Shown in pieces: positions 1 to 64,000 of a stretch of 64,000 nucleotides of DNA. Location of the stretch: positions 65,123 through 129,122 of the forward strand of contig DAIDAM010000002.1 of assembly GCA_027310625.1 (NCBI GenBank), written 5' to 3'. The stretch's first letter is position 1, and the number at the start of each line of letters is the position of its first letter. Source of the DNA: a bacterium. GTDB lineage: Bacteria; Patescibacteriota; Minisyncoccia; UBA6257; 2-01-FULL-56-20. The notes under the pieces are model-generated. The model did no database searches and was not told where the DNA came from. It saw only the letters and a list, made by a program, of their open reading frames with translations. A program made the position numbers and the translations under genes.

Positions 1-610
1 TGGCGCCGTAATATTCTTTCAGTGTTTTATGCGCATCCAGATGGTCGGGGAAAATATCCAAAACCACCGCAATCGGCGGCGATTTTTTGAGGTCCTGAAG
101 CTGGAAGCTCGACAGTTCAAGAATTACAACGGATTTTTTATTTAATTTCGGAAGCAAATCCAACGCCGGGATTCCTATGTTTCCGCCAAGAAAAACTTTT
201 TTTCCCGCTGCTCTCAGAATTTTGTAAAGAATCGTCGCCGTTGTTCCTTTGCCTTTGGTGCCGGTGATGCCGATGATTTTAACTGATGACTGATGACTGA
301 TGACCGATGACTTTTTATTAATCTCATCAAAAAACAGCTTGGTAGCGCTCGAAATTTTTACGCCCTTCTTTCTTGCCTTTTGTATTTGAGGCGTGAGATA
401 AGGAATGCCGGGCGTGCGGAAAATTACGTCGAAATCGGAAAGATTTTTAAGATAATTACTGCCCGTTTGCGAGCGAACGTTGAGGGGCAATCCGATTGTT
501 GACTTTTTATCAACAATCCAAATTTCGGAGTTTTTGTATCGGCTGTCTCTCTCCAAAAATTTCAGAACCGAATGTCCCTCTCTGCCGAAACCGAGAATTG
601 CGATTTTCAT
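1..610 (-). CDS. murD: UDP-N-acetylmuramoylalanine--D-glutamate ligase MurD, N-terminal ~200 aa; gene continues beyond the window start
   Basis: Minus-strand translation from ATG at 610-608 gives MKIAILGFGREGHSVLKFL...IGITGTKGKGTT (Mur ligase P-loop). Not in the ORF track because there is no stop in the window. Carries an in-frame tgatgac x4 tract at 281-310. Confidence 0.8.
   Translation of the reverse strand, partial: MKIAILGFGREGHSVLKFLERDSRYKNSEIWIVDKKSTIGLPLNVRSQTGSNYLKNLSDFDVIFRTPGIPYLTPQIQKARKKGVKISSATKLFFDEINKKSSVISHQSSVKIIGITGTKGKGTTATILYKILRAAGKKVFLGGNIGIPALDLLPKLNKKSVVILELSSFQLQDLKKSPPIAVVLDIFPDHLDAHKTLKEYYGA
281..310. repeat. Tandem heptamer tract (TGATGAC)x4 inside murD, translated as a short S/V/I/H/Q-rich insert
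   Basis: Direct reading: tgatgactgatgactgatgaccgatgac. A similar TGATGTC tract occurs at 59620-59650. Confidence 0.6.
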
Positions 611-614
611 CTTG

Positions 615-688
615 TTGCGGGGGCGGGACTCGAACCCGCTTCGGGAGCTTATGGGGCTCCCCGGTAAACCTTTCCCAACCCTCCCGCG
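615..688 (-). tRNA. tRNA-Met (CAT), initiator-like
   Basis: Minus-strand CGCGGGAGGG...GGGAGC-CCCATAA-GCTCCC...GCGGG-TTCGAGT-CCCGC-CCCCGCA-A. Anticodon CAT, three G-C pairs in the anticodon stem, C1xA72 mismatch, 3' end CCCCCGCAA as in bacterial tRNA-fMet. Unusual C33; D-arm non-canonical; CCA not encoded. Confidence 0.55.
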
Positions 689-833
689 GCATCCGAATAG
701 CGCTTAACCTGCCCGCTTCGCGTCGCGAAGCGAGGCGGGCGGGCGAATGCGCCCATCCGAATAAAGCCGTTTTATTATAACCGTCGTAAAACGATTGTCA
801 AAAGTAATTATTGATGTCAAAATAAGTCCGCAC

Positions 834-905
834 GTCAGGGTAGCTCAATGGTGGAGCAGGGCTTTCATAAGGCCAAGGTTGTGGGTTCGAGTCCCGCCCC
901 TGACA
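834..905 (+). tRNA. tRNA-Met/Ile2 (CAT)
   Basis: GTCAGGG acceptor paired with CCCTGAC, anticodon loop TTCATAA (CAT), T-arm GTGGG-TTCGAGT-CCCGC; CCA not encoded. Confidence 0.8.
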
Positions 906-907
906 CA

Positions 908-1216
908 ATGAAAACAATCTTCGTCTACATCACCGCTCCGTCGCGCGCCGAGGCGAGAAAAATCGCAAAATATCTTCTCGATAAAAAACTGATTGCCTGC
1001 GCCAATATCCACAAAATCGAAAGCTTGTACCGCTGGAAAGGAAAAATGGCGGACGAAAGCGAATGGGTTTTGGTTTGTAAAACCGTCGGGAAAAATTATC
1101 AAAAAATTGTTAAGGAAACGGAGAAAATCCATTCCTACAGCGTTCCCTGCGTTATTAAAATCCCCGCATTTTCGAACGACAAGTACTTTAAGTGGGTAGA
1201 GAAAGAAACGTGTTAG
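908..1216 (+). CDS. cutA: Divalent-cation tolerance protein CutA
   Basis: MKTIFVYITAPSRAEARKIAKYLLDKKLIACANI...YRWKG...IHSYSVPCVI is the CutA1 family pattern. The ORF-track start at 848 lies inside the tRNA, so the CDS is trimmed to ATG 908. Confidence 0.75.
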   Translation: MKTIFVYITAPSRAEARKIAKYLLDKKLIACANIHKIESLYRWKGKMADESEWVLVCKTVGKNYQKIVKETEKIHSYSVPCVIKIPAFSNDKYFKWVEKETC

Positions 1217-1228
1217 AATGCTCCTTAA

Positions 1229-3268
1229 ATGAAGCGGAGAGTTCCGAAGAAGAATATTTCTCTTGAGATTTCCGACGTAAAGCATCCGGACGGCGATTTG
1301 TCCGGGGTTGACGAGGAATACGAAGAATTTGAAGAAAAGACGAACACGGCGGGTGAACCGCCGCCGAGCAAGGGGGGAAGTATTCCCGGTTTCAAAAAAC
1401 CGGTGCTGAAGTTAACTCTTGTTTTATCGCTTTCCTTCATTTTGGTTTTTTCTGTCATCTGGGCAATCGGCGCTTACGCTAAACTTAACGGCCTTCTTGG
1501 GTACTTCAATCTCGCAAACGGCGAGATTAGCGGCTTTTTGAACAAAGGCGGCAACGCCCCGGATTCTCCGGCAGCGGAAGAAAAAAAGCTGGATGTTTTT
1601 GACATTGCAAAAAGCAGGGAAGCGTGGAGCAACGTCGGTTCCGTCTTTTCGGGATTGAATGATTTTTCGGTTGCCGGAATAGGAGCGGCTTACGAACTTT
1701 CGTTTTTGAACAACAACTGGGCGAATCTTTTGTTGCGCGGCGGAGGCGGCGAACTCATTTCCAATCTTTCGAAACTGAAGGATTATATCAGCGCCCTTAA
1801 CGAAGCGAACGGAAAGCTGAGTTCACTCAACATCGGGTTTGAAAGATTTTTCCTGAACGGGTACAATTCGCCGCTTTCCATCGGGTTGAATTTCAGGCGC
1901 GCGGAGAATTTTCTCGGCGCGCTGATAAACTGGCTATCGTCAAAGGAAGAACGCCGCATACTCGTTTTTTTCGAGAACTCTTCGGAAATGAGGCCGGGAG
2001 GAGGATTTATGGGAAGCTACGCCGATGTAACGTTTTCGGAAGGAAGCGTGAAGTCGGTTGATGTCCGCGACATAAACGACGCCGACCGCGCGCTTTCTCT
2101 CAAAATAATTCCCCCGAAGCCGCTGCAGGCGATTGAAAAAAGCTGGACAATAGCGAACTCCAACTGGTTTTTCGATTATCCGCTCTCCGCTTCAAAGACG
2201 ATGGAGTTGATGGAAAAGTCCGACATCTACGCCGGAAAATCTTCTTTTGACGGTGCAATCGCAATTCTGCCCGGCTTCGTAAGCGATATTCTTGAGATTA
2301 CGGGGCCGATAAATCTCGCGGGCAGAAATGTGACAATAGACAAAAACAATTTTTTGAAAGAGATACAGAGCGAGGTTCAGGAGTATCAGTCAAAAGGGAA
2401 GCCGTCGAAGGGGGTGATTGCGGAACTTGTTCCGGAACTTTTGTCGCGAATCGGGAGCGAGAACGCGGGAGGCAGCGGGAAACTGACCGGCAAAATTCTG
2501 GAACGGATAAAGAAAAAAGATCTGATTTTTTATTTCAAAGACGCAGGCATTCAGAGTTTTCTCGATTTTTACGGGGCTTCGGGGAGGATTTTTGAGGAGC
2601 CGGCGAAATATAACGGCGATTACCTTGCCGTCGCAAGTGCAAACATCGGCGGCGGGAAAAGCGACGCCTTTTTGGAGCAAAAAATATTTTTCAAAACCCA
2701 GATTAACCTTGACGGCACAGCGAGCAATCGTTTGGAACTTTCTCGTTCGCACACCGCGGGGAAAAGCGAGCCGTGGTGGTACAGGACGCCGAATGAAAGC
2801 TACATTAAGGTTTTCATGCCCCAAGGTTCGCTCCTGTCTTATTTCGAGGGCGGGCGGGACAAAAAAATAACGCCGAAGACGGATTACAAAAAAGGCGGTT
2901 ACAAAAGCGACCAAACAGTCGCTTTGATTGAATCAACTCTTAAAAAGGACTTTAATTACCCTTTGGTGGAAGAATTTTCAGAGTCCAAAAAAAATGTTTT
3001 CGGGTTTTGGGTGAAAACTGACCCCGGAAAAACGACAAAGGCAATTCTTAATTATTCTCTCCGCCTTTTTTCAACCCCGAGAGACGGAGAAAAATATCAG
3101 TTTGTTTTCGAAAAGCAGGCGGGAAGAAATGACGGCCTGAAACTGGAAATCTACGCCCCAGTCGGATTTTTCTGGGCGGAAGAAAATTCCCCACTTTTTG
3201 AGTATGAGTCGGACAATCCCGACGGGCGTGTAACATTCGATTTGACAATGAAAAAGGCGGAACTCTGA
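1229..3268 (+). CDS. Membrane-anchored protein, DUF4012-like (from memory of the RPGGGF.GSY motif)
   Basis: 679-aa ORF with an N-terminal TM helix after an acidic segment; motif FENSSEMRPGGGFMGSYADV. Confidence 0.45.
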   Translation: MKRRVPKKNISLEISDVKHPDGDLSGVDEEYEEFEEKTNTAGEPPPSKGGSIPGFKKPVLKLTLVLSLSFILVFSVIWAIGAYAKLNGLLGYFNLANGEISGFLNKGGNAPDSPAAEEKKLDVFDIAKSREAWSNVGSVFSGLNDFSVAGIGAAYELSFLNNNWANLLLRGGGGELISNLSKLKDYISALNEANGKLSSLNIGFERFFLNGYNSPLSIGLNFRRAENFLGALINWLSSKEERRILVFFENSSEMRPGGGFMGSYADVTFSEGSVKSVDVRDINDADRALSLKIIPPKPLQAIEKSWTIANSNWFFDYPLSASKTMELMEKSDIYAGKSSFDGAIAILPGFVSDILEITGPINLAGRNVTIDKNNFLKEIQSEVQEYQSKGKPSKGVIAELVPELLSRIGSENAGGSGKLTGKILERIKKKDLIFYFKDAGIQSFLDFYGASGRIFEEPAKYNGDYLAVASANIGGGKSDAFLEQKIFFKTQINLDGTASNRLELSRSHTAGKSEPWWYRTPNESYIKVFMPQGSLLSYFEGGRDKKITPKTDYKKGGYKSDQTVALIESTLKKDFNYPLVEEFSESKKNVFGFWVKTDPGKTTKAILNYSLRLFSTPRDGEKYQFVFEKQAGRNDGLKLEIYAPVGFFWAEENSPLFEYESDNPDGRVTFDLTMKKAEL

Positions 3269-3290
3269 AGCCACAATAAAAGATTAAAAA

Positions 3291-5189
3291 ATGGAACAAT
3301 CACCTTCAAAAATTAGAAATTTTGTTGTCATAAGTCATATCGACCATGGGAAAAGCACTTTAGCCGACCGCTTTTTGGAAATCACGGGCACGGTGGAGGC
3401 GCGCCGCATGAAACCGCAGTATCTTGACCAACTTGAACTTGAAAGGGAACGCGGTATAACGATAAAGATGGCGCCTGTCAGGATGATTTATCATCCTGAC
3501 CGCGGAACAACGCGGAAAGACACGCGGAATGACGCAGGAAGTAATCTGTTGGAGGAGTATATTCTCAACCTGATTGATACTCCAGGGCACAGCGATTTTT
3601 CATACGAGGTTTCCCGCGCGCTCGCGGCCGTGGAAGGTGCAATACTCCTCGTTGACGCCACAAAGGGAATTCAAGCGCAGACACTTTCCAATTTTCGCGC
3701 CGCTAAAAAGGCGGGGCTCAAAATAATAGGCGCGGTCAACAAAATTGACCTCAACCCGCCCCGCGCGGGCGAATCGGCGCTGCTTCTCGCGGAACTTATC
3801 GGCGTTCCGGAAAAAGAAATTTTCAGGATTTCCGGAAAAACCGGCGAAGGAGTGCGGGACTTGCTTGATGCCGTTGTGGAACGGGTTCCGCCGCCCCGAA
3901 AGTCCGCGGAAAATTTTTCCCGGGCGCTGATATTCGACTCGCTCTACGACGACCATAAAGGAATAATTGCTTTCGTCCGGTTTTTCGACGGTTCTTTGAG
4001 TTCGGGAAACGAAGCGGAGCTTTTGGCTTCAAGAACAAAATTCCGCGTGAAAGAGTCGGGATATTTTTCTCCGCAGTTCAGGCCGGCTTCTTCGCTTTCC
4101 GGCGGCGAGATAGGATACGTGGCGACGGGATTGAAAGAGCCGTCGCTCGTGAAAATCGGCGATACTATCGTAGCGCGGAATCACGCAGACGGCACGCGGA
4201 ATTACGCGGAAAAAGTTCGGCGAGATTCTGCGTCAAGTCCGCGTCAGTCGGCGTCGTTGGTGTTGCCGGGCTACAAGGAGCCGTCGCCGGTGGTTTTCGT
4301 TTCGCTTTATCCCGACAGCGGAACGCAGTTCGAGGACTTGAAAAAAGCGATGGAGCGCCTGCGCCTAACCGATTCTTCGCTTTCGTTTGAGCAGGACTCG
4401 AGCGAGGCGCTGGGACGCGGTCTCAAGGCCGGATTTCTCGGCCAGCTCCACTTCGAGATAACGGCGAGCCGGCTGGAAAGGGAATTCGGGGTGAAATTCA
4501 TCGCGAGTTTTCCGTCGGTCGCCTACAGAGTTAAACTGAAAGGAAAGACGTCGGTTATAAAAGACCCCAACAATTTCCCGGACGACCCCGACGAAGTTTT
4601 ACAGCCAATGATGGGCGTGGAGATATTTTCGCCCGCGGATTACGTCAGCCAGATACTGGGCTTGAAGGAAAAGTTTCACATAGAGGTTTTGGAAATAAAA
4701 AACATCGGCAACAATGTCGTGATTTCGTCCAAGATGCCGCTCATCGAGCTTACGCGCAATTTTGACGACAGAATCAAATCGGTTTCCTCAGGATTCGCTT
4801 CTTTCAGCTATGAAATTTACGGAGAGGAGCCGGCGAAAGTCGAAAAAATGGAAATTCTGGTCAACGGCGAGCCGGTTTCGGCGCTGACGAGAATCGTTTT
4901 CAAGGACGAAGCGGAAACGGAAGCGCGCGCCACAGTGGAGCGCCTGAAGGAACTCCTGCCGAAGCAGCAGTTCGCCCAGGCGATTCAGGCAAAAGTTCGC
5001 GGGCGGATAACCGCAAGGGAAACCATTCCGGCGATGAAAAAACTGCTCGGCAATTTCGGCAAAACCGGCGGCGACAGGACGCGGAAAATGAAGCTTTGGA
5101 AAAAACAAAAGGAGGGCAAGAAAAAACTGAAGGGTATGTCGCGCGTCTCGGTTCCAACCGAGGTTTTTCGCGACCTTTTGAAGAAGTAG
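3291..5189 (+). CDS. lepA: Elongation factor 4 (LepA)
   Basis: IRNFVVISHIDHGKSTLADRFLE...LIDTPGHSDF; C-terminal LepA tail GKTGGDRTRKMKLWKKQKEGKKKLK. Contains a roughly 25-aa in-frame insert RRDSASSPRQSAS encoded by a palindromic mini-element. Confidence 0.9.
   Translation: MEQSPSKIRNFVVISHIDHGKSTLADRFLEITGTVEARRMKPQYLDQLELERERGITIKMAPVRMIYHPDRGTTRKDTRNDAGSNLLEEYILNLIDTPGHSDFSYEVSRALAAVEGAILLVDATKGIQAQTLSNFRAAKKAGLKIIGAVNKIDLNPPRAGESALLLAELIGVPEKEIFRISGKTGEGVRDLLDAVVERVPPPRKSAENFSRALIFDSLYDDHKGIIAFVRFFDGSLSSGNEAELLASRTKFRVKESGYFSPQFRPASSLSGGEIGYVATGLKEPSLVKIGDTIVARNHADGTRNYAEKVRRDSASSPRQSASLVLPGYKEPSPVVFVSLYPDSGTQFEDLKKAMERLRLTDSSLSFEQDSSEALGRGLKAGFLGQLHFEITASRLEREFGVKFIASFPSVAYRVKLKGKTSVIKDPNNFPDDPDEVLQPMMGVEIFSPADYVSQILGLKEKFHIEVLEIKNIGNNVVISSKMPLIELTRNFDDRIKSVSSGFASFSYEIYGEEPAKVEKMEILVNGEPVSALTRIVFKDEAETEARATVERLKELLPKQQFAQAIQAKVRGRITARETIPAMKKLLGNFGKTGGDRTRKMKLWKKQKEGKKKLKGMSRVSVPTEVFRDLLKK
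4182..4256 (+). repeat. Palindromic mini-element (ACGCNGA arm + TCNGCGT arm) inserted in frame in lepA
   Basis: acgcagacggcacgcggaattacgcggaaaaag...ttctgcgtcaagtccgcgtcagtcggcgtcg. Shares CGTCAAGTCCGCGTCAGTC with the cca and 23S copies. Confidence 0.6.
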
Positions 5190-5213
5190 GGATTTTGGAT
5201 TATTTTTAATGGG

Positions 5214-5504
5214 ATGAACATTACAAAGGCGGCGGTGGTGATTTTTTTGGCGATAGCCCTGGTTGTTCTGGGGAAAGAAATACTTTTCTTTGTGAAGAAG
5301 AGCGCGGAGAGCGGGAAACGATACCAAGTACTGCGGGCAGAAATGATTCAAGCGCAGACAAGCTACGATAAAGTGAAAGCGGATCTTGAATACTATCTGA
5401 ATCCGCGCAACCTGGAAAAAGAACTGCGCGCCCGTTTCAACTACCGCTCTCTCGGCGAAAAAATGCTCATAATCATTCCCCAGCCCTCTTCAACCAATCA
5501 ATGA
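5214..5504 (+). CDS. Small membrane-anchored coiled-coil protein, possibly a septum formation initiator (FtsB/DivIC-like)
   Basis: N-terminal TM helix followed by a predicted coiled coil; 96 aa. Confidence 0.4.
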   Translation: MNITKAAVVIFLAIALVVLGKEILFFVKKSAESGKRYQVLRAEMIQAQTSYDKVKADLEYYLNPRNLEKELRARFNYRSLGEKMLIIIPQPSSTNQ

Positions 5505-5604
5505 GCCGCATATAATAACTTAAGTTTTTAGATTTTTGAACAAGCCGGCGTTCTTCCCGGACTTGGTAATATAAACAGGTTCCGTGATATAAGTTATACG
5601 GGGG

Positions 5605-6171
5605 ATGAAATACAAATTATACATTGTCTTTTTAACAATAGTCGGCGCCGGAGCAATCGCCCTATTTTTCGCTTCCTCCGGATATTATCCGATTGCCGTC
5701 GTGGGTGGTCGCGTGATTACCGCAAAAGCTTTCGCGAAAGATTATTTAATGGCTGAAATGTATTACAAGAACGTTTTGAAATCAGCCGTTGGTTCTTCGA
5801 CTGCGGCGGAATTGACCGAAGAGCAAATTCAGCAATCCGTCCTTTATATGCTTATTGAAAATGAGCTTGTGGATATCGGCGCCCAAAAAGAAGTCGGCGG
5901 CTCAGTTGACGATTTGGTTAATAAAAAAATCGGAGAGGTTGCGACTGAACCGGGGATTGAAAAAGAAATCGAGGCGGTTTACGGCGTGGGGTTCAACGAT
6001 TTCAAAAGCGAAATTCTTGTTCCCCAGGCGAAGCGCGACATTCTTACGGGCAATCTTCTCTTGAAAGGCAAAAAAATTGAGGATTGGCTTGCGGAAGCGA
6101 AAAAATCCAGCAAGGTGATTATTTTTTCCGGAAAATTTTACTGGGACGGCAAAAACGTTTCAGTGCGCTGA
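5605..6171 (+). CDS. Hypothetical membrane-anchored protein
   Basis: 188-aa ORF with an N-terminal TM helix; no recognised family. Confidence 0.45.
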   Translation: MKYKLYIVFLTIVGAGAIALFFASSGYYPIAVVGGRVITAKAFAKDYLMAEMYYKNVLKSAVGSSTAAELTEEQIQQSVLYMLIENELVDIGAQKEVGGSVDDLVNKKIGEVATEPGIEKEIEAVYGVGFNDFKSEILVPQAKRDILTGNLLLKGKKIEDWLAEAKKSSKVIIFSGKFYWDGKNVSVR

Positions 6172-6312
6172 AACGTTAAATCCAAAAATCCTAATTTCTA
6201 AACCCTAAACAATCCCCAATTTTAAATTGCTAAAGGTTTGGAATCTATAATTTTTGACTTATAATTTGTTCCAGATTTCATATTTAGAATTTTCGATTTT
6301 AATCACTGGTGT

Positions 6313-6386
6313 GCGAGCGTGGTTCAATGGTAGAATGTCAGCTTCCCAAGCTGAAGACAGGGGTTCGATTCCCCCCGCTCGCTCCA
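6313..6386 (+). tRNA. tRNA-Gly (CCC), CCA encoded
   Basis: GCGAGCG paired with CGCTCGC acceptor, anticodon loop TTCCCAA, T-arm AGGGG-TTCGATT-CCCCC, then TCCA. Confidence 0.85.
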
Positions 6387-6398
6387 AAATAAAATTTT

Positions 6399-6510
6399 AG
6401 CGCGGGACCAGGCTGAGGACGCCGGTTCGATCCCAGTATTCCGCTCAAAGTTTAATCACTAATTTGGCGCGGGGGCAAGCAGTAGACGCGAGGTCGATTT
6501 TGGAGTATAT
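6399..6510 (+). pseudogene. Two degenerate tRNA 3'-half-like fragments downstream of tRNA-Gly
   Basis: GCGCGGGACC...GGTTCGATCCCAGTATTCCGCTCA and GCGCGGGGGCAAG...GAGGTCGATTTTGGAG resemble the T-arm and acceptor of the adjacent tRNA but cannot fold as full tRNAs. Confidence 0.3.
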
Positions 6511-6746
6511 TTGTAGCAAGGCTCAAGCTTCTCTTTGCAGAATGCTGTAGGTGCTTCGCAAAATCCATAGCCGCCTCCGCTTCCAAAAGGTTTCGGGCCA
6601 AAAAGACCATGAAAAAAGATAAAGCATATATCCGTTTTGGTAATTTTAAGGGAGCAACTACTCGAGGCTGTTTTTGTATTGGGCAAAATCTCAAAATTTC
6701 TGAATATATAGCGACAAGCTAAAATATTTTTCCAAGATTTTTCGAG

Positions 6747-6771
6747 AAAGCCCAGTACAATCTGGGCTTTC
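6747..6771. terminator. Perfect hairpin gaaagcccag-tacaatc-tgggctttc upstream of the ABC-F gene
   Basis: 9-bp stem and 7-nt loop, with T-rich sequence on both sides. Confidence 0.3.
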
Positions 6772-6792
6772 TTAATTATTAACAAAAAAATC

Positions 6793-8253
6793 ATGATCAT
6801 CATAAAAAATCTAACGAAAAATATTTTAGGCGAAACTCTTTTTGAAGAAGTGTCTTTTGTGTTGCAAAAAGGAGATAAGGTTGGCCTTGTCGGACCGAAT
6901 GGTTGCGGAAAATCTACGCTTTTGAAAATCATCCTTGGTGAAATTGAAGCTGACAGCGGCGATGTTCGAGTTGAACATGAAAATATCGGGTACTTGTCCC
7001 AAGAGATGCCTTTCAAAAGCGATGAAACAGTAGAGAGTTTTTTGTCCGCTTCTGAAAATCCAAAAGCAAAAACCGCCCTTGAAAAGGTTGGGCTTGGAAA
7101 TATCTTGCACAACATTGCGGTCAATAAACTTAGCGGTGGCCAAAAAACTCGACTATCTCTTGCAAAAATTTTATTGAACAAACCAAGCGTTTTGCTTCTT
7201 GACGAGCCGACAAACCATCTTGATTTGAAAGGATTGGAATGGTTAGAGAATTTCATACGCGATTTTAGAGGCGGTGTTTTGATTGTCTCTCACGACCGCC
7301 GTTTGCTTGATAATTCCGTCAATAAAATTCTTGAGATTGATTCGGTCAATCATAAATTTGCTGAATATGTTGGCGGATATACCGAGTATATGATTGAAAA
7401 AGAAAAGAAATTGGCTAAATGGGAAGACGAATATCAACGACAGCAAAAAGAAAAGCGGCGTCTTGAACTTTGGCTCGCACTTAAGCGGCAAGAAGCGCAT
7501 ATTCATCCTGATCCGGCGAAAGGCAGAATGATTCGAGCAAAGGAAAAATTTTTGCAGCGTGAAATTTATGACAAAGAAATTGCTCGACCAAAAAGCCAGA
7601 AAAAGATAAATAGTTTGGAACTCAAGGGCGAAGCAGCTTCTGCAAAACTCGTTGTGCGAGCCAAAAATATCGCAAAGAGTTTTCCCGGAAAGCAGCTGCT
7701 CCGTGGAATTAGTTTTGAATTGCGCGGCAGAGAGCATGTTTTATTGGCTGGAGATAATGGTTCAGGGAAAACTACTTTGCTCAAAATTCTCACAGGAGAA
7801 TTACAGCAGGACAGCGGAGAATTTAAGCTTGGCGAAAATGTCCGTTTTGGCTATTTCGCGCAAGAGCATGAAATTCTAAATCTCGACAAAACGGTCATGG
7901 ACGAATTTCTAAGTACCGACCGCTTACTTAATTCGTCCAGAAATCCGCGCTCGATTCTTGGTGCTTTTCTCTTTGGCGGTCAAAACGCGTTCAAGAAAAT
8001 TTCGAGTTTGAGCTTTGGTGAGCGAGTGCGCCTCATTTTCGCCAAGCTAACAAATCAAGAAAACGAGCTTCTTATTCTTGACGAACCGACCAATCATCTC
8101 GATATCCAATCGCGAGAGGTTATCGAGGACGCGCTTCTTGGATACAAAGGAGCAATCCTTGTCGTGTCTCACGACAGGTATTTCCTTGATAAAATTTCCG
8201 TAAATCGAATGCTCACGATTCAAAATGGAATTATCAAGGAAAAACTTGTATAA
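6793..8253 (+). CDS. ABC-F family ATPase with two ABC domains and no TMD; translation-factor or ribosome-protection type
   Basis: Two Walker A sites (GPNGCGKST, GDNGSGKTT), two LSGGQ-like signatures and two Walker B sites (LLLDEPTNHLD, LILDEPTNHLD), separated by a charged linker of about 75 aa. Gene GC is clearly lower than its neighbours. Confidence 0.8.
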   Translation: MIIIKNLTKNILGETLFEEVSFVLQKGDKVGLVGPNGCGKSTLLKIILGEIEADSGDVRVEHENIGYLSQEMPFKSDETVESFLSASENPKAKTALEKVGLGNILHNIAVNKLSGGQKTRLSLAKILLNKPSVLLLDEPTNHLDLKGLEWLENFIRDFRGGVLIVSHDRRLLDNSVNKILEIDSVNHKFAEYVGGYTEYMIEKEKKLAKWEDEYQRQQKEKRRLELWLALKRQEAHIHPDPAKGRMIRAKEKFLQREIYDKEIARPKSQKKINSLELKGEAASAKLVVRAKNIAKSFPGKQLLRGISFELRGREHVLLAGDNGSGKTTLLKILTGELQQDSGEFKLGENVRFGYFAQEHEILNLDKTVMDEFLSTDRLLNSSRNPRSILGAFLFGGQNAFKKISSLSFGERVRLIFAKLTNQENELLILDEPTNHLDIQSREVIEDALLGYKGAILVVSHDRYFLDKISVNRMLTIQNGIIKEKLV

Positions 8254-8265
8254 TTTTCTTATACA

Positions 8266-8311
8266 CGTGCTGAATCTCTTTGGAAGAGAAGACAGCACGG
8301 TAAGTTTTTTT
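8266..8311 (+). terminator. Rho-independent terminator after the ABC-F gene
   Basis: cgtgctg ... cagcacg stem followed by gtaagttttttt. Confidence 0.4.
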
Positions 8312-8329
8312 GTAGAATAATTTATCAAT

Positions 8330-9877
8330 ATGGAAAAAATACTGGCCATACTGAAACAAGTTTTCAAAACGCCGCCCTACCTTTTTATTGCCGTTGACGG
8401 CGCGCTGGCGCTCGGCCTCCTTTATTGGTGGCTGCTTTCCAAGACGACGACTTGGGTCACTTTCTACGGGATGTATTGGAATATCCCGCTTTATTTCTGG
8501 CCGTATGTTTTCCTTACACTTTTGAGTATGATTCTTTTCGGCATGAGCTTGGCGGTGGCGGTTTATTCGTGGCAGCGCTCCAAACTGCGAAGCGTCAAAA
8601 GCCAAAGCGGCAACGCGCTCGGCGCAACTTTCGGCGCGTTCGCCGCCGCCTGCCCCGTTTGCGGTTCTTTTCTTTTCTCGGCAATCGGCATCGCTGGCGG
8701 CGTTGCCCTTCTGCCGTTCAAAGGACTGGAATTGAAACTTTTGAGTGCGGGATTTTTCGGAGCGGCGCTTTTTCTCTCAACAAAAAAACTCTCCGATGCG
8801 GCGGCGCGCGGGGATTGCGAGACTTGCGAGATCCACCCCGTTCCCATTAGAAATAGCGAGAGTTCGCAGCGTGAAGTTTCTAATAGGGTAAAACCCGATG
8901 AACCGGTTGAAAGCGCTAAAGAGCCGAGCGCGTCGTCGTATCAAACGCTTCTCGCGGTTTTCTTTCTGATTATTTTTTTGGCGGCGCCGCTTTGGGACCG
9001 GGAATGGATTGCGGCAAGCGCGGCGGCAAAAAACGGAACGCTCCTTATGAACAAAGTGAACAGCGTCCAGAATGCCCAGACCGGCAATGCGCTCTACAAC
9101 GAGGTTGTCGCCAAAGTGCTTCCTCAGCAAGGGTTTCAAACAAAAATTGTGCTTGGCGACGCCATCGTTAAGTTGGTTCAAAACGGCGTTATTGACGTCG
9201 CCAAATTCAAAGACATCTACAAAAGCCGCGGCACGAGCGATAAAGAACTGGCGGTTCTCGCCGCGCCGTCTTACGACCCGATTGAAATAGACGCCCGGAA
9301 CGCCGGCGTCATGGTAAATCTTCTCTGGCCGCTCGGGCTTTCCAATAAAACCCAATTCAACGAGAAAAGCCCGGTCAACGGCGATTCTCTTTTCAACTTC
9401 GCTTCCACTGGCGGCTGGACGCTCGGCAAGGAAGACAACGGCGGCAAATACTTCAATAAATACGAAATTGTAAAACTTACGCCGGAGCAGGAAGCGATTG
9501 CTCTTGAGGTCGCGCAAAACACTTACCGCCCCTGCTGCAATAACTCGACTTTTTTTCAGGATTGCAACCACGGCTCGGCGCTGTTGGGTTTGATCGAGCT
9601 CGGCGCGTCGCAGGGACTTTCGCGAGACGAATTGTATAAAGCGGCTTTGCAATTCAATTCTTTCTGGTTTCCGCAAAACTACATTCAAACCGCGCTTTAC
9701 TACAAACTCGCCAAAAATACCGACTGGGAAAACGTTGACCCCAAAGAAATTATGGGTTACAACTACTCCGCCATTTCCGGCTGGATAAAAAATGTCGCCC
9801 AACCGTTTAAGGAAATCGTATCCAAAAACCCCGGCCTTCTGCCGCAAAGGCAGGGCGGTTCCGGCTGCGGAGTATAA
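8330..9877 (+). CDS. Cysteine-rich integral membrane protein of unknown function
   Basis: 515 aa with multiple N-terminal TM helices carrying AACPVCGSF in a helix, then a DCETCE motif and a C-terminal soluble domain with CCNNSTFFQDCNHG. Confidence 0.5.
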   Translation: MEKILAILKQVFKTPPYLFIAVDGALALGLLYWWLLSKTTTWVTFYGMYWNIPLYFWPYVFLTLLSMILFGMSLAVAVYSWQRSKLRSVKSQSGNALGATFGAFAAACPVCGSFLFSAIGIAGGVALLPFKGLELKLLSAGFFGAALFLSTKKLSDAAARGDCETCEIHPVPIRNSESSQREVSNRVKPDEPVESAKEPSASSYQTLLAVFFLIIFLAAPLWDREWIAASAAAKNGTLLMNKVNSVQNAQTGNALYNEVVAKVLPQQGFQTKIVLGDAIVKLVQNGVIDVAKFKDIYKSRGTSDKELAVLAAPSYDPIEIDARNAGVMVNLLWPLGLSNKTQFNEKSPVNGDSLFNFASTGGWTLGKEDNGGKYFNKYEIVKLTPEQEAIALEVAQNTYRPCCNNSTFFQDCNHGSALLGLIELGASQGLSRDELYKAALQFNSFWFPQNYIQTALYYKLAKNTDWENVDPKEIMGYNYSAISGWIKNVAQPFKEIVSKNPGLLPQRQGGSGCGV

Positions 9878-9931
9878 ACCCCTCGCCGCGCTCTCGCAGG
9901 TGGAGTTTTCTGCGCGGCGCGGATAAACCAT

Positions 9932-10423
9932 ATGAAAATGAAAACAGCTATCCTTATAATTACGGCGATAGCGCTTGCGGTCGGCTTTGCGCTGTTTCAG
10001 ATTTCAAAATCGCGAAAGGCCGCGACAACGGCCGCGCAACCGTCGGTGTCGAATAATGCGTGCCTGCTTGGCCAAGGCGGCTGCGCGAACCAAGCGCAGG
10101 AAAACACCGGCGTCGCGTCGCTCACCAGCAACGAGCTGGCGTCAATGCTCCTCAAAAAAGATTTTTTCTTTGTGAACGTTCATGTTCCGTACGAGGGTGA
10201 AATAAAAGGCACCGACGCTTTCATTCCGTACAACGAAATAGGAAACAGCCCCGATGAATTGCCGAAGGACAAAAATGCAAAAATCGTGCTATATTGCCGC
10301 AGCGGGCGAATGAGCGGGATAGCGAAAGAAATGCTGGCCAAACTTGGTTATACCAACGTGTCCGATCTCGCCGGTGGGATGCTTGATTGGGAAAAGAACG
10401 GCTACGAAATAGTCAAAAAATAA
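9932..10423 (+). CDS. Rhodanese-domain sulfurtransferase with a signal peptide or membrane anchor
   Basis: C-terminal rhodanese fold with active-site motif LYCRSGRMSG. Confidence 0.75.
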   Translation: MKMKTAILIITAIALAVGFALFQISKSRKAATTAAQPSVSNNACLLGQGGCANQAQENTGVASLTSNELASMLLKKDFFFVNVHVPYEGEIKGTDAFIPYNEIGNSPDELPKDKNAKIVLYCRSGRMSGIAKEMLAKLGYTNVSDLAGGMLDWEKNGYEIVKK

Positions 10424-10962
10424 TGGTGAACGAATTGGAAAAAAATCCGCAGCAAGCCGAAAAACCGCTTACCAAGCAGGAGCGCCGTCTGATTAGAAAA
10501 CAGCAGAAAGAGGGGGAGCGAAGAAGCGAACAGCGCAAGCGTTTAACCAAAAAGACATTAAACGCGGCCTTGGTCGTTTTGATTGCCGGCGGAGCGATTT
10601 TCGGCCTCGGTTGGTATATATCAACTCGTCCAAACTTGCCGCCCACAACCGCCCAGGGACATACCGAAGACATGCCGCAGTCGCACATTACCGACCAACC
10701 GATACCCGACAGCATGCAGCGCCATTTGCTTGAACATGCCGACGGCAGGGGCAAGCCCGGCGTTATCATCCAATACAACTGCAAAAAATATTCCTGCGAG
10801 CCGGACTTAATTCAAAAACTCACCGACCTCGTAAAGCAGTATCCGGCAAACGTTTATCTCGCCCCGAATAATTACGACGCGAAAATTGTTTTAACGAAAA
10901 TCGGGGAATTGAAAGTGCTGGAAAGTTTTGACGAAGAAACGATTAAAAAATTCGCAGAGTAA
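10423..10962 (+). CDS. Hypothetical membrane-anchored protein with CxxxxC (CKKYSCEP)
   Basis: The ORF track starts at 10387; the likelier start is ATG 10423 overlapping the rhodanese stop (TAATG). Basic N-terminus, one TM helix. Confidence 0.4.
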   Translation: MVNELEKNPQQAEKPLTKQERRLIRKQQKEGERRSEQRKRLTKKTLNAALVVLIAGGAIFGLGWYISTRPNLPPTTAQGHTEDMPQSHITDQPIPDSMQRHLLEHADGRGKPGVIIQYNCKKYSCEPDLIQKLTDLVKQYPANVYLAPNNYDAKIVLTKIGELKVLESFDEETIKKFAE

Positions 10963-10994
10963 CAAGTTGCGAGCGAAGAACGATAAACGCGCAT

Positions 10995-11822
10995 ATGTTG
11001 AATAAATTTTATAAAAACTACAGATTGCTTGTTGATACGGCGATAATAGTCGTCGGCATACTGCTGTTGAAAATACTGGTTGTCGAATCGCTGTCGCTCG
11101 AATTTTTCAGTTTGAGTTCTCTTTTTACGAGCATCATCGCCGGAGGCATTTTCATCGCGAGTATTCTCCTCGGCGGCGTCATCGCCGATTTCAAAGAGGG
11201 CGACAAGCTGCCGGCTGAAATCATCGCGGCCATCGAGTCCATTTACGAAGACGGGCTCTATGTAAAAAAGCTGAGAGAGTCGTTTAATGTCGCGCTCTTG
11301 TGTCAAAGACTTAATGCCGTCATTCAGTCGCTGCGCGAGGATTTGAATATGAACGCCAGCGGAAGAAAAGCCATCGCCGCGCTGTCGCAACTTTCGGAGT
11401 CGCTCCTGGAGATGGAGCGCCTCGGCGTTCCCGCCAACTACATCGTCAGGCTCAAACAAGAGCAGAGCGCGATTCGAAAAGCTGTTTTCCGCATTTATCA
11501 CATTCAGCGCATCCGGTTCATTCCCTCCGCCTACATTCTTTTGCAGACGTTCGTGGGTCTCATCATCGGCCTGCTGATATTCACGAAGATCGAGCCGCCG
11601 CTTGACGGATCGATTCTCGTTGCGGTGGTCTCGTATCTTTTTGTGTACATTTTGAAGCTGATCCGCAAGATCGACGATCCGTTCTCCGTCGGCGAGAAAA
11701 CAACCATGGATGAGGTGAGTTTATTTTTACTGCGGGAACATCACGGGCGGGCGGAAAAGACGGAAGATGATTCGCCGCCTGTTCAAGCTCGGGCGCGGAA
11801 AAACGCGCGAAAAATCCGATAA
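10995..11822 (+). CDS. Hypothetical integral membrane protein
   Basis: 275-aa ORF with multiple hydrophobic helices. Confidence 0.45.
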   Translation: MLNKFYKNYRLLVDTAIIVVGILLLKILVVESLSLEFFSLSSLFTSIIAGGIFIASILLGGVIADFKEGDKLPAEIIAAIESIYEDGLYVKKLRESFNVALLCQRLNAVIQSLREDLNMNASGRKAIAALSQLSESLLEMERLGVPANYIVRLKQEQSAIRKAVFRIYHIQRIRFIPSAYILLQTFVGLIIGLLIFTKIEPPLDGSILVAVVSYLFVYILKLIRKIDDPFSVGEKTTMDEVSLFLLREHHGRAEKTEDDSPPVQARARKNARKIR

Positions 11823-12051
11823 TCTCCTGCGCGGTTTGAAAAAAAACGAGGCCGCCAGCCGTGTCGGGTGGATTGGTTTTCTGCGGGCTCTCGCGGAATA
11901 CGCGCGGGCAAATTTTTGATTTTGTACCCGTTTTGTTGTATTGTGTCTGCAAGCGAGCAGAAATGCTTGTGGGGTGTTTACAGCGTCCCGCAAGCGGAGC
12001 GCTGTAAATTTAAAAGTGAAGAAGGTTGACTAAACGAACGGGAGAAGAAGG

Positions 12052-12492
12052 ATGACTAGGGATCTTTTCGGTTATTTTGCGGATGCACTCGGGCCGGCGG
12101 GGGTGGCGCATGAACTTTTCGAGGAGGCCTCCAAACTCGTCTTCAAGGACACGGACGATGCAAGCGTCAGGGCGGCTTGCATCCTACTTGTCATTGCCCA
12201 AAAGAGATTCGAGAAATCTCTTGCGGAGGTGGATTCCATCGCTACAGACATGCAGTCCGAGGCGCTCGGTTTGTCGGCTGATCTCGAGCGCAGAGTGGAG
12301 CACAGCACCGAACTTCTACGGATGCTCGTCGCTTACACAAGTTACCTCGAGAGAATGCTGAGCGGAAAAGAAGTTGATCAAAGAGAGCTCGGCGGAAAGC
12401 GGGAAGAAGATTTCGCTGCCGACATCAAGAAGGGCTGTGAATGCCTGTGGCGTTGTCTTGAAGGGTCCACAGGCGTCAAGATGGTTGCATGA
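12052..12492 (+). CDS. Hypothetical protein; doubtful GC-rich ORF
   Basis: 146-aa ORF in a GC-rich noncoding-looking stretch; no recognisable domain. Confidence 0.25.
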   Translation: MTRDLFGYFADALGPAGVAHELFEEASKLVFKDTDDASVRAACILLVIAQKRFEKSLAEVDSIATDMQSEALGLSADLERRVEHSTELLRMLVAYTSYLERMLSGKEVDQRELGGKREEDFAADIKKGCECLWRCLEGSTGVKMVA

Positions 12493-12641
12493 ACGAATTC
12501 ACATCTGCATGAACAGTCGCCGTGGCCAGAAGAATTCCGGAGTGGCCTAACTCTCCCTCCCCGGGCCCCCGGAACCCCCGATGACCATTGCGGCTGACTA
12601 GCAGCTTCCGGCTCTTCTCCTGATCAGGGCCGGTTGTTTTG

Positions 12642-12680
12642 GGCTACGCGGCGCGGCGAGCAAAGCGTAGCCTTTTTTTT
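12642..12680 (+). terminator. Rho-independent terminator
   Basis: ggctacgc-ggcgcggcgagcaaa-gcgtagcc followed by tttttttt. Confidence 0.55.
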
Positions 12681-12691
12681 GTAAAAAATTG

Positions 12692-12835
12692 GGTATACCC
12701 CGTAGGAAACGATGAGAAAACATTAAATTTTGAATCAAAACTAAACTTGTATTAATATGGAAATAGTCCCGGAACTTAAACGCCCTTTCTGATATTTGCG
12801 GAAAATATTTAATTTCCTACGGGGTATAAACTTAT
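12692..12835. repeat. Palindromic element of about 145 bp with 17-nt terminal inverted repeats GGTATACCCCGTAGGAAA / TTTCCTACGGGGTATAAAC
   Basis: Direct reading of both strands; lies just upstream of a second element and the pheS start. Confidence 0.5.
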
Positions 12836-12844
12836 TTCAATGAA

Positions 12845-12964
12845 TCCCGTTAGAGACAATAAGCAAATGCTTTTCATGAATAACTTTCAATTCCCCAAAA
12901 TGGTCGTTTTGCCGCATGCGGCGGGCGCTACGGTTGTCTAAAGACAACCTGTCTCTAACGGGAT
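12845..12964. mobile_element. MITE-like element, CCCGTTAGA family copy 1, ending at the pheS start codon
   Basis: ATCCCGTTAGAGACA...TGTCTCTAACGGGAT termini, with the pheS ATG (12963) immediately after CGGG. Same termini as the copies at 34501-34624 and 45899-45978. Confidence 0.6.
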
Positions 12965-14006
12965 GGAAATAGAGAAAATAAAGAAAGAAATCGTTTTGGA
13001 AATGGACAACGCCGCCGATTCGGCGGCAGTGGAAAAATTGCGCATCAAATATCTCGGCAGAAACGGGGAAATAAATTCGCTTTTCAAAAAACTGAAGGAT
13101 TTGCCGGTTGCCGAGCGGAGAAAAATCGGGCCGAAACTTCAATCGCTGAAGAGCGAACTGGGAGCGCTGTTTTCAAACAGGTTGGAGGTAAGCAAGAAAA
13201 CGAGCGTTGCGGCAAGCGTGGATTTGACAGCCCCCGCGAAAAAAGTGAGCAAGGGGCACCTTCATCCCTTGACGCTTGTTGACGCCGAAATCCGCCGCAT
13301 TTTTCTCGGGTTGAACTTTTCCGTTGTTGAAGGTCCCGAGGTGGAAAGCGAATACTACAACTTTGACGCGCTCAACGTTCCGGCGAACCACCCGGCAAGG
13401 GAAATGTGGGACACGTTCTGGCTTAAACAAGAGGCCAGAGACAAGAGACCAGAGACAAAATTACTATTGCGAACTCATACTTCTCCGGTGCAGATACGCT
13501 ACATGGAGAAAAACAATCCGCCGTTTCAAATCATAGTTCCCGGAAAAGTTTTCCGATACGAGGCGACGGACGCAAGCCATGAGGTTAATTTTTATCAACT
13601 CGAAGGTTTGATGGTTGGGAAAAATGTCAGTCTGGCGAATTTCAAATTCGTCGTCGAGGAATTTTTCAAAAAATTTTTCAGGGGACAAAAAATAGAATTC
13701 CGCTACCGGCCTGGATATTTCCCGTTCACCGAGCCGAGCGTAGAGGTGATTATAAAATTGCCCGCCCACGGCGGGGCCCTGCCCGACGGCGGGCGTGGCG
13801 CCTCGGGCGGAGAAAACAGATGGCTGGAGGTGATGGGCGCAGGAATGGTTCATCCGAAAGTTTTCGAGTATGCCGGCTACAATCCCCGCGACTGGCAGGG
13901 ATTCGCTTTCGGAGTCGGCATCGACCGACTGGCGATGATTAAATACAAAATCCCTGACATCAGAATGTTTTACTCGGGCGATTTGAGATTCATAAAACAA
14001 TTCTAA
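12963..14006 (+). CDS. pheS: Phenylalanine--tRNA ligase alpha subunit
   Basis: LLRTHTSPVQIRYM...FRYRPGYFPFTEPSVEV...WLEVMGAGMVHP class II motifs. Contains an EARDKRPETK insert from a tandem AGAGACA x3 tract and a GC-rich palindromic insert HGGALPDGGRGASGG. Confidence 0.9.
   Translation: MEIEKIKKEIVLEMDNAADSAAVEKLRIKYLGRNGEINSLFKKLKDLPVAERRKIGPKLQSLKSELGALFSNRLEVSKKTSVAASVDLTAPAKKVSKGHLHPLTLVDAEIRRIFLGLNFSVVEGPEVESEYYNFDALNVPANHPAREMWDTFWLKQEARDKRPETKLLLRTHTSPVQIRYMEKNNPPFQIIVPGKVFRYEATDASHEVNFYQLEGLMVGKNVSLANFKFVVEEFFKKFFRGQKIEFRYRPGYFPFTEPSVEVIIKLPAHGGALPDGGRGASGGENRWLEVMGAGMVHPKVFEYAGYNPRDWQGFAFGVGIDRLAMIKYKIPDIRMFYSGDLRFIKQF
13435..13459 (+). repeat. Tandem heptamer (AGAGACA/AGAGACC) x3 in frame in pheS
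   Basis: ccagagacaagagaccagagacaaa; 21 nt equals 7 codons. Confidence 0.5.
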
Positions 14007-14015
14007 AAATTAGAT

Positions 14016-14711
14016 ATGTTCGATCTACAAAGGAATTATCCCAACTTCGAAAATTTCAGAAGAGAGGAAAATGTTGCAGAACAGGAAATATCGGCCGCCG
14101 AAAAGAAGCCTCAGCGCGTGTTTGTTGATTTCGGCGCCGGCAGACACCCTGTTGCCGGAGCTGACTGGGAAAAATTCCGAGATAATTACACTTATGTTGC
14201 AATTGATTACGATCCAGAAGAACTGAAATTTGGGAAGAACGATCTGCTGGAAAAAATAGGATACATTCCGGAAAATGTTCTTTTCGTTCAATCAAACGGT
14301 AAAAACATTCCTCTTCAAAGCAATTCAGTCGACGAAATTTATTTCGGAAATGTCTTTGGAGAACCTTTTCGAAAAGAATTTAAAAAAAAGAAAGAACCCG
14401 AGCTGATCTCTGAGCGTAAAACAATAATTGATATAAGAAACTTTGTTAGCGAAGCTGGCAGGATTTTGAAGGACAACGGATTAATCGTTATTTTGGAAAC
14501 ATATACACCAACCGATTCAAGTGAGAATGATTTAAAGAAAACGCTTGAAAGCGCAGGCTTTGTCATCGAAAAAAGAATCGGAGCTGAAGATCCTGGATTT
14601 GTTACAGAGTGGCGCAAATATGATTCTTTCCATGAACACTTCAGTCGAAAGGGGGAAGGCATCGGCGGTGAATCATACATTCTTTATGCGCGCAAGAAAA
14701 AAGAGAAATGA
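14016..14711 (+). CDS. Class I SAM-dependent methyltransferase inserted between pheS and pheT
   Basis: Motif I VDFGAGRHP; acidic post-I and motif II-like segments. Markedly lower GC than pheS and pheT. Confidence 0.65.
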   Translation: MFDLQRNYPNFENFRREENVAEQEISAAEKKPQRVFVDFGAGRHPVAGADWEKFRDNYTYVAIDYDPEELKFGKNDLLEKIGYIPENVLFVQSNGKNIPLQSNSVDEIYFGNVFGEPFRKEFKKKKEPELISERKTIIDIRNFVSEAGRILKDNGLIVILETYTPTDSSENDLKKTLESAGFVIEKRIGAEDPGFVTEWRKYDSFHEHFSRKGEGIGGESYILYARKKKEK

Positions 14712-14728
14712 ATCTATAATTAACAAAT

Positions 14729-16795
14729 ATGAAGTTCTCATACTCATTGATTAAAAAGTTGTCGCCGCGGCTGCCGAATATTTCCAAAGCGGCAGAAACG
14801 CTCAACCTTTACTCGTTTGAAGTTGAAGACGCGGCGGGCGATTTGTTGGACATCGCTCTGCCGGCGAACAGATACTCCGACGCCGCTTCGCATCTCGGAA
14901 TCGCGCGCGAACTTTCGGCGGCGCTCGGAAAGCCGCTCAAAAATCCCGTAAAGCTCATCGTCAATCCGCCGAGCGACCAAGGATTGATCGAGGTGGAGGT
15001 GGAAAATAAAGCCGCCTGTCCGCGGTATGCCGCGCGTGTTTTTGAAATCAAAAAAATGCCGGCGACTCCGTTGTGGATGAAAAATGTTTTGAAAACCTGC
15101 GGCGTAAAATCAATAAACGGCGTCGTCGACCTGATGAATTACGTGATGCTTGAAGTCGGACAGCCGCTCCACGCTTTCGATTTCGATAAAATCGCGGACA
15201 AACGCGGACGGCACGCGGATAAACGCGGAAAGTTTCAGCGTAATTCAGCGTTAAGTCAGCATAAGTCAGCGTCAATTATTGTGAGGAAAGCCAAAAAAGG
15301 CGAGCGAATCGAGACGCTCGATGGCCAACGTCTCGAACTCGATGCGAATGACATTGTTATCGCCGACGCTTCGCGCGCCATTGCAATCGCCGGCGCAAAA
15401 GGCGGAGCGAATTCCGGCGTCGACGGGAAGACGAGGCGGATAGTCGTGGAGGCGGCGAATTTCGACCCCGTGAGGATTTTCAAAACCTCGCGGCGGCTGA
15501 AGCTCGCGACAGACGCGAGCATAAGGTTCTCGCACGGCTTGAGTCCCGCGCTCGTCGATTTCGGAATGGACAGGGTAACGGAGCTTCTCAAAAAATCCGG
15601 CGCGAAACTTGTTGATTCCGTTGATGTTTACCCGCGGCGCGCAGGCGACGAAATTATAGAGTTTGACGCGGAGAAGTACGAAAATTTCATCGGTGCCGCC
15701 GTTTCACCGGCAAAAGCGAAGAAAATTTTTGCGAGATTGTCTTTCGCCGTTGTGAAGGCACGTACCAACGCGGATAAAAAATCAGCATCAATCAGTAGAA
15801 ATCAGCATAAATCAGCGTTCTTAGTCAGAGTTCCCGCCTGGAGGACGGACATTGAAAATCCGGAGGACTTGATGGAAGAAATCGCGCGGTTCGTCGGCTA
15901 CAACAAGCTGAAACCGCAGGCGCCCGCCATTTCTCTCAAGCCGGCGGAAGAAGAAGACATAGTCGTTTTCAAAGACAGAATGAGAAAATTTTTGTCGGGC
16001 GCCGGACTGAACGAGGTTTACAACCATTCTTTTTCTGCCGAAGGCGGAAGCGCGGCAGTGGAACTTGAAAATCCGATAAGCTCCGAGTTTAAAAATCTCC
16101 GCCAGTCGCTTGCGGGCGGATTGATTAAGAATGTAAAAGACAACGGCAGATTCTTTGACGAAGTGAGAATTTTTGAAATCGGAAAAGTTTTCAAAAAAAC
16201 GAAGAGCGGCGTCGGCGAAAAATTGAATCTCGGCGTCGCCATCGGCGCGAGAAAAAAGTCGTTTATCCGCGAAGTCAAAGGCATCGTTGACGATTTGCTC
16301 AAGGGTCTCGGCGTCGCCGATTTTTACATGGCGGAATCGGGAGCGGGAAATCTTCAAATAGAAATTGATAAAAAAATAATCGGAAACATAAAAATTGTGG
16401 ATGTCGGAAAAGGCCTGCCCGCCGGCAGGCAGGGGTGGGTTGCGACCGTAGGCGAAATGAATCTTGACGCGATTCTGCCGATTGTTGAAGAAGAGCGAGC
16501 TTTCAAGCCGCTGCCGAAATATCCGGCGGTGATGCGCGACGTTTCCATTCTTCTTCCCGCGGACGTAAGAATCGGAAGAGTTCTTGAGGTTATTGACGGC
16601 GCTTCGTCGGAAATCGCGGAGAACGTTGATTTGGTTGACGAGTATGTTGACAAGAAGTTCGACGGGAAACAGAGTTTAACATTCAGAATTATTTTCCAAT
16701 CGGAGGAAAGAACGCTCACGGACGCGGAAGTGAATCGCGATCTTTCGAAAATAATCGCGGCGCTCAAAAAATCTTTCAAGGCGGAAATCAGATAA
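14729..16795 (+). CDS. pheT: Phenylalanine--tRNA ligase beta subunit (short form)
   Basis: Position directly after pheS; tRNA-binding N-terminus, B3/4 and B5 regions, C-terminal FDGKQSLTFRIIFQSEERTLTDAEVN. Two in-frame palindromic mini-element inserts. Confidence 0.85.
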   Translation: MKFSYSLIKKLSPRLPNISKAAETLNLYSFEVEDAAGDLLDIALPANRYSDAASHLGIARELSAALGKPLKNPVKLIVNPPSDQGLIEVEVENKAACPRYAARVFEIKKMPATPLWMKNVLKTCGVKSINGVVDLMNYVMLEVGQPLHAFDFDKIADKRGRHADKRGKFQRNSALSQHKSASIIVRKAKKGERIETLDGQRLELDANDIVIADASRAIAIAGAKGGANSGVDGKTRRIVVEAANFDPVRIFKTSRRLKLATDASIRFSHGLSPALVDFGMDRVTELLKKSGAKLVDSVDVYPRRAGDEIIEFDAEKYENFIGAAVSPAKAKKIFARLSFAVVKARTNADKKSASISRNQHKSAFLVRVPAWRTDIENPEDLMEEIARFVGYNKLKPQAPAISLKPAEEEDIVVFKDRMRKFLSGAGLNEVYNHSFSAEGGSAAVELENPISSEFKNLRQSLAGGLIKNVKDNGRFFDEVRIFEIGKVFKKTKSGVGEKLNLGVAIGARKKSFIREVKGIVDDLLKGLGVADFYMAESGAGNLQIEIDKKIIGNIKIVDVGKGLPAGRQGWVATVGEMNLDAILPIVEEERAFKPLPKYPAVMRDVSILLPADVRIGRVLEVIDGASSEIAENVDLVDEYVDKKFDGKQSLTFRIIFQSEERTLTDAEVNRDLSKIIAALKKSFKAEIR
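15198..15277 (+). repeat. Palindromic mini-element copy (ACGCGGA arm + TCAGCGT arm) in frame in pheT
   Basis: gacaaacgcggacggcacgcggataaacgcggaaag + tttcagcgtaattcagcgttaagtcagcataagtcagcgtcaatt, translated ADKRGRHADKRGKFQRNSALSQHKSASI. Confidence 0.6.
15762..15838 (+). repeat. Second mini-element copy (ATCAGCA/ATCAGCG heptamer tract) in frame in pheT
   Basis: aaaaatcagcatcaatcagtagaaatcagcataaatcagcgttcttagtcag, translated KKSASISRNQHKSAFLV. Confidence 0.55.
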
Positions 16796-16822
16796 AAAAA
16801 GCCCCGCGCGCGGCAACGGGGC
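16794..16822 (-). terminator. Hairpin gccccg-cgcgcggcaa-cggggc between convergent pheT and the 16843-17130 gene; the T-run is on the minus strand
   Basis: On the minus strand the stem is followed by ttttttt (plus-strand aaaaaaa at 16794-16800). Confidence 0.5.
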
Positions 16823-16842
16823 CAGTTCTGTGGGCGGGAAGG

Positions 16843-17130
16843 TCATTTCGCGAAGGTCGCGGCCGCGAGCAGTTCGCGGGGCTCCATCTGCCCTCTTTTC
16901 AAAATTTGTGCGACTGCGGCAACCTTCGTTCGGAGCTCCCCGTCAGCATGTTGGTGGAGAATGTCGTTCAGGGCGATTGCGATGTTGTTGAGCGCGTTTT
17001 TCATCGTGTCCTCCATTTCTTTTTCGATTTTTTCCCCGAACTGTAATTCCCTTCTTGTGCTGAGTTCTCCGTGGCTGCTGAAGAGGTACTGAATCTCAGC
17101 CCTTAAGACGTCGCTTATTTCTATCCTCAT
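16843..17130 (-). CDS. Hypothetical small protein
   Basis: 95-aa ORF with its own terminator. Confidence 0.4.
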   Translation of the reverse strand: MRIEISDVLRAEIQYLFSSHGELSTRRELQFGEKIEKEMEDTMKNALNNIAIALNDILHQHADGELRTKVAAVAQILKRGQMEPRELLAAATFAK

Positions 17131-17194
17131 AATGCCGCTCCTTGTGTTGATATGCTTTGGAAAGCGTAAATTTTAAAAAGAAGTGTGTCAATTT

Positions 17195-17224
17195 TTAGCA
17201 AAGAATCGCTCGCGGATATATAAT
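17195..17224 (+). promoter_or_regulatory. Candidate sigma-70-type promoter for cca (-35 TTAGCA, 18-nt spacer, -10 TATAAT)
   Basis: Direct reading; -10 lies 10 nt upstream of the ATG at 17234. Weak -35. Confidence 0.3.
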
Positions 17225-17233
17225 GATTAAAAA

Positions 17234-18868
17234 ATGCGATTCATCATTCCCGAAGAAATATCGGACATTTCAAAAAAGCTCAAGAAAGCCGGTTTCAAGG
17301 TGTACCTCGTCGGCGGGTGCGTTCGCGACCTTTTGACGAACGTAGTGCCGCCCCTTCGGGGCGAGCCTCGCCCTGACGGGCGGGAACCGAAGGACTGGGA
17401 CATAGCGACGGACGCGAAGCCGGATGAGGTGCAGAAAATTTTTCCCGACAGCGTCTACGAAAACGAATTCGGCACCGTTTTGGTGAAACTAAAACCGCTG
17501 ACCGGCGCAGATTTACCCGCCAAAGTTTCCGAAGGAAATTCAGGCGGGCAGGCGCAGAAAAACGCAGACACGTTTCCGCGTCAATCCGCGTCAAGTCCGC
17601 GTCAGTCCGCGCTGAATGTGGTGGAAATCACCACGTTCCGTTCCGAGGGAAAGTACACCGACAAGCGCCATCCCGACGAAGTGAGATTCGCGGAAACGAT
17701 TGAAGAGGATTTGTCGCGCCGCGATTTCACGATCAACGCCATCGCCCTCAACATCGGCGGCGTCGCGCAAAAACTGGTTGACCCGTTCAACGGGCAGGAA
17801 GATTTGAAAAAAGGAATTGTCCGCGCCGTCGGTAATGCCGAAGAAAGATTCAACGAAGACGCATTACGCCTTATCAGAGCGGTACGCTTCGCTTCCGAGC
17901 TTGGATTTTCCGCCGGAGGCGGACCGGTCTCGGGCTGGCAGATTGAGTTCAACACCAGACGCGCGATAGAAAAGTTCGCCGGGCTTTTGGAAGCGATAGC
18001 GAAGGAAAGGATACGCGACGAATTTACGAAGATAATAATGTCCGACGGAGCGGCGGGAGGAATTATTCTTCTTGAAGAGCTCGATTTGCTCCGCTACGTT
18101 TTGCCGGAACTTCGCGAGGGCATCGGCGTCGGCCAAAACAAACATCACATTTACACCGTTTTCGAGCACAACGTGAAATCTTTGGATTACTCGGCGAAGA
18201 AAAATTATTCCCTCGAAGTTCGTCTCGCATCCCTGCTTCACGACCTCGGCAAACCGAAAGCAAAAAGAGGCGAAGGACCGGACTGCACTTTCTACGGACA
18301 CGAAGTCGTCGGCGCCAAAATGGCCGTGAGAGCTTTAGAACGTTTGCGTTTTTCGAAAGACGTAATTGAAAAAGTAGTCCATCTCGTCCGCTACCACATG
18401 TTTTACTACAACGTCGGCGAGGTGAGTGAAGCGGGAGTGCGTCGTTTTATCGCCCGCGTCGGTCCGGAAACCGTTCCGGATTTATTGAAACTTCGCGAAG
18501 CGGACCGCATCGGCTCCGGCGTGCCGAAAGCCGTCCCTTACAAAATGCGCCACCTTCTTTTCATGATTGAAAAGGTTAAAAACGACCCCGTTTCGCCGAA
18601 GATGCTCAAAGTGAAAGGCGACGACGTGATGAAAATTCTCGGAATCGAGCCAGGCCCGCGCGTCGGCTACATACTTTCCGCGCTTCTTGAAGAAGTTCTT
18701 GACGACCCTTCCAAAAACGATTCGCCGCATCTTGAAAGGCGCGTCCGCGAGCTCGGAAAATTGAGCGATTCCGAACTGAACGGAATTTCAAAAAAGGCGA
18801 AAGAAAAAAAGGATGAATTCCAAGCGGGAATTGAAGAAGAAATGAAAAAAAAGTATTATGTCCGCTAA
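17234..18868 (+). CDS. cca: CCA tRNA nucleotidyltransferase / poly(A) polymerase family with HD domain
   Basis: YLVGGCVRDLL head motif and HD domain (LLHDLGK, HE...RYHM). Carries an in-frame insert of about 35 aa ending TFPRQSASSPRQSAL from a mini-element. Confidence 0.85.
   Translation: MRFIIPEEISDISKKLKKAGFKVYLVGGCVRDLLTNVVPPLRGEPRPDGREPKDWDIATDAKPDEVQKIFPDSVYENEFGTVLVKLKPLTGADLPAKVSEGNSGGQAQKNADTFPRQSASSPRQSALNVVEITTFRSEGKYTDKRHPDEVRFAETIEEDLSRRDFTINAIALNIGGVAQKLVDPFNGQEDLKKGIVRAVGNAEERFNEDALRLIRAVRFASELGFSAGGGPVSGWQIEFNTRRAIEKFAGLLEAIAKERIRDEFTKIIMSDGAAGGIILLEELDLLRYVLPELREGIGVGQNKHHIYTVFEHNVKSLDYSAKKNYSLEVRLASLLHDLGKPKAKRGEGPDCTFYGHEVVGAKMAVRALERLRFSKDVIEKVVHLVRYHMFYYNVGEVSEAGVRRFIARVGPETVPDLLKLREADRIGSGVPKAVPYKMRHLLFMIEKVKNDPVSPKMLKVKGDDVMKILGIEPGPRVGYILSALLEEVLDDPSKNDSPHLERRVRELGKLSDSELNGISKKAKEKKDEFQAGIEEEMKKKYYVR
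17552..17611 (+). repeat. Palindromic mini-element copy in frame in cca
   Basis: ggcgcagaaaaacgcagacacg + tttccgcgtcaatccgcgtcaagtccgcgtcagtccgcg. Confidence 0.6.
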
Positions 18869-19730
18869 TATGTTCAAAGACGAGCGCATTTGGAGAACGC
18901 TTGCAAATGTCTGGACGTTTTTCGTCGCCATTTTCATCGTTTTCGATTTCTTTTCTTTTAACAAGTACCACTATTTGGCGTCGATTTTCAGCGTGATTTA
19001 CGCCGCGATTTTGAGCACCTACATAGGCGCCAAAGAATTCAAACGCTGGTCTTCGCATTACGAAGGGCGACATTTTGGGGGATGGTTTGCGATAGGGTGG
19101 ACTGCGCTGATTGTTTTTCTTATTTCGGCAAAACTGATTCTCGGAGGTAAATATTCCGTTTCGCCCGAAGCGCTTGCGGATTACGTATTGGTTATTTCTT
19201 TGTTTGCCCTGACGCAAAGATTGAAGCTCGCGTACGCGAAGAAAAAAGAAGAAAACAACGGAATGAAAATCGCGGAACTTTTCTTCGGTATCGGAAAACT
19301 TTTAAAAATCACGGAAGAGAAATTGAAACGATACCCGATAATATACGCTGTCCTTGGCGCAGTCGGCATAATCCTTTTTTGGCGCGGAATTTGGTATCTT
19401 GCCGATTTTGTTTTTCCGCTTTTCATTAACGGCCAGAGCGCGTCCGCCATGGGTTACATTTATTTTTGGGACGGCTTGCTGTCCACCATAATCGGATTCG
19501 CGTTCCTTCTTGTTACCGGCCTCTTCGTTTCGGATTTTATCGGCTCAACGGTTATAAAGACCGAAGAACTTGTCGAGGAAACGGAAAAAGAAGTTGAAGA
19601 AACCGAAAAAGAGGAAAAAGCGGAAGAAAAGCGGCTGGAGAAAATAGAAAAAAAGTTCGAGGAAGTTACGGGCCATCTGGACGAACACCTGGAAAAAATT
19701 GAGAAAAAACTCAAAAAGAAGAAGAAATGA
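18858..19730 (+). CDS. Integral membrane protein with an acidic coiled-coil C-terminus
   Basis: 4-6 TM helices, then EETEKEVEETEKEEKAEEKRLEKIEKK. Confidence 0.5.
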   Translation: MSANMFKDERIWRTLANVWTFFVAIFIVFDFFSFNKYHYLASIFSVIYAAILSTYIGAKEFKRWSSHYEGRHFGGWFAIGWTALIVFLISAKLILGGKYSVSPEALADYVLVISLFALTQRLKLAYAKKKEENNGMKIAELFFGIGKLLKITEEKLKRYPIIYAVLGAVGIILFWRGIWYLADFVFPLFINGQSASAMGYIYFWDGLLSTIIGFAFLLVTGLFVSDFIGSTVIKTEELVEETEKEVEETEKEEKAEEKRLEKIEKKFEEVTGHLDEHLEKIEKKLKKKKK

Positions 19731-19736
19731 ATTTTG

Positions 19737-19807
19737 TCGGGCTGCCGGGAATCGAACCCGGTCTTTACGCACCCGAAGCGCACGTACTGCCGGTATACTA
19801 CAGCCCG
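19737..19807 (-). tRNA. tRNA-Pro (CGG)
   Basis: Minus-strand CGGGCTG acceptor paired with CAGCCCG, anticodon loop TTCGGGT, T-arm CCGGG-TTCGATT-CCCGG; CCA not encoded. Confidence 0.8.
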
Positions 19808-19863
19808 TCGTTTATAATCTCTAAACAATAATGTAGCCCTTTTCAGCAAACTATTCAACATTA

Positions 19864-20292
19864 ATGGAAAAAGGAAAAGAATCCATCGGGGTCAGCATTG
19901 TTTACTTTTGTCATGACGGAAAAGGAAATTTTTTGATGCATAAGCGCAGTGCGAATGCGCGCGACGAAAACGGCAGATGGGACATCGGCGCGGGTTCGCT
20001 TGAATTCGGAGAAAAAGTCGAGGATACACTAAAAAGAGAAATAAAAGAAGAATACGGAACCGATGTCTTGTCGCACGAATTCCTCGGATTTCGGGATGTG
20101 CACAGGGAAAAAGACGGCAAGCCAACTCACTGGGTGGCGCTTGATTTCAAAGTGTTAGTTGACTCTTCGAAAGTAAAGAACGGCGAACCGCACAAATTTG
20201 ACGAAGTAAAATGGTTTGACCCGAAAAATATTCCTTCGCCTGTCCATTCGCAATTACCTATGTTTTTGGAAAAATATAAAGATAAGTTATAG
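19864..20292 (+). CDS. NUDIX hydrolase
   Basis: Nudix box GAGSLEFGEKVEDTLKREIKEEYG. Confidence 0.8.
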   Translation: MEKGKESIGVSIVYFCHDGKGNFLMHKRSANARDENGRWDIGAGSLEFGEKVEDTLKREIKEEYGTDVLSHEFLGFRDVHREKDGKPTHWVALDFKVLVDSSKVKNGEPHKFDEVKWFDPKNIPSPVHSQLPMFLEKYKDKL

Positions 20293-20445
20293 TATTTCTA
20301 ATGCTTAAAAAAATTCTGATAATAATTTTCGCGATTGTCGTCGTCCTCGGTTTGATGGGGCCGATTTTCGTTTTCAGGTAATATTTACACTCGCGAAGAA
20401 AATCGGTAACATTCGCACTGTCCTGCACCAAAACTGGGCCTGTAG

Positions 20446-20506
20446 TATAGTGGTAATACACCGCATTCGCATTGCGGAGACAGGGATTCGATTTCCCTCA
20501 GGTCCA
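20446..20506 (+). tRNA. tRNA-Ala (CGC)
   Basis: GGGCCTG paired with CAGGTCC with the G3-U70 Ala identity pair, anticodon loop TTCGCAT, T-arm AGGGA-TTCGATT-TCCCT; CCA not encoded. Short span as called. Confidence 0.8.
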
Positions 20507-20512
20507 CTGCCG

Positions 20513-21262
20513 ATGAAACCTTTTCCTGTAAAATACGCGGAAGCGAGAGAAATTTTAAAAGAAACTATTTCCTGCATTCCACCCAAAACGAAAGTTTACG
20601 TTGTCGGCGGTGCGGCAAGAAGCGCTGCATATTTCGATTTGCTTAAAAAATCTTTGCCGCAGAGGGATTTAGATATTTTACTGGTGGGGGATTTGGGAAA
20701 ATTCGTCGAGAACCTGCGGAGACACAGATTCACCTACGGGAAAATACGCAGAAAAAACGATATCGTTCTCAAGAAAAAAATAATACCGTCTCCGGTGTCG
20801 CTGGACGATTACGTTTATTTGGATATTCATAAATCGGTTGAGAGAAACATAAAAAAGAATCTTCAAAATTCCGCGGCTTTTACCATAAGCGGCTTTGCGA
20901 TTCCGCTGAAAAATTACTGTTCCGAATACCGCATGAAACATCTCGTTTCCCTGCCGGGCGCGGTCGGCGATTTGAAAAAGAAACGTCTCCGCCTTAATGG
21001 GAACAGCTACAAAAAACACCCCGGAAATCTTTTCGCCTGTTTGCGATTTATGTCTCTGGGATTTACGCCGCCGGGCAAAAAAGAAGTCAGCCTTTTGTTA
21101 GAGCAACTCAAAAAGATGGAAAAATGGCGCTTTGAGAGGAATGTCAAAAAAGTTTTCAGCTATGTCGGCGGAGAAAGAAAAGCGCGCCGGCTGGTCAAGC
21201 GGCTCGGCATAAAAACCGACATTTTCGACATTGACAGATTGCGGCGCGCCGGTTCCGCATAA
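20513..21262 (+). CDS. Small Pol-beta-superfamily nucleotidyltransferase, CCA/poly(A)-polymerase head-domain-like, without HD domain
   Basis: VYVVGGAARSAAYFDLL...RDLDILLVGD (GG..R and DxD motifs). The ORF-track start at 20450 is inside the tRNA, so the CDS is trimmed to ATG 20513. Confidence 0.5.
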   Translation: MKPFPVKYAEAREILKETISCIPPKTKVYVVGGAARSAAYFDLLKKSLPQRDLDILLVGDLGKFVENLRRHRFTYGKIRRKNDIVLKKKIIPSPVSLDDYVYLDIHKSVERNIKKNLQNSAAFTISGFAIPLKNYCSEYRMKHLVSLPGAVGDLKKKRLRLNGNSYKKHPGNLFACLRFMSLGFTPPGKKEVSLLLEQLKKMEKWRFERNVKKVFSYVGGERKARRLVKRLGIKTDIFDIDRLRRAGSA

Positions 21263-21309
21263 GTCATTCTATTTGTTTATTTCAGCTGATTTTGTATAAT
21301 TAACGGAAT

Positions 21310-21630
21310 ATGGAAAAAGAAAATTTTGGGGAATTTTTGAAAAGCATACCAGAGGATGTGACCCAGCCGCTGGAAAGAAAAAGAGAAAGCGTAGATGAAC
21401 TTCTTGATGAAAGCGATTTACTTTGCAATGAACTGGATATTCTTGAAACCAAGACGGGCGAGGAATCAAAGGAAGCGCAAATTCGTTTGCTGCCGCAAGT
21501 TAAGAAATTGATCGCCGAACTGCAGGCGGCGCAGAGAGAAGAAAAAGAAAAATACGACAAAGAAGGAGTAAAAATTTCTTTAACAAAATTGATTCATAGA
21601 AGGGATAAAATCGAAGCGATGATAAACTGA
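21310..21630 (+). CDS. Hypothetical coiled-coil protein
   Basis: 106-aa charged helical ORF. Confidence 0.4.
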   Translation: MEKENFGEFLKSIPEDVTQPLERKRESVDELLDESDLLCNELDILETKTGEESKEAQIRLLPQVKKLIAELQAAQREEKEKYDKEGVKISLTKLIHRRDKIEAMIN

Positions 21631-21654
21631 AAATCCCGCTCGAGCGGGATTTTC
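21629..21654. terminator. Bidirectional terminator hairpin gaaaatcccgctc/gagcgggattttc
   Basis: Perfect 13-bp palindrome flanked by A-run and T-run, between convergent genes. Confidence 0.65.
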
Positions 21655-21713
21655 AGTTTGCGCGCGTTTGAAAAAAGTGCGCCCGCCGGTGAACCCAGCG
21701 GGCGTTTGCGTGT

Positions 21714-22142
21714 TTACAACTTGTGCAAGAGATGTGGTCCGTGCCTAGTGATGCGATCAATCTTCATTTTCTTTGCTCCGCTGAACTCCTTCAGGTGTTC
21801 AGCTACTCGTTTGGCCTTAGCATTATTGTTGTTAACCCCGCGCTCGCAGAAGTTAACAATGAATTCCACCTTCTTACCTCTTTCGGGCCAAGCATTGATG
21901 ATGAAGTGTGACTCGCCCAAGACAACAACGATTCCCGGGCCGCTTTCTATTTTTTGGCAGCCCTTTTTTTCCTGCGGATACTTGTCAAGGTGAACCTTGA
22001 TAACGCTGAATCCGCTCTTTTGAACAAGTTTCCGCAAGTTGCGCCTGAGGCGAGCTCTTCCTGCACGTGAAGGATACTTGAGAAACAACTCATTCTGGCA
22101 TTCAGCAAGGATGCCAGAATAAATCTTCGATCTGGTTTCCAT
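21714..22142 (-). CDS. speH: S-adenosylmethionine decarboxylase proenzyme (SpeH type)
   Basis: ESHFIINAWPE matches the ESHxxIHTWPE processing-site motif; 142 aa. Confidence 0.75.
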   Translation of the reverse strand: METRSKIYSGILAECQNELFLKYPSRAGRARLRRNLRKLVQKSGFSVIKVHLDKYPQEKKGCQKIESGPGIVVVLGESHFIINAWPERGKKVEFIVNFCERGVNNNNAKAKRVAEHLKEFSGAKKMKIDRITRHGPHLLHKL

Positions 22143-22439
22143 GCCGACCTCCAGTCAAAAAAATTTTTCAAATGGCCTCTTGTTTTGATTCATTATAAAT
22201 TTTTTTCGAACTTGCGCAATTATCCCCGGCTTCCAAAGCAGGTTGTATAAAAATCACGCAAAATAAGGCGAAAAATGCCGCTTTAAGTTTTCCACAATCG
22301 TTTCCTGGAAAGAAAATCGGTGTTGGTATAATAGATGCAGTAAAAATCCTGCGCCTTTCGCCGAGTATTCGACCGTTTTTCGGAAGATGCGGGATAAGGA
22401 TGAAAAGGTCGACACATTATTATTCACTGAAACTAACAA

Positions 22440-23126
22440 ATGATAGCTCAAAATTGGACGGACGTTGTCGTGGCTTCGCTGCAAAGGCTCTGGGACGGAG
22501 TGGCCAGCGTTGTTCCGAGTTTGGTTGGCGCGCTGGTTATAATAATCGTCGGCCTTGTCGTTGCCTACGTTCTCGGCACGCTTGTCGTGGAAAAAATCCT
22601 TGAGGCGCTGAAGTTTGATGCCTTGCTCCAAAAGCTCGGTCTCTCTCCCTATTTTGAAAGAGGGGGATTGCAGATGAAGGGCGCAAGATTCGTCGGACGT
22701 CTCGTTTACTGGTTCGTGGTTATTTCCTTCCTTCTTGCCGCATCCGATGTTTTGGGACTCTACGCGTTCTCAGCTTTCCTTAAGGATGTATTGTTCTACA
22801 TCCCGAATGTCATCGTTGCCGTCCTTATCATGGTGGCCGCGGTGGTTGTCGCCAACTTTGTGAGGAAAGTTGCTTCGGCTTCGGTGATGAGCGCAAAGCT
22901 TCACGCTGCGCACTTCGTCGGTTCCATGGCTTGGTGGGCGATTGTCATCTTCGGCCTTCTGACGGCGCTTGTTCAGCTGAACGTCGCTGTCAGCGTCATC
23001 AATACCGTCATCACCGGTTTCGTTGCCATGCTCGCCCTGGCGGGCGGACTTGCTTTCGGACTCGGTGGAAAGGATTATGCCGCGGCGCTCATCAACCGCC
23101 TGAGAGAAACGACAGGTTCAAGATAG
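22440..23126 (+). CDS. Membrane protein with repeated TM helices (MscS N-terminal / TM-helix-repeat-like)
   Basis: 228 aa, hydrophobic repeats. Confidence 0.4.
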   Translation: MIAQNWTDVVVASLQRLWDGVASVVPSLVGALVIIIVGLVVAYVLGTLVVEKILEALKFDALLQKLGLSPYFERGGLQMKGARFVGRLVYWFVVISFLLAASDVLGLYAFSAFLKDVLFYIPNVIVAVLIMVAAVVVANFVRKVASASVMSAKLHAAHFVGSMAWWAIVIFGLLTALVQLNVAVSVINTVITGFVAMLALAGGLAFGLGGKDYAAALINRLRETTGSR

Positions 23127-23143
23127 GATTTGCCGATATTTAC

Positions 23144-23178
23144 GCAAAACGTCCGCCCAAGGCGGACGTTTTGTTTTT
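23144..23178 (+). terminator. Terminator hairpin gcaaaacgtccgcc-caa-ggcggacgttttg, copy 1
   Basis: 12-bp stem, 3-nt loop, followed by gtttttct. Identical 30-nt copy at 23711-23740. Confidence 0.6.
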
Positions 23179-23208
23179 CTCCGCCATTTAATGTGATAAA
23201 CTTGTTAT

Positions 23209-23442
23209 GTGAATATTATTTTCAGCAATCACGCGTTATTGAAAATAAATCACAGAAATATAAGCAAGGAATATGTACTGAAAGCGGTGAATAATCCCGA
23301 TTTTTCACAACCAAGCCGTAATTTCAGAGAAGAGTTGTATAAAAAGTTCGGCAACAGGTATTTGAAAGTTGTTGTGAAAAGAACCAGAAAAAATATGATT
23401 ATTGTTACCGCTCACTGGATTGCGAAATTCAGAAGTAGTTGA
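23209..23442 (+). CDS. DUF4258-family putative toxin
   Basis: 77 aa; pattern FSNHALLKINHRNISKEYV...VVVKRTRKNMIIVTAHW fits the DUF4258 consensus from memory. Confidence 0.6.
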   Translation: MNIIFSNHALLKINHRNISKEYVLKAVNNPDFSQPSRNFREELYKKFGNRYLKVVVKRTRKNMIIVTAHWIAKFRSS

Positions 23443-23454
23443 TAAAATGAAACC

Positions 23455-23679
23455 ATGAAAATTTCTTACGATAAAGATGTAGATGCGCTTAATGTTTCTC
23501 TCCGAGCCGGGGTGGTGGCTAAAACCGTTGAAATAGCCCCCGAAGTTTTGGTTGATTTGGATAAAAAGGGAAACCCTCTTTATTTAGAGATAATCGGAGC
23601 GAGCGAAAAAATCGGCAAGAAAAATTTCCGGAAAGTTGTCGTAGGCAAAAAATCTATTCCTTTGCCGTCTTTTGCGTAA
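23455..23679 (+). CDS. DUF2283-family putative antitoxin
   Basis: MKISYDKDVDALNVSL...LYLEIIGAS matches the DUF2283 N-terminal consensus from memory; located 12 nt after the toxin. Confidence 0.6.
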   Translation: MKISYDKDVDALNVSLRAGVVAKTVEIAPEVLVDLDKKGNPLYLEIIGASEKIGKKNFRKVVVGKKSIPLPSFA

Positions 23680-23710
23680 TTCGGCGGCGTGAAATTTATC
23701 GCAAAACGTC

Positions 23711-23741
23711 CGCCCAAGGCGGACGTTTTGCTTGTGGAAAA
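23711..23741 (+). terminator. Terminator hairpin copy 2, identical to 23144-23173
   Basis: gcaaaacgtccgcccaaggcggacgttttg repeated verbatim after the toxin-antitoxin pair. Confidence 0.55.
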
Positions 23742-23804
23742 CTTTTTGACAGTTTTGAGGGGGGGGTAATATGAGATTATTAAAACTAATCCTTCTTAAT
23801 TACT

Positions 23805-24950
23805 ATGAGCCAGGAAAAACCGTATCAGCCAACTAGGAAAGAAATAGAAAAGGCAGAGAATATAATTAGTTCTGAGCAAAGGGTAAAATCACAAGAAAGA
23901 ATCCAAGATATCGAGGGTTGGGTGCTCGCGGAGTTAAATGCGCTGACCTCCGAGGAAGACTACAAAGAGCAAGATTCCGAGAAAGCCAAATCCCTTTTAG
24001 GCAGGCTTGGTTTAGAAAAGTTTAGCGAAATTCCTCAGGAAGTTTTTGAGTCACCACGGATTGAGGCTGCAGTAAAAGAATTGCTACCCTCGATATTGGC
24101 AAATGATCCATGGACTTTTATTGACGATTCCTACCTCTTCCAACATTTCTTGAGAAAGTTTGTTACCCCCGAACTCAAACCACAGATGATGGAAGGAGCT
24201 AGAAAGTTGCTACAAAAAAACTATGTCAATTCTTTTGAAGTTACGACCGAGTTTCTCAGGAGTTTTGGAGTCGACGATGAAAAAGAATTTTGGAGGTCGG
24301 CCGATAATAATGCAATGATATCGGATGCTGTAAGTAACCATTTAGAGCATAGCGAGCAAATATTTGGTTATCATTCTCGCGATGGCCGAAGCATGTGGAT
24401 TGGCGGCGTTCATGCCGCGGGTGGATTTAAAGCATACTTAAAAGATCTCGGAGTTTCTGTCGAACCAATTAAAGAGGGCGGCGCAACGTGGATTAAAGAA
24501 ACCTTAAGCGGTAAACGCAATTTATTATTCGGAGGGAAAGAGACCGAACCAACGCAATTGGCTTTTAAGATCGTCGACGTGGTACATGAATTTGAGTTTG
24601 ATGAACCGTCGTTTTTTTCCTCCGAGGAAATCATTTCATCATTAGAGCACTACATTTTTCAATTCGCGAAGGAGCAATTTAGTCGTCGGCTTTTCGAGTT
24701 ACAACCTCCTGAAGATATGCGTGGACGAGGATTCCCACAGGATCAAATAGATCTGGAGAAAACAAGAAGACGCATAAAGCCGCTCGATAAAAAGATAGAA
24801 ATTGCAATAGTCGATCGGCAGTTAGAAGCTTTAATGCGCTATTTTCCTGCACTGTCTGAGGACAGACTAAAAAGTATTTTGGAAAATGCGTTCGAAGTAG
24901 CACTGTCTGATCAACAATCAAGAACGCGCTTTATAGAAATCTCGGATTAG
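23805..24950 (+). CDS. Hypothetical protein of 381 aa, low GC, no recognised domain
   Basis: Long ORF with AT-rich codon usage unlike the core genes. Confidence 0.5.
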   Translation: MSQEKPYQPTRKEIEKAENIISSEQRVKSQERIQDIEGWVLAELNALTSEEDYKEQDSEKAKSLLGRLGLEKFSEIPQEVFESPRIEAAVKELLPSILANDPWTFIDDSYLFQHFLRKFVTPELKPQMMEGARKLLQKNYVNSFEVTTEFLRSFGVDDEKEFWRSADNNAMISDAVSNHLEHSEQIFGYHSRDGRSMWIGGVHAAGGFKAYLKDLGVSVEPIKEGGATWIKETLSGKRNLLFGGKETEPTQLAFKIVDVVHEFEFDEPSFFSSEEIISSLEHYIFQFAKEQFSRRLFELQPPEDMRGRGFPQDQIDLEKTRRRIKPLDKKIEIAIVDRQLEALMRYFPALSEDRLKSILENAFEVALSDQQSRTRFIEISD

Positions 24951-25522
24951 TTTTATTTGAATTACCGCTATTGTTTAGTGGGTATGTATAATGGCGCAAT
25001 TGGTTTCATATCCAGGTTTTTTGAAGAATTAAGAGGGTAAAGCCAGTCATTGTTTATGTGCAAAAGGTTGGGGATTGACATTTTTAGCGTAGCGATTACC
25101 ATAATAACCAACTGATGAACAGCAAAAAAATAACCCACAAAAGAAGCGGCTGAAACCCGATTTTTCGTCGTGCTTTGAAGCCGCTCTTGAAGCGGTTTTT
25201 CATTTTGCGGAGAAGCGAAAGCAGTGACTGCCGATTGAAAATAGCAGTGATAAGCACTGCGTTCGAAGTTCAAATTGTTCGAACCGTTCGAAACGTTAAT
25301 TCAGTTGAACCTCGAACATCGAACCACGAACGCGATGCGAAGCATTGTAATATCAGATTCCCTGCACTGTACTTTTGCGAAAGTGGCGTCCCGCCGCAAT
25401 CGCAATCCAATTTCAACAGTGAGCAGGGAAATATCCAGTGCTTTGCACTGGGAAGCACGAAATTTCAAGCACGAAATCTGAAACTATATTGTTTCAAATT
25501 TCAAATTTGAGATTTCGAATTT

Positions 25523-25566
25523 CCAGCGCAGGGCGCTGGTAGTCAGCATTGGGATAATTGGCATGC
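25523..25566 (+). other. 5' strand of a long rRNA processing stem, complementary to 31378-31421
   Basis: ccagcgcagggcgctggtagtcagcattgggataattggcatgc pairs with gcatgctgattatcccaatgctgactgccagcgctctgcgctgg, about 25 bp perfect plus local palindromes. Confidence 0.55.
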
Positions 25567-25586
25567 TTAACGCTTCGCTTTATGCG

Positions 25587-25672
25587 ATCCGAACATTCCG
25601 AATTTCATCCGAATTACCCGAATATTCGGGACATTCGGATGCATTCGTAGATTCGGATTGCGTAGGCGAATG
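25587..25672. repeat. Palindromic repeat family B (CCGAATATTCGGG...CATTCGGATGCATTCGTAG.TTCGGATTGCG), copy 1, in the 23S leader
   Basis: Near-identical copy at 27955-28040 inside the 23S. Confidence 0.55.
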
Positions 25673-25827
25673 AAATGAGCATGCATTAAGGGCTAATGGT
25701 GGATGCCTAGACATCAAAAGGCGACGAAGGACGCGGCGTAGCTGCGATAAGCTTCGGTGAGGTGCGTAGCAACCGATGACCCGGAGATTTCCGAATGGAG
25801 CAATCCAACACAGTAAACCTGTGTTGT

Positions 25828-25969
25828 CGTGCCTCACTATCGTTCGGCACTATTGCTATCGCGCGAATGGGCGAATTATTACGAACATACGAATTATTAA
25901 ACTGATTCGTAAGTTCGTATCCTATTCGTAAATTCGTGCGATAGAAGTGGCGAGCGGCAGCGAGGCACG
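25828..25969. repeat. 23S palindromic insertion, family A copy 1 (CGCGCGAATnnGCGAAT...TTACGAAC.TACGAAT...TTCGTAAATTCGTGCGATAGAAGTGGCGAGCGGCAGCGAGGCAC)
   Basis: Flanked by complementary GTGCCTCAC...GCGAGGCAC; interrupts conserved 23S sequence before GAAACATCTCAGTA. Confidence 0.6.
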
Positions 25970-26049
25970 ACGCAAACCCGCTGAAGTGAAACATCTCAGT
26001 AAGCGGAGAAAAAGAGAACAATCAAGTCCTCTGTTTCACATATCCCATC

Positions 26050-26235
26050 AATTTGACAGAGCGAATCTTGAGACAGATTCGCGGCGCGAGGAGCGCAGTG
26101 TGCCGGTAGGCACATAAGCGACGAGCAACAAAGAAGCTGGCCAAGATTCGCCTGCCCGAAAGGGAAACGAAAAATTGGCCGATTTCTGTGTTGCTCCTCG
26201 TCGACGTAGCTTTGGCTACAATCTCCTCGTTGCGC
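26050..26235. repeat. 23S insertion, family C copy 1 (GATTCGCGGCGCGAGGAGCGCAGTGT...ATAAGCGACGAGCAACAAA...GTTGCTCCTC)
   Basis: Second copy at 30650-30900. Confidence 0.5.
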
Positions 26236-26341
26236 CTTGAAGTCGTCTCATTCTTTCGCTTTCAAATTTGACGGTATATGTGAAATAGAGGACGTTATTC
26301 CCTCAGTAGCGGCGAGCGAAAAGGGAAGAGCCGAAACTAAT

Positions 26342-26475
26342 CGTGCCTCACCGCCGTTCAGCACTCCATCGCGCGAATAGCCGAATTTTTACGAACGTAC
26401 GAATGAAACCAATTCGTATGTTCGCGCCGATTCGTAAATTCGTGCGATAGAAGTGGCGAGCGGCAGCGAGGCACG
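26342..26475. repeat. 23S family A copy 2
   Basis: cgtgcctcaccgccg...ttcgtaaattcgtgcgatagaagtggcgagcggcagcgaggcacg. Confidence 0.6.
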
Positions 26476-26507
26476 ATTGGGGTAACAAGAGAGAAACGCT
26501 CTTAAAG

Positions 26508-26580
26508 TGTCACGTGTCATGGGTCATGTGTCAGGATTTTTCTTGATACTTGATACTTGACACCTGATACTTTGAGGTGG
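26508..26580. repeat. Tandem heptamer tract in the 23S (GTGTCAC/GTGTCAT/GGGTCAT/GTGTCAG then CTTGATA x3)
   Basis: Direct reading. Confidence 0.5.
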
Positions 26581-26813
26581 AGAAGTTACAAAATTTTTGC
26601 CTAGCTGAATCTGCTGGAAAGCAGAACCAAAGACGGTGAAAGTCCGGTAGGCGAAAGGCAAAAATCTTCTTAGTTTCCCGGCGCACATAATTTATGTGCG
26701 CAGCCGAGCACAAAACTTGTTTTGTGCTCTGGTTTATCTTCAGTACTTCGAGGCAAAAAAACTTCGAAGGAATTAGCGAGTACTATCTCGCAAGGCTAAA
26801 TACTTTTGATGAT

Positions 26814-26850
<37 letters not shown>

Positions 26851-26904
26851 CAGGCCGGTGAGGCCGTTGAAATAGAACCTGAAACCATTTGCCTACAAGG
26901 ATTC

Positions 26905-27033
26905 GGAGCTCTCCGCTATCGCTTTGAGCTCCTCTATCGCGCGAATATGCGAATTCTTACGAATGTACGAATTCGTAAATTCGTATTTTTTTCGTAATTC
27001 GTGCGATGGGGAACTCCGAGCGGTAGCGAGGAG
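26905..27033. repeat. 23S family A copy 3
   Basis: ctatcgcgcgaatatgcgaattcttacgaatgtacgaattcgtaaattcg...ttcgtgcgatgggg. Confidence 0.55.
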
Positions 27034-27140
27034 TGACGAAGTGCCTATTGAAGAATGAGCCAACGACTTATGGTGCATTGCTTGTGTAAGTACCTTTAAG
27101 GGATGTACGCGCAGGGAGACCGAGTCTTAATAGGGCGTAT

Positions 27141-27266
27141 CGTGTCTCACTATTGTTCGACACGTTATCGCGCGAATAAGCGAATAATTACGAACTTACG
27201 AATTCGTATATTCGCAACCGATTTGTAAATTCGTGCGATAGAAGTGGCGAGCGGCAGCGAGGCACG
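27141..27266. repeat. 23S family A copy 4
   Basis: cgtgtctcactattg...gcgcgaataagcgaataattacgaacttacgaattcg...ttcgtgcgatagaagtggcgagcggcagcgaggcacg. Confidence 0.6.
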
Positions 27267-27607
27267 AAAAGCAGTGCATCATAGACCCGAAGCCGGATGA
27301 GCTTGCCTTGGCCAGGTTGAATTTCGCAGAAATGCGGGAGGAGGACCGAACTGGTGGGTTGTTCAAAACCCTCGGATGAGCTGAGGCAAGGAGTGAAAAG
27401 CTAATCGAATTCGGTAATAGCTGGTTCTCTCCGAAATAGTTTTAGGACTAGCGGTGAAAGTTACCTGTGGGGGTAGAGCTACTGGATGATTCGTAAAGGC
27501 CGAAAGGCCGGCGAATCAATCAAACTCCGAATACCGCAGGCCATATTTCACTAGTCAGACTGTGGGGGCTAAGCTCCATGGTCAAAAGGGAAACAGCCCA
27601 ACGCTCA

Positions 27608-27720
27608 ACTTCGTTTCGCTTCATCGCGCGAACAAGCGAATTTTACGAATGTACGAATCTGTATTCGTAAGTTCGTAATTTATTCGTAAATTCGTGCGAT
27701 GGATGCGAGCGGAAACGAGC
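27608..27720. repeat. 23S family A copy 5
   Basis: catcgcgcgaacaagcgaattttacgaatgtacgaatctgtattcgtaagttcgtaatttattcgtaaattcgtgcgatgg. Confidence 0.55.
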
Positions 27721-27954
27721 ATCAGATCATCATCTAAGGCCCCTAAATGCGCGCTAAGTGTTAAAGGCAGTCGTAATCCATAGACAGATAGGAGGTTGGC
27801 TTAGAGGTAGCCATCCTTTAAAGAGTGTGTAACAACTCACTATTCGACTCGCCTCGCTTCGCGAGAGCGAAGCTGGGTGGGACCGCGGCGCCGAAAATGT
27901 ACCGGGGCTAAGCGCGCTGCCGAAGATATGAATCGTTCGCTTCGCTCACTGTTG

Positions 27955-28040
27955 CAATCCGAACAATCCGAATTCCATCCGAATGTTCCGAATATTCGGG
28001 GCATTCGGATGCATTCGTAGGTTCGGATTGCGGTAGCGAG
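27955..28040. repeat. Family B copy 2 inside the 23S
   Basis: caatccgaacaatccgaattccatccgaatgttccgaatattcggggcattcggatgcattcgtaggttcggattgcgg. Confidence 0.55.
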
Positions 28041-28587
28041 CGGAGCGAGCGGTGGTAGGAGAGCATTCCCGTTGCGCCGAAGGAAGATCCGCGAGGACTT
28101 CTGGAGCGGCGGGAAGAGAGAATGTTGGCATGAGTAACCACAATCCTAATGAGAAATTGGGACCCCGAAAATCCAAGGTTTCCGTGGCACTGGCAATCAA
28201 CCACGGGTTAGTCGGCCCTAAGGCGATGGCGAAAGCCGCAGCCGATGGACAGACGGTTAATATTCCGTCACTCCCGCAGTTTTCAATGGAGGGACGAGAT
28301 TCAGTAGATGGAGCGCCTTATTGGTTTGGCGTCCTTGCGCGAGGATTCCCGGCTGGAAAATCCGTCGGGATGCGTTCAATCGCAAATCCCAGCAAAAAGG
28401 CAACTCCGATGTTTTCATTGGGGGAGTTCGTCGAGCGGATCTCCAAGAAAAACTTCTAAGGTTAAAATTGCGGAATCCGTACCGTAAACCGACACTGGTG
28501 GATAGGGCGAGAAGCCCAAGGGGAACGAGTGATTCGCCGTTAAGGAACTCGGCAAAAAAGCGGCCGTAAGTTAGCGATAAGGCCTGC

Positions 28588-28660
28588 CTTGTTCGGATGT
28601 CGGACTTCGGACGTCAGATTTCGGATAATCTGGCATCTGATTTCTGAAATCCGATATCTG
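28588..28660. repeat. Palindromic TCGGATG/TCAGATT heptamer tract in the 23S
   Basis: ttcggatgtcggacttcggacgtcagatttcggataatctggcatctgatttctgaaatccgatatctgaac; the two halves are reverse complements. Confidence 0.5.
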
Positions 28661-29290
28661 AACTAGGCCGCAGCGAAAGTTTTCCTGGCGACTGTTTACC
28701 AAAAACACAGCTCCCTGCGAACTCGCAAGAGGATGTATAGGGGGTGACGCCTGACCGATGCGAGAAGGTCAAGACTGCCTGTCGCATCTCACTAAGGTGA
28801 GATGCTCTGATATTCATTGAAATTAGTTCGCCGAAGGCGAACGAAAATTAATAGAAATTATTGGTGATAAATTTCGCGAGCGAAGCGAGCAAATTTCTAT
28901 AAATTTCAGCGAAGCGAATATCAAAAGCACCGAACTTTAGTGAGGTGCGGCGGAGTGGTTCAAGCCCTCGTCAATGTCAGCAATAACTATAATTGTTCTA
29001 AGGTAGCGCAGTTCCTTTCCGGGTAAGTTCCGGAGCGCACGAATGGCGTAACGACTGGGAAACTGTCTCGACGGCGAGCTCGGTGAAAATGCGATTCCCG
29101 TGAAGACGCGGGATACCTGCAGCGGGACGGAAAGACCCCGGAAGCTTTACTGCAGCTTGGTATTGGCTTTAAGGTCTTGATGCGTAGCGTAGTGGGGAGG
29201 GTTTGAAGCTCCGATTTCGGTCGGAGTGGACCCGACAATGAAACACCCATCTTTAGGACTTTAAATTCTAACCATACCAGAACCCCTCTT

Positions 29291-29390
29291 TGCGCATAAG
29301 CGCAAAGCGCAGAAGGACGCAGAATGAACGCGGACTAACGCAGAATTTTTTTCAGCGTGGGTCTGCGTAAAGTCAGCGTGAGTCAGCGCT
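29291..29390 (+). repeat. Composite palindromic mini-element (ACGCAGA arm + TCAGCGT arm) in the 23S, copy a
   Basis: gcgcagaaggacgcagaatgaacgcggactaacgcagaa + tttttttcagcgtgggtctgcgtaaagtcagcgtgagtcagcgc, closed by cctctttg ... caaagagg. Confidence 0.6.
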
Positions 29391-29630
29391 TTGTTTACTC
29401 GTGAACAAAGAGGGGAAGCTGGTGAGGGACAGTGCTTGGCGGGCAGTTTCAATGGGGCGTTGTCCTCCTAAAGAGTAACGGAGGAGTCTATTAAGGTCGG
29501 CTTGGCCCGGATGGAAACCGGGCTGGACGCGTAAAGGCAGAAGCCGGCTTAACTGCAAGACCTACAAGTCGCGCAGATGCGAAAGCAGAGCTTAGTGACC
29601 CGACCACTATGTCAGTGCTTCGCACTGACC

Positions 29631-29708
29631 GCAGAATAACGCGGAACGAACGCAGAACTACGCAGAACTTTCAGCGTAAGTCAGCGTCAAGTCCGCGTGA
29701 GTCCGCGG
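29631..29708 (+). repeat. Composite palindromic mini-element in the 23S, copy b
   Basis: cgcagaataacgcggaacgaacgcagaactacgcagaac + tttcagcgtaagtcagcgtcaagtccgcgtgagtccgcgg. The right arm is near-identical to the lepA and cca copies. Confidence 0.65.
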
Positions 29709-29917
29709 CCAATGCGGAGCATTGGCTCTTCATAGAAAGGTGGGAGACACCGGATAAAAGCTACTCCGGGGATAACAGGCTGGTGAGATCCGAGAGTCCC
29801 TATCGACGATCTCGCTCGGCACCTCGATGTCGGCTCATCCTAGCGCGGGGCTGGAGAAGGTCCCAAGCGTTTGGCTGTTCGCCAATTAAAAGGATACGTG
29901 AGCTGGGTTCAGACCGT

Positions 29918-30585
29918 CAAAATAACTGAACCGAGGACATCAAGCACGGCGGCTCGTCGCCGCAAGGCGACCCGAATAAATCGACTCATATCGGTGGAGT
30001 CCTAGCACGGCAACCTGTCATATGCTAGGATAATACCGAGGGAAGTTGCATATGTTGAATCTTTCGTCAACGCAAAAAGCATATTTAGCGGGATTTCTAG
30101 ACGGCGATGGGAGTATCTACGTGCGGCTGAAACCAAATACCGATTACAAGTATGGTTTTCAGGTTGCACCGTACGTTATTCTTTTCCAATCGTCCAAAGA
30201 ACGTAAGAAATTTGAAAAGGTTTGTTCCTTAATTGGTCTCGGATACATTCGAGAAAGAAAGGATAGAATTTTGGAATACACCATCGGCAGGGAAAAAGCA
30301 ATCAAGTTTTTTCTTAAAATGGTGATTCCGTATCTGATTCTAAAAAAGAAGCAAGCAATTCTTACGTTGGAAATCCTGGATATGAAAATGAAAATCAAAA
30401 ACAAGAACGATTTTCAGGCGTTGATGAATAAGATAGATATTTTTCGTAATCTGAATTATTCGAAAAAGCGTAAAAAGCATGTGTTAACCTCGTAGAGACT
30501 ACACGTCGATCCCGAGCACATAAAGCGTTGCGTGCTTCGGTGGTGGTATAGTCCGACACTCTTAGTAATAGGAGATTACAGTATG
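29918..30585 (+). mobile_element. Presumed group I intron in the 23S at the I-CreI-type site (between CGT and CGTGAGACAG), carrying a LAGLIDADG ORF
   Basis: Conserved exon sequence GGGTTCAGACCGT | ... | CGTGAGACAGGTCGGTCCC is reconstituted if 29918-30585 is removed; the insert ends in G and the 5' exon ends in T. Confidence 0.6.
30046..30495 (+). CDS. LAGLIDADG homing endonuclease, single-motif homodimeric type
   Basis: KAYLAGFLDGDGSIYV motif; 149 aa; AT-rich; located inside the rRNA insert. Confidence 0.85.
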   Translation: MHMLNLSSTQKAYLAGFLDGDGSIYVRLKPNTDYKYGFQVAPYVILFQSSKERKKFEKVCSLIGLGYIRERKDRILEYTIGREKAIKFFLKMVIPYLILKKKQAILTLEILDMKMKIKNKNDFQALMNKIDIFRNLNYSKKRKKHVLTS

Positions 30586-30649
30586 CGTGAGACAGGTCGG
30601 TCCCTATCTGTTGCAGGCGTAGAGTTCTCTCTGCACAAATTGCACGACT

Positions 30650-30900
30650 CGCAATCGTAGCTATTTTGTTTCGGATTCGCGGCGCGAGGAGCGCAGTGTA
30701 TCCTCTGTGATACATAAGCGACGAGCAACAAAAACAAAGAAGACGAACAAAATAGCACGACCGGAGGAGCTTCCGAAATCGCACGATTTCGGCGTTGCTC
30801 CTCCTCAACGTGCTTTCCAACAAGCACAATTTCGTCGTCGCGCCTTGAACTCGCGCGATTTCGGAAGCTTTGCGATGTCGCGGAATTTGTGCAGAGAGAA
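30650..30900. repeat. 23S family C copy 2
   Basis: gattcgcggcgcgaggagcgcagtgtatcctctgtgatacataagcgacgagcaacaaaaacaaag...gttgctcctcctcaacgtgctttcc...cgtcgtcgcgccttgaactcgcg. Confidence 0.5.
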
Positions 30901-31007
30901 CCAATACTTGAGGGGAGTTGGAATTAGTACGAGAGGACTTTTCTGAACGGACCTCTGGTGTACCGGCTTTGGTACCAACTGAAGCGCCGGGTAGCTATGT
31001 TCGGAAG

Positions 31008-31041
<34 letters not shown>

Positions 31042-31076
31042 ACCCCAAGATTAGGTATCAGCGTGCGTAGCACAAT

Positions 31077-31185
31077 GTTCGGTGTTCGATCGCTTCGCTT
31101 GTTCGATTTGTTCGAATTGTTTTTACTTCGAACATTCGAACTTCGAACGTTTCGAACGCGAGCATCGCGCTGCGCGCGCAAGGTT
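31077..31185. repeat. TTCGAAC-rich repeat tract inserted near the 23S 3' end
   Basis: gttcgatcgcttcgcttgttcgatttgttcgaattg...cttcgaacattcgaacttcgaacgtttcgaacgcgagcatcgcgctgcgcgcgc between conserved CCCCAAGATTAGGTATC and CCACGTTGATAGG. Confidence 0.5.
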
Positions 31186-31262
31186 TCGTGGGAGACTACC
31201 ACGTTGATAGGTTCTAGATGTAAGGCCCGCAAGGGTTTTAGTCAAGGAATACTAATAACCTG

Positions 31263-31380
31263 AAAAGCTCAATTTCGTATTCGCTTTATCGCTCGAATAA
31301 ACGAATCTTTACGAACATGCGAATTCGTAAGTTCGTATTACTATTCGTAAATTCGTGCGATGATGCGAGTGACGCGAGCA
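31263..31380. repeat. Family A copy 6, directly after the 23S 3' end and before the processing stem
   Basis: atttcgtattcgctttatcgctcgaataaacgaatctttacgaacatgcgaattcgtaagttcgtattactattcgtaaattcgtgcgatgatgcgag. Confidence 0.55.
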
Positions 31381-31421
31381 TGCTGATTATCCCAATGCTG
31401 ACTGCCAGCGCTCTGCGCTGG
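31378..31421 (+). other. 3' strand of the rRNA processing stem (pairs with 25523-25566)
   Basis: See 25523-25566. Confidence 0.55.
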
Positions 31422-31473
31422 AAATCCTAAATTCTAAATCTGAAATTCTAAACAAGGCATCAAAACTCTTGTC

Positions 31474-31578
31474 TGCCGGTGTTTTATCTATGTGTGTTCC
31501 ACCTCCCGCCAAGTTTGATTGGGCGAGGCTCGCCCGTAAAACGGGCAGTTATCCTCCCGCACTAAATTTTCTCCAGTG
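31474..31578 (+). pseudogene. Degenerate partial duplicate of the 5S rRNA 5' region
   Basis: gtctgccggtgttttatctatgtgtgttccacctc resembles the downstream tcccggtgatttagtgatatgtgtcctacctc. Confidence 0.3.
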
Positions 31579-31580
31579 GT

Positions 31581-31699
31581 TTCCCGGTGATTTAGTGATA
31601 TGTGTCCTACCTCTTCCCATTCCGAACAGAGAAGTAAAAGCATATCACTCCGATGATACTCATGGCTTCGGCTGTGGGGAAAGTAGGACTCGCCGGGAT
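31581..31699 (+). rRNA. rrf: 5S rRNA
   Basis: TCCCGGTGATTTAGTGATATGTGTCCTACCTCTTCCCATTCCGAACAGAGAAGTAAAAGC...GGGGAAAGTAGGACTCGCCGGGA aligns to the 5S consensus (CCGAAC..GAAGT.AA.C, GAGAGTAGG); helix I ends are complementary. Confidence 0.7.
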
Positions 31700-31906
31700 A
31701 CTATTGGAGAAAATTCAGTGCGGGATTTTGTTTTTGTAATCTCGCTTCGCTCGAAAACAAAAACTACAACATTCCGATTTGTTTATTTTGGAAAGCGATA
31801 TGAAATGTTCGGTTTTTTTGTTTGACATTAGTTAATACAGCGATTATTTTGTAATAAGTTCAGCTGAGCCCTATTTCGCAATCCCGCGGATACAAAGGCG
31901 AAGCTT

Positions 31907-32554
31907 TTGTCACGAAAGGGAATTGCCATGGATTACGCAACCCCGAGACAGGTTTTGCATGCTGCAAAGATGATGGTCGACACGAAGGTTTCAGAAGAAA
32001 GCGCCAAGTTTCTCGAAGAATCGGGGCTCCTAACCGATCTTTTCAAATCCGGGCTTACTAGAAACGGACCGGTGCATATCGCGCGAAACACGTTCCGGCG
32101 GTTTTTGGGTATGGAACCAGAGCCGAACGCGATACTTACGCTCGCCCACGCAAGGACGACAAACGAACTCCTTGAGCATATCCCGCACGACGATTTGCTG
32201 AGCGACAAAAATTTTCCGTATCGCGGGCGTGACCTCGTCGTTTGCGAAAGAGTGAGTTTTCCGTGGACGGTCTCCTACTCGCAGGCAGTGGAACTAGCTT
32301 CCCTTTGGGGTCTGACTCAACTTGAATACGAGGATGCTTTCGTTTGGGCATCTATTTCGTATCACCTGCCGATGGACAGAGAAGGGAGGACAGTTTTTTC
32401 GCACAAACCGGTTTGGGTTAACGGCGCACACATGCTGGTTGCTTTCTATGACGGCAAATTGCAGCCGCTGTGGCAGAGTGATTACGAGAAACTCGACCGT
32501 TCCTGGGAATTCGCCTTTGCTCAAGAGCGCCGTCCGATCGAAGGGTATCGGTAG
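31907..32554 (+). CDS. Hypothetical protein
   Basis: 215-aa ORF just downstream of the 5S; no recognised family. Confidence 0.5.
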   Translation: MSRKGIAMDYATPRQVLHAAKMMVDTKVSEESAKFLEESGLLTDLFKSGLTRNGPVHIARNTFRRFLGMEPEPNAILTLAHARTTNELLEHIPHDDLLSDKNFPYRGRDLVVCERVSFPWTVSYSQAVELASLWGLTQLEYEDAFVWASISYHLPMDREGRTVFSHKPVWVNGAHMLVAFYDGKLQPLWQSDYEKLDRSWEFAFAQERRPIEGYR

Positions 32555-32577
32555 GCCCCCGTTCCCTGTTTAATCCT

Positions 32578-32612
32578 CCCTGCATGTGAGAGCGTGCAGG
32601 GAGTTTCGTTTT
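32578..32612 (+). terminator. Rho-independent terminator
   Basis: ccctgca-tgtgagagcg-tgcaggg followed by agtttcgtttt. Confidence 0.5.
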
Positions 32613-32658
32613 ACATCAAAAATACTTTCTATCGAATTAATGCTAAAATACTAAGAAT

Positions 32659-33414
32659 ATGCGCCGCTTCAAGCAATTCGTCTACGGGTTTTTTTATCTC
32701 GCCATTTTAAGCGGGATAACTTTCGTCGTTTATTCAACGTGGTTTAAAACGGCGCCAAGTTGTTTCAACGGCATTAAGGACGCCGGCGAAAGAGGCGTGG
32801 ATTGCGGAGGCGTTTGTCAAAAAATTTGCCTGCCGTTTGGATTAAGCAACATAGAGATAAGCGGAAATCCTTTCCTGTTCAGACCCACATTGTCCAGCGT
32901 AAGCGCCATGGCGCAGGTCAAAAACACAAATTCCGATTTTGCCGCGAAAGGTTTTCCTTACAAATTCGTTTTCTATGATAATGACAACAAAGTTGTAAAG
33001 GAGATAAACGGGGAATCTTTCATATATGCGTCGGAGATAAAGTATGTGGGCGAGTTCAATCTTGTTTTTGACGGAGTTGAAAAGGTTGCGACGGTTGATT
33101 TTTCCGCCGGCAAGCCCGAATGGGTTCCGAAATCGTCATTTGAAAAACCCGATTTATCGAAGCAGTACAAGACCTATGTTTCTGACGACGGCAAAGTGAA
33201 AGTTGACGGCAGTTTCGTGAACAGCGGGAGTGCGTATGTTCCGCGCCTTACGGTTTTCGCTGTTTTCTACAGCAAATTGGGACAGATTGCGGGTGTATCC
33301 AAGAGCGAGATTGAAAACGTCGCCCCAGGGCAGCAGAAAAATTTTTCCGTTTCCCATCCGCCACTCCCCAATCTTAATTTGTCGGCAACCCAGATTTACT
33401 TGTACGGGGACTGA
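32659..33414 (+). CDS. Hypothetical secreted or membrane-anchored protein
   Basis: 251 aa with an N-terminal TM/signal segment. Confidence 0.5.
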   Translation: MRRFKQFVYGFFYLAILSGITFVVYSTWFKTAPSCFNGIKDAGERGVDCGGVCQKICLPFGLSNIEISGNPFLFRPTLSSVSAMAQVKNTNSDFAAKGFPYKFVFYDNDNKVVKEINGESFIYASEIKYVGEFNLVFDGVEKVATVDFSAGKPEWVPKSSFEKPDLSKQYKTYVSDDGKVKVDGSFVNSGSAYVPRLTVFAVFYSKLGQIAGVSKSEIENVAPGQQKNFSVSHPPLPNLNLSATQIYLYGD

Positions 33415-33421
33415 ATGAAAA

Positions 33422-34501
33422 ATGCTTCAGAAATTGAGTTTTAAAGAAATCTTTCTTTCCAAGAACATTTTTTTACCGCTTTCGGTAGTTTTGCTTTTCA
33501 GTCTCGTCGTTTTGTCCAGCATATCGGAAGATCTTTTTTACAGACAGGCCTTATTTATAGCTCTCGGGTTCGTAATTGTTCTCACTTTCAGGAAGTTTGA
33601 TTTTCTGCCGGTTTTAAGACACAGATGGCTGATTACGGGCATTTATGCCGCATCAATATTTTTTCTGGTTTTGGTTCTTCTTATCGGCCCTGATATAAGA
33701 AATGTGAAAAGCTGGCTCGTTCTCGGGCCGATAGGATTCCAGCCGTCCGAAATTGCGAAGGTCGCCTTGATACTTGTTCTTTCTGATTACTTCAGCAGAA
33801 GGCATTTATCTGTCGCTCGCTGGAAAATAATATTTACATCGTTTCTTTTTTTTATCGTGCCCGCCGTTTTGGTTGCCGCCCAGCCGGCGCTCGGCTCCGC
33901 AGCCGTTCTTTTTGTAATTTGGTTTGGATTCCTTCTTTCAAGCGGCTTGCCGCGAAACAGAATACTTCTTTTTTCTGCCGCATTCGTCGTTTTCGGAATA
34001 CTCCTTTGGAACTGGGGATTGAAAGATTATCAAAAAGACAGGATAACCCATTTCTTTTACCCCGAGAAAAACGTTTTGGGGGCGAATTACAGCGTCGTTC
34101 AGTCAAAAGTGGCGATTGGCTCCGCCGGACTTTGGGGAGAGGGGTACAGACAGGGGTCGCAAACACAACTCGGCTTTCTCGCTGAGCCGACAAACGACTT
34201 TATTCTCGCCGCTTTGACGGAGGAGTGGGGGCTTGCGGGCGGACTTTTGACAATAGGAGCGTTTTTCATGCTCATGTTCGGGATAATGAAGACGGCTTCT
34301 GCGGCTGTAAGAAATTTTGACAAGTTCGTCTGTCTTGGGACCGTGATATCTTTGGGAACCCAGTTTTTCCTGAACAGCGGTTCAGCGCTCGGAATCGTTC
34401 CGGTCGTCGGGATACAATTTCCCTTTTTGAGTTACGGGGGTTCGAGTGTTTTGACTAACTTCTTTCTTATAGCTATCATCTCGTCCATTGGTAAAAAATG
34501 A
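33422..34501 (+). CDS. SEDS-family peptidoglycan polymerase (RodA/FtsW)
   Basis: PSEIAKVALILVLSDYFS, GSAGLWGEGY..GSQTQLGFLAEPTNDFILAA, FPFLSYGGSSVLTNF. Confidence 0.85.
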   Translation: MLQKLSFKEIFLSKNIFLPLSVVLLFSLVVLSSISEDLFYRQALFIALGFVIVLTFRKFDFLPVLRHRWLITGIYAASIFFLVLVLLIGPDIRNVKSWLVLGPIGFQPSEIAKVALILVLSDYFSRRHLSVARWKIIFTSFLFFIVPAVLVAAQPALGSAAVLFVIWFGFLLSSGLPRNRILLFSAAFVVFGILLWNWGLKDYQKDRITHFFYPEKNVLGANYSVVQSKVAIGSAGLWGEGYRQGSQTQLGFLAEPTNDFILAALTEEWGLAGGLLTIGAFFMLMFGIMKTASAAVRNFDKFVCLGTVISLGTQFFLNSGSALGIVPVVGIQFPFLSYGGSSVLTNFFLIAIISSIGKK

Positions 34502-34624
34502 TCCCGTTAGAAGCAACTAACCCTTTGTTTTCAGAAAATGCCCTACATTACAAACAAAAAAGCCGATTACAGCTCAAGACAGTTGAATTACGGTCGTCCG
34601 GAGACAACCTGCTTCTAACGGGAT
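34501..34624. mobile_element. MITE-like element, CCCGTTAGA family copy 2, exactly filling the rodA stop / mltG start junction with ATGAT duplicated on both sides
   Basis: aaaaATGAT|CCCGTTAGAAGCA...TGCTTCTAACGGG|ATGATttt. The left ATGA supplies the rodA TGA stop and the right ATGA supplies the mltG ATG. Confidence 0.65.
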
Positions 34625-35591
34625 GATTTTTATTGAGAATTTTTTAAGGAGCAAAATTGTCTTGTTCGTTATTTTAATATCTTTCCTTTTCATTTTTTTT
34701 CTTTTTTACGGTTTGAGCCCCGCCTCGGCGGAAAAAGGGCAGATTATTTTTGAAGTTTCGCGCGGCGAGGGTTTCTTCGACATAATGAATCGTTTGAAAA
34801 ACGAAAATCTCATACGTTCTCCTGCGGCTTTCACATTTTACTCGGTTATTTCGGGGTCGGCCCGGAAAATGAAGCCCGGTATTTACCAGCTTCGCGGCGA
34901 GATGAATGCATTTGAAATAGCGAATACTTTGAGTGATTCTCCTCAAGCAGTAAAGGTTGTAATACCCGACGGTGCGACCATTTACGAAATTGACGCAATA
35001 TTAAGCGAGAAAAAAATATTACCCCCGGGGTTTCTTGCCTCTTTCGAAGAAAAAAACGACATTGAAGGAAAACTTTTTCCGGACACTTACGAATTTTTTA
35101 AAAATTCATCAGTTGAGGACGTCGTTCAAAAATTCCTTGAAAATTTCTCGGAAAAAGCCGAACCAATTTTGAAAAAGGATTCCCTAAACTACAGAAGGAA
35201 TCTGATCATCGCGTCGCTCATACAAAAAGAAGTTCCCGACGGCGACGATGCAAGAGTCATATCGGGCATTCTTAGAAAACGCCTTTCCGCCGGAATGAAA
35301 CTGGATGTTGACGCGACAATTTGCTACATCAAGAAAATTTTGAAAGCGATAAGTTCCTGTTATCCCCTTAGCGACGACGATTTCAAAATTGATTCGCCCT
35401 ACAACACCTACCTTCATTCCGGGTTGCCTCCCGGCCCGATAGGGAATCCGAACGCCGCGATGATAAACGCCGCGGTTAACCCCCTATCTTCGCCTTATTG
35501 GTTTTATTTGAGCGACCCGAAAACGGAGAAGACGATTTTTGCAAAGACGCTTGACGAGCAGAACACGAACCGCGCAATTTATTTGCGGTAG
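34623..35591 (+). CDS. mltG: Endolytic murein transglycosylase MltG (YceG family)
   Basis: N-terminal TM helix; DSPYNTYLHSGLPPGPIGNPNAAMINAAVNP signature. Confidence 0.85.
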   Translation: MIFIENFLRSKIVLFVILISFLFIFFLFYGLSPASAEKGQIIFEVSRGEGFFDIMNRLKNENLIRSPAAFTFYSVISGSARKMKPGIYQLRGEMNAFEIANTLSDSPQAVKVVIPDGATIYEIDAILSEKKILPPGFLASFEEKNDIEGKLFPDTYEFFKNSSVEDVVQKFLENFSEKAEPILKKDSLNYRRNLIIASLIQKEVPDGDDARVISGILRKRLSAGMKLDVDATICYIKKILKAISSCYPLSDDDFKIDSPYNTYLHSGLPPGPIGNPNAAMINAAVNPLSSPYWFYLSDPKTEKTIFAKTLDEQNTNRAIYLR

Positions 35592-35606
35592 ATTTTTTTA
35601 CTTTTA

Positions 35607-35921
35607 TTGGTACAATTACATTTAGCTATGACAAACGAACTGGCGAAAATGCTGAAAGATGCCGGTTTCCCGCAACATGGCGCGAAGAACGCGCCCTATG
35701 TGCCGAATTTGGGCGAGCTGATCGCGGAATGCGGAAACAGATTTTGGAGCTTGCGGCGAACTCCCGACGGCAAATGGATCGCCGCCGGCCATCTTACTCA
35801 AAACAGCAGCAAAATCCCTTATTACGAATCTACTTCCTATGACGAGCCGGATACCGCCGCCGCCGAACTTTTTCTTTCCATAAAAGTGCACGAGCACGAA
35901 AAAGACAGCAATAATAAATGA
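35607..35921 (+). CDS. Hypothetical protein
   Basis: 104-aa ORF. Confidence 0.4.
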   Translation: MVQLHLAMTNELAKMLKDAGFPQHGAKNAPYVPNLGELIAECGNRFWSLRRTPDGKWIAAGHLTQNSSKIPYYESTSYDEPDTAAAELFLSIKVHEHEKDSNNK

Positions 35922-36310
35922 ACTATGCAGTCGCCGTTCTAATAATTTCTCCAGAGGGAATTCCTTTGATTCGCGATCCTAAGAAACCGATGCCGATTTT
36001 TTGGAAAGTTCCTGGCGGACGGAGCAATTCTAACGAAAGCGCCAAGGCGGCGGTCCTACGCGAAGTTAAAGAGGAAACAGGAATAAAGCTTTCGGAAAAA
36101 GACCTTAGTTTGGTTTACAAGGAAGACAGAGAATCCCATGTGCTTGCTCTTTTTTCCGCTGAAATCGACTCGCTTGCCGGCTTGAAGAAACAGGGCAACG
36201 AAGGAGAGGAAATCAAAGTTTTTTCTCCCAAGCAGGTTTTAGGGCTCAGGGATTTTTTCCCAAATCACCGAAAGGCGTTCGGGAAGATTCTCGGCGACCT
36301 AAGCGCTTAA
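35918..36310 (+). CDS. NUDIX hydrolase
   Basis: GGRSNSNESAKAAVLREVKEETG Nudix box. Confidence 0.75.
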   Translation: MNYAVAVLIISPEGIPLIRDPKKPMPIFWKVPGGRSNSNESAKAAVLREVKEETGIKLSEKDLSLVYKEDRESHVLALFSAEIDSLAGLKKQGNEGEEIKVFSPKQVLGLRDFFPNHRKAFGKILGDLSA

Positions 36311-36355
36311 CAGCCAAAAATATAAGCAAAAGCGAGGCCGGGCACAAGGAATTGG

Positions 36356-36389
36356 CCCCGCACCTTTTGTCGCGACAAAAGGTGCGGGG
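36356..36389 (+). terminator. Long hairpin ccccgcaccttttgtcg/cgacaaaaggtgcgggg ahead of rpoBC
   Basis: 17-bp perfect palindrome, immediately followed by TTGACA. Confidence 0.45.
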
Positions 36390-36416
36390 TTGACAACTTT
36401 GGGTTGAGAGTATTAA
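36390..36416 (+). promoter_or_regulatory. Candidate promoter for rpoBC (-35 TTGACA, 15-nt spacer, -10 TATTAA)
   Basis: Direct reading; the spacer is short, so confidence is low. Confidence 0.25.
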
Positions 36417-36547
36417 GATGTGAGCCAATCTAATTCGCTGTCCCAACGGCTTCCGGGCTAGTTTTTTTTCGTTTTGTGGCGAATCGAGTTTATCCGCGTT
36501 TTTGATTTGCGATTTAAATAAATTCTCAATCATTTTTCAATAGTTAA

Positions 36548-39500
36548 ATGTCAAAAATTCTCCCCCTAAAAGATTTTTCAAAGTTCAAGTTGCTCGCCAT
36601 ACCTTCGGATTTCAACGAAATTCAGCTGAAGTCCTATCAGTGGTTCTTGAAAGACGGCATGCGTGAGATCTTGGAGGAGGTTTCTCCGATTCGCGACCAC
36701 ACCGGAAAGGAACTTGAGCTTTACTTTGAGGGTTTTCGTTTTGACAAACCGAAGGCGGACGAAGCAACCGTCGTTTACAAAGACGCGACTTATGAAATTC
36801 CCCTTTACATAAAAGTCCGCCTGGAAAACAAAAAAACGGGAAAGTCCATGGCGCAGGAGATCTATTTGGGAGATTTCCCGGCGATGACGGACAGAGGGAC
36901 CTTTATCATAAACGGAGTGGAAAGAGTCGTCGTTTCCCAGCTTATAAGATCTTCGGGCGTCTACTTCACTTCTTCGCTGTGGCATGACCAGCAGCTTTTC
37001 GGAGCAAAAGTTATTCCCAATCGCGGCGCATGGCTGGAGTTTGAAACGGATGCCGACGGAACGATCGGCGTAAAAATAGACAGAAACAGAAAAGTTCCGG
37101 TAACCGATCTTCTGCGGGTTTTTTCCGCCCAGGGCGGAGGAGTAACCGACGATGTCATAAAGTCAAAATTTCAGGACGCGGACCGCGGGCCGATAAAGTA
37201 TATTGATGCAACTCTTAAAAAAGACGCCGCGAAAAGTTTGGATGAATCATACGTTGAGATTTACAGAAGATTAAGGCCCGGCGACCCCGCCACGCCCGCA
37301 ACCGCAAAAAACCTCGTTGATTCAATATTCCATCGTTTTGAACGCTATGACCTTTCGCCGGTCGGAAGATTCAAACTTAACCAGCGCCTGGGCATAAACT
37401 CCGCCGTGCACGGCGGGGTAAAAAAGACGAAAGAAAACCGTCTCCTTGACCTTGAAGACCTTCTTCTCATCGTCAGGGAAATAATAAGGCTCAACAATAC
37501 CCCGGGAGCGAAACCGGACGACATAGATCATCTCGGCAATCGCCGGTTGAAATCCGTCGGAGAGCTTCTTCAGGGCCGACTCCGTGTTGGGCTCGCGCGT
37601 CTCCGAAGAATAATCCAGGACAGGATGTCGACGCTGGAGAGAGATTCGCTCACCCCGGCTCAGCTTATAAACTTCCGGCCGATTAACGCGGTCGTAAAGG
37701 AGTTCTTCGCATCCTCGCAACTTTCGCAGTTTATGGACCAGGTGAATCCGCTTGCGGAACTGGAACACAAGCGCCGTCTTTCGGCGCTCGGTCCCGGCGG
37801 ACTCCGCAGAGAACACGCCGGATTCGAAGTGCGCGACGTCCACCATTCTTACTACGGAAGAATTTGTCCGATACTTACTCCCGAGGGGACGAACATCGGG
37901 CTCATAAATTATCTCGCCGACTTCGCGCGCGTGAATGACTTCGGTTTTTTGGTGACGCCGTACGTCAAAATCAAAAACGGAAAGATAACCAATGAAATAA
38001 TCTGGCTGGACGCGATTGAAGAGGAAAAACACAAAATTGTCCACGCGACGGCTGAAAGAGACGGCAATAAAATCCTCGGCGACATTCTGGAAGCGCGCTT
38101 CGGCGGCGAGGTCGGAACTTATCCGACCGGCGAAATTGATTTGATGGAGGTTGCCCCTCATCAGTTCGTAAGCATTGCTTCTTCGCTGATTCCTTTTCTT
38201 CAGCACACCGACGCTTCCCGCGCGCTGATGGGTTCCAACATGCAGAGGCAGGCGGTGCCTTCGGTAAAGCCCGCCGCCCCTCATATAATGACCGGGCAGG
38301 AGGAAAAATCCGCCAAGGACTCGGGGTACGTCGTTACCGCCGAAGCCGACGGAAAAGTGACGGCCGTGGACGCTCTTTCCGTTACCGTTCAATACGGAAG
38401 AGAGAAAAAGACCCACAGCCTCACGAAATTCAAGCGCTCCAACCAGTACACATGCATTCTTCAGAGACCCGTTGTTTCGCTTGGCCAGCAGGTGAAAAAA
38501 GGCGATGTTTTGGTTGACGGGCCTTCAACCGACAACGGAATTCTTTCTCTCGGCCAAAACCTTACCGTTGCTTTCATGTCTTGGGAGGGAGCGAATTTTG
38601 AAGACGCGATAATAGTTTCCGAGCGCGTAGTTCGCGACGATCTTTTTACCTCCATACACATAGAAGATTTTTACTGCGATGTCCGCGACACGAAGCTCGG
38701 TCCCGAAATAACGACGCCCGACCTTCCGAACGTTGCGGAAGAAAAACTCAAAAATCTCGACGAGGAAGGAATAATCCGCATCGGCGCCGAGGTCAAAGCG
38801 GGGGACATACTTGTCGGAAAAATTTCTCCCAAAGGGGAAACAGAACTTACCGCCGAGGAGCGGCTTCTCCGCGCGATTTTCGGAGAGAAAGCAAGGGACG
38901 TAAAAGATACGTCCCTCACCCTGCCGCACGGCAAGCGCGGGAGGGTCGTCGGCGTTAAAGTTTTCTCGCGCGACGAGGGCGATAAGCTGGAGGTCGGCGT
39001 GATAAAACGCATTCAGGTTGAAGTTGCGAACCTTCGCAAGGTCCAGTCCGGAGACAAGCTTGCCGGCCGTCACGGGAACAAGGGCGTCATTTCGCAGGTG
39101 CGGCCGATGGAAGATATGCCTTACCTTGAAGACGGAACTCCCGTTGACATAATTTTGAATCCTCTGGGCGTCGTTTCCCGAATGAACCTGGGGCAGATTC
39201 TTGAAACGCATCTTGGGTGGGCGGCTTCGAAAATCGGCTACCGCGCGATTACGCCCGGCCTTGATTCGGCGAAAGAGGAAGAAATACGCGAGGAGCTCAA
39301 GAAGGCAGGCCTCCCGGAGGACGGAAAAGTTACGCTCCGCGACGGGCAGACCGGACAGCCCTTTGACCAGAAGATTACCGTCGGAACGATTTACATGATG
39401 AAGCTCAATCACCTCGTTGAGGACAAAGTGCACATGCGCTCCATCGGTCCTTATTCGCTTATCACGCAGCAGCCGCTCGGCGGCAAGGCGCAGTTCGGAG

Positions 39501-42500
39501 GACAGAGGTTCGGCGAAATGGAAGTTTGGGCGCTTGAGGGCTACGGCGCGAGGCACACCTTGCAGGAGATGCTCACGATAAAATCGGACGACGTTATGGG
39601 ACGCTCGGCGGCTTACGAATCCATCATACGCGGGGAACCGATAAGGGAGCCGAACATTCCCGCGACTTTCAACGTTTTATTGAGCGAACTTAAAGCGCTG
39701 GGATTAAACGTGGAGCCCGTTTATGAATCGGAAACCGACAGACGCGACGATTTCAAGGCGCTCAGGATAAGCCCTGCCTCCCCGGAAGACATCGTCGGCA
39801 AATGGTCTCACGGCGAAGTTACGAAGCCGGAGACCATCAACTACAGAACGCAGCGCCCCGAAAAAGATGGACTCTTTTCGGAACGCATTTTCGGCCCCGT
39901 GAAGGATTACGAGTGTTACTGCGGAAAATACCGCCGCATAAGATACAAAGGGATAGTTTGCGACCGCTGCGGAGTGGAGGTGACGCGCGCTTCCGTGAGA
40001 AGAGAACGCCTCGGGCACATCAATCTGGCGGCTCCGGTGGCGCATAACTGGTTCTTTAAGGCGATTCCTTCGCGTTTGAGTTTAATTCTCAACGTTTCTT
40101 CGTCAAAACTGGAACGCGTCATTTATTACGTGGACTACATCGTTACGGAAGTGAACGAGGATAACAGGAAAGCCGCGCTTGAGGAAGTGGAAAGAGAACT
40201 GAAAGGCAAGATAAAGACCTTCAAATCCGTTGCGACGAAAAAATCCGCGAAGAAAGTTTCCAGCGAGCTTGAATCCGCGGCGGACCAGATAAAATCAACG
40301 CTTTTGAGCATAAGGCCGGGGCTCGTTTTGAGCGAAACTGAATATCTGAACCTGAGCAAAAGATTCGGCAACGTCTTCGCGGCCGGGACGGGAGCGGAAG
40401 CCATCAGAAAAATTCTTGAGAGAATGGACCTCAAAGGCGAGATACATACGATGGAAAAGGAACTGGAGTTTTCAAAAAAGAGCGCCGCAGACACGAAAAC
40501 TTTCAGACGCCTAAAACTCTTCCGTTCTATGCTCAAAAACGGCATACGGCCGGAGTGGCTGATTATGACGGCTTTGCCCGTTTTGCCGCCCGATCTCCGT
40601 CCCATGGTTGCGCTGGACGGCGGAAGATACGCGACGTCGGACCTGAACGACCTTTACCGCCGCGTCATCAACAGAAACAACAGATTGAAGCGGCTGATGG
40701 AAATAAAAGCCCCCGAAGTAATCATAAAGAACGAAAAAAGAATGCTTCAGGAATCCGTTGACGCCCTCATAGACAACTCAACGAGGTTTGGAGCCCAGCA
40801 GATGTCGTCGCAGAGGCGGCCGCTTCGTTCGCTCGCCGATATGTTGAAAGGAAAGCAGGGAAGATTCAGGCAGAATCTTCTCGGGAAGCGCGTTGATTAT
40901 TCCGGCCGCTCGGTTATCGTTGTTGGTCCCAATCTTGATTTGGATGAATGCGGCATTCCGAAAAAAATGGCGCTTGAGCTTTTCCGCCCCTTCGTCATCC
41001 AGGAAATAATAAAAAGGGGAATGGCGCACACGATAAGGAACGCCAACCGTCTCATTGAGCAGGCCGGGGACGAAATTTACGCGATACTTGAAGAGATAAT
41101 AAAGGACCGGCACGTACTTTTGAATCGCGCCCCGACGCTTCACCGTCTCGGCATCCAGGCGTTCAAGCCGCTTTTGATTGAGGGTCTCGCCATTCAGATT
41201 CCGCCCCTTGTCTGCGTCGCGTTCAACGCCGATTTTGACGGGGACCAGATGGCCGTTCACCTTCCGCTTTCTTCCAACGCCCAGAAAGAGGCGTTGGAAA
41301 TAATGTCGGCGAGAAGAAATATTCTGAAGCCCGCGACCGGCGACCTTGTGGCGGTGCCGACAAACGACATTGTTCTCGGCCTTTACTACCTGACGATGGT
41401 CGATAAAGAAGGAAAAGGAAACGGCAAAGCGTTTGTCGGAATTGAAGAGGCGGTTGCCGCTTTCGAAAACGGAATTATTTCGCTTCACGCCCCCGTGAGA
41501 ATAGGAGAGGAGGAAACAACTCTGGGCAGGGCGATTTTCGGCGAAGCGCTGGGCGACGTCCCGGAGCATCTGGAGACAAAAGACACGTTCAACAAGAAAA
41601 AACTTTCCAAATTTATAGGCGGGTTGGTCGGGCATTTTGGGCTGGAAAAGGCGACCGAAATACTTGTTAAAGTTAAAAACCTCGGGTTCAGGATAGCGAC
41701 AAGATCCGGAATAACCTGGGCGATGGCTGATTTGATAATTCCAAAAGCGAAGGAAGGCATAATCAAAAAAGCCGAGGAAGAAATTTCTATTGTTCGCGAG
41801 CAGTACCGCGATGGTCTCCTTACGGACTCGGAGAGGAGGGCAAGGGTGATAAGCATCTGGGAAAATGCGAAAACGGAGATAACGAAACACGTCGCGTCGT
41901 CCTTTTACCCCGGCAACCCGATATACCAGATAATAGATTCCGGCGCGCGAGGTTCCTGGGCGCAGCCGATTCAGATGATGGGAATGAAAGGGCTTGTTCA
42001 AAACCCGCAGGGAGAAACTCTTGAGCTCCCGATTAAATCGTCCTTCAAGGAGGGCTTCAGCGTTATCGAGTACTTCATTTCCACGAGGGGCGCAAGGAAA
42101 GGAATGACCGACACCGCTCTCAAGACGGCGCAGGCCGGTTATCTTACGAGGCGTCTCGTTGACGTTTCACAGGAACTCACGATAAAGGAGGACGATTGCA
42201 GGACGACCGAAGGAATTGAAGTGTTCGTTAAGGATGCAAAGGACATTGGTCAGTCCCTTGAAACGATGCTCTTTTCAAGGACTGCTGCCGAGGATGTAAA
42301 ATCGGGCAACAAAATAATAGTGAGGGCGGGGGAAGTTATAGACAAAGATCACGTCACGGCGATACAGAACTCAAAGGTGGAGTCGGTAAAACTTCGTTCC
42401 CCGATTTCCTGCAAGACGGCTTACGGGTTCTGCCGCAAGTGCTACGGACTTGATTTGAGCAGAAACGAACTTGTGAAAAGCGGGGAAGCCGTCGGGATAA

Positions 42501-43369
42501 TAGCCGCGCAGTCAATCGGCGAGCCGGGAACCCAATTGACTCTCAGAACTTTTCACGTCGGAGGCGTTGCCGGGCTTGACATAACGCACGGACTTCCGAG
42601 GGTTGAAGAGCTTTTTGAAGCGCGCCCGCCGAAGGGAAAAGCTATTCTCTCGTCCGTTGACGGAAAAGTTGAGAAAATAGAGCAAAAAGGCGCACTCAAG
42701 GTGATCAGCGTCGCGCCGAAGGAGAAACGCGGCGCAAAGAAAAAGAAAACCGACAAAAAATTCGTTGAATACTCCGTTTCCCGAGCTGCGCTTCTTTTTG
42801 TGAATGTCGGCGACGAAGTTACGGCCGGGCAGCAGCTCTCGGAAGGCCACGTGGACCTGCAGGAACTTCTCGAATACAAGGGAAGCAAGGAAGTCGTTCG
42901 TTACATACTTAACGAAGTGCAGAAGATTTATTCAGCCGAGGGCGCTTCCATCAACAACAAACATATAGAGGTAATAATCAGACAAATGTTTTCAAGAATC
43001 AGAATAAAGGAGACCGGTGACGCGAGCGACTTCGTTATCGGAGAAATAGTGGATAAATCAAAATTTCTTGAAACGAATCGTGAGCTCAAGAGAAAAGGAA
43101 AACAACCCGCCCGCGCCCAGCAGCTCCTCCTCGGAATAACTAGAGTCGCGCTTTCAACTGAAAGTTTCCTTTCCGCAGCTTCTTTCCAGGATACTTCAAG
43201 AGTTCTTGTTCAGGCCTCGCTTGAGGGACGCGTTGACCCTCTCCGTGGACTTAAAGAGAACGTTATCATCGGTCGCCTTGTTCCGACCGGTGAAACAGCA
43301 AGGAAAAATGTTCGGGAGGAAAGCGATGAAAAAAGCGAAACCGCCGTTGCCGAGTCCGTTGAACTTTGA
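36548..43369 (+). CDS. rpoBC: Fused DNA-directed RNA polymerase beta and beta' subunits (RpoB-RpoC) as one 2273-aa ORF
   Basis: The RpoB region contains GPGGLRREHAGFEVRDVHHSYYGRICPILTPEGTNIGLINYLADF, NMQRQAVPS, GDKLAGRHGNKGVIS and ends ...SELKALGLNVEPV. It continues without a stop into RpoC: YESETDRRDDFKALRISPASPEDIVGKWSHGEVTKPETINYRTQRPEKDGLFSERIFGPVKDYECYCGKY, NADFDGDQMAVHLPLS, and so on. Confidence 0.85.
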   Translation: MSKILPLKDFSKFKLLAIPSDFNEIQLKSYQWFLKDGMREILEEVSPIRDHTGKELELYFEGFRFDKPKADEATVVYKDATYEIPLYIKVRLENKKTGKSMAQEIYLGDFPAMTDRGTFIINGVERVVVSQLIRSSGVYFTSSLWHDQQLFGAKVIPNRGAWLEFETDADGTIGVKIDRNRKVPVTDLLRVFSAQGGGVTDDVIKSKFQDADRGPIKYIDATLKKDAAKSLDESYVEIYRRLRPGDPATPATAKNLVDSIFHRFERYDLSPVGRFKLNQRLGINSAVHGGVKKTKENRLLDLEDLLLIVREIIRLNNTPGAKPDDIDHLGNRRLKSVGELLQGRLRVGLARLRRIIQDRMSTLERDSLTPAQLINFRPINAVVKEFFASSQLSQFMDQVNPLAELEHKRRLSALGPGGLRREHAGFEVRDVHHSYYGRICPILTPEGTNIGLINYLADFARVNDFGFLVTPYVKIKNGKITNEIIWLDAIEEEKHKIVHATAERDGNKILGDILEARFGGEVGTYPTGEIDLMEVAPHQFVSIASSLIPFLQHTDASRALMGSNMQRQAVPSVKPAAPHIMTGQEEKSAKDSGYVVTAEADGKVTAVDALSVTVQYGREKKTHSLTKFKRSNQYTCILQRPVVSLGQQVKKGDVLVDGPSTDNGILSLGQNLTVAFMSWEGANFEDAIIVSERVVRDDLFTSIHIEDFYCDVRDTKLGPEITTPDLPNVAEEKLKNLDEEGIIRIGAEVKAGDILVGKISPKGETELTAEERLLRAIFGEKARDVKDTSLTLPHGKRGRVVGVKVFSRDEGDKLEVGVIKRIQVEVANLRKVQSGDKLAGRHGNKGVISQVRPMEDMPYLEDGTPVDIILNPLGVVSRMNLGQILETHLGWAASKIGYRAITPGLDSAKEEEIREELKKAGLPEDGKVTLRDGQTGQPFDQKITVGTIYMMKLNHLVEDKVHMRSIGPYSLITQQPLGGKAQFGGQRFGEMEVWALEGYGARHTLQEMLTIKSDDVMGRSAAYESIIRGEPIREPNIPATFNVLLSELKALGLNVEPVYESETDRRDDFKALRISPASPEDIVGKWSHGEVTKPETINYRTQRPEKDGLFSERIFGPVKDYECYCGKYRRIRYKGIVCDRCGVEVTRASVRRERLGHINLAAPVAHNWFFKAIPSRLSLILNVSSSKLERVIYYVDYIVTEVNEDNRKAALEEVERELKGKIKTFKSVATKKSAKKVSSELESAADQIKSTLLSIRPGLVLSETEYLNLSKRFGNVFAAGTGAEAIRKILERMDLKGEIHTMEKELEFSKKSAADTKTFRRLKLFRSMLKNGIRPEWLIMTALPVLPPDLRPMVALDGGRYATSDLNDLYRRVINRNNRLKRLMEIKAPEVIIKNEKRMLQESVDALIDNSTRFGAQQMSSQRRPLRSLADMLKGKQGRFRQNLLGKRVDYSGRSVIVVGPNLDLDECGIPKKMALELFRPFVIQEIIKRGMAHTIRNANRLIEQAGDEIYAILEEIIKDRHVLLNRAPTLHRLGIQAFKPLLIEGLAIQIPPLVCVAFNADFDGDQMAVHLPLSSNAQKEALEIMSARRNILKPATGDLVAVPTNDIVLGLYYLTMVDKEGKGNGKAFVGIEEAVAAFENGIISLHAPVRIGEEETTLGRAIFGEALGDVPEHLETKDTFNKKKLSKFIGGLVGHFGLEKATEILVKVKNLGFRIATRSGITWAMADLIIPKAKEGIIKKAEEEISIVREQYRDGLLTDSERRARVISIWENAKTEITKHVASSFYPGNPIYQIIDSGARGSWAQPIQMMGMKGLVQNPQGETLELPIKSSFKEGFSVIEYFISTRGARKGMTDTALKTAQAGYLTRRLVDVSQELTIKEDDCRTTEGIEVFVKDAKDIGQSLETMLFSRTAAEDVKSGNKIIVRAGEVIDKDHVTAIQNSKVESVKLRSPISCKTAYGFCRKCYGLDLSRNELVKSGEAVGIIAAQSIGEPGTQLTLRTFHVGGVAGLDITHGLPRVEELFEARPPKGKAILSSVDGKVEKIEQKGALKVISVAPKEKRGAKKKKTDKKFVEYSVSRAALLFVNVGDEVTAGQQLSEGHVDLQELLEYKGSKEVVRYILNEVQKIYSAEGASINNKHIEVIIRQMFSRIRIKETGDASDFVIGEIVDKSKFLETNRELKRKGKQPARAQQLLLGITRVALSTESFLSAASFQDTSRVLVQASLEGRVDPLRGLKENVIIGRLVPTGETARKNVREESDEKSETAVAESVEL

Positions 43370-43409
43370 CTTGTATCGGGAAATTTATTACCTTTTAACT
43401 ACCTGAAAA

Positions 43410-43823
43410 ATGGAGAATACAAAAGAAAAAAAGCAATACGAAGTATCTTTCGTGTCCGCCGACGAGGATGGCGCAAAAAAACTTACCGATTATTTTAGGA
43501 AGTCCGGAGCGGAGATAATTTTTGAAAGCCCGCTTTCGAAAATGCGTCTTGCGCAGCCGATAAACAAAAAAAATGAAGCGTACTTCGGATTTTTGCACCT
43601 GGACGCAGAACCCGAAGAAATCTCGAAGGCCGAAAGACAATTGCGCATTCACCCCGGCGTTTTGAGATTTCTTGTTGTGACTCCGCCCTTGGTCAAACAA
43701 AAAGAGAGGAGTCAATACGAGCCGAGAAAAAGGCAATTTTCCGCCGCTCGACCGGAGAAGAAGCATGTTCCGCATATCAGCAATGAAGCGCTTGAAGAGC
43801 AGCTGAAGGAAATTCTTCAGTAA
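43410..43823 (+). CDS. rpsF: 30S ribosomal protein S6
   Basis: QYEVSFVSADEDG... S6-like N-terminus; position upstream of ssb and rpsR. Confidence 0.7.
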   Translation: MENTKEKKQYEVSFVSADEDGAKKLTDYFRKSGAEIIFESPLSKMRLAQPINKKNEAYFGFLHLDAEPEEISKAERQLRIHPGVLRFLVVTPPLVKQKERSQYEPRKRQFSAARPEKKHVPHISNEALEEQLKEILQ

Positions 43824-43824
43824 C

Positions 43825-43935
43825 AATCAGCATAAATCCGCTGAAATCAGCATAAATCGGCGTAGTAAAGTTAATGAAAAGTATCGAAAGTCAATAACGC
43901 TGATAAATGCTGATTAAACCGATTAATGCGGATAA
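43825..43935. repeat. Inverted repeats of the ATCAGCATAAA unit in the rpsF-ssb spacer
   Basis: aatcagcataaatccgctgaaatcagcataaatcggcg ... cgctgataaatgctgattaaaccgattaatgcggataaaa; the halves are reverse complements. Confidence 0.55.
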
Positions 43936-43941
43936 AATAAA

Positions 43942-44400
43942 ATGAACTTAAACAAAGTTTTTTTGATAGGTAATTTAACCGCCGACCCCGAGCTGCGCAC
44001 CACGCCGAGCGGCCAGTCAGTTATGGAAATTCGCGTGGCCACGAACAGAACATGGACGGATAAGTCGGGGAAAAGGCAGGACCAGCCGGAATTCCACAGC
44101 GTCATCATCTGGGGAAGACAGGCGGAAATAGTGAAGCAATTTCTGACGAAGGGCAGTTCCATCTTCATCGAAGGACGTTTGCAAACGAGAAACTGGGACG
44201 ACAAACAAGGGACGAGGCATTGGAAAACCGAGGTAATATGCGAGCGGATGCAGCTCGGCCCGCGTTCTTCGCGGAGTGACGGCGGGTTCTCTGCGGACTC
44301 GCAAAAAGGGGGAAGTCAGGAAAATCCGAAGCAAGAGAAAGAAATGCCCGTGATAGACATAGGGGAAGAAGATATAAAAGCCGAAGATTTACCATTTTAA
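43942..44400 (+). CDS. ssb: Single-stranded DNA-binding protein
   Basis: MNLNKVFLIGNLTADPELRTTPSGQSVMEIRVATNRTWTDKSG, acidic tail ending EDLPF. Confidence 0.85.
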   Translation: MNLNKVFLIGNLTADPELRTTPSGQSVMEIRVATNRTWTDKSGKRQDQPEFHSVIIWGRQAEIVKQFLTKGSSIFIEGRLQTRNWDDKQGTRHWKTEVICERMQLGPRSSRSDGGFSADSQKGGSQENPKQEKEMPVIDIGEEDIKAEDLPF

Positions 44401-44468
44401 ATCAAATCTCAAATTACAAATCTGAAATCTGAAAAGTTTAGAATTTCAAAATTCAAATTTTAACTAAG

Positions 44469-44672
44469 ATGCCCCAACATTGTTTCTTTTGTTCCCAGAA
44501 CATGAAGGAGATTGATTATAAAGAAGTTGATCTCCTTAAAAAATTTATTTCCAGTCAAGCAAAGATAATAGACCCGAGGCACACCGGCGTGTGCGCAAAG
44601 CATCAACGAAAACTTTCCAAAGCCATAAAAAGAGCGAGGTTTTTAGGACTGCTCGCTTTTACAAGAAGATAA
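44469..44672 (+). CDS. rpsR: 30S ribosomal protein S18
   Basis: [24 protein letters not shown]...[26 protein letters not shown]. Confidence 0.85.
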
Positions 44673-44677
44673 GTAGT

Positions 44678-44740
44678 TCACGAAATACGAAATAGTACGA
44701 ATATACGAATTCGTGCGTTCGTAGAAATTAGTATTAGTAA
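44678..44740. repeat. Partial family A palindromic element outside the rRNA
   Basis: cacgaaatacgaaatagtacgaatatacgaattcgtgcgttcgtag shares the ACGAAT/ATTCGT units of the 23S insertions. Confidence 0.4.
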
Positions 44741-44746
44741 ATATCA

Positions 44747-45310
44747 ATGGAAGGGCTTAACAACCTCTTTTTTAATTTCATCCACGGCTTGAGCGGGCGC
44801 GGCTTTTTAACCGACGCCCTCGGTATTTTCATCGCCGAGTACTTTTCCTATTTTGTTTTCGCCGGCGTCATTTGGTTTGCCGCTTTCCGGCGGGGCTGGA
44901 GGATGAAATTGTTTTTTTTGATTGAGTCCGCGCTCGCTTTGATTTTATCCAGAGGAATTGCAACCGAGGCAATAAGGTTTTTTTATCAATCGCCGAGGCC
45001 GTTTGATGTTCTCAATTTCCAGCCGCTTATACCGGCAAACGGAAACTCGCTCCCTTCGGGTCACGCGGCTTTTTTCTTCGCGCTCGCTACGATTGTTTAT
45101 CTCTACGACAAACGTTGGGGAATTTGGTATTTCTCTTTCTCGGCATTGATTTCTGTCGGAAGAATTTTTGTCGGGGTTCACTGGCCCGCAGACATAATAG
45201 CCGGCGCAGTCGTCGGCGTTTTAAGCGGGCTTTTGATTCATTTTCTTCTTTCAAAAGAGATAACGGAGCTCAAAAAATCGCCCCTTTCGGAAGCGGGGCA
45301 TCAAGCGTAG
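44747..45310 (+). CDS. PAP2 family phosphatase (undecaprenyl-diphosphatase-like)
   Basis: SLPSGHAAFFFALA and RIFVGVHWPADIIAGAVVG motifs. Confidence 0.75.
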   Translation: MEGLNNLFFNFIHGLSGRGFLTDALGIFIAEYFSYFVFAGVIWFAAFRRGWRMKLFFLIESALALILSRGIATEAIRFFYQSPRPFDVLNFQPLIPANGNSLPSGHAAFFFALATIVYLYDKRWGIWYFSFSALISVGRIFVGVHWPADIIAGAVVGVLSGLLIHFLLSKEITELKKSPLSEAGHQA

Positions 45311-45604
45311 AATCTTTTATTCACAAGTTTTCTTCAGGAAGTTGGGAGATTTTCAACTGGAGCTGCACAGTTCGCCGTTGGTTTTTTCTTAAAATAATGC
45401 ATGCTTTGAGTGGGTTCTCTTAATGGACAAGGGAGTTCCAATCAAGTAATGGTTAAAAAACGAACTCACCCAAAAGCGCTCCGACTCGAGGGTCGGAGTT
45501 GAGGGTAAAAAATTAACATAAATGGGATTACTCCTTGCCCAAGCGGGGAACTTTCCGCCGGAATCTGACAGAAAGACCTTTGAATGGAAAAGGCCTTTCT
45601 TTGT

Positions 45605-47638
45605 TTACAGCTTGTATACGAATATTGACGTGCCGACAATGAAGTTTGGTCCCGGCAGTTCCCCCATTCCTTTCTTTGGGGGTCGGAGCGAAGTGAGCCA
45701 GCGATACTCGTCTTCGGGGTTTCGCCTTTGTCCGGGAGCAAGCGGTTGTATGGCGCTCTGAAGCGTGTTAACCGAAACCGCGAGCCAGTATATCCCTTTT
45801 TCGGCAGGATTTCCTTTTGATGACGACCAGTCAATTTCTTTTTCTCCGAGAGAATATTTCGGATTCCCTCCGCCGAAGTAATCCACGGCGATTTTGTCTA
45901 TCCCGTTAGAAGTCGCGCTCCCCGACCGCAATCGGGGAGTCCCTTCGGGACCGCTGGCGCGGCTACTTCTAACGGGATCTATTTCTTTATAATTTTCAAC
46001 AAATTCTTTAAGCCGAATTAAATCCTGACCCCAGTCGTAATTGGAGTCAGTTACATATTTGTAACCGCCGTAAACACCTCCGCCGATTTCGTTGAAATAG
46101 GAGAGAAAATACGGCGCCGAAAAAGCGGCCTCGAGCGCAAACCAAAACACAATCACGAAAATTATTCCCGGCTTCAAAAAACGCTCCAGTTTTTCTCTTG
46201 CGCCGCCGATCCCGTTTTCGCCGTTAGCAAGAAGTTTTTTTATTGCGGCGACGGAAATAATGTAAACGAAAGGAAACGTTGGGAGAAGATGACGGACGCC
46301 TATATTCAGCGGACTTTTTACGCTGTACACCCAATAGAAAATGACAAAAACGAACATTGAAAAACCGGCGAAGTTTCTTCCGATGAAATCGAACAGCGAC
46401 TTCAGCGACTTTTTTATCCCGCCCGCGACGTTTTTTATGAACGCGAAGATGGCGAAGATTCCCGCCAAAAGAACGACTATCAGCGACGGCAAAGGTTCTT
46501 TAAGAAGATAGACGGTCGGGAAGTAAAGCGGCGAGCCGGCGGCGGAAACTTCGCCGAGAAAGTAAGCGGTGTTGCCTCCGGACGAACGCTGAAGAACCAT
46601 CAGAACGCCGAGAAGATATTCCGCAAACGGTTTTGTTATCGGATTTTTTGTCATCCAAATGTCGACGTCCGCAAGGCAGCGCACCGGCTTGCAGAGCTGT
46701 CCGGCCGGGGTCGGACCGCTCGCAAAAGAAGTGAGGATGAATTCCGTGTCGGTTGTTTGTTTTTGCGCCGGATAGTTGAGCGTGAAAAGAGCGTAGACGG
46801 GATAAACAATCGCGATGTAGCCGATTGCAAAAATTGCGATTGTCGACCGCAAGTAACGCCAGGCGCGAACGGAAAATCTTTTTATTCTCGAATCGTTTTC
46901 TGTTTTGTTCCAGTCGCGGACGACTGTCCATATAAAAAAGAGAATTATAAGAATCAGGAAATACGGAACGAGAAGCACCGTTGAGAATTTGGTGAGTTCT
47001 CCCACGCCGAAGCCTATGCCGGCAACGATGAGCCTGAAAACGGAAGGCGACAATAAAAATTTGACGAATAAGTAAGTCGCGAGAACTACGCCGAACGTCG
47101 CGCCGATATCGGTGGTTACGTAGTGTCCGTGGGCGAGTACGGTTGGTGATAATCCGAAAAATAGAGCGGGGAGAAGCGCCCACCATCTTCCGAGAATTTC
47201 CGCCGCCCAGACATAAACGAGAATTATCAAAAACAAAGTCAGCACCATCGGCAGGATTCTCGCGGAGCGGACGATATAATCGGCGTCATTCCCCGAACCG
47301 TAAAGGAAATCCGCGCCCACCGCCCATTGGCCGTTTACGTCTTTTCTCCAGGCGTCGTTGTCCGTCGGAAAATAAAGGTCGAGAAAGGTGAGCGGGAAAG
47401 CGGCAAGCACCTTCACGAGCGGCGGATGTTCGGGATTCAACCGGTAGTCGAGATTATTTAGATAACTGTAGCCGGCGGGGATGTGCGCGAGTTCGTCCAT
47501 AATCGCCGAGTCGCCGGAAGACGCCCAGAGCATCAATAGAAAAGCAGCAGCAACGATGCCGCCGAGAATTATAACCGGCAGAGACGAGCGATTGTCTAAA
47601 AATTCCTCACCCAATGGATTAAGGACATAATACCACAT
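45605..47638 (-). CDS. Membrane glycosyltransferase, GT39/ArnT-PMT-like
   Basis: N-terminal DE motif (AIMDELAHIPAGY), more than 10 TM helices and a C-terminal soluble domain. Contains the in-frame 80-bp CCCGTTAGA element, translated DPVRSSRASGPEGTPRLRSGSATSNGID. Confidence 0.6.
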   Translation of the reverse strand: MWYYVLNPLGEEFLDNRSSLPVIILGGIVAAAFLLMLWASSGDSAIMDELAHIPAGYSYLNNLDYRLNPEHPPLVKVLAAFPLTFLDLYFPTDNDAWRKDVNGQWAVGADFLYGSGNDADYIVRSARILPMVLTLFLIILVYVWAAEILGRWWALLPALFFGLSPTVLAHGHYVTTDIGATFGVVLATYLFVKFLLSPSVFRLIVAGIGFGVGELTKFSTVLLVPYFLILIILFFIWTVVRDWNKTENDSRIKRFSVRAWRYLRSTIAIFAIGYIAIVYPVYALFTLNYPAQKQTTDTEFILTSFASGPTPAGQLCKPVRCLADVDIWMTKNPITKPFAEYLLGVLMVLQRSSGGNTAYFLGEVSAAGSPLYFPTVYLLKEPLPSLIVVLLAGIFAIFAFIKNVAGGIKKSLKSLFDFIGRNFAGFSMFVFVIFYWVYSVKSPLNIGVRHLLPTFPFVYIISVAAIKKLLANGENGIGGAREKLERFLKPGIIFVIVFWFALEAAFSAPYFLSYFNEIGGGVYGGYKYVTDSNYDWGQDLIRLKEFVENYKEIDPVRSSRASGPEGTPRLRSGSATSNGIDKIAVDYFGGGNPKYSLGEKEIDWSSSKGNPAEKGIYWLAVSVNTLQSAIQPLAPGQRRNPEDEYRWLTSLRPPKKGMGELPGPNFIVGTSIFVYKL
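45899..45978. mobile_element. MITE-like element, CCCGTTAGA family copy 3, inserted in frame in the glycosyltransferase with a TCTAT flank duplication
   Basis: tgTCTAT|CCCGTTAGAAGTcgcgctccccgaccgcaatcggggagtcccttcgggaccgctggcgcggctACTTCTAACGGG|ATCTATttc. Confidence 0.6.
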
Positions 47639-47678
47639 CCTGTTCGTTCAGCCCGTCCCGGAAATGCGGGAAAACGGA

Positions 47679-48446
47679 TTACTTTTTGGTTTTTAATAAA
47701 CTCAGCGCGAAGATTATAGAAGCTACCACAATAGCCGTTGGTCCCAGATCAAGACCGTAAACGGAAGAAATGATCAATCCGGCGACCATCGATGCAATCG
47801 CGAGCAGAACCGAGCAACCCAAAAACATGCCCAAGCTGTGCGTCAGCTGACGGGCGGCGGATGCCGGAACGATTATGAGGGCGCCGGCAAGAAGAGCGCC
47901 AAGAAAACGGAGACCAACGAGTATCGCGAGCGAGAAAAGAATGAGGAAAGTGAAATTTATCGTTCCCGTTTTTATCCCCGTTGACGCCGCCAAATCCTCG
48001 GAGAAAAGTCCGATGATGAGCTTGTTTCTCATCGCCCACAATGTTGCGAAAATCACAGCGCTCGCCGCGACTCCGAAAGCGAATTCCCCCGGCGGAATGT
48101 TCTTAAATCCTCCGAAGAGGGCGTCGATCAATTCCTCTTTGGAGTTTATGAGAAGCGCTCCGAGTGCCACAGAGGAAGCAAAAATCACCCCCACTGCGGC
48201 TTCCGACGACAACGCCGTTTTTTTCTCCAGCCGCGAAATCATGAATGCTCCGAGAAAGAGCGTCAGCGCCCCGCCAACAATCGGATTCAGATTCCATATC
48301 ACCGCGAGACCAAGCCCCGGGATGGCGATGTGCGACATAACGTCGCCGGCGAGCACGGTTTTTTTCATCAGGGCGAAAGCGCCGACCAGTCCGGCCGTCG
48401 CGGCGGCGAGCAATGCCAAAATGACTGAATAGACGTCAATGGTCAT
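47679..48446 (-). CDS. Metal ABC transporter permease (ZnuB/MntB-like)
   Basis: 255 aa, 7-8 TM helices, AGDVMSHIAIPGL motif. Confidence 0.7.
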   Translation of the reverse strand: MTIDVYSVILALLAAATAGLVGAFALMKKTVLAGDVMSHIAIPGLGLAVIWNLNPIVGGALTLFLGAFMISRLEKKTALSSEAAVGVIFASSVALGALLINSKEELIDALFGGFKNIPPGEFAFGVAASAVIFATLWAMRNKLIIGLFSEDLAASTGIKTGTINFTFLILFSLAILVGLRFLGALLAGALIIVPASAARQLTHSLGMFLGCSVLLAIASMVAGLIISSVYGLDLGPTAIVVASIIFALSLLKTKK

Positions 48447-49149
48447 GGTGCAAATGATGAACGTATTTGTGTTCCTGGCCGTAAAGTTTTTTGAAAATTT
48501 CCGGCGTCAGAGCGATTTCCGGCGGACCGAAACAAACGCCGGTTTTGTTGAGACACAAAACTTTCGTGGCGTATTTGTAAACGATGCTCAAGTCGTGGGA
48601 AACAAGAATTATCGTGATGCCGTATTTTTCCTGCAATTCGTGAATCAGCTCGTAAATTTGCTCTTCGCCGAGCTGGTCGATGCTCGCCGTCGGTTCGTCG
48701 AGAAGAATGATATCCGGCTTTCCGAGAACGGCGAAAGCGATGAGCGCCCGCTGGAATTGGCCGCCAGAAAGATGCCCGATGGGGGTTTTTAAAACCTTGT
48801 CCGTTATTTTCACGGCGTCGGTTGCCTCTTTCACGTCGGATTTTTTTAGTCCAAGAACGGCCGCCTTGGCGTTGATGAGATTTTCCAAATCAATCGGCAG
48901 GTGCCTGTCGGCGTCTATTTTCTGCGGCACGTAACCCAATTTGGTTCTTTCCGCCCGGATTATTTTACCCTCGTGCGGGAATATGCCGAGAAGCGTTTTC
49001 AAAAGGACAGTTTTCCCGGAGCCATTTGGTCCGATGACGGCGAGGTTTTCACCTTTCTCGATTTCGAAATTGACGTTTTTAAGTATCGTTTCGCCGTCGA
49101 GCGCAACCGATAAATTTTCCACCCTGAGAATATTGGACATTCGTCCCAT
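48436..49149 (-). CDS. Metal ABC transporter ATP-binding protein (ZnuC-like)
   Basis: GENLAVIGPNGSGKT, LSGGQFQRALIA, ILLDEPTASID. The start is placed at the ATG at 49149-49147 (MGRMSNILRVENLSV) rather than the overlapping 49221. Confidence 0.75.
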   Translation of the reverse strand: MGRMSNILRVENLSVALDGETILKNVNFEIEKGENLAVIGPNGSGKTVLLKTLLGIFPHEGKIIRAERTKLGYVPQKIDADRHLPIDLENLINAKAAVLGLKKSDVKEATDAVKITDKVLKTPIGHLSGGQFQRALIAFAVLGKPDIILLDEPTASIDQLGEEQIYELIHELQEKYGITIILVSHDLSIVYKYATKVLCLNKTGVCFGPPEIALTPEIFKKLYGQEHKYVHHLHHDH

Positions 49150-49219
49150 TCTATCAGAAAGATTGTCTTTTTGGAATATGATTAATAAAAGCTTCCGGGG
49201 TTTTTGATATAATCCGCCC

Positions 49220-49837
49220 ATGCTTCGAATTTATCTTGCTCGCCACGGCCAAGACAGAGATAACGCCAGAGGTGTTTTGAACGGTCGCCGCGATGAGCCG
49301 CTGACTGAACTCGGCTTGGAACAAGCCCGAACATTAGCCATGGAAATTAAAAACACCGGAATGACATTCGACGCCGTTTACAGTTCGCCCCTCAAGCGCG
49401 CTTACGCCACTGCGAAGACAATTACCGATATGCTCGGCATCAAAAGACCTGTGGTAGCGGAAAGTTTGATCGAGCGCGATTTCGGCGTCATGACTGGGAA
49501 ATTAGTGAAAGACATAAAAACCCTCTGCTCTCCGGACATTTTGCAGGGGGATCCGATAACATATTTTCTTTCACCAGTGGGCGCGGAAACGTTTCCTGAT
49601 TTGGTTGAACGAGGAAAATTGGTAATCGCTTGGATAAAAAACCGCCATCAGGACGGCAATATACTTCTGGTGACTCATGGGGACTTTGGGAAAATGATCT
49701 ATGCCGCCTACTACAATCTCGACTGGAAGTCAGTTTTATTGATGTTTCACTTCGGCAATTCGGAATTGCTTTTGCTGTCCGAGAATTCCCCTGCCGAAGC
49801 CGCCCATGTATTCCGCTTCGAGCAACACAACCACTGA
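49220..49837 (+). CDS. Histidine phosphatase family protein (phosphoglycerate-mutase-like)
   Basis: LRIYLARHGQ RHG motif. Confidence 0.7.
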   Translation: MLRIYLARHGQDRDNARGVLNGRRDEPLTELGLEQARTLAMEIKNTGMTFDAVYSSPLKRAYATAKTITDMLGIKRPVVAESLIERDFGVMTGKLVKDIKTLCSPDILQGDPITYFLSPVGAETFPDLVERGKLVIAWIKNRHQDGNILLVTHGDFGKMIYAAYYNLDWKSVLLMFHFGNSELLLLSENSPAEAAHVFRFEQHNH

Positions 49838-49885
49838 CGGCGTCGTATTTGCCCGTGGATTTTCTTTTGTCTACAATTGTCGTAA

Positions 49886-51643
49886 ATGGCCACCACTCCT
49901 GTAGAAGCAATTAAAGAGCGGCTGGATATCGTTGATTTCATCAAGGGCTATCTTCAGCTCCAGCCGGCGGGGAAAAATTTCAAAGCGCTTTGTCCGTTCC
50001 ATCGCGAAAAAACCCCATCGTTTATGGTTTCGCCCGAACGCCAGAGCTGGCATTGCTTCGGCTGCGGCGCGGGCGGCGACATTTTTTCATTTCTCATGCG
50101 CTACGAGAACATCGAGTTCGGCGAAGCGCTGAAAATTCTCGCCGAAAAAGCGGGCATCGAACTTAGGCGCGTAAGCCCGGCGGAATACAAGCAGATAGGT
50201 CTTCTTTACGACATAAACGAAAAGGCGAAAGATTTTTTCAGAGGAGGAATGGAAAGTTCGAAAGTGGCGAGCGATTACATCTCCGGCCGCGGGCTCGAGA
50301 AAAACACGCTTGAAGAATTCGAAATCGGTTTTGCGCCGACGAACCCCGACGCGCTTCTTGTTTATCTCATCAATTCCGGTTTTCACCCCGACGACATTTT
50401 GCGCGCCGGACTTTCTTTCAAAACTGAAAGGGGACTGCAGATGGACAGATTCCGCGGCAGAATCATTTTCCCGATACACAACCATCTCGGAAAAATCGTC
50501 GGCTTCACCGGGAGGATTCTACCAACAACGCCGACCAACGCGGACGATACGCGGACCAGCGTAGAAAAATTTCAGCGTAGTTCAGCGTTTAGTCAGCGTG
50601 AATCAGCGATCCCTAAATACGTCAATTCGCCGGAGACGCCCGTCTTTTCGAAATCAAAAATTCTTTACGGACTTTTCAAAAGCAAAAACCATATCCGTGA
50701 GGCGAAAAACGCTCTCCTTGTCGAGGGGCAGATGGATTTCCTTGCAAGCTGGCAAGCGGGAATTAAAAACGTCGTCGCCAGTTCGGGAACGGCGCTGACC
50801 GCCGACCATCTCCGCGTTTTGCGTCGTCTTACCGACCAGCTTGTCGTCAGTTTTGACAACGACGATGCGGGGTTGGAGGCGGGCGAGCGTGCCATTGACC
50901 TTGCGGAAGCGAACGATTTCGGAGTGAAAGTCGCTCTTTTTCGTGATTACAAGGACCCCGCGGACGCCGCGATTTCCGACAAAAAATACTTTTTCGAAGT
51001 TATTGAGGGTGCCAAGCCGGCGGCGGAATTTTATTTCGAAAAATATTTGCCCGGAGGTGAATTCAGCGTCCGCAACCGCGACGATTTCAAAAATTTGAGA
51101 ATTGTCCTTGAAAAAATAGGGAATATCGGCAGCCCCGTTTTGAAATCTTTCTGGCTGAAGGAGTTGTCCAAAAGAGTTGGAGTGAATGAACTCACGCTCG
51201 CGGAAGAAATGGAAAGAAAAATTGTCGCGAAAAAAGACGAGCGCGAAGGAAACAATGACACGAATATAATCGCGAAAAAATTTTCCCGATGGGAAGTACT
51301 CTCGCAAAGGTGCCTCGCCTGGATTCTGCACAAGGAGGATTTTGAGAGTAAAGAATTTTTTCCCCATCTCCCCGGCGCTTATCGCGAAATTTTCTCAATT
51401 CTTGAAAGCGGCGGAAGACGCTCCGAAGATCCGCTTCTTGATGAACTGTTGAATCTCATTGTTTTCCAGCAAAGAGAGGCGAGCATGGAGGAATTTGAAG
51501 CGCTGAAGATGGAACTCTACAAGGAGTACGTGAAAGAAAGAAGGCGCGAGCTTGCGTCAATCATCGGCGGTGCGGAGCGTTCTGGAGACGACGAACTCCT
51601 CCGCAAAGCGATGCAGGAATTAGACAATTTGCCGGGTTTCTAG
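49886..51643 (+). CDS. dnaG: DNA primase
   Basis: Zinc finger CPFHREKTPSFMVSPERQSWHCFGCGAGGD, TOPRIM EGQMDFL...DNDDAG. Carries an in-frame mini-element insert TSVEKFQRSSAFSQRESA. Confidence 0.9.
   Translation: MATTPVEAIKERLDIVDFIKGYLQLQPAGKNFKALCPFHREKTPSFMVSPERQSWHCFGCGAGGDIFSFLMRYENIEFGEALKILAEKAGIELRRVSPAEYKQIGLLYDINEKAKDFFRGGMESSKVASDYISGRGLEKNTLEEFEIGFAPTNPDALLVYLINSGFHPDDILRAGLSFKTERGLQMDRFRGRIIFPIHNHLGKIVGFTGRILPTTPTNADDTRTSVEKFQRSSAFSQRESAIPKYVNSPETPVFSKSKILYGLFKSKNHIREAKNALLVEGQMDFLASWQAGIKNVVASSGTALTADHLRVLRRLTDQLVVSFDNDDAGLEAGERAIDLAEANDFGVKVALFRDYKDPADAAISDKKYFFEVIEGAKPAAEFYFEKYLPGGEFSVRNRDDFKNLRIVLEKIGNIGSPVLKSFWLKELSKRVGVNELTLAEEMERKIVAKKDEREGNNDTNIIAKKFSRWEVLSQRCLAWILHKEDFESKEFFPHLPGAYREIFSILESGGRRSEDPLLDELLNLIVFQQREASMEEFEALKMELYKEYVKERRRELASIIGGAERSGDDELLRKAMQELDNLPGF
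50527..50609 (+). repeat. Palindromic mini-element copy in frame in dnaG
   Basis: ccaacgcggacgatacgcggaccagcgtagaaaaa + tttcagcgtagttcagcgtttagtcagcgtgaatcagcg. Confidence 0.6.
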
Positions 51644-51661
51644 GTATATTTAGGTATAATA

Positions 51662-52876
51662 ATGAGGAAAGCCAGGTTCAGGAAAAAACCGGCTAAAAAA
51701 GCCGGAAGGAAAACCGCACTTCGTAAAAAAGCGCGGGGGAAAAAGGCGGTCGCAAAAAGAGGAAAAACGACGGCCAAGAGCAAGAAAAAGATATCTAAAC
51801 TGAGCGAGACGGCGCTCACCGAGCTCATTGCGCGCGGAAAGCCGAGAGGATTCGTTACCGACAACGAAATACTTTACTATTTTCCGCGAATAGAGGAAGA
51901 CATTTCTCTTCTTGACAGAATCTACGAGGAGCTTGAGAAATCAAACGTGAAGGTGATAGAAACGAGCGGCCTCATAGACATTTCCAAAGGCGACGTTAAT
52001 GAAGCGGAGCTTGAAAGGGCGCTGGAGTTTGAACGCGGAACGCCGGACGCCGTCCAGGTTTATCTGAAGGAAATCGGCAAGACCCCGCTCCTCACAAAAG
52101 ACGAGGAAAAAGAACTCGCCAAAAGGATTTTGAAAGGCGACGAGGAAGCGCGGCAAAAATTAATGAAAGCGAATTTGCGTTTGGTTGTTTCCATCGCTAA
52201 ACGTTACGCCAACAGAACGCCGAACCTGACGCTACTCGATTTGATACAGGAAGGTAACATCGGTCTTTCGCGCGCCGTCGAAAAATTCGATTACAGAAAG
52301 GGTTTTAAGTTTTCCACTTACGCCACGTGGTGGATAAGGCAGGCGATAACGCGCGCGCTCGCCGACCAGTCGCGAACGATAAGAATCCCGGTGCACATGG
52401 TGGAAACAATTTCAAAGTACGCGCAGATGCGCCGCCAGCTCATTCAGGAACTCGGGCGCGACCCGCTGGCGGAGGAAGTCGCCGCCGAAATGAGCTTGGA
52501 CGTGGACAAAGTTAGGCAAATACAAAAAATCTCGCAGGAGGTTCTTTCCATTGAGCAGCCGGTCGGCGACGAGGAGGACTCCACGCTTTCCGACTTCATA
52601 CCCGACGAGAAAAATGTAACTCCCGCCCAGCAGGCGGCGCAGGCACTGATACGCGATTTGATAAAAGGGATAATAATTGACCTCACCGAGCGCGAGCGCG
52701 AGATTCTGAAAATGCGCTTCGGTCTGGAGGACGGCGTGACGCACACTTTGGAAGAGGTGGGGAAAGTGTTCGGCGTAACAAGAGAACGCATCAGGCAGAT
52801 TGAAGCGAAAGCGCTTGAGAAAATCCGCGAACACGGCAAAACGAAAGCGCTGGAGGGATTCGAAAACCTCGTCTAG
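51662..52876 (+). CDS. rpoD: RNA polymerase sigma factor RpoD (sigma-70)
   Basis: Regions 2-4: [53 protein letters not shown]; basic N-terminus. Confidence 0.9.
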
Positions 52877-53031
52877 ACATGACTTTACGCTTTTCAGAAC
52901 CGGCGTCGTTCCGCTTCCAGCGAGCGGAACGCGCCTGCATCTCGGCGCGGCAATCCGCTTAGCGGAACCAATCTTGCCGCGCCTCCGATAGCTTCTGAAA
53001 AACGCAAAGTCAAACATTCCGTTTTAGTAGA

Positions 53032-54969
53032 ATGAAACTCATGTCGTCCGAAGAAATAAGAAGAAAATTCCTGGAATTTTTCGAGAAAAGGGGACACAAA
53101 ATAATTCCTTCGGCGTCGCTTGTTCCCGAAAACGACGTAACGACGCTTTTCACCGGCTCGGGAATGCAGCCGCTCTTGCCTTATCTTTTGGGAAAGACAC
53201 ATCTACTGGGGAAACGGCTTGCGAATTCGCAAAAATGCTTCCGCGCCGAGGATATCGAAGAAGTCGGCGACAATCGCCACACGACCTTTTTTGAAATGCT
53301 GGGTAACTGGTCGCTCGGCGATTACTTCAAAAAAGAGCAGCTGCCGTGGATTTTTGAGTTTCTGACGGAAGAAATCGGTCTCAATCCCGAAAAAATTTAC
53401 GTCACGGTTTTTGCCGGCGACAAGAAAAATGGCATACCGCGCGACGAGGAATCCGTGAAAATTTGGAAAGAACTTTTCAAAGAAAAAGGAATTGATGCAA
53501 AAGATATTAAGCTTTTGACCGTAAAAAGGGGCGGCGAAGTCGGCATGCAGGGCGGAAGAATTTTTTACTACGATTCGAGCAAGAATTGGTGGAGCAGAGT
53601 CGGCGTGCCCGAAAAGATGCCCGCGCGAGAACCGGGAGGACCGGATTCGGAAATATTTTACGAGTTTACAAACGTTCCGCACGACAAAAAATTCGGCGAA
53701 CATTGCCACCCGAACTGCGACTGCGGAAGATTTTTTGAAATCGGCAACTCCGTTTTCATGGAATACGTTAAAAACGATAAAGGCGGTTTCGACAAACTGG
53801 AGCAGAAAAACGTTGACTTCGGCGGCGGACTGGAGAGAATAGCCGCGGCCTCGAACGACGACGCCGATATTTTCCATATTGACGTTTTCGGGAAAATGCG
53901 CGGCGCGCTTTTGAAGGCAGGAGCCGATTTATCTAAAAAAGAGAACGAAAGACGCGTCAGAATAATTCTCGACCACATCCGCGCGAGCGTTTTTTTGGTG
54001 GGCGACGGCGTGCTTCCCTCGAATAGAGATCAAGGATACATGCTTCGCCGCCTCGTCAGGAGAAGCATCGTTCACGCGCACATAATGAAAATGCCCGATT
54101 TCTGGCTGAAAGCGCTCGTCGATTCGGTTGTCGATTCCTACCGCGGCGCCTACGGAGAAATTTTTTCAAAGGAGAAAGAAATTGTCGCCGTTTTGAGCGA
54201 AGAGCACGAGAGATTCAATAAAACCCTTTCAAAAGGCCTTGAGGAATTCAAGAAACTTCAAAGAATCGGCGCGAAGGAGGCGTTTAATTTGCACCAGACC
54301 TACGGATTTCCGTTCGAGCTGACGAGGGAATTGGTGAAAGAGTCGGGCGGCGACGTTGACGAAAAGGGTTTTGAAGAAGCGTTCAGAAAACACCAGGAAA
54401 TTTCCCGCGCCGGGCGGGAGAAAAAATTCGGCGGGCACGGGTTGATTTTGGATACCGGCGAACTGAAAGCCGCAAACGAAGAAGAGTTGAAAAAGGTGAC
54501 GCGCTTGCACACGGCGACGCATATGCTCCAGCAGGCGCTGCGCGACGTTCTCGGTCCGGAAGTGAAGCAGGCGGGTTCTGATATAACGGTTGAGCGCACG
54601 CGTTTTGACTTTTCTTTCCCGCGAAAACTGACGCCGGAGGAAATTAAAGCCGTGGAAAATAAAGTCAACGAAAAAATAAAAGAGAATTTGCCGATGCAGA
54701 AAGTTGTTTTGCCGAAAGCGGAGGCGGAAAAAACCGGCGCGCTTTATTTCTTCTCCGCCAAAGGCGGATCCGCCTCCGGCGGAAAAGAAAAGTATCCCGA
54801 CCCGGTAAACGTTTATTTTATCGGCAAGGACCTGAAGGGCGCTTGGAGCAAGGAATTCTGCGGCGGCCCGCACGTCAGCCGCACCGGCGAAATCGGAAAA
54901 TTCAAAATCGCTAAAGAAGAAGCCGTCGGTTCAGGCGTCAGAAGAATAAGGGGAATTGTGGAGCCGTAA
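53032..54969 (+). CDS. alaS: Alanine--tRNA ligase, short form of 645 aa
   Basis: N-terminal class II catalytic domain (TLFTGSGMQP, FFEMLGNWSLGDYFK) and editing-domain HxxxH (TATHMLQQALRDVLG); no long C-terminal domain. Confidence 0.85.
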   Translation: MKLMSSEEIRRKFLEFFEKRGHKIIPSASLVPENDVTTLFTGSGMQPLLPYLLGKTHLLGKRLANSQKCFRAEDIEEVGDNRHTTFFEMLGNWSLGDYFKKEQLPWIFEFLTEEIGLNPEKIYVTVFAGDKKNGIPRDEESVKIWKELFKEKGIDAKDIKLLTVKRGGEVGMQGGRIFYYDSSKNWWSRVGVPEKMPAREPGGPDSEIFYEFTNVPHDKKFGEHCHPNCDCGRFFEIGNSVFMEYVKNDKGGFDKLEQKNVDFGGGLERIAAASNDDADIFHIDVFGKMRGALLKAGADLSKKENERRVRIILDHIRASVFLVGDGVLPSNRDQGYMLRRLVRRSIVHAHIMKMPDFWLKALVDSVVDSYRGAYGEIFSKEKEIVAVLSEEHERFNKTLSKGLEEFKKLQRIGAKEAFNLHQTYGFPFELTRELVKESGGDVDEKGFEEAFRKHQEISRAGREKKFGGHGLILDTGELKAANEEELKKVTRLHTATHMLQQALRDVLGPEVKQAGSDITVERTRFDFSFPRKLTPEEIKAVENKVNEKIKENLPMQKVVLPKAEAEKTGALYFFSAKGGSASGGKEKYPDPVNVYFIGKDLKGAWSKEFCGGPHVSRTGEIGKFKIAKEEAVGSGVRRIRGIVEP

Positions 54970-55063
54970 AAATAAAAAGGGCGCCAACACTTAAGAGGCT
55001 AACCCTGTTCGAGCGCGCCCGCCTTGCCGGGGCGAGTTTTGCTCCTTCCTGCTTCGCCGCCGC

Positions 55064-55834
55064 TTACGTCTGTTGCGGCAGCTGCGAAGTTGTGATTTTC
55101 AGCCAGTTCTCATCGGTAGCTTTCGGCTTGATGGCTTCCGAGCCCCTCTTGCAGAGAGGGCACGTCGCCGCCCGCCAGTCCTGGACGCGCCAGTTGACGA
55201 CAGGTAAAACCTTGTACTTCCACAGGGGGTTGAGAGGGTTGATGTAAATCGTTTCCAACCCGCCGCGGTTGATGATGACTGGATCGTACGGCAAGATGTC
55301 AACGGAGCGATTTTTTTTCGTGACCTCCATTACCGCTTCTTTGAAGCCTGTACCTCTCGTGCAGAAGTCCTCAACGAGAAGAAGGGTTGCTCGGTCGGGG
55401 ATTTCCGTAACGAGATTGATGCGTCCGCTCGCTTCGTCTTTTTCCATCTTCGCGAGCTTTGCGCCGATGGTCTCTGAAATCATCTCGCCGAGCTTCGTTG
55501 CGCCTTTTGGAATGCCCGCGACATAGTCGGGGACGTCGTCGGGAAGAATTTCAATCAGGCGCATGACAATCTGGTTTGCGATGATCTTACAGATGTTATC
55601 GGGCTCAAGAAGAATCTTAGAGGCGAAAAACCCGTCGCTATGGAGCCCGGACTTCAACTCCGCGTGCAATCCGACCCTGCCGTTCTCCGCGGCTTCGTAA
55701 TCGTATCTCCACCACGCGCCGAGCACAGTCGCCATGTGAACCACTTCGTCGGCCGTGAGCGCCCGCGGCGGCACCTTGTTCGGGTCCAGCGTGCGCAGCT
55801 GCTCGGCGTCCATTTGCAGAATGTTGATGTTCAC
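55064..55834 (-). CDS. pyrE: Type I phosphoribosyltransferase, probable orotate phosphoribosyltransferase
   Basis: PRPP-binding motif LLLVEDFCTRGTGF; adjacent to pyrF; higher GC than most of the window. Confidence 0.5.
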   Translation of the reverse strand: MNINILQMDAEQLRTLDPNKVPPRALTADEVVHMATVLGAWWRYDYEAAENGRVGLHAELKSGLHSDGFFASKILLEPDNICKIIANQIVMRLIEILPDDVPDYVAGIPKGATKLGEMISETIGAKLAKMEKDEASGRINLVTEIPDRATLLLVEDFCTRGTGFKEAVMEVTKKNRSVDILPYDPVIINRGGLETIYINPLNPLWKYKVLPVVNWRVQDWRAATCPLCKRGSEAIKPKATDENWLKITTSQLPQQT

Positions 55835-55847
55835 GATTTCACCTCCT

Positions 55848-56555
55848 TTACATTTGTCCGCCTCGGGCGGATCTGTACTGGTTGACGAGATTGCGGAGTT
55901 TGTTGGGATATGTCGCGCCGACGACGAGCCCGCAGTTGTTGTTCTTGTTCCAGACCTTTGCGACGTTGCGTGCGATCATCTTGTAAAGCGGTTCGGTTAC
56001 TCGTCCTCCCATACCGACTGCGACCGGCATATCCTGGAACTCGCCCGCGCCCGGGTTGGATGTGCGGCAGATGACGAAAATGCCTTTGTTCTTGTATTTC
56101 AGAAACGGCGCCATCGCTTCGTGGCCGAGGTACGGGTGAACCGTGATCGCATCCGCGCCGAGGTAGTCAAACGCGAACTTCGCGTAACCCTCGTTGGTGT
56201 TGCCGATGTCGGCGCGTTTAGCGTCGAGAATCACAGGAACGTCCGGCGCAATTTCGTGAATATTCGCGACGGTATGCCGCAAGGCCGCGATGCCTTCTGC
56301 GCCGTACGCCTCGTAAAACGCGGCGTTCGGCTTGTAGGCGCACACGAAATCCATGGTCGCTTCCACGATTGCGCGGTTGAACGCGACAATGGTTGGTCCA
56401 ACCTCGATACCGACGGGAGGATCCCACCTCAAAGGTCGCATGACGTCGTGAGAGATTCTAGGTATCTTGCCGAACTCGCTGTCCAGCCCGACGGAGACAA
56501 GGTTGCCGCGCGACCACTGGTTCTCAAGCATTTGCCTGAAGTTTCTGTCGTTCAT
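55848..56555 (-). CDS. pyrF: Orotidine 5'-phosphate decarboxylase
   Basis: VILDAKRADIGNT and VSVGLD motifs; 235 aa. Confidence 0.7.
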   Translation of the reverse strand: MNDRNFRQMLENQWSRGNLVSVGLDSEFGKIPRISHDVMRPLRWDPPVGIEVGPTIVAFNRAIVEATMDFVCAYKPNAAFYEAYGAEGIAALRHTVANIHEIAPDVPVILDAKRADIGNTNEGYAKFAFDYLGADAITVHPYLGHEAMAPFLKYKNKGIFVICRTSNPGAGEFQDMPVAVGMGGRVTEPLYKMIARNVAKVWNKNNNCGLVVGATYPNKLRNLVNQYRSARGGQM

Positions 56556-56669
56556 GTTCTGACTCTCCTCTTCAGTAGTATTCGGTTGTGTTTCAGCCCG
56601 AAAATTCGGGCCCTATTGCTGGGATAACTTTACAGTATGGTGACGCCGGAAATCAAGGAGGAAATTTTT

Positions 56670-56687
56670 TGTGCGCGCGGAAGGGAT
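56670..56687. repeat. 18-bp direct repeat TGTGCGCGCGGAAGGGAT duplicating the 3' end of tRNA-Ile (second copy at 56859-56876)
   Basis: Identical 18-mer at both positions; att-core-like. Confidence 0.55.
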
Positions 56688-56821
56688 CCGCTTCGCTAGA
56701 ACCTTACGCCTCACCCCGACCCCCGTCTGGGACACCTTCTGGTTTCCCATTCCGTCCCGACTGCGGTCGGGACGACCTTCCAACACAGGGTGATGCTAGG
56801 TTCAATCCCTGCTCATTGGAA

Positions 56822-56856
56822 TAAAAATACCCGTGACTAAGTCACGGGTATTTTTA
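56822..56856. terminator. Bidirectional terminator aaaaatacccgtgac-taa-gtcacgggtattttt
   Basis: Perfect 10-bp stem flanked by A-run and T-run. Confidence 0.6.
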
Positions 56857-56860
56857 TCTG

Positions 56861-56932
56861 TGCGCGCGGAAGGGATTGAACCTTCGACCTTCCCCTTATC
56901 AGAGGGATGCTCTGCCACTGAGCTACACGCGC
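56861..56932 (-). tRNA. tRNA-Ile (GAT)
   Basis: GCGCGTG paired with CGCGCGC acceptor, anticodon loop CTGATAA, T-arm GAAGG-TTCAATC-CCTTC; CCA not encoded. Confidence 0.8.
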
Positions 56933-56965
56933 GATTTATTTTTGCACGTCTGTCCCATCCATTTT

Positions 56966-57040
56966 GTGCACCCTGCAGGGATCGAACCTGCGGCCTTTTC
57001 CATGTCAAGGAAACGCCCTGCTTCATCCCGCACCTTTATG
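56966..57040 (-). pseudogene. tRNA-Val-like pseudogene: intact anticodon arm (GAC) and T-arm, no pairing 5' acceptor strand
   Basis: ...TTTCC-TTGACAT-GGAAA-AGGCC-GCAGG-TTCGATC-CCTGC-AGGGTGC-A, but no complementary GCACCCT upstream. Confidence 0.4.
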
Positions 57041-57112
57041 TGCGTCTTGGAGGGATCGAACCTCCGACCTTTTGCGTGTCATGCAAACGCTCTACCACTG
57101 AGCTAAAGACGC
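57041..57112 (-). tRNA. tRNA-Val (GAC)
   Basis: GCGTCTT paired with AAGACGC acceptor, anticodon loop ATGACAC, T-arm GGAGG-TTCGATC-CCTCC. Confidence 0.8.
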
Positions 57113-57141
57113 GTAATTAAAAAAGCACGGGGCAGGTTGGG

Positions 57142-57384
57142 TTATGCACGCAATTTCCTTTTAAGCCATTCTCTTCCCTTGCCTCCTTTCAAGAGTTTTT
57201 CTCTGTATCGCGCGCTTTTAAGAGTATCCAATTCTTCTTTGTAAATCAACTCAAATGGCCTAGTAAGGCAGGTATATTTGCTTTTTCCCGTGTTGTGCTC
57301 ATGCAATCGTCTCTCAATATTGTTAGTGCAACCAATGTAATAACGTCCATTCTTTAAACTGCGGAGAACGTAGACGTAAAACAT
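57142..57384 (-). CDS. Small GIY-YIG nuclease family protein
   Basis: MFYVYVLRSLKNGRYYIGCTNNIERRLHEH GIY-YIG motif; 80 aa. Confidence 0.8.
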   Translation of the reverse strand: MFYVYVLRSLKNGRYYIGCTNNIERRLHEHNTGKSKYTCLTRPFELIYKEELDTLKSARYREKLLKGGKGREWLKRKLRA

Positions 57385-57396
57385 TGATGATAGTGC

Positions 57397-57470
57397 GTGA
57401 TGCAGGGATCGAACCTGCGGCCTGTCGCCTCAGGCGACCGCTCTACCACTGAGCTAAGAGTGCGTTTGAA
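57397..57470 (-). pseudogene. Degenerate tRNA-like sequence (T-arm and D-arm present, acceptor strands not complementary, 3-nt anticodon loop)
   Basis: GCACTCT-TA-GCTC-AGTGGTA-GAGC...GTCGCC-TGA-GGCGAC...GCAGG-TTCGATC-CCTGC-ATCACGC; CGCACT repeated at both ends. Confidence 0.3.
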
Positions 57471-57499
57471 ATGGTATGGGACTAACCGCGCAAAAATAT

Positions 57500-57709
57500 C
57501 TACTGCGCCAAGCCCTTCAAGTTTAATCGTTTGGCGCCTTCCAAGTCAAAACTTGCTCCGGTTTTTGCTCCACTGCCGGCGGTTATCGCCTTGCTTACAT
57601 TTAGAGCGATGAATCCAACTCCCCAAATGAAAGCGTAGGCGAGCGCCGCAAGAAGGATGGCCGCAATGCCACCCAAAATCATTTCGTTCTTATGTTTTAT
57701 CCCCCACAT
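57500..57709 (-). CDS. Small membrane protein
   Basis: 69 aa with two hydrophobic helices. Confidence 0.35.
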   Translation of the reverse strand: MWGIKHKNEMILGGIAAILLAALAYAFIWGVGFIALNVSKAITAGSGAKTGASFDLEGAKRLNLKGLAQ

Positions 57710-57731
57710 AACTTACATTTTAAACTTCTTC

Positions 57732-58262
57732 TTATCTAAAGAAAACTCTTCCGCTTACGCCCGCTTGGTAATCGCCGCCGCTTCTTTTGAGATCGAAGCC
57801 GTCAAAGGAAACGGTGTATCTCGGGTCTTTCATTTCAACGTCTCTCAGAAAATTAACCAAATCGGAATAATTTCCGCTTGCGTTCAGGGTGAATCTTATG
57901 AAGCCGGCAACATCTCCTTCCGGAGAAACGGCGTCGCCGTTGAAACTGAAATTCACGCCAATATTGTACACACGCGAGAGACCGTTCAACCATGAGGAAA
58001 AATTCACCAAATCGTCTTTGGTCGGAAGCAAGAGATTTATCGCCCTCGTGAACTTCTGCACTTCCGGGTCAATCGTTTTTTGCTCGGCAAGGCCGCTGAT
58101 GAGTTGGTTATTCCTGTTTATCGTCGCTCTGTCTTCCGATATTTTCTCCGCCTCCGCAGTTATCGCCTCCGAAAAAAAGTAAGCGGCGACGCCGAAAACG
58201 ATGAAACTCGAAACGATTATTGAAGTTCCGATGAGAAGGGAGTTCCGGAATTTGTTCATCAA
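57732..58262 (-). CDS. Hypothetical membrane-anchored protein (pilus-assembly PilO-like?)
   Basis: 176 aa with an N-terminal TM helix. Confidence 0.4.
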   Translation of the reverse strand: MMNKFRNSLLIGTSIIVSSFIVFGVAAYFFSEAITAEAEKISEDRATINRNNQLISGLAEQKTIDPEVQKFTRAINLLLPTKDDLVNFSSWLNGLSRVYNIGVNFSFNGDAVSPEGDVAGFIRFTLNASGNYSDLVNFLRDVEMKDPRYTVSFDGFDLKRSGGDYQAGVSGRVFFR

Positions 58263-58315
58263 AGTAAATTATACGCGAACCAAATTTTTGTTTCAAAAGC
58301 CGGTTCGTTGCGCGG

Positions 58316-58417
58316 GTTTGACCCCCACACCAAACGACAATGTCGCCCGCTTGCCGGCGGACAGGCAGAATACAAACATCACTTAAAAAAGTTGTCGTTT
58401 GGTGCGGGGGTTTGACT
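58316..58417. mobile_element. MITE-like element: 19-nt inverted repeats CCCCCACACCAAACGACAA / TTGTCGTTTGGTGCGGGGG flanked by a TTTGAC direct repeat
   Basis: Direct reading; lies in the divergent region between the 57732-58262 gene and dprA. Confidence 0.45.
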
Positions 58418-58561
58418 AATGATTACGCGGCACCATAATAAAACCAGGCAGTGAAAATCCAATTGCTATGCTAAAGCATAGCGCTGTGATACATCACAGC
58501 AGTTGGAACTTTCATTGTCCGGCTTGCTGTATGGTTGACGTAAATACAATAAATAATTAAG

Positions 58562-59626
58562 TTGAATTTCCATTACCTAGCGAATCAGATGAATCCTGCC
58601 TTGGACAGGGAGAAAATTTTTTATAACGCCGCTTTTTCTGCTCTCAGAGGCGATTACCGCAAACTTCAAAAATTGAAATCGGACTTGTCTTCGTGGGAGG
58701 AAGTTTTTGAAAGCACTCGTAGCATTGAAAGAAACGTAAATCCCGAGGAAGAATGGGAAAAACTGAAAAAGTGCGGCGCAGAACTCGTTTTTTCTGACGA
58801 ACCGGAATTCCCGCGGCTTCTCCGTGAAATTTACTTCGCTCCTTTCGGAATTTATGTAAAAGGAAATCCGGGGATTTTTGAAAAGACATCCGTTTCCGTT
58901 GTAGGCACGAGAAAAGCCACGGACGACGGATTGGAAACCGCGGGAAAATTCGGCCGCGATTTCGGAAGGGCGGGCATTGTTGTGGCAAGTGGTCTTGCTT
59001 TCGGCATTGATTCCGCGGCCCACAAGGGGTGCGTTTCCGCCGGAGGAAAAACGGCAGCCGTTCTCGCCTGCGGTGTGGATGAAGTTTATCCGAAAACGAA
59101 CGAACGACTCGCAAAAGAAATCCTCGCTTCCGGCGGCGCGATTATTTCCGAATATCCCGTTGGCACCCCGCCGCTTCCCCACAGATTCATCGAGCGCAAC
59201 AGAATTGTAAGCGGGCTTTCGGTTGGCGTGGTGATAATCGAGGCGCCCGAATCCTCGGGCTCGCTCGCAACGGCAAGATTCGCTTCGGAGCAAAACAGAG
59301 AGGCCTTTGTCGTTCCCGGTCCCGCGGGGCACAGAAATTTTTCCGGTTCTCATCGCTTGATAAGAAACGGGGCACGCCTCGTTTCAAACGCCGGCGACGT
59401 TTTGGAGGATTTGGGCATTGTTGAACCCCCGCCGACGCTTGCGGAAACGGAAGAAGAAAAAACAATTCTTGAAATACTTGAAAACTCAAAGTCGCCGCTG
59501 GAAGTTGACAAAATTTCCGAAATGTCCAATCTTGAATCCCGTGTCGTGAATGAGACCATCACCATTCTTCTTTTCAAGAATTTGGTTAAAGAAGAAAAAA
59601 ATGGCTATATCACAAACAAATTCTGA
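58562..59626 (+). CDS. dprA: DNA processing protein DprA (Smf)
   Basis: VVGTRKATDDGLETAGKFG...GIDSAAHKGC...ESSGSLATARFA Rossmann-like DprA core. Confidence 0.85.
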   Translation: MNFHYLANQMNPALDREKIFYNAAFSALRGDYRKLQKLKSDLSSWEEVFESTRSIERNVNPEEEWEKLKKCGAELVFSDEPEFPRLLREIYFAPFGIYVKGNPGIFEKTSVSVVGTRKATDDGLETAGKFGRDFGRAGIVVASGLAFGIDSAAHKGCVSAGGKTAAVLACGVDEVYPKTNERLAKEILASGGAIISEYPVGTPPLPHRFIERNRIVSGLSVGVVIIEAPESSGSLATARFASEQNREAFVVPGPAGHRNFSGSHRLIRNGARLVSNAGDVLEDLGIVEPPPTLAETEEEKTILEILENSKSPLEVDKISEMSNLESRVVNETITILLFKNLVKEEKNGYITNKF

Positions 59627-59656
59627 TGTCTGATGTCTAATATCTGATTTCTTAAC

Positions 59657-62044
59657 ATGAAGCTTGTTATTGTGGAATCACCCACCAAGGCGAAAACTAT
59701 CAGCCAATTTTTGGGCAAGGAATATAAGGTGGAATCGTCCTATGGGCATGTCAGAGACCTTCCCAAAAGCAAACTCGGCATTGATGTTTCGAGGAGCTTC
59801 GAGCCGACCTACTCGATTCTCCCCAAATCCAAGGAACGCGTTTCCGAACTGAAAAAACTTGCTGAAAAATCATCGGGAGTGATACTTGCGACCGATGAAG
59901 ACAGGGAAGGCGAAGCGATAGCATGGCACCTCACGCGAGCTCTTGAACTGCAAGCAGAAGACGGCTCACAGACTACAGCAAAAGCAAGAAAGAAAAAATT
60001 TGCCGTAGACCGTAGTCCGTCGGCTGTAGTCCAAAGAATCGTTTTCCACGAAATTACAAAGTCGGCGATAGAAGAAGCGCTTGAAAGCCCGCGCGCGATA
60101 GATATGAATCTCGTTGACGCCCAGCAGGCGCGTCGCGTCCTCGACCGTCTCGTCGGCTACGAACTTTCGCCGTTTTTGTGGAAGAGGGTGCGTTACGGAC
60201 TTTCGGCGGGGCGCGTCCAAAGCGTCGCCGTCCGTCTTGTCGTCGAGCGCGAACGCGAGATAGAAAATTTCAAGAAGGAAGAATACTGGACGATTGAGGC
60301 GGAATTTTTCAGCCCTAAGGCTGATCCGCCTCTGGCGGATAAAAAAGACAAAAAAACTTTTCGCGCCCGCCTGATGTCCGTTGACGGCGAGGTTTTGGAA
60401 AAATTCGCGATAAAAACCGGCGAGGAAGCGGAAAAACTCGTCGCCCGCCTGAAAAACACTTCTTACGCCGTCAAAGAAATTTCGTCAAAAGAAGTCGTCC
60501 GCAACCCCTATCCGCCCTTCACCACCTCCACTCTCCAACAGGAAGCGTCGAGAAAATTCGGTTTTTCCGCCAAACAGACGATGATGTTCGCGCAAAACCT
60601 TTACGAAAACGGTTTCATAACATATATGAGAACCGACAGCGTCAATCTCGCCGAACAGGCGCTCCGCCAGGCGAAAAAAGTAATCGAAGACAACTTCGGA
60701 AAAAATTATTCCCTCGATTCGCCTCGCCGTTTCGCGACGAAAGCAAAAGGCGCGCAGGAAGCCCATGAAGCGATAAGGCCAACCGATCTTTCCAAAAGAG
60801 ACGATGAAATAAAAGTGAGAGACGCCAAAGAAAGACGGCTTTACGACATGATTTGGAAAAGAACACTCGCTTCGCAGATGAAAGAAGCGGTTCTCGAGCA
60901 GACCGCCGTTGATGTGGAATCCGCCGACGAAAAATACGTTTTCCGGGCAAACGGCCAAAGAACGGTTTTCGACGGCTTTATGAAAGTTTACCATCCTATC
61001 TTTAACAAAATTAAAGATGGGATGGTGAATCGCGAAGAGGAAAACGGCCGGGAAAACGGAGAAAACGTTTTGCCGAAGCTCGAAAAAGGGGAGAAAGTCG
61101 TCGTAAAAGAAATATTTCCGCTTCAGCATTTCACCGAGCCGCCGCCAAGATACACCGACGCCTCGCTGATAAAAACGCTTGAGGCGGCCGGTGTAGGAAG
61201 GCCATCCACCTATGCGCCGACGCTTTCCACGATTCAAGGACGCGGCTACGTCGAGAAAGTCGAGAAAAAATATAAACCTACGGACGTCGGAATAATCGTG
61301 AACGACATCCTTGTCGAACATTTTCCCGAAATCGTCGACATTAATTTCACTTCCCACATCGAGGAGGAACTCGACGATATCGCCGAAGGAAAAATCGGCT
61401 GGACAGAAGTCGCGCGCGAATTTTACGGCCCATTCAAAAAACGTTTGACCGAAAAAGAGGCGGAAGTGGGGAGATACAGCGAAGTATCGAACATTCCCTG
61501 TCCGCACTGCGGCAAACCGATGCTCGTGAAATTCGGCCGCTTCGGAAAATTTCTCGCCTGCCCCGACCCTGAAAACAAATTCACTATGCCGATGCCCGAG
61601 GAAGCGGCGAAACTCAAAGAACTAAGAGAACAAACGAAAGGCGAACGCTGTCCTCTTTGCGGGAAGGAAATGGAGGTGAAACGGGGCAGGTTCGGATTTT
61701 TCCTCGGCTGCGTTGATTACCCGAAGTGTAAAGGGATAAAAAAAATAGTGAAGAAAACCGGATTTTTGTGCCCGAATTGCCTCGCTTCCCCCGAGAGAAA
61801 GGAAAAACCGGGAGATATAATAGAGAAGAAAGCAAGGGGTCGCTCGCCTCGTTTCGGCTTCGGCGAAGCGGGCGGGAAACCTTTTTACGGATGCAGCCGC
61901 TATCCGGAGTGCAATTTCATTATGAACAAAAAACCGGAGAGCGAAAAAGACGTAAAGGAAGCGTTTGAAAAATTTTCCCTCAAGAACGGGCTCGTAACCG
62001 GAAAGGCGGCTCCAAGAAAACGTCCGCATAAAAAACCAAAATGA
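59657..62044 (+). CDS. topA: DNA topoisomerase I with C-terminal zinc ribbons
   Basis: TOPRIM MKLVIVESPTKAKTI, catalytic region, four CxxC...CxxC ribbons; in-frame GTAGTCC-type repeat insert at 59986-60035. Confidence 0.9.
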   Translation: MKLVIVESPTKAKTISQFLGKEYKVESSYGHVRDLPKSKLGIDVSRSFEPTYSILPKSKERVSELKKLAEKSSGVILATDEDREGEAIAWHLTRALELQAEDGSQTTAKARKKKFAVDRSPSAVVQRIVFHEITKSAIEEALESPRAIDMNLVDAQQARRVLDRLVGYELSPFLWKRVRYGLSAGRVQSVAVRLVVEREREIENFKKEEYWTIEAEFFSPKADPPLADKKDKKTFRARLMSVDGEVLEKFAIKTGEEAEKLVARLKNTSYAVKEISSKEVVRNPYPPFTTSTLQQEASRKFGFSAKQTMMFAQNLYENGFITYMRTDSVNLAEQALRQAKKVIEDNFGKNYSLDSPRRFATKAKGAQEAHEAIRPTDLSKRDDEIKVRDAKERRLYDMIWKRTLASQMKEAVLEQTAVDVESADEKYVFRANGQRTVFDGFMKVYHPIFNKIKDGMVNREEENGRENGENVLPKLEKGEKVVVKEIFPLQHFTEPPPRYTDASLIKTLEAAGVGRPSTYAPTLSTIQGRGYVEKVEKKYKPTDVGIIVNDILVEHFPEIVDINFTSHIEEELDDIAEGKIGWTEVAREFYGPFKKRLTEKEAEVGRYSEVSNIPCPHCGKPMLVKFGRFGKFLACPDPENKFTMPMPEEAAKLKELREQTKGERCPLCGKEMEVKRGRFGFFLGCVDYPKCKGIKKIVKKTGFLCPNCLASPERKEKPGDIIEKKARGRSPRFGFGEAGGKPFYGCSRYPECNFIMNKKPESEKDVKEAFEKFSLKNGLVTGKAAPRKRPHKKPK
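59986..60035 (+). repeat. Tandem CGTAGAC/CGTAGTC/TGTAGTC tract in frame in topA
   Basis: aaatttgccgtagaccgtagtccgtcggctgtagtccaaag, translated KFAVDRSPSAVVQ. Confidence 0.45.
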
Positions 62045-63753
62045 CGGTAGAAGAAACGGCAAAAAAGAATCCTAATTCGCTCATCGGCAGGGCTTATCAC
62101 TTTGCCGAGAACGCGCACCGCGGGCAGAAAAGAAAAAACGGCGAGCCGCATTTCAATCACGTCCTTGCGACCGCGGAAACGCTCCAGCAGTGGCATATGG
62201 ACGAGGCAACCATTGCCGCCGGCCTCTTTCACGACGTCGTAGAAGACACCTCCGTCACGGAAAAGGAACTCAAGGAAAAATTCGGAGACGAAATCGCTTT
62301 TTTGGTTGACGGCGTCACTAAACTAAGCAAGATAAAATACCGCGGCGCCGAGGCGAAGGCGGAAAATCTCCGGAAAATGATAATGGCGATAAGCGAGGAC
62401 TTGAGAGTCGTTTTTATAAAGCTCGCCGACAGATTGCACAATATGAAAACGCTTTACGCCCTGCCGCTTGCGAAACAAAAAAGAATCGCCCTTGAAACGA
62501 GCGAAATTTACGCGGCGGTCGCCTATCGCCTCGGGATGTGGGAGCTGAGCGGCGAGCTTCAGGATTTGGCTTTCCCGTACCTTGAGCCGGAAAAGCACAA
62601 GTGGCTGAAAGACCAGGTGGAGGAAGAGTATGATGCAAGAAGAAAATATCTGGAAACGATAAAACCGCTTATCGAGGACGCTCTCAAGCGCGCCGGAATA
62701 AAGCCTCTTTCTTCCGATTTTCGCGCCAAGCGCTACTATAGCTTGTACCAAAAGCTTCTCCGCTACGACATGGACGTAAAGAGAATTTACGACCTCGTTG
62801 CGCTCCGCTTCATATTCAAAACCGTTCCGGAGTGCTACGCGGCACTGGGGGCGATAAATAATCTTTGGCCACCGCTTCCCGGGAGAATCAAGGACTACAT
62901 CGCCATGCCGAAACCGAACAATTACAGGAGTTTGCACACGACCGTCATCGGTCCCGACGGGAAGTACGTCGAAATCCAGCTTCGCACAAAAGAAATGCAC
63001 GACGAGAACGAGTTCGGCATCGCCGCCCACTGGTTTTACAAAAAAAGTTTGCTCGGAGACCTTTTCAGAAAAAAAGCGCCCCTCGGCGAAAAACTCGCCG
63101 CCGGGCTGACGTGGCTCCGACAGCTCCGCGAGTGGCAGGAAAAAAGAACGGAAGAGGGAATGGGTTCGGAAGAATTTGTGGAATCAATGAAAGCGGATTT
63201 TTTCAGGGACAGGATATTTGCGATTACTCCGAAAGGCGAAGTGATTGACCTGCCCGCGGGCGCGACGCCGGTTGATTTCGCCTACCACATTCACACCGAC
63301 GTCGGCGACGGCGCCATCGGTTCAAAAATAAACGGGAAGATAATGCCGCTGGACACGGCGCTCAAATCCGGCGACATGGTTGAGATACTCACGCAGAAAA
63401 GCAAAAAGCCGTCCGAGGACTGGCTGAAATTCGTGAGAACTTCGATGGCCAAAGACCACATCAAAGCCGCCCTCCGCGAAAAGAAAAAAACGCTTCTCCA
63501 AAAACGTCCCGCTTCCAAAATTGAAATTCATCTGACGTTCCAAAACAGATTGGGATTGACGAAGGACATCTCGGATATAATAGCGCGCTCGCACATACAC
63601 ATCAGGAGCATGAATTTGTCGGGGCAGAGCGGCAGCAAATTTTCCTCCTGCCGCATCGGCTGCGAAACAACCGACAAATCCAAAATTGAAAAAGTCATTT
63701 TGAAGCTGAAGAAATTGAAGGAAATAAAAGAAGTTGGGTACAAACTTGTGTAG
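62041..63753 (+). CDS. rel: RelA/SpoT-family (p)ppGpp synthetase/hydrolase, compact form
   Basis: HD domain HRGQKRKNGEPHFNHVL...HDVVEDT, synthetase YRSLHTTV, TGS domain. Confidence 0.85.
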   Translation: MTVEETAKKNPNSLIGRAYHFAENAHRGQKRKNGEPHFNHVLATAETLQQWHMDEATIAAGLFHDVVEDTSVTEKELKEKFGDEIAFLVDGVTKLSKIKYRGAEAKAENLRKMIMAISEDLRVVFIKLADRLHNMKTLYALPLAKQKRIALETSEIYAAVAYRLGMWELSGELQDLAFPYLEPEKHKWLKDQVEEEYDARRKYLETIKPLIEDALKRAGIKPLSSDFRAKRYYSLYQKLLRYDMDVKRIYDLVALRFIFKTVPECYAALGAINNLWPPLPGRIKDYIAMPKPNNYRSLHTTVIGPDGKYVEIQLRTKEMHDENEFGIAAHWFYKKSLLGDLFRKKAPLGEKLAAGLTWLRQLREWQEKRTEEGMGSEEFVESMKADFFRDRIFAITPKGEVIDLPAGATPVDFAYHIHTDVGDGAIGSKINGKIMPLDTALKSGDMVEILTQKSKKPSEDWLKFVRTSMAKDHIKAALREKKKTLLQKRPASKIEIHLTFQNRLGLTKDISDIIARSHIHIRSMNLSGQSGSKFSSCRIGCETTDKSKIEKVILKLKKLKEIKEVGYKLV

Positions 63754-63777
63754 CGGACTTACGCTGACTTTTCTGCA

Positions 63778-64000
63778 ATGTTCTCAAGAGAAATTAAGAA
63801 AGCGTTTTTGGACGAAAAATCATTTACGCTTTTTGAGGTTATTATAACAGCCGCGGTGATTTCAATCCTTTCTTTGATGATTTTAACCGTTATAAATCCC
63901 GCGGAACTTCTTAAGCAATCAAGGGATTCAAGGAGATTGAACGACATTTCAAACATCAACGGCGCAGTCAGCGCTTACGCGAATGAAAATCCCGCAGTTT
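63778..64000 (+). CDS. Prepilin-type N-terminal cleavage/methylation domain protein (type IV pilin-like), 5' part; runs off the window end
   Basis: MFSREIKKAFLDEKSFTLFEVIITAAVISILSLMIL is prepilin leader-like (K/G-FTL-x-E followed by a hydrophobic helix). Confidence 0.55.
   Translation, partial: MFSREIKKAFLDEKSFTLFEVIITAAVISILSLMILTVINPAELLKQSRDSRRLNDISNINGAVSAYANENPAV

Follow-up and report, generated by a model that had tools for sequence, protein, structure and literature searches.

The region upstream of pheS in this patescibacterial genome holds two adjacent palindromic elements, here called E1 and E2, and raises the question of what they are and whether the gene depends on them for its expression. 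We put a probability of about 0.8 on the reading that they represent two related families of small, non-coding, MITE-like DNA transposons that are widespread in Patescibacteria, and that the region upstream of pheS was hit twice. Neither E1 nor E2 is a regulator of pheS. Apart from a known parent IS, they show every testable trait of a MITE, being short and non-coding, with terminal inverted repeats, target-site duplication, and dispersed copies that differ in presence and absence. The initial annotation had likened them to Correia elements, and the likeness to mobile elements of the Correia or MITE type is borne out; both belong to dispersed families with target duplications.

Layout of the region and the empty orthologous sites

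In the window (the whole stretch of 64,000 nt that was analysed), an upstream gene of 146 aa is followed by an intrinsic-terminator-like hairpin (12641-12673) and a run of eight T, together covering 12641-12681 of the plus strand. The hairpin folds at -19.2 kcal/mol, an energy that alone is unexceptional (z = -0.65), and it was overlooked by a simple terminator scan owing to its long loop. The terminator had been proposed before and is retained here, as a hairpin and T-run occur at the matching relative position in three orthologous loci (L169, L171 and L173). In E1 the arms match perfectly over 16 nt (12694-12709 and 12813-12828) and are 103 nt apart; the E1 18-mer and its partner occur twice in the window against an expectation of 0.01. 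The perfect arms of E2 measure 15 nt, lie at 12844-12858 and 12950-12964 and are spaced by 91 nt, and the E2 13-mer has five matches in the window with at most two mismatches against 0.83 expected, a number reached in 0 of 100 shuffles. On arm length, chance expectation and shuffles, the two inverted repeats described before pheS in the initial annotation are real and non-random; there are indeed two elements, with boundaries now corrected to 12697-12825 for E1 and 12844-12964 for E2. The further statement that nothing else lies between the terminator and the ATG is not fully accurate, as it misses about 15 nt of native sequence (12829-12843) that separates the elements. Folded as single strands, whole E2 copies reach -50.8 and -37.8 kcal/mol (z = -6.5 and -4.9), and strong folding of E1 and E2 follows by nature from their long inverted repeats.

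E1 is a MITE-like element of 129 nt with the ends ACCCCGTAGGA...TCCTACGGGGT, recognized by its family, its flanks and its absence from orthologous loci, and entered without a strand. It is flanked by a duplicated dinucleotide AT (12695-12696 and 12826-12827). Its last base, T 12825, forms with the native flank a -10-like box, TATAAAC, at 12825-12831 on the plus strand. The native remnant on the same strand (12829-12843) comprises the end of this box, a 9-nt spacer, the original pheS ATG, and GA, and is colinear with the empty orthologues. The original, now orphaned ATG lies at 12840-12842, and the left duplicated dinucleotide GA at 12842-12843. Read from the sequence, this ATG opens an upstream ORF of 33 codons (MNPVRDNKQ...; 12840-12941, plus strand), the TAA stop of which falls in the loop of an inner hairpin, 21 nt 5´ of the pheS ATG. 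The inner hairpin, GGTTGTC-TAAA-GACAACC at 12932-12949, adjoins the gene-proximal arm of E2 copy 1, a MITE-like element of 121 nt (12844-12964, plus strand) with the ends ATCCCGTTAGA...TCTAACGGGAT, defined by its arms, its family and the orthologous sites. The start codon of pheS (12963-14006, plus strand; Pfam PF01409 and PF02912 on record for the identical protein P0001) consists of the final AT of E2 and the G of the right-hand target copy, and the PheS N-terminus starts at a position equal to that at orthologous loci. The left and right duplicated dinucleotides of this copy are unequal (GA versus GG), which counts against our preferred explanation.

The window holds two further E2 copies. 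Copy 2 (124 nt, 34501-34624, plus strand), found by repeat search, extends exactly from the TGA stop of an FtsW/RodA-family gene to the ATG of a YceG (MltG)-family gene and shares its orientation with copy 1. Copy 3 (45900-45978, minus strand), which the initial annotation did not include, is a GC-rich short variant of 79 nt within a GT39 glycosyltransferase gene.

An exact look-up of the window PheS gave no record, and a PheS search returned an identical protein followed by orthologues at 73-77% identity. The closest relatives of PheS and of the GT39 protein are labelled Paceibacterota or Liptonbacteria. The orthologous loci share the gene order lepA, two small genes, a hypothetical gene, pheS, pheT and cca; BLAST of the window against all examined loci for synteny gave no close match. 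In L169/L170 the site is empty and reads T8-ATCGCTATTTCGATATAAACTTTAGAAAC-ATGGAAATC, and L171/L172 are empty as well. E1 is absent from the orthologous loci. When E1 and one AT, and E2 and one dinucleotide, are removed from the window, the sequence becomes T8-GTAAAAAATTGGGTATAAACTTATTTCA-ATGGAAATAGAG, colinear with the empty sites, and the reconstructed order is terminator, TATAAAC, 9 nt, ATG. TATAAAC also precedes the pheS ATG in the orthologues, by 9-10 nt in L169/L170 and by 20 nt in L173/L174. From the alignment of empty sites it follows that E1 split a conserved TATAAAC, which was rebuilt at 12825-12831, and that E2 split the ATG at 12840-12842, which was rebuilt at 12963. A model of recombination at an AT core predicts the wrong empty site for E2 and was rejected. 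The locus L173/L174 reads ...GATATAAAC...AACATGG|ATCCCG...(another E2 subtype)...CGGGAT|GGAAACC; the same pheS ATG has, by this comparison, been struck independently by E2 in another lineage.

The E2 and E1 families and their target sites

The E2 family was sampled by scanning one genome per GTDB species for ATCCCGTTAGA and TCTAACGGGAT separated by 85-115 nt, which gave at least 119 loci and, among the matches listed, an analysis set of at least 131 copies. Membership of the sample required exact 11-nt ends and a set range of gap and size, so that divergent members escape it. Hosts among the matches listed are Saccharibacteria, many lineages of Parcubacteria/Paceibacterota, Levyibacteriota, Kerfeldbacteria and a few non-CPR bins, the taxon labels being those of the records, with contamination of some bins possible. 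The same 11-nt ends were seen in bins of Omnitrophota, WOR-3 and Sedimentisphaerales (L016, L056, L058, L074, L076) and in bins labelled ‘Gammaproteobacteria’ (L042, L047); the copies in L016 and L056 lie at TAAA/TTTA sites and not at ATG. Copies in bins outside Patescibacteria could stem from horizontal spread or from bin contamination.

The 131 listed copies are 107-134 nt long with highly variable, mostly AT-rich interiors, and the junctions of nearly all of them read ATGR|ATCCCG...CGGGAT|GR or its reverse complement. Oriented by the longer downstream ORF, 118 of the 131 have an ORF of at least 60 aa running from the regenerated ATG, and 109 one of at least 100 aa; the ORFs behind the listed copies belong to 101 unrelated protein clusters. 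The ATG in the left flank is kept in 114 of the 131 listed copies, and the 2-bp flanks are identical in 102. The codon after the regenerated ATG is RAN in 82 of 88 listed copies (93%), against a background of about 37% derived from ORF starts in the same loci, a crude ORF set. From this excess at the second codon we take the target of E2 to be ATGRA and not ATG alone. Tandem arrays occur with ATGA between the units. Examples of two or three elements split only by ATGA/TCAT are found at 5897-6280 of L012, 5471-5712 of L057, 7672-7897 of L015 and 6502-6730 of L092, and an array variant has the ends ATCCCGTAGT...ACTACGGGAT. Elements are very dense in some genomes, and L173 has E2 at the start codons of both pheS and pheT (L173/L174, about 4040-4166).

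E2 has a preferred direction. One arm is followed by ...CCT/ACCT, which corresponds either to the inner hairpin or to a bulge of 4 nt in an extended stem, and this arm is gene-proximal in 75 listed copies and gene-distal in four (p = 5e-18). The initial annotation had suggested searching for further copies upstream of genes in a consistent orientation, and such copies exist, with 75 of 79 classifiable listed copies pointing the same way. This suggests that the end with the inner hairpin must face the gene, and it keeps a functional role of E2 open. An orientation bias of 95% is not accounted for by symmetric cut-and-paste and counts against our preferred explanation. BLAST of E2 interiors gave similarity too weak to be used for orientation, and an internal third ‘GGGAT’ motif, considered as a decoy of the left arm, was dismissed, as it occurs in 27 of 118 listed copies and in neither copy 1 nor copy 2. 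The inner hairpin itself is present in 52 of 118 listed copies with 37 different stem sequences, and at the mirror position in 18. The 14-bp terminal stem is preserved in 107-118 of 118 listed copies, and its positions 12-14 are variable yet complementary in 107-113 of 118. Such compensatory variation is unlike what sequence-specific binding of a transposase alone would predict and likewise counts against the preferred explanation; E1 and E2 could act or move as folded single strands. Mismatches of the G.T and A.C types are equally frequent in the stems of the listed copies, and the advantage of the sense fold over the antisense fold is on average only 1 kcal/mol (p = 0.03), so that there is no clear signature of an RNA strand. 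The palindromy of E2 is maintained at the DNA level or for both strands. Lengths and stop positions of the upstream ORFs are not conserved across the listed copies.

For E1, metagenomes were scanned for ACCCCGTAGGA and TCCTACGGGGT with a gap of 92-122 nt. The scan gave 49 loci, mostly from groundwater, and 35 non-redundant, AT-rich members; with about 35 such relatives the first element is not unique, a matter on which the proposal of the initial annotation had been made to depend. The flanks carry identical 2-mers in 24 of 35 members (AT 18, AA 3, AC 2, GT 1), and the insertion site is T|NN|A, mostly TATA, with T before the element in 30 of 35 and A after it in 32. A TA-duplicating reading of E1, of the IS630 or Correia type, was rejected on two grounds: duplications of AA, AC and GT occur, and the alignment with orthologues fits the AT model only. 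The ends of the two families, ACCCCGTAGGA and ATCCCGTTAGA, align ungapped and in the same register with 8 of 11 bases shared. Together the families span 107-144 nt, with interiors that are not conserved and no conserved ORF. Both were absent from the viral contigs scanned.

On this evidence E1 and E2 both insert at 5´-T|NN|A-3´ and duplicate the central NN. As the first base of each element is A and the last is T, TNNA is restored at both junctions, which accounts for the tandem arrays and for the survival of the motif that was hit. At pheS, E1 entered the TATA of the native TATAAAC, the box being rebuilt at the right junction, and E2 the start codon, AT|GG|A, its terminal AT and the duplicated G giving a new ATG with the frame unchanged. 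The elements are presumably moved by a DDE-type transposase acting in trans. We searched the examined loci for a parent element as pairs of inverted-repeat ends 0.16-6 kb apart; in about 1.4 Mb of such loci there was no autonomous element or transposase with E1 or E2 ends, end pairs spaced by 0.6-4 kb surrounded no transposase, and the ORFs enclosed by end pairs were ordinary genes between neighbouring mini-elements. The preference of E2 for start codons might be thought a product of selection against other insertions. Since E1, with the same architecture, sits at TATA in spacers, survival bias alone cannot explain E2 at ATGRA.

The GT39 gene with copy 3 lies on the minus strand at 45605-47638. 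The copy is flanked by ATAG|..|AGA, is in frame and free of stops, and adds 27 residues (DPVRSS...SNGI) that are absent from 26 of the 28 closest GT39 homologues. Two homologues (P0125 and P0129) have different insertions at the same E-ID-K site, and the ATAGA site therefore seems to have been hit repeatedly. That copy 3 is in frame and stop-free argues that the element may be translated and not removed from the RNA. Where ORFs are prolonged in the upstream direction through the right arm (L036, L042, L070, L071, L118, and L124 at 6535-7842), their translations contain ...SNGM, and an ORF called from an upstream start can therefore absorb the element, for example as HPVRDSKHSNG in an MnmA-like ORF. 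Absorption of this kind probably gives rise to wrong N-termini in the annotation of CPR genomes.

The window contains other repeats as well. A separate palindromic family is built of ACGCGGAnnn units followed by inverted nnGTC(C/A)GCGT and occurs at 4174-4253, 15193-15271 (inside pheT), 17553-17611 and 50529-50608, as well as inside a 23S rRNA insertion at 29308-29388 and 29630-29707. Four of its copies lie in frame within long ORFs and encode peptides such as NADKRG..FQR.SA.SQ.KSA. A related repeat with a 10-nt period is found at 15767-15828 and 43812-43873. The 23S rRNA gene (25676-30030) measures 4355 nt against a model of 2925 nt, and its insertions and flanks (25676-30030, 31284-31361) are packed with direct and inverted repeats of the ATTCGTAA/TTACGAA type (families D1, D2, D6, D7, D9 and D13).

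Expression of pheS and alternative explanations

A sigma-70 promoter scan of 12400-13100 scored no promoter-like site, and E2 copies 1 and 2 of the window have no -10-like sequence, copy 1 being GC-rich upstream of the hairpin module. Genes in the window mostly lack Shine-Dalgarno motifs, and several of them have TATAAT-like boxes 6-9 nt 5´ of the ATG (e.g. at 17234, 49220, 51662 and 57732-58259). This spacing suggests that leaderless or very short-leader mRNAs may be the norm in this organism, and TATAAAC would then be a putative promoter element of pheS. The initial annotation had held that any promoter and ribosome-binding signal of pheS must lie inside the elements. Neither part is supported: the native TATAAAC box is conserved in the empty orthologues and was merely regenerated by E1, and in a genome largely without Shine-Dalgarno motifs there is no ribosome-binding site to supply.

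We infer that pheS is still transcribed from the regenerated TATAAAC, giving a nearly leaderless RNA that would start at about 12837-12840 and include all of E2. Two routes might rescue translation. Ribosomes on the upstream ORF could open the E2 stem and re-initiate 21 nt past its stop, or a nuclease could cleave the 15-bp stem and leave a short-leader mRNA, in the way that RNase III acts on Correia hairpins (PMC10969869). Neither route appears to be a designed feature, as the lengths of the upstream ORFs are not conserved across the E2 family. One intriguing possibility, which we nevertheless regard as quite improbable, is that E2 is a portable module for translation initiation or regulation that passes ribosomes over the foot of the hairpin to the true start codon. 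The 14-15-bp stem has the orphaned AUG, or the stop codon of the upstream gene, at its 5´ foot and the regenerated AUG at its 3´ foot, and the transfer would be a bacterial counterpart to ribosome shunting or to the hop in T4 gene 60. If true, this could explain both the 95% orientation bias and the superphylum-wide spread in lineages largely without Shine-Dalgarno motifs.

The other explanations differ in what they make of the orientation bias and of the folded structure. The elements could be Correia-like donors of an outward promoter, of a stabilizing 5´ hairpin or of a ribosome-loading signal, on which pheS would then depend. Correia elements are documented as promoter donors (PMC10969869), the orientation of E2 relative to the downstream gene is 75:4 among the listed copies, and the hairpin module adjoins the gene-proximal arm in 52 of 118 of them against 18 with the mirrored arrangement; some members of the AT-rich E2 subfamily have TAAAAT/TATAAT-like strings upstream of the module, and E1 often ends 0-16 nt from a start codon. 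We nevertheless consider this explanation unlikely, as the promoter scan of 12400-13100 was empty, copy 1 is GC-rich upstream of the module, copy 2 lacks a -10-like match, neither the interior of E2 nor the stop position of the upstream ORF is conserved, and pheS has retained its native TATAAAC box. An internal TTGAAT-17-TAATAT in E1 is not conserved among its relatives. The structure could instead point to mobility as a single-stranded hairpin through an HUH (Y1) enzyme, as in REPIN/RAYT or in IS200/IS605 derivatives, in place of a DDE transposase. Taken whole, the element forms a long hairpin (z = -5 to -6.5) with stems that vary by compensatory change while the structure is kept, insertion is orientation-specific and beside a short asymmetric target, GTAG is present in E1 and in the L012 variant, and the examined loci hold no classical parent IS. 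This is clearly improbable when set against the duplicated target dinucleotides on both sides, which insertion of the IS200/IS605 type does not make, the same symmetric junctions in the four reverse-oriented E2 copies, and units of 107-144 nt with long-range terminal repeats in comparison with REP units of 20-40 nt.

Two further readings are less likely still. A structured cis-regulatory RNA, such as a pheS leader or attenuator, a riboswitch or a thermosensor, with a closing stem that hides the start codon, would agree with the position of the A and U of the pheS AUG inside the stem, with three Phe codons within seven residues of the upstream ORF, and with the average advantage of 1 kcal/mol of the sense fold (p = 0.03). 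It is very unlikely: Rfam gave no match at the gathering score or at E <= 10, 101 unrelated gene families lie downstream of the listed copies and the closest pheS orthologues are without the element, target duplications, tandem copies and an in-frame copy within coding sequence occur, the interior and the upstream ORF are not conserved, and G.U is not favoured over A.C. The pheM-like leader peptide to which the three Phe codons might point was rejected separately, as the upstream ORF came into being with the insertion and is not conserved. That the elements are recombination sites of an attC-like (integron) or Xer/dif-like kind, and not transposons, is suggested by the resemblance of GTTAGA/TCTAAC in the ends to the integron core GTTRRRY/RYYYAAC, by a size within the attC range, and by the perfect palindrome centred on AT that the joined ends would form. 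The polarity is however reversed (5´-GTTAGA...TCTAAC-3´ versus 5´-RYYYAAC...GTTRRRY-3´ in attC), the copies stand singly at start codons and do not form cassette arrays, the observed ATGR duplication would not result from crossover at a shared AT, and an integrase was not seen nearby. With the junction structure contradicting both the attC-like and the Xer/dif-like form, this reading was rejected as extremely improbable.

Implications and comparison with known systems

If the transposon reading is correct, Patescibacteria hold at least two related mini-transposon families with ends that regenerate the motif they hit, and one of these homes to start codons (ATGRA) and leaves essential genes such as pheS intact. 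Such a ‘safe-haven’ strategy is not listed among the known behaviours of prokaryotic MITEs. Gene calling in CPR genomes is affected through duplicated ATGs, spurious N-terminal extensions (...SNGM) and in-frame insertions of 27 aa, and the question is raised of how a ribosome starts behind a hairpin of about -50 kcal/mol in a genome with few Shine-Dalgarno sites. The pair ATCCCGTTAGA ... TCTAACGGGAT may further serve as a sequence tag for horizontal transfer among uncultured lineages. In the full-text literature searched and in a 2024 review of prokaryotic MITEs, neither these elements nor MITEs that target start codons are described, an absence that is no proof of novelty; the review does not contain the phrase ‘start codon’ or mention the candidate phyla radiation (PMC10969869).

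The Correia elements of Neisseria (NEMIS/CREE) resemble E1 and E2 in being non-coding sequences of about 100-150 bp with terminal inverted repeats and a 2-bp target duplication, and in being abundant just 5´ of genes, where they are co-transcribed into long RNA hairpins. In Neisseria these hairpins are substrates of RNase III (PMC10969869). Correia elements differ in duplicating TA and in having defined outward promoters and an IHF site, whereas in E2 the duplication is the GR of ATGRA and the start codon is restored, and E1 mostly duplicates AT within TATA, with no promoter-like site in 12400-13100. They are confined to one genus as compared with a superphylum for E1 and E2, and a sequence relationship is absent. 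The Rickettsia palindromic elements (RPE) are, like E2, palindromic and mobile in bacteria with small genomes, with copies that can lie in frame within genes and be translated (PMC10969869). This likeness concerns copy 3 (45900-45978) only and not the copies before pheS; RPE are mostly intragenic, whereas E2 is sited at start codons in 118 of 131 listed copies and has one intragenic copy in the window. MITEs of the ERIC/IRU and RUP/BOX types share the size, the imperfect palindromes, the transcribed intergenic sites and possible effects on mRNA processing, but neither targeting of start codons nor regeneration of the target motif is reported for any of them. REP/REPIN-RAYT units are 20-40 nt long with a 5´ GTAG and no target duplication, in contrast to the 107-144 nt and the duplications of E1 and E2.

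A last resemblance, and a resemblance only, concerns piggyBac and IS1380, the latter being the prokaryotic outgroup of the former (PMC10813416). Another way to write the junctions of E1 and E2 is as a duplication of 4 bp, TNNA, next to ends of the form (T/C)CCCGT, which recalls the TTAA and the CCC... ends of piggyBac; unlike in these systems, no transposase has so far been seen beside E1 or E2 ends in the examined loci. Set against these known elements, what distinguishes the two families is their ATGRA and TATA targets, the way their terminal bases restore the site that was hit, and a distribution that covers a superphylum.

Follow-up and report, generated by a model that had tools for sequence, protein, structure and literature searches.

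A short palindromic repeat lies in frame in the cca gene of this Patescibacteria genome, and similar repeats are found in lepA, pheT and dnaG, in the 23S rRNA gene and in the rpsF-ssb spacer of the same 64,000-nucleotide stretch of DNA (the window). The locus raises the question of what these repeats are and how they came to lie within essential genes. An earlier reading made without database searches (the sequence-only reading) had proposed a mobile palindromic family. The host genes that it named (lepA, pheS, pheT, cca, dnaG, rpsF, ssb and topA) were confirmed, and the insert peptides that it quoted were correct. The closest homologues are found in Ca. Liptonbacteria / Paceibacterota.

The heptamers ACGCGGA (18 occurrences vs 4.2 expected) and TCAGCGT (17 vs 3.4) are enriched in the window and cluster at the places described earlier, and three-unit arm patterns gave nine matches for each arm and none in 100 shuffles. 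One anatomy is common to six of the eight listed copies (lepA site 2, pheT site 1, cca, dnaG, 23S_a and 23S_b). The left arm consists of four NCGCRGA heptamers spaced 10-11-10 nt from start to start and the right arm of four TCMGCGT heptamers with the same spacing, a short A/T loop separating the two. The heptamers of each arm are separated by spacers of 3, 4 and 3 nt and do not follow one another head-to-tail, as had been supposed. Such mini-elements have a size of ~82 nt and are mostly intragenic. Two inverted arms of four N-CGC-N-GA heptamers (10-11/12-10 nt) were found in lepA site 2, pheT site 1, dnaG, 23S_a and 23S_b, and in cca after removal of a nested insert. Upon RNA folding, seven of the eight copies form long imperfect hairpins (z from -3.1 to -6.6), in which mismatches are frequent at the centres of the heptamers and the spacers are unpaired. 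The proposal that all copies fold and have one arm order fails for two of them: pheT site 2 has a right arm only, one left unit aside, and does not fold, whereas the rpsF-ssb copy has the opposite order (TCAGCAT-type units, then ACGCTGA/ATGCTGA units) and partly different heptamers. A string said to be shared by three copies is exact in cca and 22/23 identical in lepA and 23S_b, and a left-arm-only copy in lepA (3500-3538) had been missed. Other short repeats are also abundant, including period-7 arrays, ACGAAT- and CCGAAT-type hairpins and CCGCC..GGCGG hairpins.

Five window copies at unrelated sites (the five window rows used) can be aligned over both arms without a gap, and share unit number, 3-4-3 spacers and even the spacer bases CGGC, CAAG and GAG. 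This agreement speaks against a separate local origin of each copy, through replication slippage and growth of palindromes from a favoured motif, with no transfer between sites. The richness of the genome in other short tandem and palindromic repeats and a local expansion of left-arm units in one cca orthologue (P0240) would fit slippage, but an identical architecture is found in other phyla, and in full-length copies a gene lies between the arms. An origin of this kind is very improbable and is already strongly disfavoured. The earlier preference for a mobile palindromic family over local slippage is borne out by the gap-free arms and by the patchy presence of the inserts among orthologues.

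The cca element spans 17477-17637 (roughly 160 nt) and is ORF-less. It is larger than the interval 17552-17611 first assigned to it, with two more left-arm units, a nested palindrome and junction hairpins (Table 1). The nested palindrome is a member of another family of small hairpins. The right arm is read as P-R-Q-S-A-S-S-P-R-Q-S-A. The left junction hairpin is a perfect 8-bp palindrome in orthologue L202, lies in another register in L203 and is missing from the empty allele L205. The right junction hairpin has 12 bp and is perfect in L202 and L203, whereas the empty allele encodes K-I-I at this position and has no palindrome. Among Cca proteins with 67-81% identity to the window protein, the insert is present in six (P0122, P0123, P0137, P0138, P0154 and P0240) and absent from eight (P0124, P0125, P0127, P0128, P0133, P0149, P0187 and P0192), and the filled and empty alleles were confirmed by DNA comparison.

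Table 1. Positions of the cca element parts and of the other copies in the window
Feature	Position	Strand	Remarks
cca left junction hairpin	17477-17495	+	host codons V-L-V-K, then near-complement (GTTTTGGTgaaACTAAAAC); predicted fold
cca left-arm units 1-2 (CCGCTGA ccg GCGCAGA)	17495-17511	+	from comparison with the intact four-unit left arm of L202
nested 40-nt GC-rich palindrome (TTTACCCGCC...GGCGGGCAG)	17512-17551	+	interrupts cca left arm; absent here from L202 and L203
cca left-arm units 3-4 (GCGCAGA aaa ACGCAGA)	17552-17568	+	start of the interval of the sequence-only reading
cca right arm	17575-17611	+	four TCCGCGT units, spacers 3, 4, 3 nt
cca right junction hairpin (AATGTGGTGgaaatCACCACGTT)	17615-17637	+	inverted copy encodes N-V-V and pairs with host codons I-T-T-F
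lepA site 1 remnant	3477-3569	+	position at which relatives have arm-GxxExxY-arm; left junction palindrome 3477-3500, solo left arm 3500-3538, right junction palindrome 3548-3569
lepA site 2, complete 4+4 mini-element, in frame (ARNHADGTRNYAEKVRRDSASSPRQSA)	4173-4254	+	z = -4.3
pheT site 1, complete 4+4 mini-element, in frame	15192-15272	+	z = -3.1
pheT site 2, degraded	15768-15831	+	one left unit and five right-type units; no hairpin, z = 0.03
23S_a, 4+4 mini-element	29307-29389	+	z = -6.6
23S_b, 4+4 mini-element	29629-29708	+	z = -5.1
rpsF-ssb spacer, related hairpin	43827-43932	+	z = -4.8
dnaG, complete 4+4 mini-element, in frame	50528-50609	+	z = -3.7

The other protein-coding copies show comparable variation. 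The lepA site 2 insert has a patchy presence among orthologues, the pheT site 1 insert is largely absent from the syntenic relative L119, and a longer version of the pheT site 2 copy is common to the window and L119. The dnaG insert is a clean 28-aa insertion relative to the Aquifex primase 2au3, which is without it. The inserts are absent from the Aquifex primase and from some orthologues with 70-80% identity and present in others, in support of the mobile reading, but the family is not lineage-specific, since the same arm architecture is found in many phyla. At lepA site 1, the left arm and the junction palindromes are shared with L119, and an ORF and the right arm are missing from the window; this copy is a deletion derivative of a full element from which the nuclease ORF and the right arm were lost. 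Codon-aware alignment of the window with L119 gave no clean empty site at lepA site 2 or at pheT sites 1 and 2.

The 23S rRNA gene occupies 25676-30030 and carries two copies. 23S_a is part of an insert of 137 nt that takes the place of a 4-nt apical loop in one 23S hairpin (Rfam LSU model ~2225-2250), and 23S_b is part of an insert of 131 nt in place of the 12-nt tip of another (~2420-2447); both positions were taken from the Rfam-based alignment only. Insert positions in the 5' domain obtained by MAFFT alignment with E. coli 23S rRNA were rejected, as the apparent 682-nt insert contains genuine 23S segments. The CCAATG..CATTGG flank of 23S_b is also present in two other Patescibacteria (L016 and L060), and this shared flank suggests that their copies may occupy the same 23S site.

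Conservation of the arm architecture extends across phyla, with the arms flanking GxxExxY genes; some high-GC matches of the DNA arm pattern are probably due to chance. In L046, a canonical intergenic copy, the arms flank an ORF of the TIGR04256 / PF13366 family (E = 4e-39 and 4e-38). Among 80 metagenomic GxxExxY loci chosen by protein alone and not by DNA motif, at least two units were found on both sides of the nuclease gene in 46 and on at least one side in 60, and many of the remaining 20 appear to have variant heptamers (flanks read by eye, uncounted). Exactly four units are present in 56/71 arrays of the protein-selected loci, with a spacing of 10-11-10 in 28 and 10-12-10 in 18. Open frames of >250 aa enclose 44 of the 80 loci, and the hosts identified by Pfam were RecG, LeuRS (three loci), SecA, GatB (two loci), a class-I aaRS and a GT4 glycosyltransferase, in addition to many LepA. 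The full arm-nuclease-arm element lies in frame in loops of LepA, RecG, LeuRS, SecA and GatB in Patescibacteria related to this organism. Insert-bearing LepA proteins are annotated 'GxxExxY protein'.

The predicted fold of the GxxExxY protein is that of a generic PD-(D/E)XK nuclease. The nuclease copies embedded in LepA retain the catalytic E..D..ExK residues, and the embedded ORFs are without a start codon of their own. An AlphaFold2 model of the free-standing nuclease has a pLDDT of 91 overall and of ~50 at the arm-encoded ends, which are modelled as disordered. The family is listed as function unknown (PMC3424549); no solved structure was found for it, and no description of a palindromic element associated with GxxExxY was found in the open-access literature. 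GIY-YIG and HicA ORFs in L071 were considered as other cargo and rejected, as their neighbours are two mini-elements, each complete by itself, and no pair of flanking arms. A phage vector was likewise rejected: the 11 matches on viral contigs all have a GC content of 0.53-0.71 (ten at least 0.63), and among them no canonical palindromic copy and no GxxExxY gene were found.

No GxxExxY gene was detected in the 64-kb window by tblastn, so the window copies are regarded as ORF-less derivatives; the mini copies have the arms and junction hairpins of the full element and no ORF. The explanation favoured here, with a probability of roughly 0.7, is that the 17552-17611 repeat and the copies in lepA, pheT, dnaG, 23S and the spacer are jointly accounted for as ORF-less copies of a family of GxxExxY palindromic mobile elements. 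The protein-coding form with a nuclease between the arms lay beyond the view of the sequence-only reading and amends its interpretation. No nuclease was found at the mini-element sites in the cca, dnaG and pheT orthologues examined; mini copies may spread otherwise than by deletion within full copies.

The identity of the LepA inserts is uncorrelated with that of their hosts (Spearman -0.07; Mantel r = 0.17, p = 0.07). For example, some LepA pairs have an insert identity of 0.81 vs a host identity of 0.47, and others 0.55 vs 0.74. Presence is patchy among orthologues that are 70-80% identical. The element is taken to move because insert and host phylogenies are incongruent and because of this patchy presence, and divergent hosts have acquired the insert at one and the same LepA site by horizontal transfer.

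Palindromes composed of the neighbouring host codons lie at the ends of the element, and several of these palindromes are perfect right to the centre. Junction hairpins of at least 9 bp were found at 8/18 left and 12/18 right junctions, vs 1.6% of control windows. The left LepA junction helix has 98.9% of its cells paired and shows changes on both sides in 4/10 pairs, a result reached in 0/500 shuffles. Within the window, such palindromes occur at lepA site 1 and cca and are weak or absent at dnaG and lepA site 2. The flanks carry inverted, not direct, copies of host sequence. Direct repeats indicative of target-site duplication were not seen at the junctions, in a comparison of strongly diverged filled and empty alleles; neither a target-site duplication nor a clean empty/filled junction is definable, because the closest relative is only ~75% identical.

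These hairpins bear on a different explanation, in which the arm stem and the two junction hairpins form a signal for removal at the RNA level, by RNase III cutting as in 23S intervening sequences (IVSs) or by host-enzyme excision and re-ligation of an intron, so that the inserts never reach mature rRNA or protein. Copies fold into long stems, junction hairpins covary, the rRNA copies lie at hairpin tips as classical IVSs do, and in CPR 23S genes, short inserts that have no ORF and are not introns are regarded as RNase III-type IVSs (PMC11270868). The rRNA copies could quite plausibly be excised without ligation, which is compatible with the mobile-element explanation. As a general account, RNA removal is unlikely: it leaves unexplained the near-universal absence of stops and the fixed frames of coding copies, as well as the start-less embedded nuclease ORFs with their kept catalytic residues, and palindromes perfect to the centre fit a DNA palindrome better than an RNA stem-loop. 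Rfam likewise detects no intron family: a scan of the window at gathering thresholds gave only LSU, 5S and tRNA families, and an E-value scan of L046 gave no family and no intron.

Across genomes, left arms in long ORFs are read as NADxTQ.. in 24/31 cases and right arms as ..QRxSA.. in 12/12. The free-standing nuclease ORFs examined start with MNAD... and end with ...QRKSA, i.e. they use the same arm frames, and the right arm is in one common frame, the QRxSA frame of other genomes, in all five coding copies of the window; an example of an insert-encoded peptide is ...NADTFPRQSASSPRQSA... From their sequences, the inserts are apparently read through inside the host proteins. A bias in orientation had been attributed to antisense stops, with (ACGCTGA)n placing TGA in all three frames. 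At 10/11-nt spacing only two frames are affected, and one frame of the antisense strand stays free of stops in lepA, pheT site 1 and cca. As the element is a near-palindrome, an orientation can hardly be assigned to it; what departs from chance is the reading frame, not the orientation.

Copies might instead be hairpin modules of benefit to the host, serving as rRNA expansion segments or as mRNA structures that modulate stability, processing or folding during translation, spread by gene conversion and kept by selection. Some copies are old enough for diverged forms to be found at the same site in several related genomes, the junction hairpins show compensatory changes, and inserts are present in 82% of CPR 23S genes (PMC11270868). 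A benefit to the host is nevertheless improbable, as presence is patchy even in close orthologues, insert and host phylogenies conflict, and copies decay (pheT site 2, the solo lepA arm and the interrupted cca arm). A nuclease gene is bounded by these arms in phyla and contexts that are unrelated, and no functional context is common to LepA, PheT, Cca, DnaG, rRNA tips and an intergenic spacer.

Under the mobile-element explanation, the full element consists, in order, of a left-flank palindrome, a left arm of four ACGCNGA heptamers (10-11/12-10 bp), a gene for a PD-(D/E)XK nuclease of roughly 125 aa (GxxExxY, PF13366), a right arm as the mirror image of the left one, and a right-flank palindrome. 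The arm-encoded stretches would act as hydrophilic linkers, disorder being modelled only at the termini of the free-standing nuclease. The nuclease may bind the heptamers along a single face of the DNA helix, as two pairs per arm, and its breaks would let the element copy into new or empty sites via host repair. ORF-less copies would be mobilised in trans or formed by internal deletion, and copies would persist only where the peptide is a tolerated surface loop or where the hairpin does no more than extend the tip of an rRNA helix. In a more far-reaching and tentative reading, given somewhat less than even odds, the window copies would be relics of a new class of selfish element with a homing-type nuclease gene that needs no intron or intein. 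Such an element would insert directly into loops of essential proteins and into rRNA helix tips and be translated as a fusion, with arms that double as disordered linkers and DNA recognition sites. Its integration would leave inverted copies of the target flanks, resembling the 'P nucleotides' of hairpin opening, and it would spread across phyla and yield ORF-less mini copies.

Several known systems share features with this family. Like Rickettsia palindromic elements (RPEs), it consists of short palindromic repeats that lie in frame in unrelated housekeeping ORFs of a reduced genome and add a peptide, and it is also present in RNA genes. The earlier comparison with RPEs, based on in-frame insertion into essential genes and rRNA of a CPR genome, is supported; the likeness is functional only. 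To our knowledge, four phased heptamers per arm are not a feature of RPEs. The window family also differs in belonging to another phylum, in extending across phyla, in having a coding form with a PD-(D/E)XK nuclease and in its junction palindromes copied from host flanks. RPEs are ~150 bp long and form ten families; R. conorii has 44 RPE insertions, of which almost half lie in ORFs (PMC10969869).

The window copies also resemble MITEs in being small (<~300 bp), ORF-less, bounded by terminal inverted repeats (TIRs) and present in several copies, with ends shared with a longer coding element. The partner gene here, however, is no known transposase, the flanks are inverted host copies and the 'TIR' is formed by four iterons spaced about one helical turn apart. 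The 23S IVSs of Salmonella, Leptospira and Coxiella are likewise hairpin inserts at 23S helix tips that spread horizontally, and 23S_a and 23S_b are extended stems at 23S helix apices. The Coxiella IVS is a selfish element of 428 nt that contains an ORF and lies in helix 45 (PMC4990558), and many short, uncharacterised ORF-less inserts are present in CPR 23S genes (PMC11270868). In contrast to IVSs, the window family also lies in frame in protein genes, and its cargo is GxxExxY and not an S23p / four-helix-bundle protein.

Homing endonucleases of inteins and introns share with the full element a nuclease gene inside conserved housekeeping genes (GTPase, helicase, aaRS and SecA), the same site in divergent hosts and a phylogeny at odds with the host phylogeny. 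No Hint or splicing domain was found in the LepA, RecG, LeuRS, SecA and GatB inserts, in which Pfam detects only PDDEXK_3 (PF13366), and the insert flanks in embedded copies are low-complexity peptides encoded by the heptamers. Unlike an intein, the insert appears, as judged from sequence, to be retained in the mature protein between arm-encoded, possibly disordered linkers. REP/BIME sequences with RAYT are also short palindromic repeats that are tied to a dedicated small nuclease-type gene and spread through a genome. The RAYT enzyme is an HUH Y1 transposase, whereas the protein here is a PD-(D/E)XK nuclease, and REPs are without in-frame coding copies. REPs are extragenic sequences of 20-40 bp with GTAG/CGTC heads (PMC3733652); membership in this group was rejected, as the window elements are ~82 nt, mostly intragenic and without such heads.

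The element family explains a large share of the short non-intron inserts within rRNA genes from CPR/Patescibacteria, and low-complexity peptide inserts in CPR housekeeping proteins may have the same explanation. These inserts inflate and mis-name gene calls and disturb rRNA- and protein-based CPR phylogenetics. The large function-unknown family GxxExxY / PF13366 obtains a likely role as a mobile-element nuclease, and the junction palindromes provide a concrete molecular signature of its integration chemistry. If the nuclease recognises the 10-11-10 heptamer arrays, it would represent a compact and possibly programmable DNA-recognition module. If the reading as a selfish element is true, it would provide a third way, besides introns and inteins, in which a nuclease gene can reside in essential genes without death of the host.

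Palindromic elements were located in the window in cca and in the other hosts listed by the sequence-only reading, namely lepA, pheT, dnaG, the rpsF-ssb spacer and the 23S rRNA gene; that observation is real, with details corrected here. The units ACGCGGA and TCAGCGT occur 18 and 17 times in the window (4.2 and 3.4 expected), and for each arm the three-unit pattern gives nine matches, against none in 100 dinucleotide shuffles. Five copies (lepA, pheT1, dnaG and two in the 23S rRNA gene), each about 82 nt long, align without gaps outside the loop. They contain a left arm of four NCGCRGA units and a right arm of four TCMGCGT units, both with spacers of 3, 4 and 3 nt, separated by an A/T-rich loop of 4-7 nt. 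In the cca interval, GCGCAGA and ACGCAGA (spacer aaa) are followed by the loop cacgtt, three TCCGCGT units and a final TCCGCG (spacers caa, caag and cag). The second pheT copy (pheT2) is composed of a right arm and one left unit, and the arm order is reversed in the rpsF-ssb copy.

Features of the window and of related lepA alleles (4+4, both arms complete with four units)
Feature	Position	Description
lepA copy	4173-4254	4+4
pheT1 copy	15192-15272	4+4
cca copy	17552-17611	interval of the sequence-only reading; inside 544-aa CCA-adding enzyme gene, 17234-18868 (NCBIfam)
dnaG copy	50528-50609	4+4
23S copies	29307-29389, 29629-29708	4+4
23S rRNA gene	25676-30030	4355 nt
Left LepA junction, window	3477-3500	GTCAGGATGAT TT ATCATCCTGAC
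Right LepA junction palindrome, window	3548-3569	
Left LepA junction, L190		GTGCGTATGGTATACCATACGCAC
Left LepA junction, L198		GTTCGCATG...CATGCGAAC
Right LepA junction, L163		CAGGTTGAGTAT|ATACTCAACCTG; equivalent palindromes in other alleles
cca junction hairpins	17477-17495, 17615-17637	one at each junction
Second 23S family	25836-25972, 26338-26480, 26905-27035, 27138-27268, 27600-27725	GCGAAT/ACGAAT arms
Smaller relatives of second family	31310-31337, 44684-44735	
CCGAAT/ATTCGG and TTCGGAT/ATCCGA hairpins	25606-25641, 27976-28011, 28592-28662	first just upstream of 23S gene, others inside; one nested within larger inverted repeat 27934-28051
GC-rich hairpins	17348-17383, 17910-17922, 13762-13774, 17512-17551, 23153, 23710, 54755, 54770, others	CCGCC-N3-4-GGCGG and longer
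Period-7 arrays	282-312, 13427-13458, 44402-44434, 59622-59652	no spacers

Hairpin stability is far above that of shuffled sequence (z -3.1 to -6.6); pheT2 shows no folding (z = 0.03). The arm spacers are non-complementary and the heptamer centres are frequently mismatched, so the hairpin is a chain in which short helices alternate with internal loops. All five coding copies share a single reading frame for the right arm (S-A-x-S-Q/P-R-x-S-A). The claim that TGA falls in all three reverse-strand frames is wrong at the 10/11-nt spacing, and, of the four full coding copies, three retain one stop-free antisense frame. Orientation is hardly informative because the element is near-palindromic.

Comparison with relatives identified insertions at individual sites. 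Residues 212-239 of DnaG align to three residues in the Aquifex primase 2au3. Among Cca orthologues with 67-81% identity to the window protein, six carry the insert and eight lack it; three filled alleles (L202-L204) carry canonical 4+4 elements at the DNA level, and in an empty allele (L205) the loop is 11 aa long, unrelated and free of heptamers. Most of pheT1 is missing from a syntenic relative (L119), which has pheT2 in common with the window. By Rfam alignment, each 23S copy stands in place of a hairpin apical loop, with 137 nt substituted for 4 nt at one and 131 nt substituted for 12 nt at the other. Assembly error is unlikely because the window LepA protein was recovered also from an independent Logan assembly. 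In the Cca orthologue P0240 (alignment A2, columns 150-260), the left arm has grown to about ten NAD/TQINAD-encoding units, so arms can enlarge locally after insertion. Another relative, L206 (LepA about 73% identical), contains a single 383-aa PheRS-like gene (14246-15397; tRNA-synt_2d and FDX-ACB), unlike the window, where pheS and pheT are separate (12963-16795).

One genome per GTDB species was scanned for three phased units. Among the matches listed, canonical 4+4 copies were found in many Patescibacteria lineages and in Omnitrophota, Betaproteobacteria, Acidobacteriota, Cyanobacteria, Chloroflexota and Bacteroidota; part of the high-GC matches are probably due to chance. In the betaproteobacterial locus L046, a 140-aa ORF between the two arms matches TIGR04256 "GxxExxY protein" (E = 4e-39) and PF13366 PDDEXK_3 (E = 4e-38), and its N-terminus, MNADVTPMNAE, is arm-encoded. 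The free-standing nuclease ORFs examined start with MNAD... and finish with ...QRKSA, so the arm frames in host genes are those of these ORFs; across genomes, arms within long ORFs use the NADxTQxxAE frame in 24 of 31 cases and the xQRxSAxSxR frame in 12 of 12. An AlphaFold2 model of the nuclease (pLDDT 91) predicts a generic PD-(D/E)XK core with disordered arm-encoded tails; the E, D, E and K residues are invariant and are retained in LepA-embedded copies.

A metagenome scan by protein gave 80 GxxExxY loci. At least two arm units flank both sides in 46 and at least one side in 60; many of the other 20 appear, on inspection by eye, to have variant heptamers. An open frame of more than 250 aa surrounds 44 loci, with Pfam hosts including RecG, LeuRS (three loci), SecA, GatB (two loci), another class-I aminoacyl-tRNA synthetase and a glycosyltransferase. 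One LeuRS ORF (L199, 28-3342) contains, besides the in-frame element, an alpha/beta-hydrolase domain (PF00561, residues 710-819) within the synthetase. In this unbiased set, 56 of 71 arrays have exactly four units, spaced 10-11-10 or 10-12-10, giving two site pairs about one helical turn apart; the sequence suggests a layout for protein binding on duplex DNA.

The closest LepA relatives of the window (Ca. Liptonbacteria/Paceibacterota, 60-75% identity) include many proteins of 750-823 aa with PF13366 inside LepA. Alignment and DNA show an in-frame insert that runs from left-arm peptide through the nuclease domain to right-arm peptide, with ...PVRM before it and EYILNLIDTPGH after it. The window lepA has the left arm alone at exactly this site (3500-3538), and some orthologues have nothing inserted.

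Immediately outside each arm, host codons are mirrored by their own reverse complement, before or after, and the mirror copy follows the synonymous codon choice of each host. These palindromes were studied in LepA (L119-L198), RecG (L132, L139, L160) and LeuRS (L186) loci and in the window lepA and cca. In the 10-bp helix of the left LepA junction, 98.9% of cells are paired and four pairs change on both sides; none of 500 shuffles equals it, and slid controls pair in just 28-50% of cells. Three of nine are perfectly palindromic up to the centre. For in-frame elements in LepA, RecG and LeuRS, 8 of 18 left junctions and 12 of 18 right junctions form a hairpin of at least 9 bp, a length reached in only 1.6% of control windows. 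The cca orthologues have perfect 8-12-bp junction hairpins, one of them in a shifted register; the empty allele lacks them. Two readings can be given: integration itself may make inverted copies of the target ends, for example by off-centre opening of a hairpin-capped end, or the flanks may be carried along by co-conversion with pairing maintained by selection.

Several other repeats are present. The 23S rRNA gene, whose extra sequence totals about 1.4 kb, contains five copies of a second palindromic family (about 130 nt, 74% mean column identity, outer stem GTGCCTCAC...GCGAGGCAC). Between the 23S end and the 5S gene, some 1.55 kb further downstream (region 25676-31699), is a spacer full of small palindromes; no 16S rRNA gene was found in the 64-kb window. 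Small GC-rich hairpins number about 14-18, depending on match looseness. Several are in frame in cca (PPLRGEPRPDG, SAGGGPVSGW) and pheS (PAHGGALPDGGRGASGG), and these cca and pheS inserts are carried by some orthologues only; one hairpin is nested within the cca heptamer element. The strict period-7 arrays are a phenomenon distinct from the 10.5-nt phased arms: (CATCAGT)x4 in murD (minus strand) is in frame as SSVISHQSSV directly before the P-loop, ACAAGAG-type units are in frame in pheS, and the others lie immediately after ssb and immediately before topA. The rpoB and rpoC genes form a single 2273-aa ORF (36548-43369, +; RpoB match residues 8-1056, RpoC 1072-2250), with the layout of NCBIfam-modelled beta/beta' fusion proteins.

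In behaviour the elements match MITEs in general and the Rickettsia palindromic elements, which are inserted in frame in housekeeping ORFs (PMC10969869). The copies in the rRNA correspond to classical IVSs and also to the "short uncharacterised ISs" that have been listed from CPR rRNA genes (PMC11270868). PF13366 is listed as of function unknown (PMC3424549), and no account of the arms, in-frame lifestyle or junction palindromes was found in the searchable literature. In behaviour the full-length element resembles a homing endonuclease gene, although Pfam identified no intein domain in the embedded GxxExxY inserts and no Rfam intron RNA family matched the window or L046. Among 16 LepA-embedded elements, the identity of the insert does not correlate with that of the host (Spearman -0.07; Mantel r = 0.17, p = 0.07); in several pairs the insert identity is 0.8 and the host identity 0.47, and in others the relation is reversed. 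This mismatch points to repeated horizontal arrival at one LepA site, a homing-like behaviour. The mobile-element interpretation is supported and extended. In this reading the nuclease would act on the arms, the mini copies may move in trans, and mRNA, protein and mature rRNA may still contain the inserts.

Follow-up and report, generated by a model that had tools for sequence, protein, structure and literature searches.

A predicted toxin-antitoxin gene pair between two copies of its probable insertion target in a CPR bacterium

Why does the same hairpin stand on both sides of a small gene pair? The question arises in a 64,000-nt stretch of DNA from an uncultured CPR bacterium (the whole stretch is hereafter called the window), where two short genes lie between two copies of one palindromic sequence, behind a channel gene. 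Toxin-antitoxin (TA) pairs are selfish and patchily distributed, and to our knowledge the movement of their chromosomal copies outside plasmids, phages, integrons and transposons is largely unexplained. CPR bacteria have tiny genomes with few recognizable mobile elements, and gene gain in them is poorly understood. We compared the locus with related loci (designated by L numbers) and annotated the following features in the window.

22440-23126, forward strand: MscS-like channel gene, left anchor of the slot (228 aa; Pfam MS_channel_1st_1, E 7.7e-15).
23135-23179, forward strand: left repeat copy (R), with an 8-nt 5' flank, the 31-nt exact core at 23143-23173, the hairpin at 23144-23174 and a T-tail.
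23192-23202, forward strand: extended -10-like element TGTGATAAACT, 6 nt 5' of the toxin start, at the left end of the cassette.
23209-23442, forward strand: DUF4258 ORF (77 aa, GTG start; Pfam PF14076, E 3.2e-8, 34.2 bits, cut-off 25).
23455-23679, forward strand: DUF2283 ORF (74 aa; Pfam PF10049, E 3.8e-11, 43.4 bits, cut-off 23).
23691-23736, forward strand: right repeat copy (R'), with a diverged 5' flank, the identical core at 23700-23730, the hairpin at 23701-23731 and a diverged tail, CTTGT.
23746-23772, forward strand: promoter-like TTGACA-15 nt-TAATAT 5' of the 381-aa gene, read from the sequence, with a putative function.
23805-24950, forward strand: 381-aa orphan gene, lineage-specific, with no family matches.
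25075-25102, forward strand: 23S rRNA promoter-like site (TTGACA-16-TACCAT), right anchor of the slot.

The bracketed genes carry the domains that a preliminary description had proposed for them. Both exceed the curated Pfam cut-offs in an HMM search, and their GC content (0.32-0.39) is lower than that of the upstream channel gene (0.51-0.55), in line with the low GC that had also been claimed. We predict that the pair is a type II TA module in which a BECR-fold RNase-type toxin is followed by a small all-beta antitoxin. Besides DUF4258, the predicted toxin has a weak match to PBECR3, and its GTG first codon aligns with the ATG of L016. Its single-sequence AF2 model has a pLDDT of 72 and a fold search placed RelE at rank 2 (E 0.19, not significant). 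The antitoxin model is all-beta (pLDDT 81), with no significant fold match in the PDB and no recognizable DNA-binding fold. PADLOC and NCBIfam returned no matches for toxin, antitoxin or orphan, a PDB sequence search returned none either, and an exact look-up of the toxin and antitoxin proteins recorded no contig. Published lists count DUF4258 among the toxin families with a BECR fold in TA systems (PMC11980606; bioRxiv 10.64898/2026.08.28.747851), with its target entered as unknown and without a reference (Table 1 of PMC11980606).

The organization of the pair resembles that of toxin-first type II systems of the RelE/ParE (BECR-fold) group, such as HigBA, BrnTA and MqsRA: the two genes are small, adjacent and co-oriented, with a 12-nt gap that is the same in L011, L016, L017, L022 and L027. 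The toxin comes first here, whereas the usual DUF4258 order is antitoxin first (PMC11980606). Unlike in HigBA, BrnTA and MqsRA, the partner is an all-beta DUF2283 protein with no recognizable DNA-binding domain, and the activity of the pair is a prediction. DUF4258 and DUF2283 were kept together in every locus examined, and DUF2283 homologs (404 clusters, 70-86% identity) occur across CPR lineages. The pair shares with type II TA modules a conserved unit and a patchy, mobile scatter. The 11-mer TGTGATAAACT recurs at an unrelated genomic site, in L017, with equal 6-nt spacing to the toxin start, and we infer that it acts as a promoter element.

The sequence GCAAAACGTCCGCCCAAGGCGGACGTTTTG occurs on the forward strand of the window exactly twice, at 23144-23173 and 23701-23730, with matches in 0/100 dinucleotide-preserving shuffles. 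Two verbatim copies bracketing the pair had been described before, the second of them placed 10 nt too far downstream (23711-23740). The exact direct repeat is 31 nt long (23143-23173 and 23700-23730, spacing 557) and sits inside a gapped repeat of 40/43 positions (23135-23176 against 23691-23733; z=25.7, 0/500 shuffles), so that the duplication enclosing the exact core measures ~45 nt. Leaving aside the 23S rRNA gene, this hairpin pair is the only short-range repeat of the window. When folded, each copy gives a stem of 13-14 bp closed by a CAA loop (-23.6 and -25.9 kcal/mol; z -5.7 and -5.0). Elsewhere, a hairpin with the same stem was found at a single unrelated locus in each of two large public collections (genome and metagenome), where its loop is TGA and it lies 3' of an S1-like gene; the two hits come from one and the same organism. 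Judged from the 64-kb window and these collections, the hairpin is not a common element, and the refuting case named in the preliminary description, a terminator frequent throughout the genome, was rejected on this scope.

The left copy belongs to the host. With a 14-bp stem followed by TTTTGTTTTTCT and a T-tract, it was called in a terminator scan and qualifies as the channel gene's intrinsic terminator. R occupies the place that a single terminator hairpin has in all relatives; these terminators share a common frame, CAAAA..stem..TTTTGTTTTT, in which the stems differ. A MAFFT alignment of six orthologous terminators, made as RNAalifold input, put the stems out of register, and individual folds were used instead. 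The right copy has the same stem as the left but continues with CTTGTGG; it lacks a proper T-tract, was not called in the scan and does not qualify as an intrinsic terminator.

Relatives show that the space behind this terminator is variable. Among the 5433 homologs of the channel protein are relatives from Paceibacteria MAGs with 80-85% aa identity, and two channel proteins, P0242 and P0243, are at least 90% identical to that of the window. The channel gene is colinear in L006, L008, L011, L014 and L016, and the rRNA leader (the 23S gene starts at 25676) is homologous in L008, L011, L014 and L016. L014 has a single hairpin behind the channel gene and the rRNA promoter immediately after it, which makes it the kind of empty site that the preliminary description had asked to look for. 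The slot of L006 holds PemK/MazF with a Phd-like partner, that of L008 a 227-aa reverse-strand gene, and three unrelated orphan genes fill the slot in the window, L016 and L011. The interval that runs from the channel gene to the 23S rRNA promoter is thus a hot spot where orphan genes and different TA families come and go.

The 381-aa gene of the window is one of these orphans. The ORF has no Pfam, NCBIfam or PADLOC match and found only itself among 5.8 billion clusters; at the same position L016 has an unrelated 334-aa gene (BLASTP E 0.41) and L011 a 163-aa gene. Repeats were not found at its flanks. The orphan had been described as a low-GC gene following the pair, directly ahead of the rRNA leader. 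It does lack homologs and the rRNA promoter at 25075 comes next, but it is not part of the TA cassette: it is separate lineage-specific cargo behind a conserved promoter. An apparent bracketing of the orphan genes by duplicated rRNA promoter sequence was not significant, as the TTGACA motif alone matches.

The reading we favor is that a ~0.5-kb DUF4258/DUF2283 module, the predicted TA pair, was probably inserted into this variable slot, and that the hairpins are a direct duplication of ~45 nt of the insertion target, the terminator of the channel gene. The duplication is present and its sequence is that of the host; the empty site L014 has a single hairpin at this place, which fits the general pattern of insertion with target-site duplication. 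The same signature recurs elsewhere. We examined four independent sites of the module, including that of the window, and at the three others the pair is again bracketed by duplicated local sequence. In L017/L019 the bracketing repeat matches at 47/52 nt and comes from a different terminator (z=24). In L027/L028 it matches at 39/42 nt (z=26) and corresponds to the last 13 codons and stop of a Mg-chelatase gene, the right copy beginning 2 nt past the antitoxin stop. In L022/L024 a relic of the atpG 5' end spans ~55 nt (blocks of 25/31 and 19/22, each 0/1000 shuffles). At two of these three sites the repeat is thus part of a host gene and is neither a hairpin nor palindromic. Each bracketing pattern was found in several independent assemblies. 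Flanking repeats are missing from control inserts of the same regions, namely four orphan genes, a ParE-like TA and one more insert (z -1.4 to 2.3). Recurrence at three sites together with repeat-free controls supports the target-duplication reading.

Against this reading, the repeats measure 43, 52, 42 and ~55 nt or more across the four sites (range 42 to ~60) and share no common terminal motif; they point to no defined enzyme. The cassette ends have no terminal inverted repeats in the window, L017 or L027, and the module, with neither these nor a target duplication of fixed length, does not qualify as a transposon or MITE. In L017, an inverted 21-nt fragment of the toxin 5' end is confined to that site. 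Literature searches brought up nothing relevant on CPR bacteria in which a TA cassette accompanies a duplicated terminator or target. One compact module at four unrelated sites, each with a local duplication of 40-60 nt, is a concrete and testable footprint of mobile TA cassettes that bears on gene gain in CPR bacteria, and it comes with a comparison set: an empty site, a decaying copy and neighboring inserts that lack the signature.

The module occupies the site of the window in three lineages, the window, L016 and L011. The window is colinear with L016 from 22402 to 23764 (L016 3957-5307, 74.6% nt identity) through the module, both repeat positions and the promoter, and each repeat copy has orthologous flanks in the two lineages; this colinearity indicates that the insertion predates their split. 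In L016 the toxin is frameshifted. In L011 the right copy is absent and homology ends at the antitoxin stop. This comparison had suggested that the right copy arrived with the 381-aa gene, a candidate that fell with the colinearity of L016 through the right copy and the promoter to 23764. At the nt level, the L011 toxin is 86% identical to the toxin of L017, which lies at a different site, but only 73% identical to its same-site counterparts in L016 and the window. By this comparison the module tree disagrees with genomic location, which points to mobility.

Within the window, the two copies are unequally preserved: the core has no differences (0/31) and the flanks have three (3/12; Fisher p=0.018), and counting the tail as well brings the latter to 5/15 (p=0.002). 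Because the flanks have diverged while the 31-nt core is unchanged, the core has been homogenized or is still recombining, and a second process is needed. The proposal that insertion by target duplication or gene conversion left the repeats is partly supported: it holds as far as duplicated local sequence is concerned, at the three other sites as well, but the identity of the copies is not simply a fresh insertion scar, given the colinearity of L016 and the diverged flanks.

This raises a rival explanation, in which the second hairpin is a recent ectopic copy: the core of the channel terminator would have been pasted over a different, weak terminator behind the antitoxin by gene conversion or template switch in the lineage of the window, and would say nothing about how the cassette arrived. 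In its favor, the identity in the window is confined to the 31-nt core between differing flanks, L011 has no second copy, and the corresponding position of L016 is decayed, does not fold and shows no significant similarity to the terminator of L016 itself (z=0.3). With L011 and L016 in this state, the window is the only lineage with direct evidence at its own site. Against it, the L016 position keeps AAGGGACGTTTTT, the right arm of the window core, in the aligned place, so a hairpin-like copy was already present in the common ancestor. Host-derived repeats also bracket the module at the three other sites, two of them with no hairpin, and are missing from the controls. Ectopic copying accounts for the identity of the core and not for the duplication; we find it unlikely as a full account and best taken as a second step within the target-duplication reading.

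Under the target-duplication reading, insertion would generate a duplication of 40-60 nt of the target with no need for a cassette-encoded recombinase. Our preferred guess is that staggered breaks are filled in, or that replication stalls at a hairpin and switches template there; the main alternative would be a Campbell-type single crossover with a circular copy that carries the repeat. The event at the window site would be old, and the 31-nt cores may have stayed identical because the copies keep recombining, by gene conversion or by excision and re-integration via the repeat. A caveat is that 31 nt is short for RecA-driven conversion. The left copy would terminate the channel gene and the right copy would end or insulate the TA transcript. 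The predicted pair would persist by addiction, a labile antitoxin neutralizing a stable toxin, and once the toxin has died the direct repeats would permit precise loss and a return to the empty state. Selection for insertions that restore a terminator or gene end could exaggerate the apparent regularity of the sites.

Duplication of tens of bases of target has precedents. IS1634 and IS1549 make long and variable direct repeats upon insertion, and spacer integration by Cas1-Cas2 duplicates the CRISPR repeat, a hairpin-forming unit of ~30 nt, on both sides of the insert. The likeness is a mechanistic analogy only: here there is no transposase, terminal inverted repeat or cas gene, and the insert is a 0.5-kb gene pair. 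CIMEs are integrase-less elements flanked by att repeats, and islands in tRNA genes have att direct repeats of 40-60 nt. Our cassettes share with them target repeats of 40-60 nt, one copy of which restores the end of the interrupted gene (atpG, Mg-chelatase). The difference is that closely related cassettes lie at four unrelated targets, a spread that a site-specific integrase would not permit.

Another explanation is that the hairpins are sites for a site-specific recombinase encoded elsewhere, after the fashion of attC in integrons or of Xer/pdif sites. Integron arrays and pdif modules typically carry TA pairs and orphan genes, and here a palindrome stands on either side of a small module, with the 381-aa orphan behind the right copy like a next cassette. 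The pdif modules of Acinetobacter plasmids are small, often hold TA pairs and have XerC/XerD-type sites on either side; the site has 28 bp, with two 11-bp arms and a 6-bp center, conserved between modules. The likeness extends to a ~0.5-kb module, often a TA pair, with no recombinase and with short palindromic-looking sites around it. The differences are that the flanks here copy the local target, have a 13-3-13 layout, are direct repeats and lie in a CPR chromosome, so that the locus does not fit the definition of a pdif module. Cassettes of sedentary chromosomal integrons are compact, promoter-poor and often TA pairs or orphans, with hairpin-forming sites between them. An attC site has 57-141 nt, imperfect pairing and extrahelical bases, with intI and attI nearby. 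Here there is no attC architecture, IntI, attI or array, and we do not class the locus as an integron. The 31-nt repeat, with a perfect 13-bp stem and a 3-nt loop, has no unpaired bases and fits neither the length of attC nor an 11-6-11 layout. Moreover, the hairpin is orthologous to the host terminator and its stem differs in every relative, the repeats at two of the other sites are coding, non-palindromic sequence, the orphan has no flanking repeat, and the ORFs scanned (10995 to 49221) contain no recombinase or integrase domain. We regard this explanation as highly improbable.

Palindromic operators commonly autoregulate type II TA operons, and the two hairpins could in principle be bound by the antitoxin, alone or in complex with the toxin, with selection for autoregulation preserving their identity, perhaps with looping. 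The left copy covers part of the stretch where the -35 element of the toxin promoter is expected, and DUF2283 domains occur in FseA and QseM, transcriptional regulators of ICEs (PMC4755241). The chance of this is remote: antitoxins that are 84-86% identical (L011, L016, L017) lie behind wholly different upstream sequence with no conserved palindrome, no conserved operator was seen 5' of the pair across the sites compared, the antitoxin model has no recognizable DNA-binding fold, and the hairpin is orthologous to a terminator that the empty site has as well.

Equally remote is an artefact in which a metagenome assembler used a shared 31-mer to join a foreign or strain-variant fragment into the contig. 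The window is indeed a MAG contig with a repeat of common k-mer size, and Logan contigs, which are independent k=31 assemblies, end inside the left copy and exactly at the first base of the right one and so do not confirm the joins. But the module is colinear with its flanks at the same position in three lineages that were assembled independently, the two copies have unlike flanks, as a real duplication predicts, and a graph artefact cannot give the bracketing repeats with a few mismatches that recur at other sites in several independent assemblies.

We tentatively raise the idea, which we hold possible rather than probable, that the pair is the cargo, or possibly the agent, of an undescribed minimal mobile cassette of CPR bacteria: ~0.5 kb long, with no recombinase or terminal repeats, inserted co-oriented at gene ends and terminators with duplications of 40-60 nt, and perhaps still cycling in the population of the window, by excision and re-integration through its 31-nt cores. 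Conservation of the putative antitoxin far exceeds that of the toxin (82% vs 49% and 75% vs 41% aa). This is unusual among type II TA systems and counts against the TA prediction, and the strong conservation of the antitoxin could reflect a role in cassette cycling and not a mere antidote function. We found no plasmid or phage homologs of the module; the sole match among viral contigs is a distant DUF2283 protein (42% identity) beside an HNH gene, with no repeats.

The states of such a cycle can be told apart by their junctions. In the occupied site of the window, the left junction consists of the core followed by TTTTTCTCC and the right junction of GAAATTTAT followed by the core. The predicted empty site would consist of GATATTTA, the core and CTTGTGG, and the predicted circle of GAAATTTAT, the core and TTTTTCTCC.

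The terminator hairpin of an MscS-like channel gene is duplicated around a DUF4258/DUF2283 gene pair, a relative has an empty site, and the same pair is bracketed by duplicated host sequence at other sites. Judged from its sequence, the pair would be a selfish two-gene module of predicted toxin-antitoxin (TA) type. The locus is arranged as follows (window positions).

22440-23126, forward strand: MscS-like channel gene
23144-23173: left hairpin (copy 1)
23209-23442: DUF4258 ORF, predicted toxin, 77 aa, GTG start
23455-23679: DUF2283 ORF, predicted antitoxin, 74 aa
23701-23730: right hairpin (copy 2)
25676-30030: 23S rRNA gene, 4,355 nt against a 2,925-position model

Both ORFs scored above the Pfam curated cut-offs, in agreement with the families named in the preliminary description, and the lower GC reported for the pair was also found (0.32-0.39 across both ORFs vs 0.51-0.55 in the upstream gene). 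The 30-mer GCAAAACGTCCGCCCAAGGCGGACGTTTTG occurs verbatim exactly twice, as described, with the second copy 10 nt to the left of the position first assigned to it. No exact match to it appeared in 100 dinucleotide-preserving shuffles. The exact repeat reaches 31 nt when the preceding C is counted, and a gapped repeat extends around this core (40/43, 23135-23176 vs 23691-23733; z=25.7, 0/500 shuffles). Elsewhere in the window, short-range repeats are found only within the 23S rRNA gene. Both copies form a stem of 13-14 bp capped by a CAA loop (-23.6 and -25.9 kcal/mol). The terminator scan of the window called copy 1, which leads into TTTTGTTTTTCT, but not copy 2, which leads into CTTGTGG. All differences between the copies lie outside the core (0/31 in the core vs 3/12 in the flanks, Fisher p=0.018; 5/15 when the T-tail is counted, p=0.002).

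We searched for the hairpin, allowing any loop on the fixed stem, in 185,579 species genomes and in JGI metagenome contigs, neither of which includes the source genome. Each collection returned one locus, the same AT-rich Patescibacteria locus in both, so that the hairpin is not a common element. This locus (L001 1269-1297, equivalent to L005 946-974), from an unrelated MAG, carries the exact 13-bp stem of the window in single copy with a TGA loop, between an S1-like gene upstream and ftsH downstream; we take it to be an independent terminator that arose by convergence. The source genome is present in Logan assemblies of two sequencing runs, where the channel-gene contig ends inside copy 1 and contigs with the 381-aa gene that follows the module start at the first base of copy 2, the behavior expected of a k=31 graph that meets a 31-nt repeat. 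These breaks show that the repeat is present in the reads; they do not confirm the joins.

We then compared the locus in relatives, taken as contigs encoding channel-protein homologs at 80-85% amino acid identity.

L014: channel gene, one terminator hairpin, rRNA promoter a few bases on
L008: channel gene, 227-aa gene on the reverse strand
L006: channel gene, Phd/YefM-like ORF and PemK/MazF toxin, a TA family different from that of the window
L011: channel gene, DUF4258/DUF2283 pair, 163-aa ORF beginning 10 nt past the antitoxin stop; no second hairpin
L016: channel gene, DUF4258/DUF2283 pair, unrelated 334-aa gene

L014 has the unoccupied arrangement, with only one hairpin, that the preliminary description asked for. 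The slot from the channel terminator to the rRNA promoter is variable, and the 381-aa orphan of the window is cargo separate from the cassette. The PemK/MazF and Phd/YefM-like insert (L006 6913-7408, also in L007), next to a channel protein 85% identical, indicates that the slot collects different TA families; the L006 contig ends within the toxin gene. Where the window has copy 1, all relatives carry a hairpin in the frame CAAAA-stem-TTTTG-TTTTT, with a different GC-rich stem in each. Copy 1 is therefore the channel gene's own terminator, whose sequence is not conserved as such.

The duplication is old. Window 22402-23764 and L016 3957-5307 form one colinear alignment (74.6%) that extends from the channel gene and copy 1 across both ORFs to the copy 2 position and a TTGACA promoter-like element, ending at the start of the unrelated 381-aa and 334-aa genes. 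At the copy 2 position, L016 retains AAGGGACGTTTTT, a match to the right arm of the window core, and the fold is lost (z=-0.09). The duplication thus predates the split between the window and L016, and the perfect 31/31 core is no simple leftover of that event. The module is also as diverged as its flanks.

Identity between the window and L011
Channel: 75% nt, 84% aa
Toxin: 73% nt, 69% aa
Antitoxin: 80% nt, 84% aa
rRNA leader: 79% nt

The locus is best read as an old duplication in which recombination between the copies has held the core identical. Of the insertion with target duplication proposed in the preliminary description, the TA-type cassette and the duplicated host terminator stand, and an empty site exists; the proposal is incomplete, since the event is old and a further process has to account for the perfect identity. 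In L016 the toxin (4755-4995) has a frameshift near codon 25, which may be an assembly error, and AYR in place of AHW close to the C-terminus; the antitoxin is intact. A dead toxin and a decayed copy 2 make L016 look like a decaying module, at a stage toward loss.

At 70-86% identity, the antitoxin has 404 homolog clusters, spread over many CPR lineages. We retrieved three further contexts of the module, giving four unrelated sites with the window. In all three, the pair reads in the direction of the upstream gene, and a direct repeat of local host sequence flanks it on both sides.

L017/L018/L019: methyltransferase gene, module, rpsO; 47/52 repeat of a different terminator hairpin (z=24), both copies folding
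L027/L028/L029: after a Mg-chelatase/ComM-like gene; 39/42 repeat (z=26) of the final 13 codons and stop, with the second copy 2 nt past the antitoxin stop
L020-L024: within the ATP synthase operon; atpG 5' end duplicated in two blocks, 25/31 and 19/22 (0/1000 shuffles for either block), with a degenerate copy carrying an in-frame stop just 5' of the toxin and the intact atpG start after the module

Repeats measure 42-52 nt, and ~55 nt or more at atpG. Common to all sites are essentially both ORFs and ~20 nt upstream, a stretch in which TGTGATAAACT keeps the same spacing to the start codon in the window and L017. Controls put through the same test, namely the four orphan genes from the slot, the ParE-like TA of L017 and another L022 insert, gave nothing significant (z -1.4 to 2.3). 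The L011 toxin shares 86% nucleotide identity with L017, at a different site, vs 73% with the window and L016, at the same site, and the module tree does not track location.

Several of these loci carry further features. In L017, the stretch that separates the antitoxin from the right repeat contains an inverted 21-nt fragment of a toxin 5' end (4949-4969, 81% complementary), at 22 nt from the repeat; a second, inverted cassette may have left it behind. The ParE-like TA pair of L017 (1957-2410) lies 2 kb upstream without flanking repeats. In L022, a 26-codon ORF (MENELSSELQFWDYLSDEALAKSKL) between the antitoxin and atpG (4226-4386) looks by eye like the N-terminal fragment of another antitoxin, and a ~670-nt insert with two small ORFs (2955-3624) parts atpA from the relic atpA-atpG junction, which suggests more than one hit on the ATP synthase operon. 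L025 and L027/L028 encode an identical antitoxin protein and differ between samples in their right flanks (~646 onward), with a reverse-strand LysM/M23 peptidase gene in the former and a 304-aa forward-strand gene in the latter. Several contigs break at the module edges at this site, which together with the differing flanks suggests population-level rearrangement.

Insertions of the module probably carry a target duplication of tens of bases, the target here being the terminator. The comparisons show the duplication itself, its derivation from the host, the empty site and the recurrence, whereas the way in which the duplication is made is inferred. A transposase or site-specific integrase is hard to reconcile with the variable repeat length, with module ends in which no terminal inverted repeats were found and with the lack of a recombinase; the ORFs scanned in 10995-49221 contain no integrase or transposase domains and comprise housekeeping genes and one LAGLIDADG ORF. 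Filled-in staggered breaks, a template switch during replication at a stalling structure, or a Campbell-type crossover by a circular copy carrying the repeat could each leave this footprint. The identical core suggests that the copies still recombine, which could excise the cassette precisely and restore the empty state. Long target duplications specific to this module, seen at four unrelated sites only, have no description in the literature searched.

A recent ectopic copy of the terminator would account for the identical core; we consider it rather unlikely, as it leaves unexplained the hairpin-like copy already in the ancestor and the recurrence of the signature elsewhere. Integron attC or Xer/pdif sites are highly improbable given the hairpin architecture, the orthology of the hairpin to the host terminator and the fact that repeats at other sites are non-palindromic. 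Operator palindromes have marginally less in their favor still, since near-identical antitoxins have unrelated upstream sequences. An assembly artefact is unlikely to the same degree, since three lineages share colinear loci and the repeats seen in several independent assemblies are diverged.

TA activity is predicted here from family assignment alone. DUF4258 has been placed among BECR-fold toxins, with its target listed as unknown and without experimental reference (PMC11980606; bioRxiv 10.64898/2026.08.28.747851), and DUF2283 is otherwise known in ICE regulators (PMC4755241). The antitoxin structure model is all-beta and found no match in a PDB fold search; the toxin model was too weak for fold placement. 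Across sites the antitoxin is far more conserved than the toxin (82% vs 49% and 75% vs 41% aa for 23209-23679 against L020 and L025). This is the reverse of the usual pattern in type II TA systems and puts in question which of the two is the constrained partner.

The host is a CPR (Patescibacteria), Paceibacteria-type MAG, and the closest relatives of the channel protein are annotated as Liptonbacteria, Yanofskybacteria and Paceibacterota. No 16S gene lies ahead of the 23S rRNA gene; the LAGLIDADG ORF is at 30046-30495, with a 5S gene 1.5 kb downstream. The 23S region (25583-28050, 31309-31361) holds four to five copies of a ~130-150-nt repeat whose hairpin fold is very strong (-86 kcal/mol, z=-13), and a 98-nt repeat pair (25583/27953). 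A minus-strand tRNA cluster (56853-57463) includes a tRNA-like 3' half (~56959-57036), called by neither ARAGORN nor Rfam and the fourth of the cluster, beside Ile and Val tRNAs (ARAGORN) and a weaker tRNA added by Rfam (57394-57463). Dispersed ~60-90-nt elements of ACGCGGA...TCCGCGT units (4174-4253, 15193-15271, 17553-17611, 29308-29346, 29630-29707 and 50529-50608) form periodic bulged hairpins (z -2.6 to -5.0) and sit within long ORFs, among them the genes for PheRS beta and the CCA-adding enzyme, and within the 23S rRNA gene.
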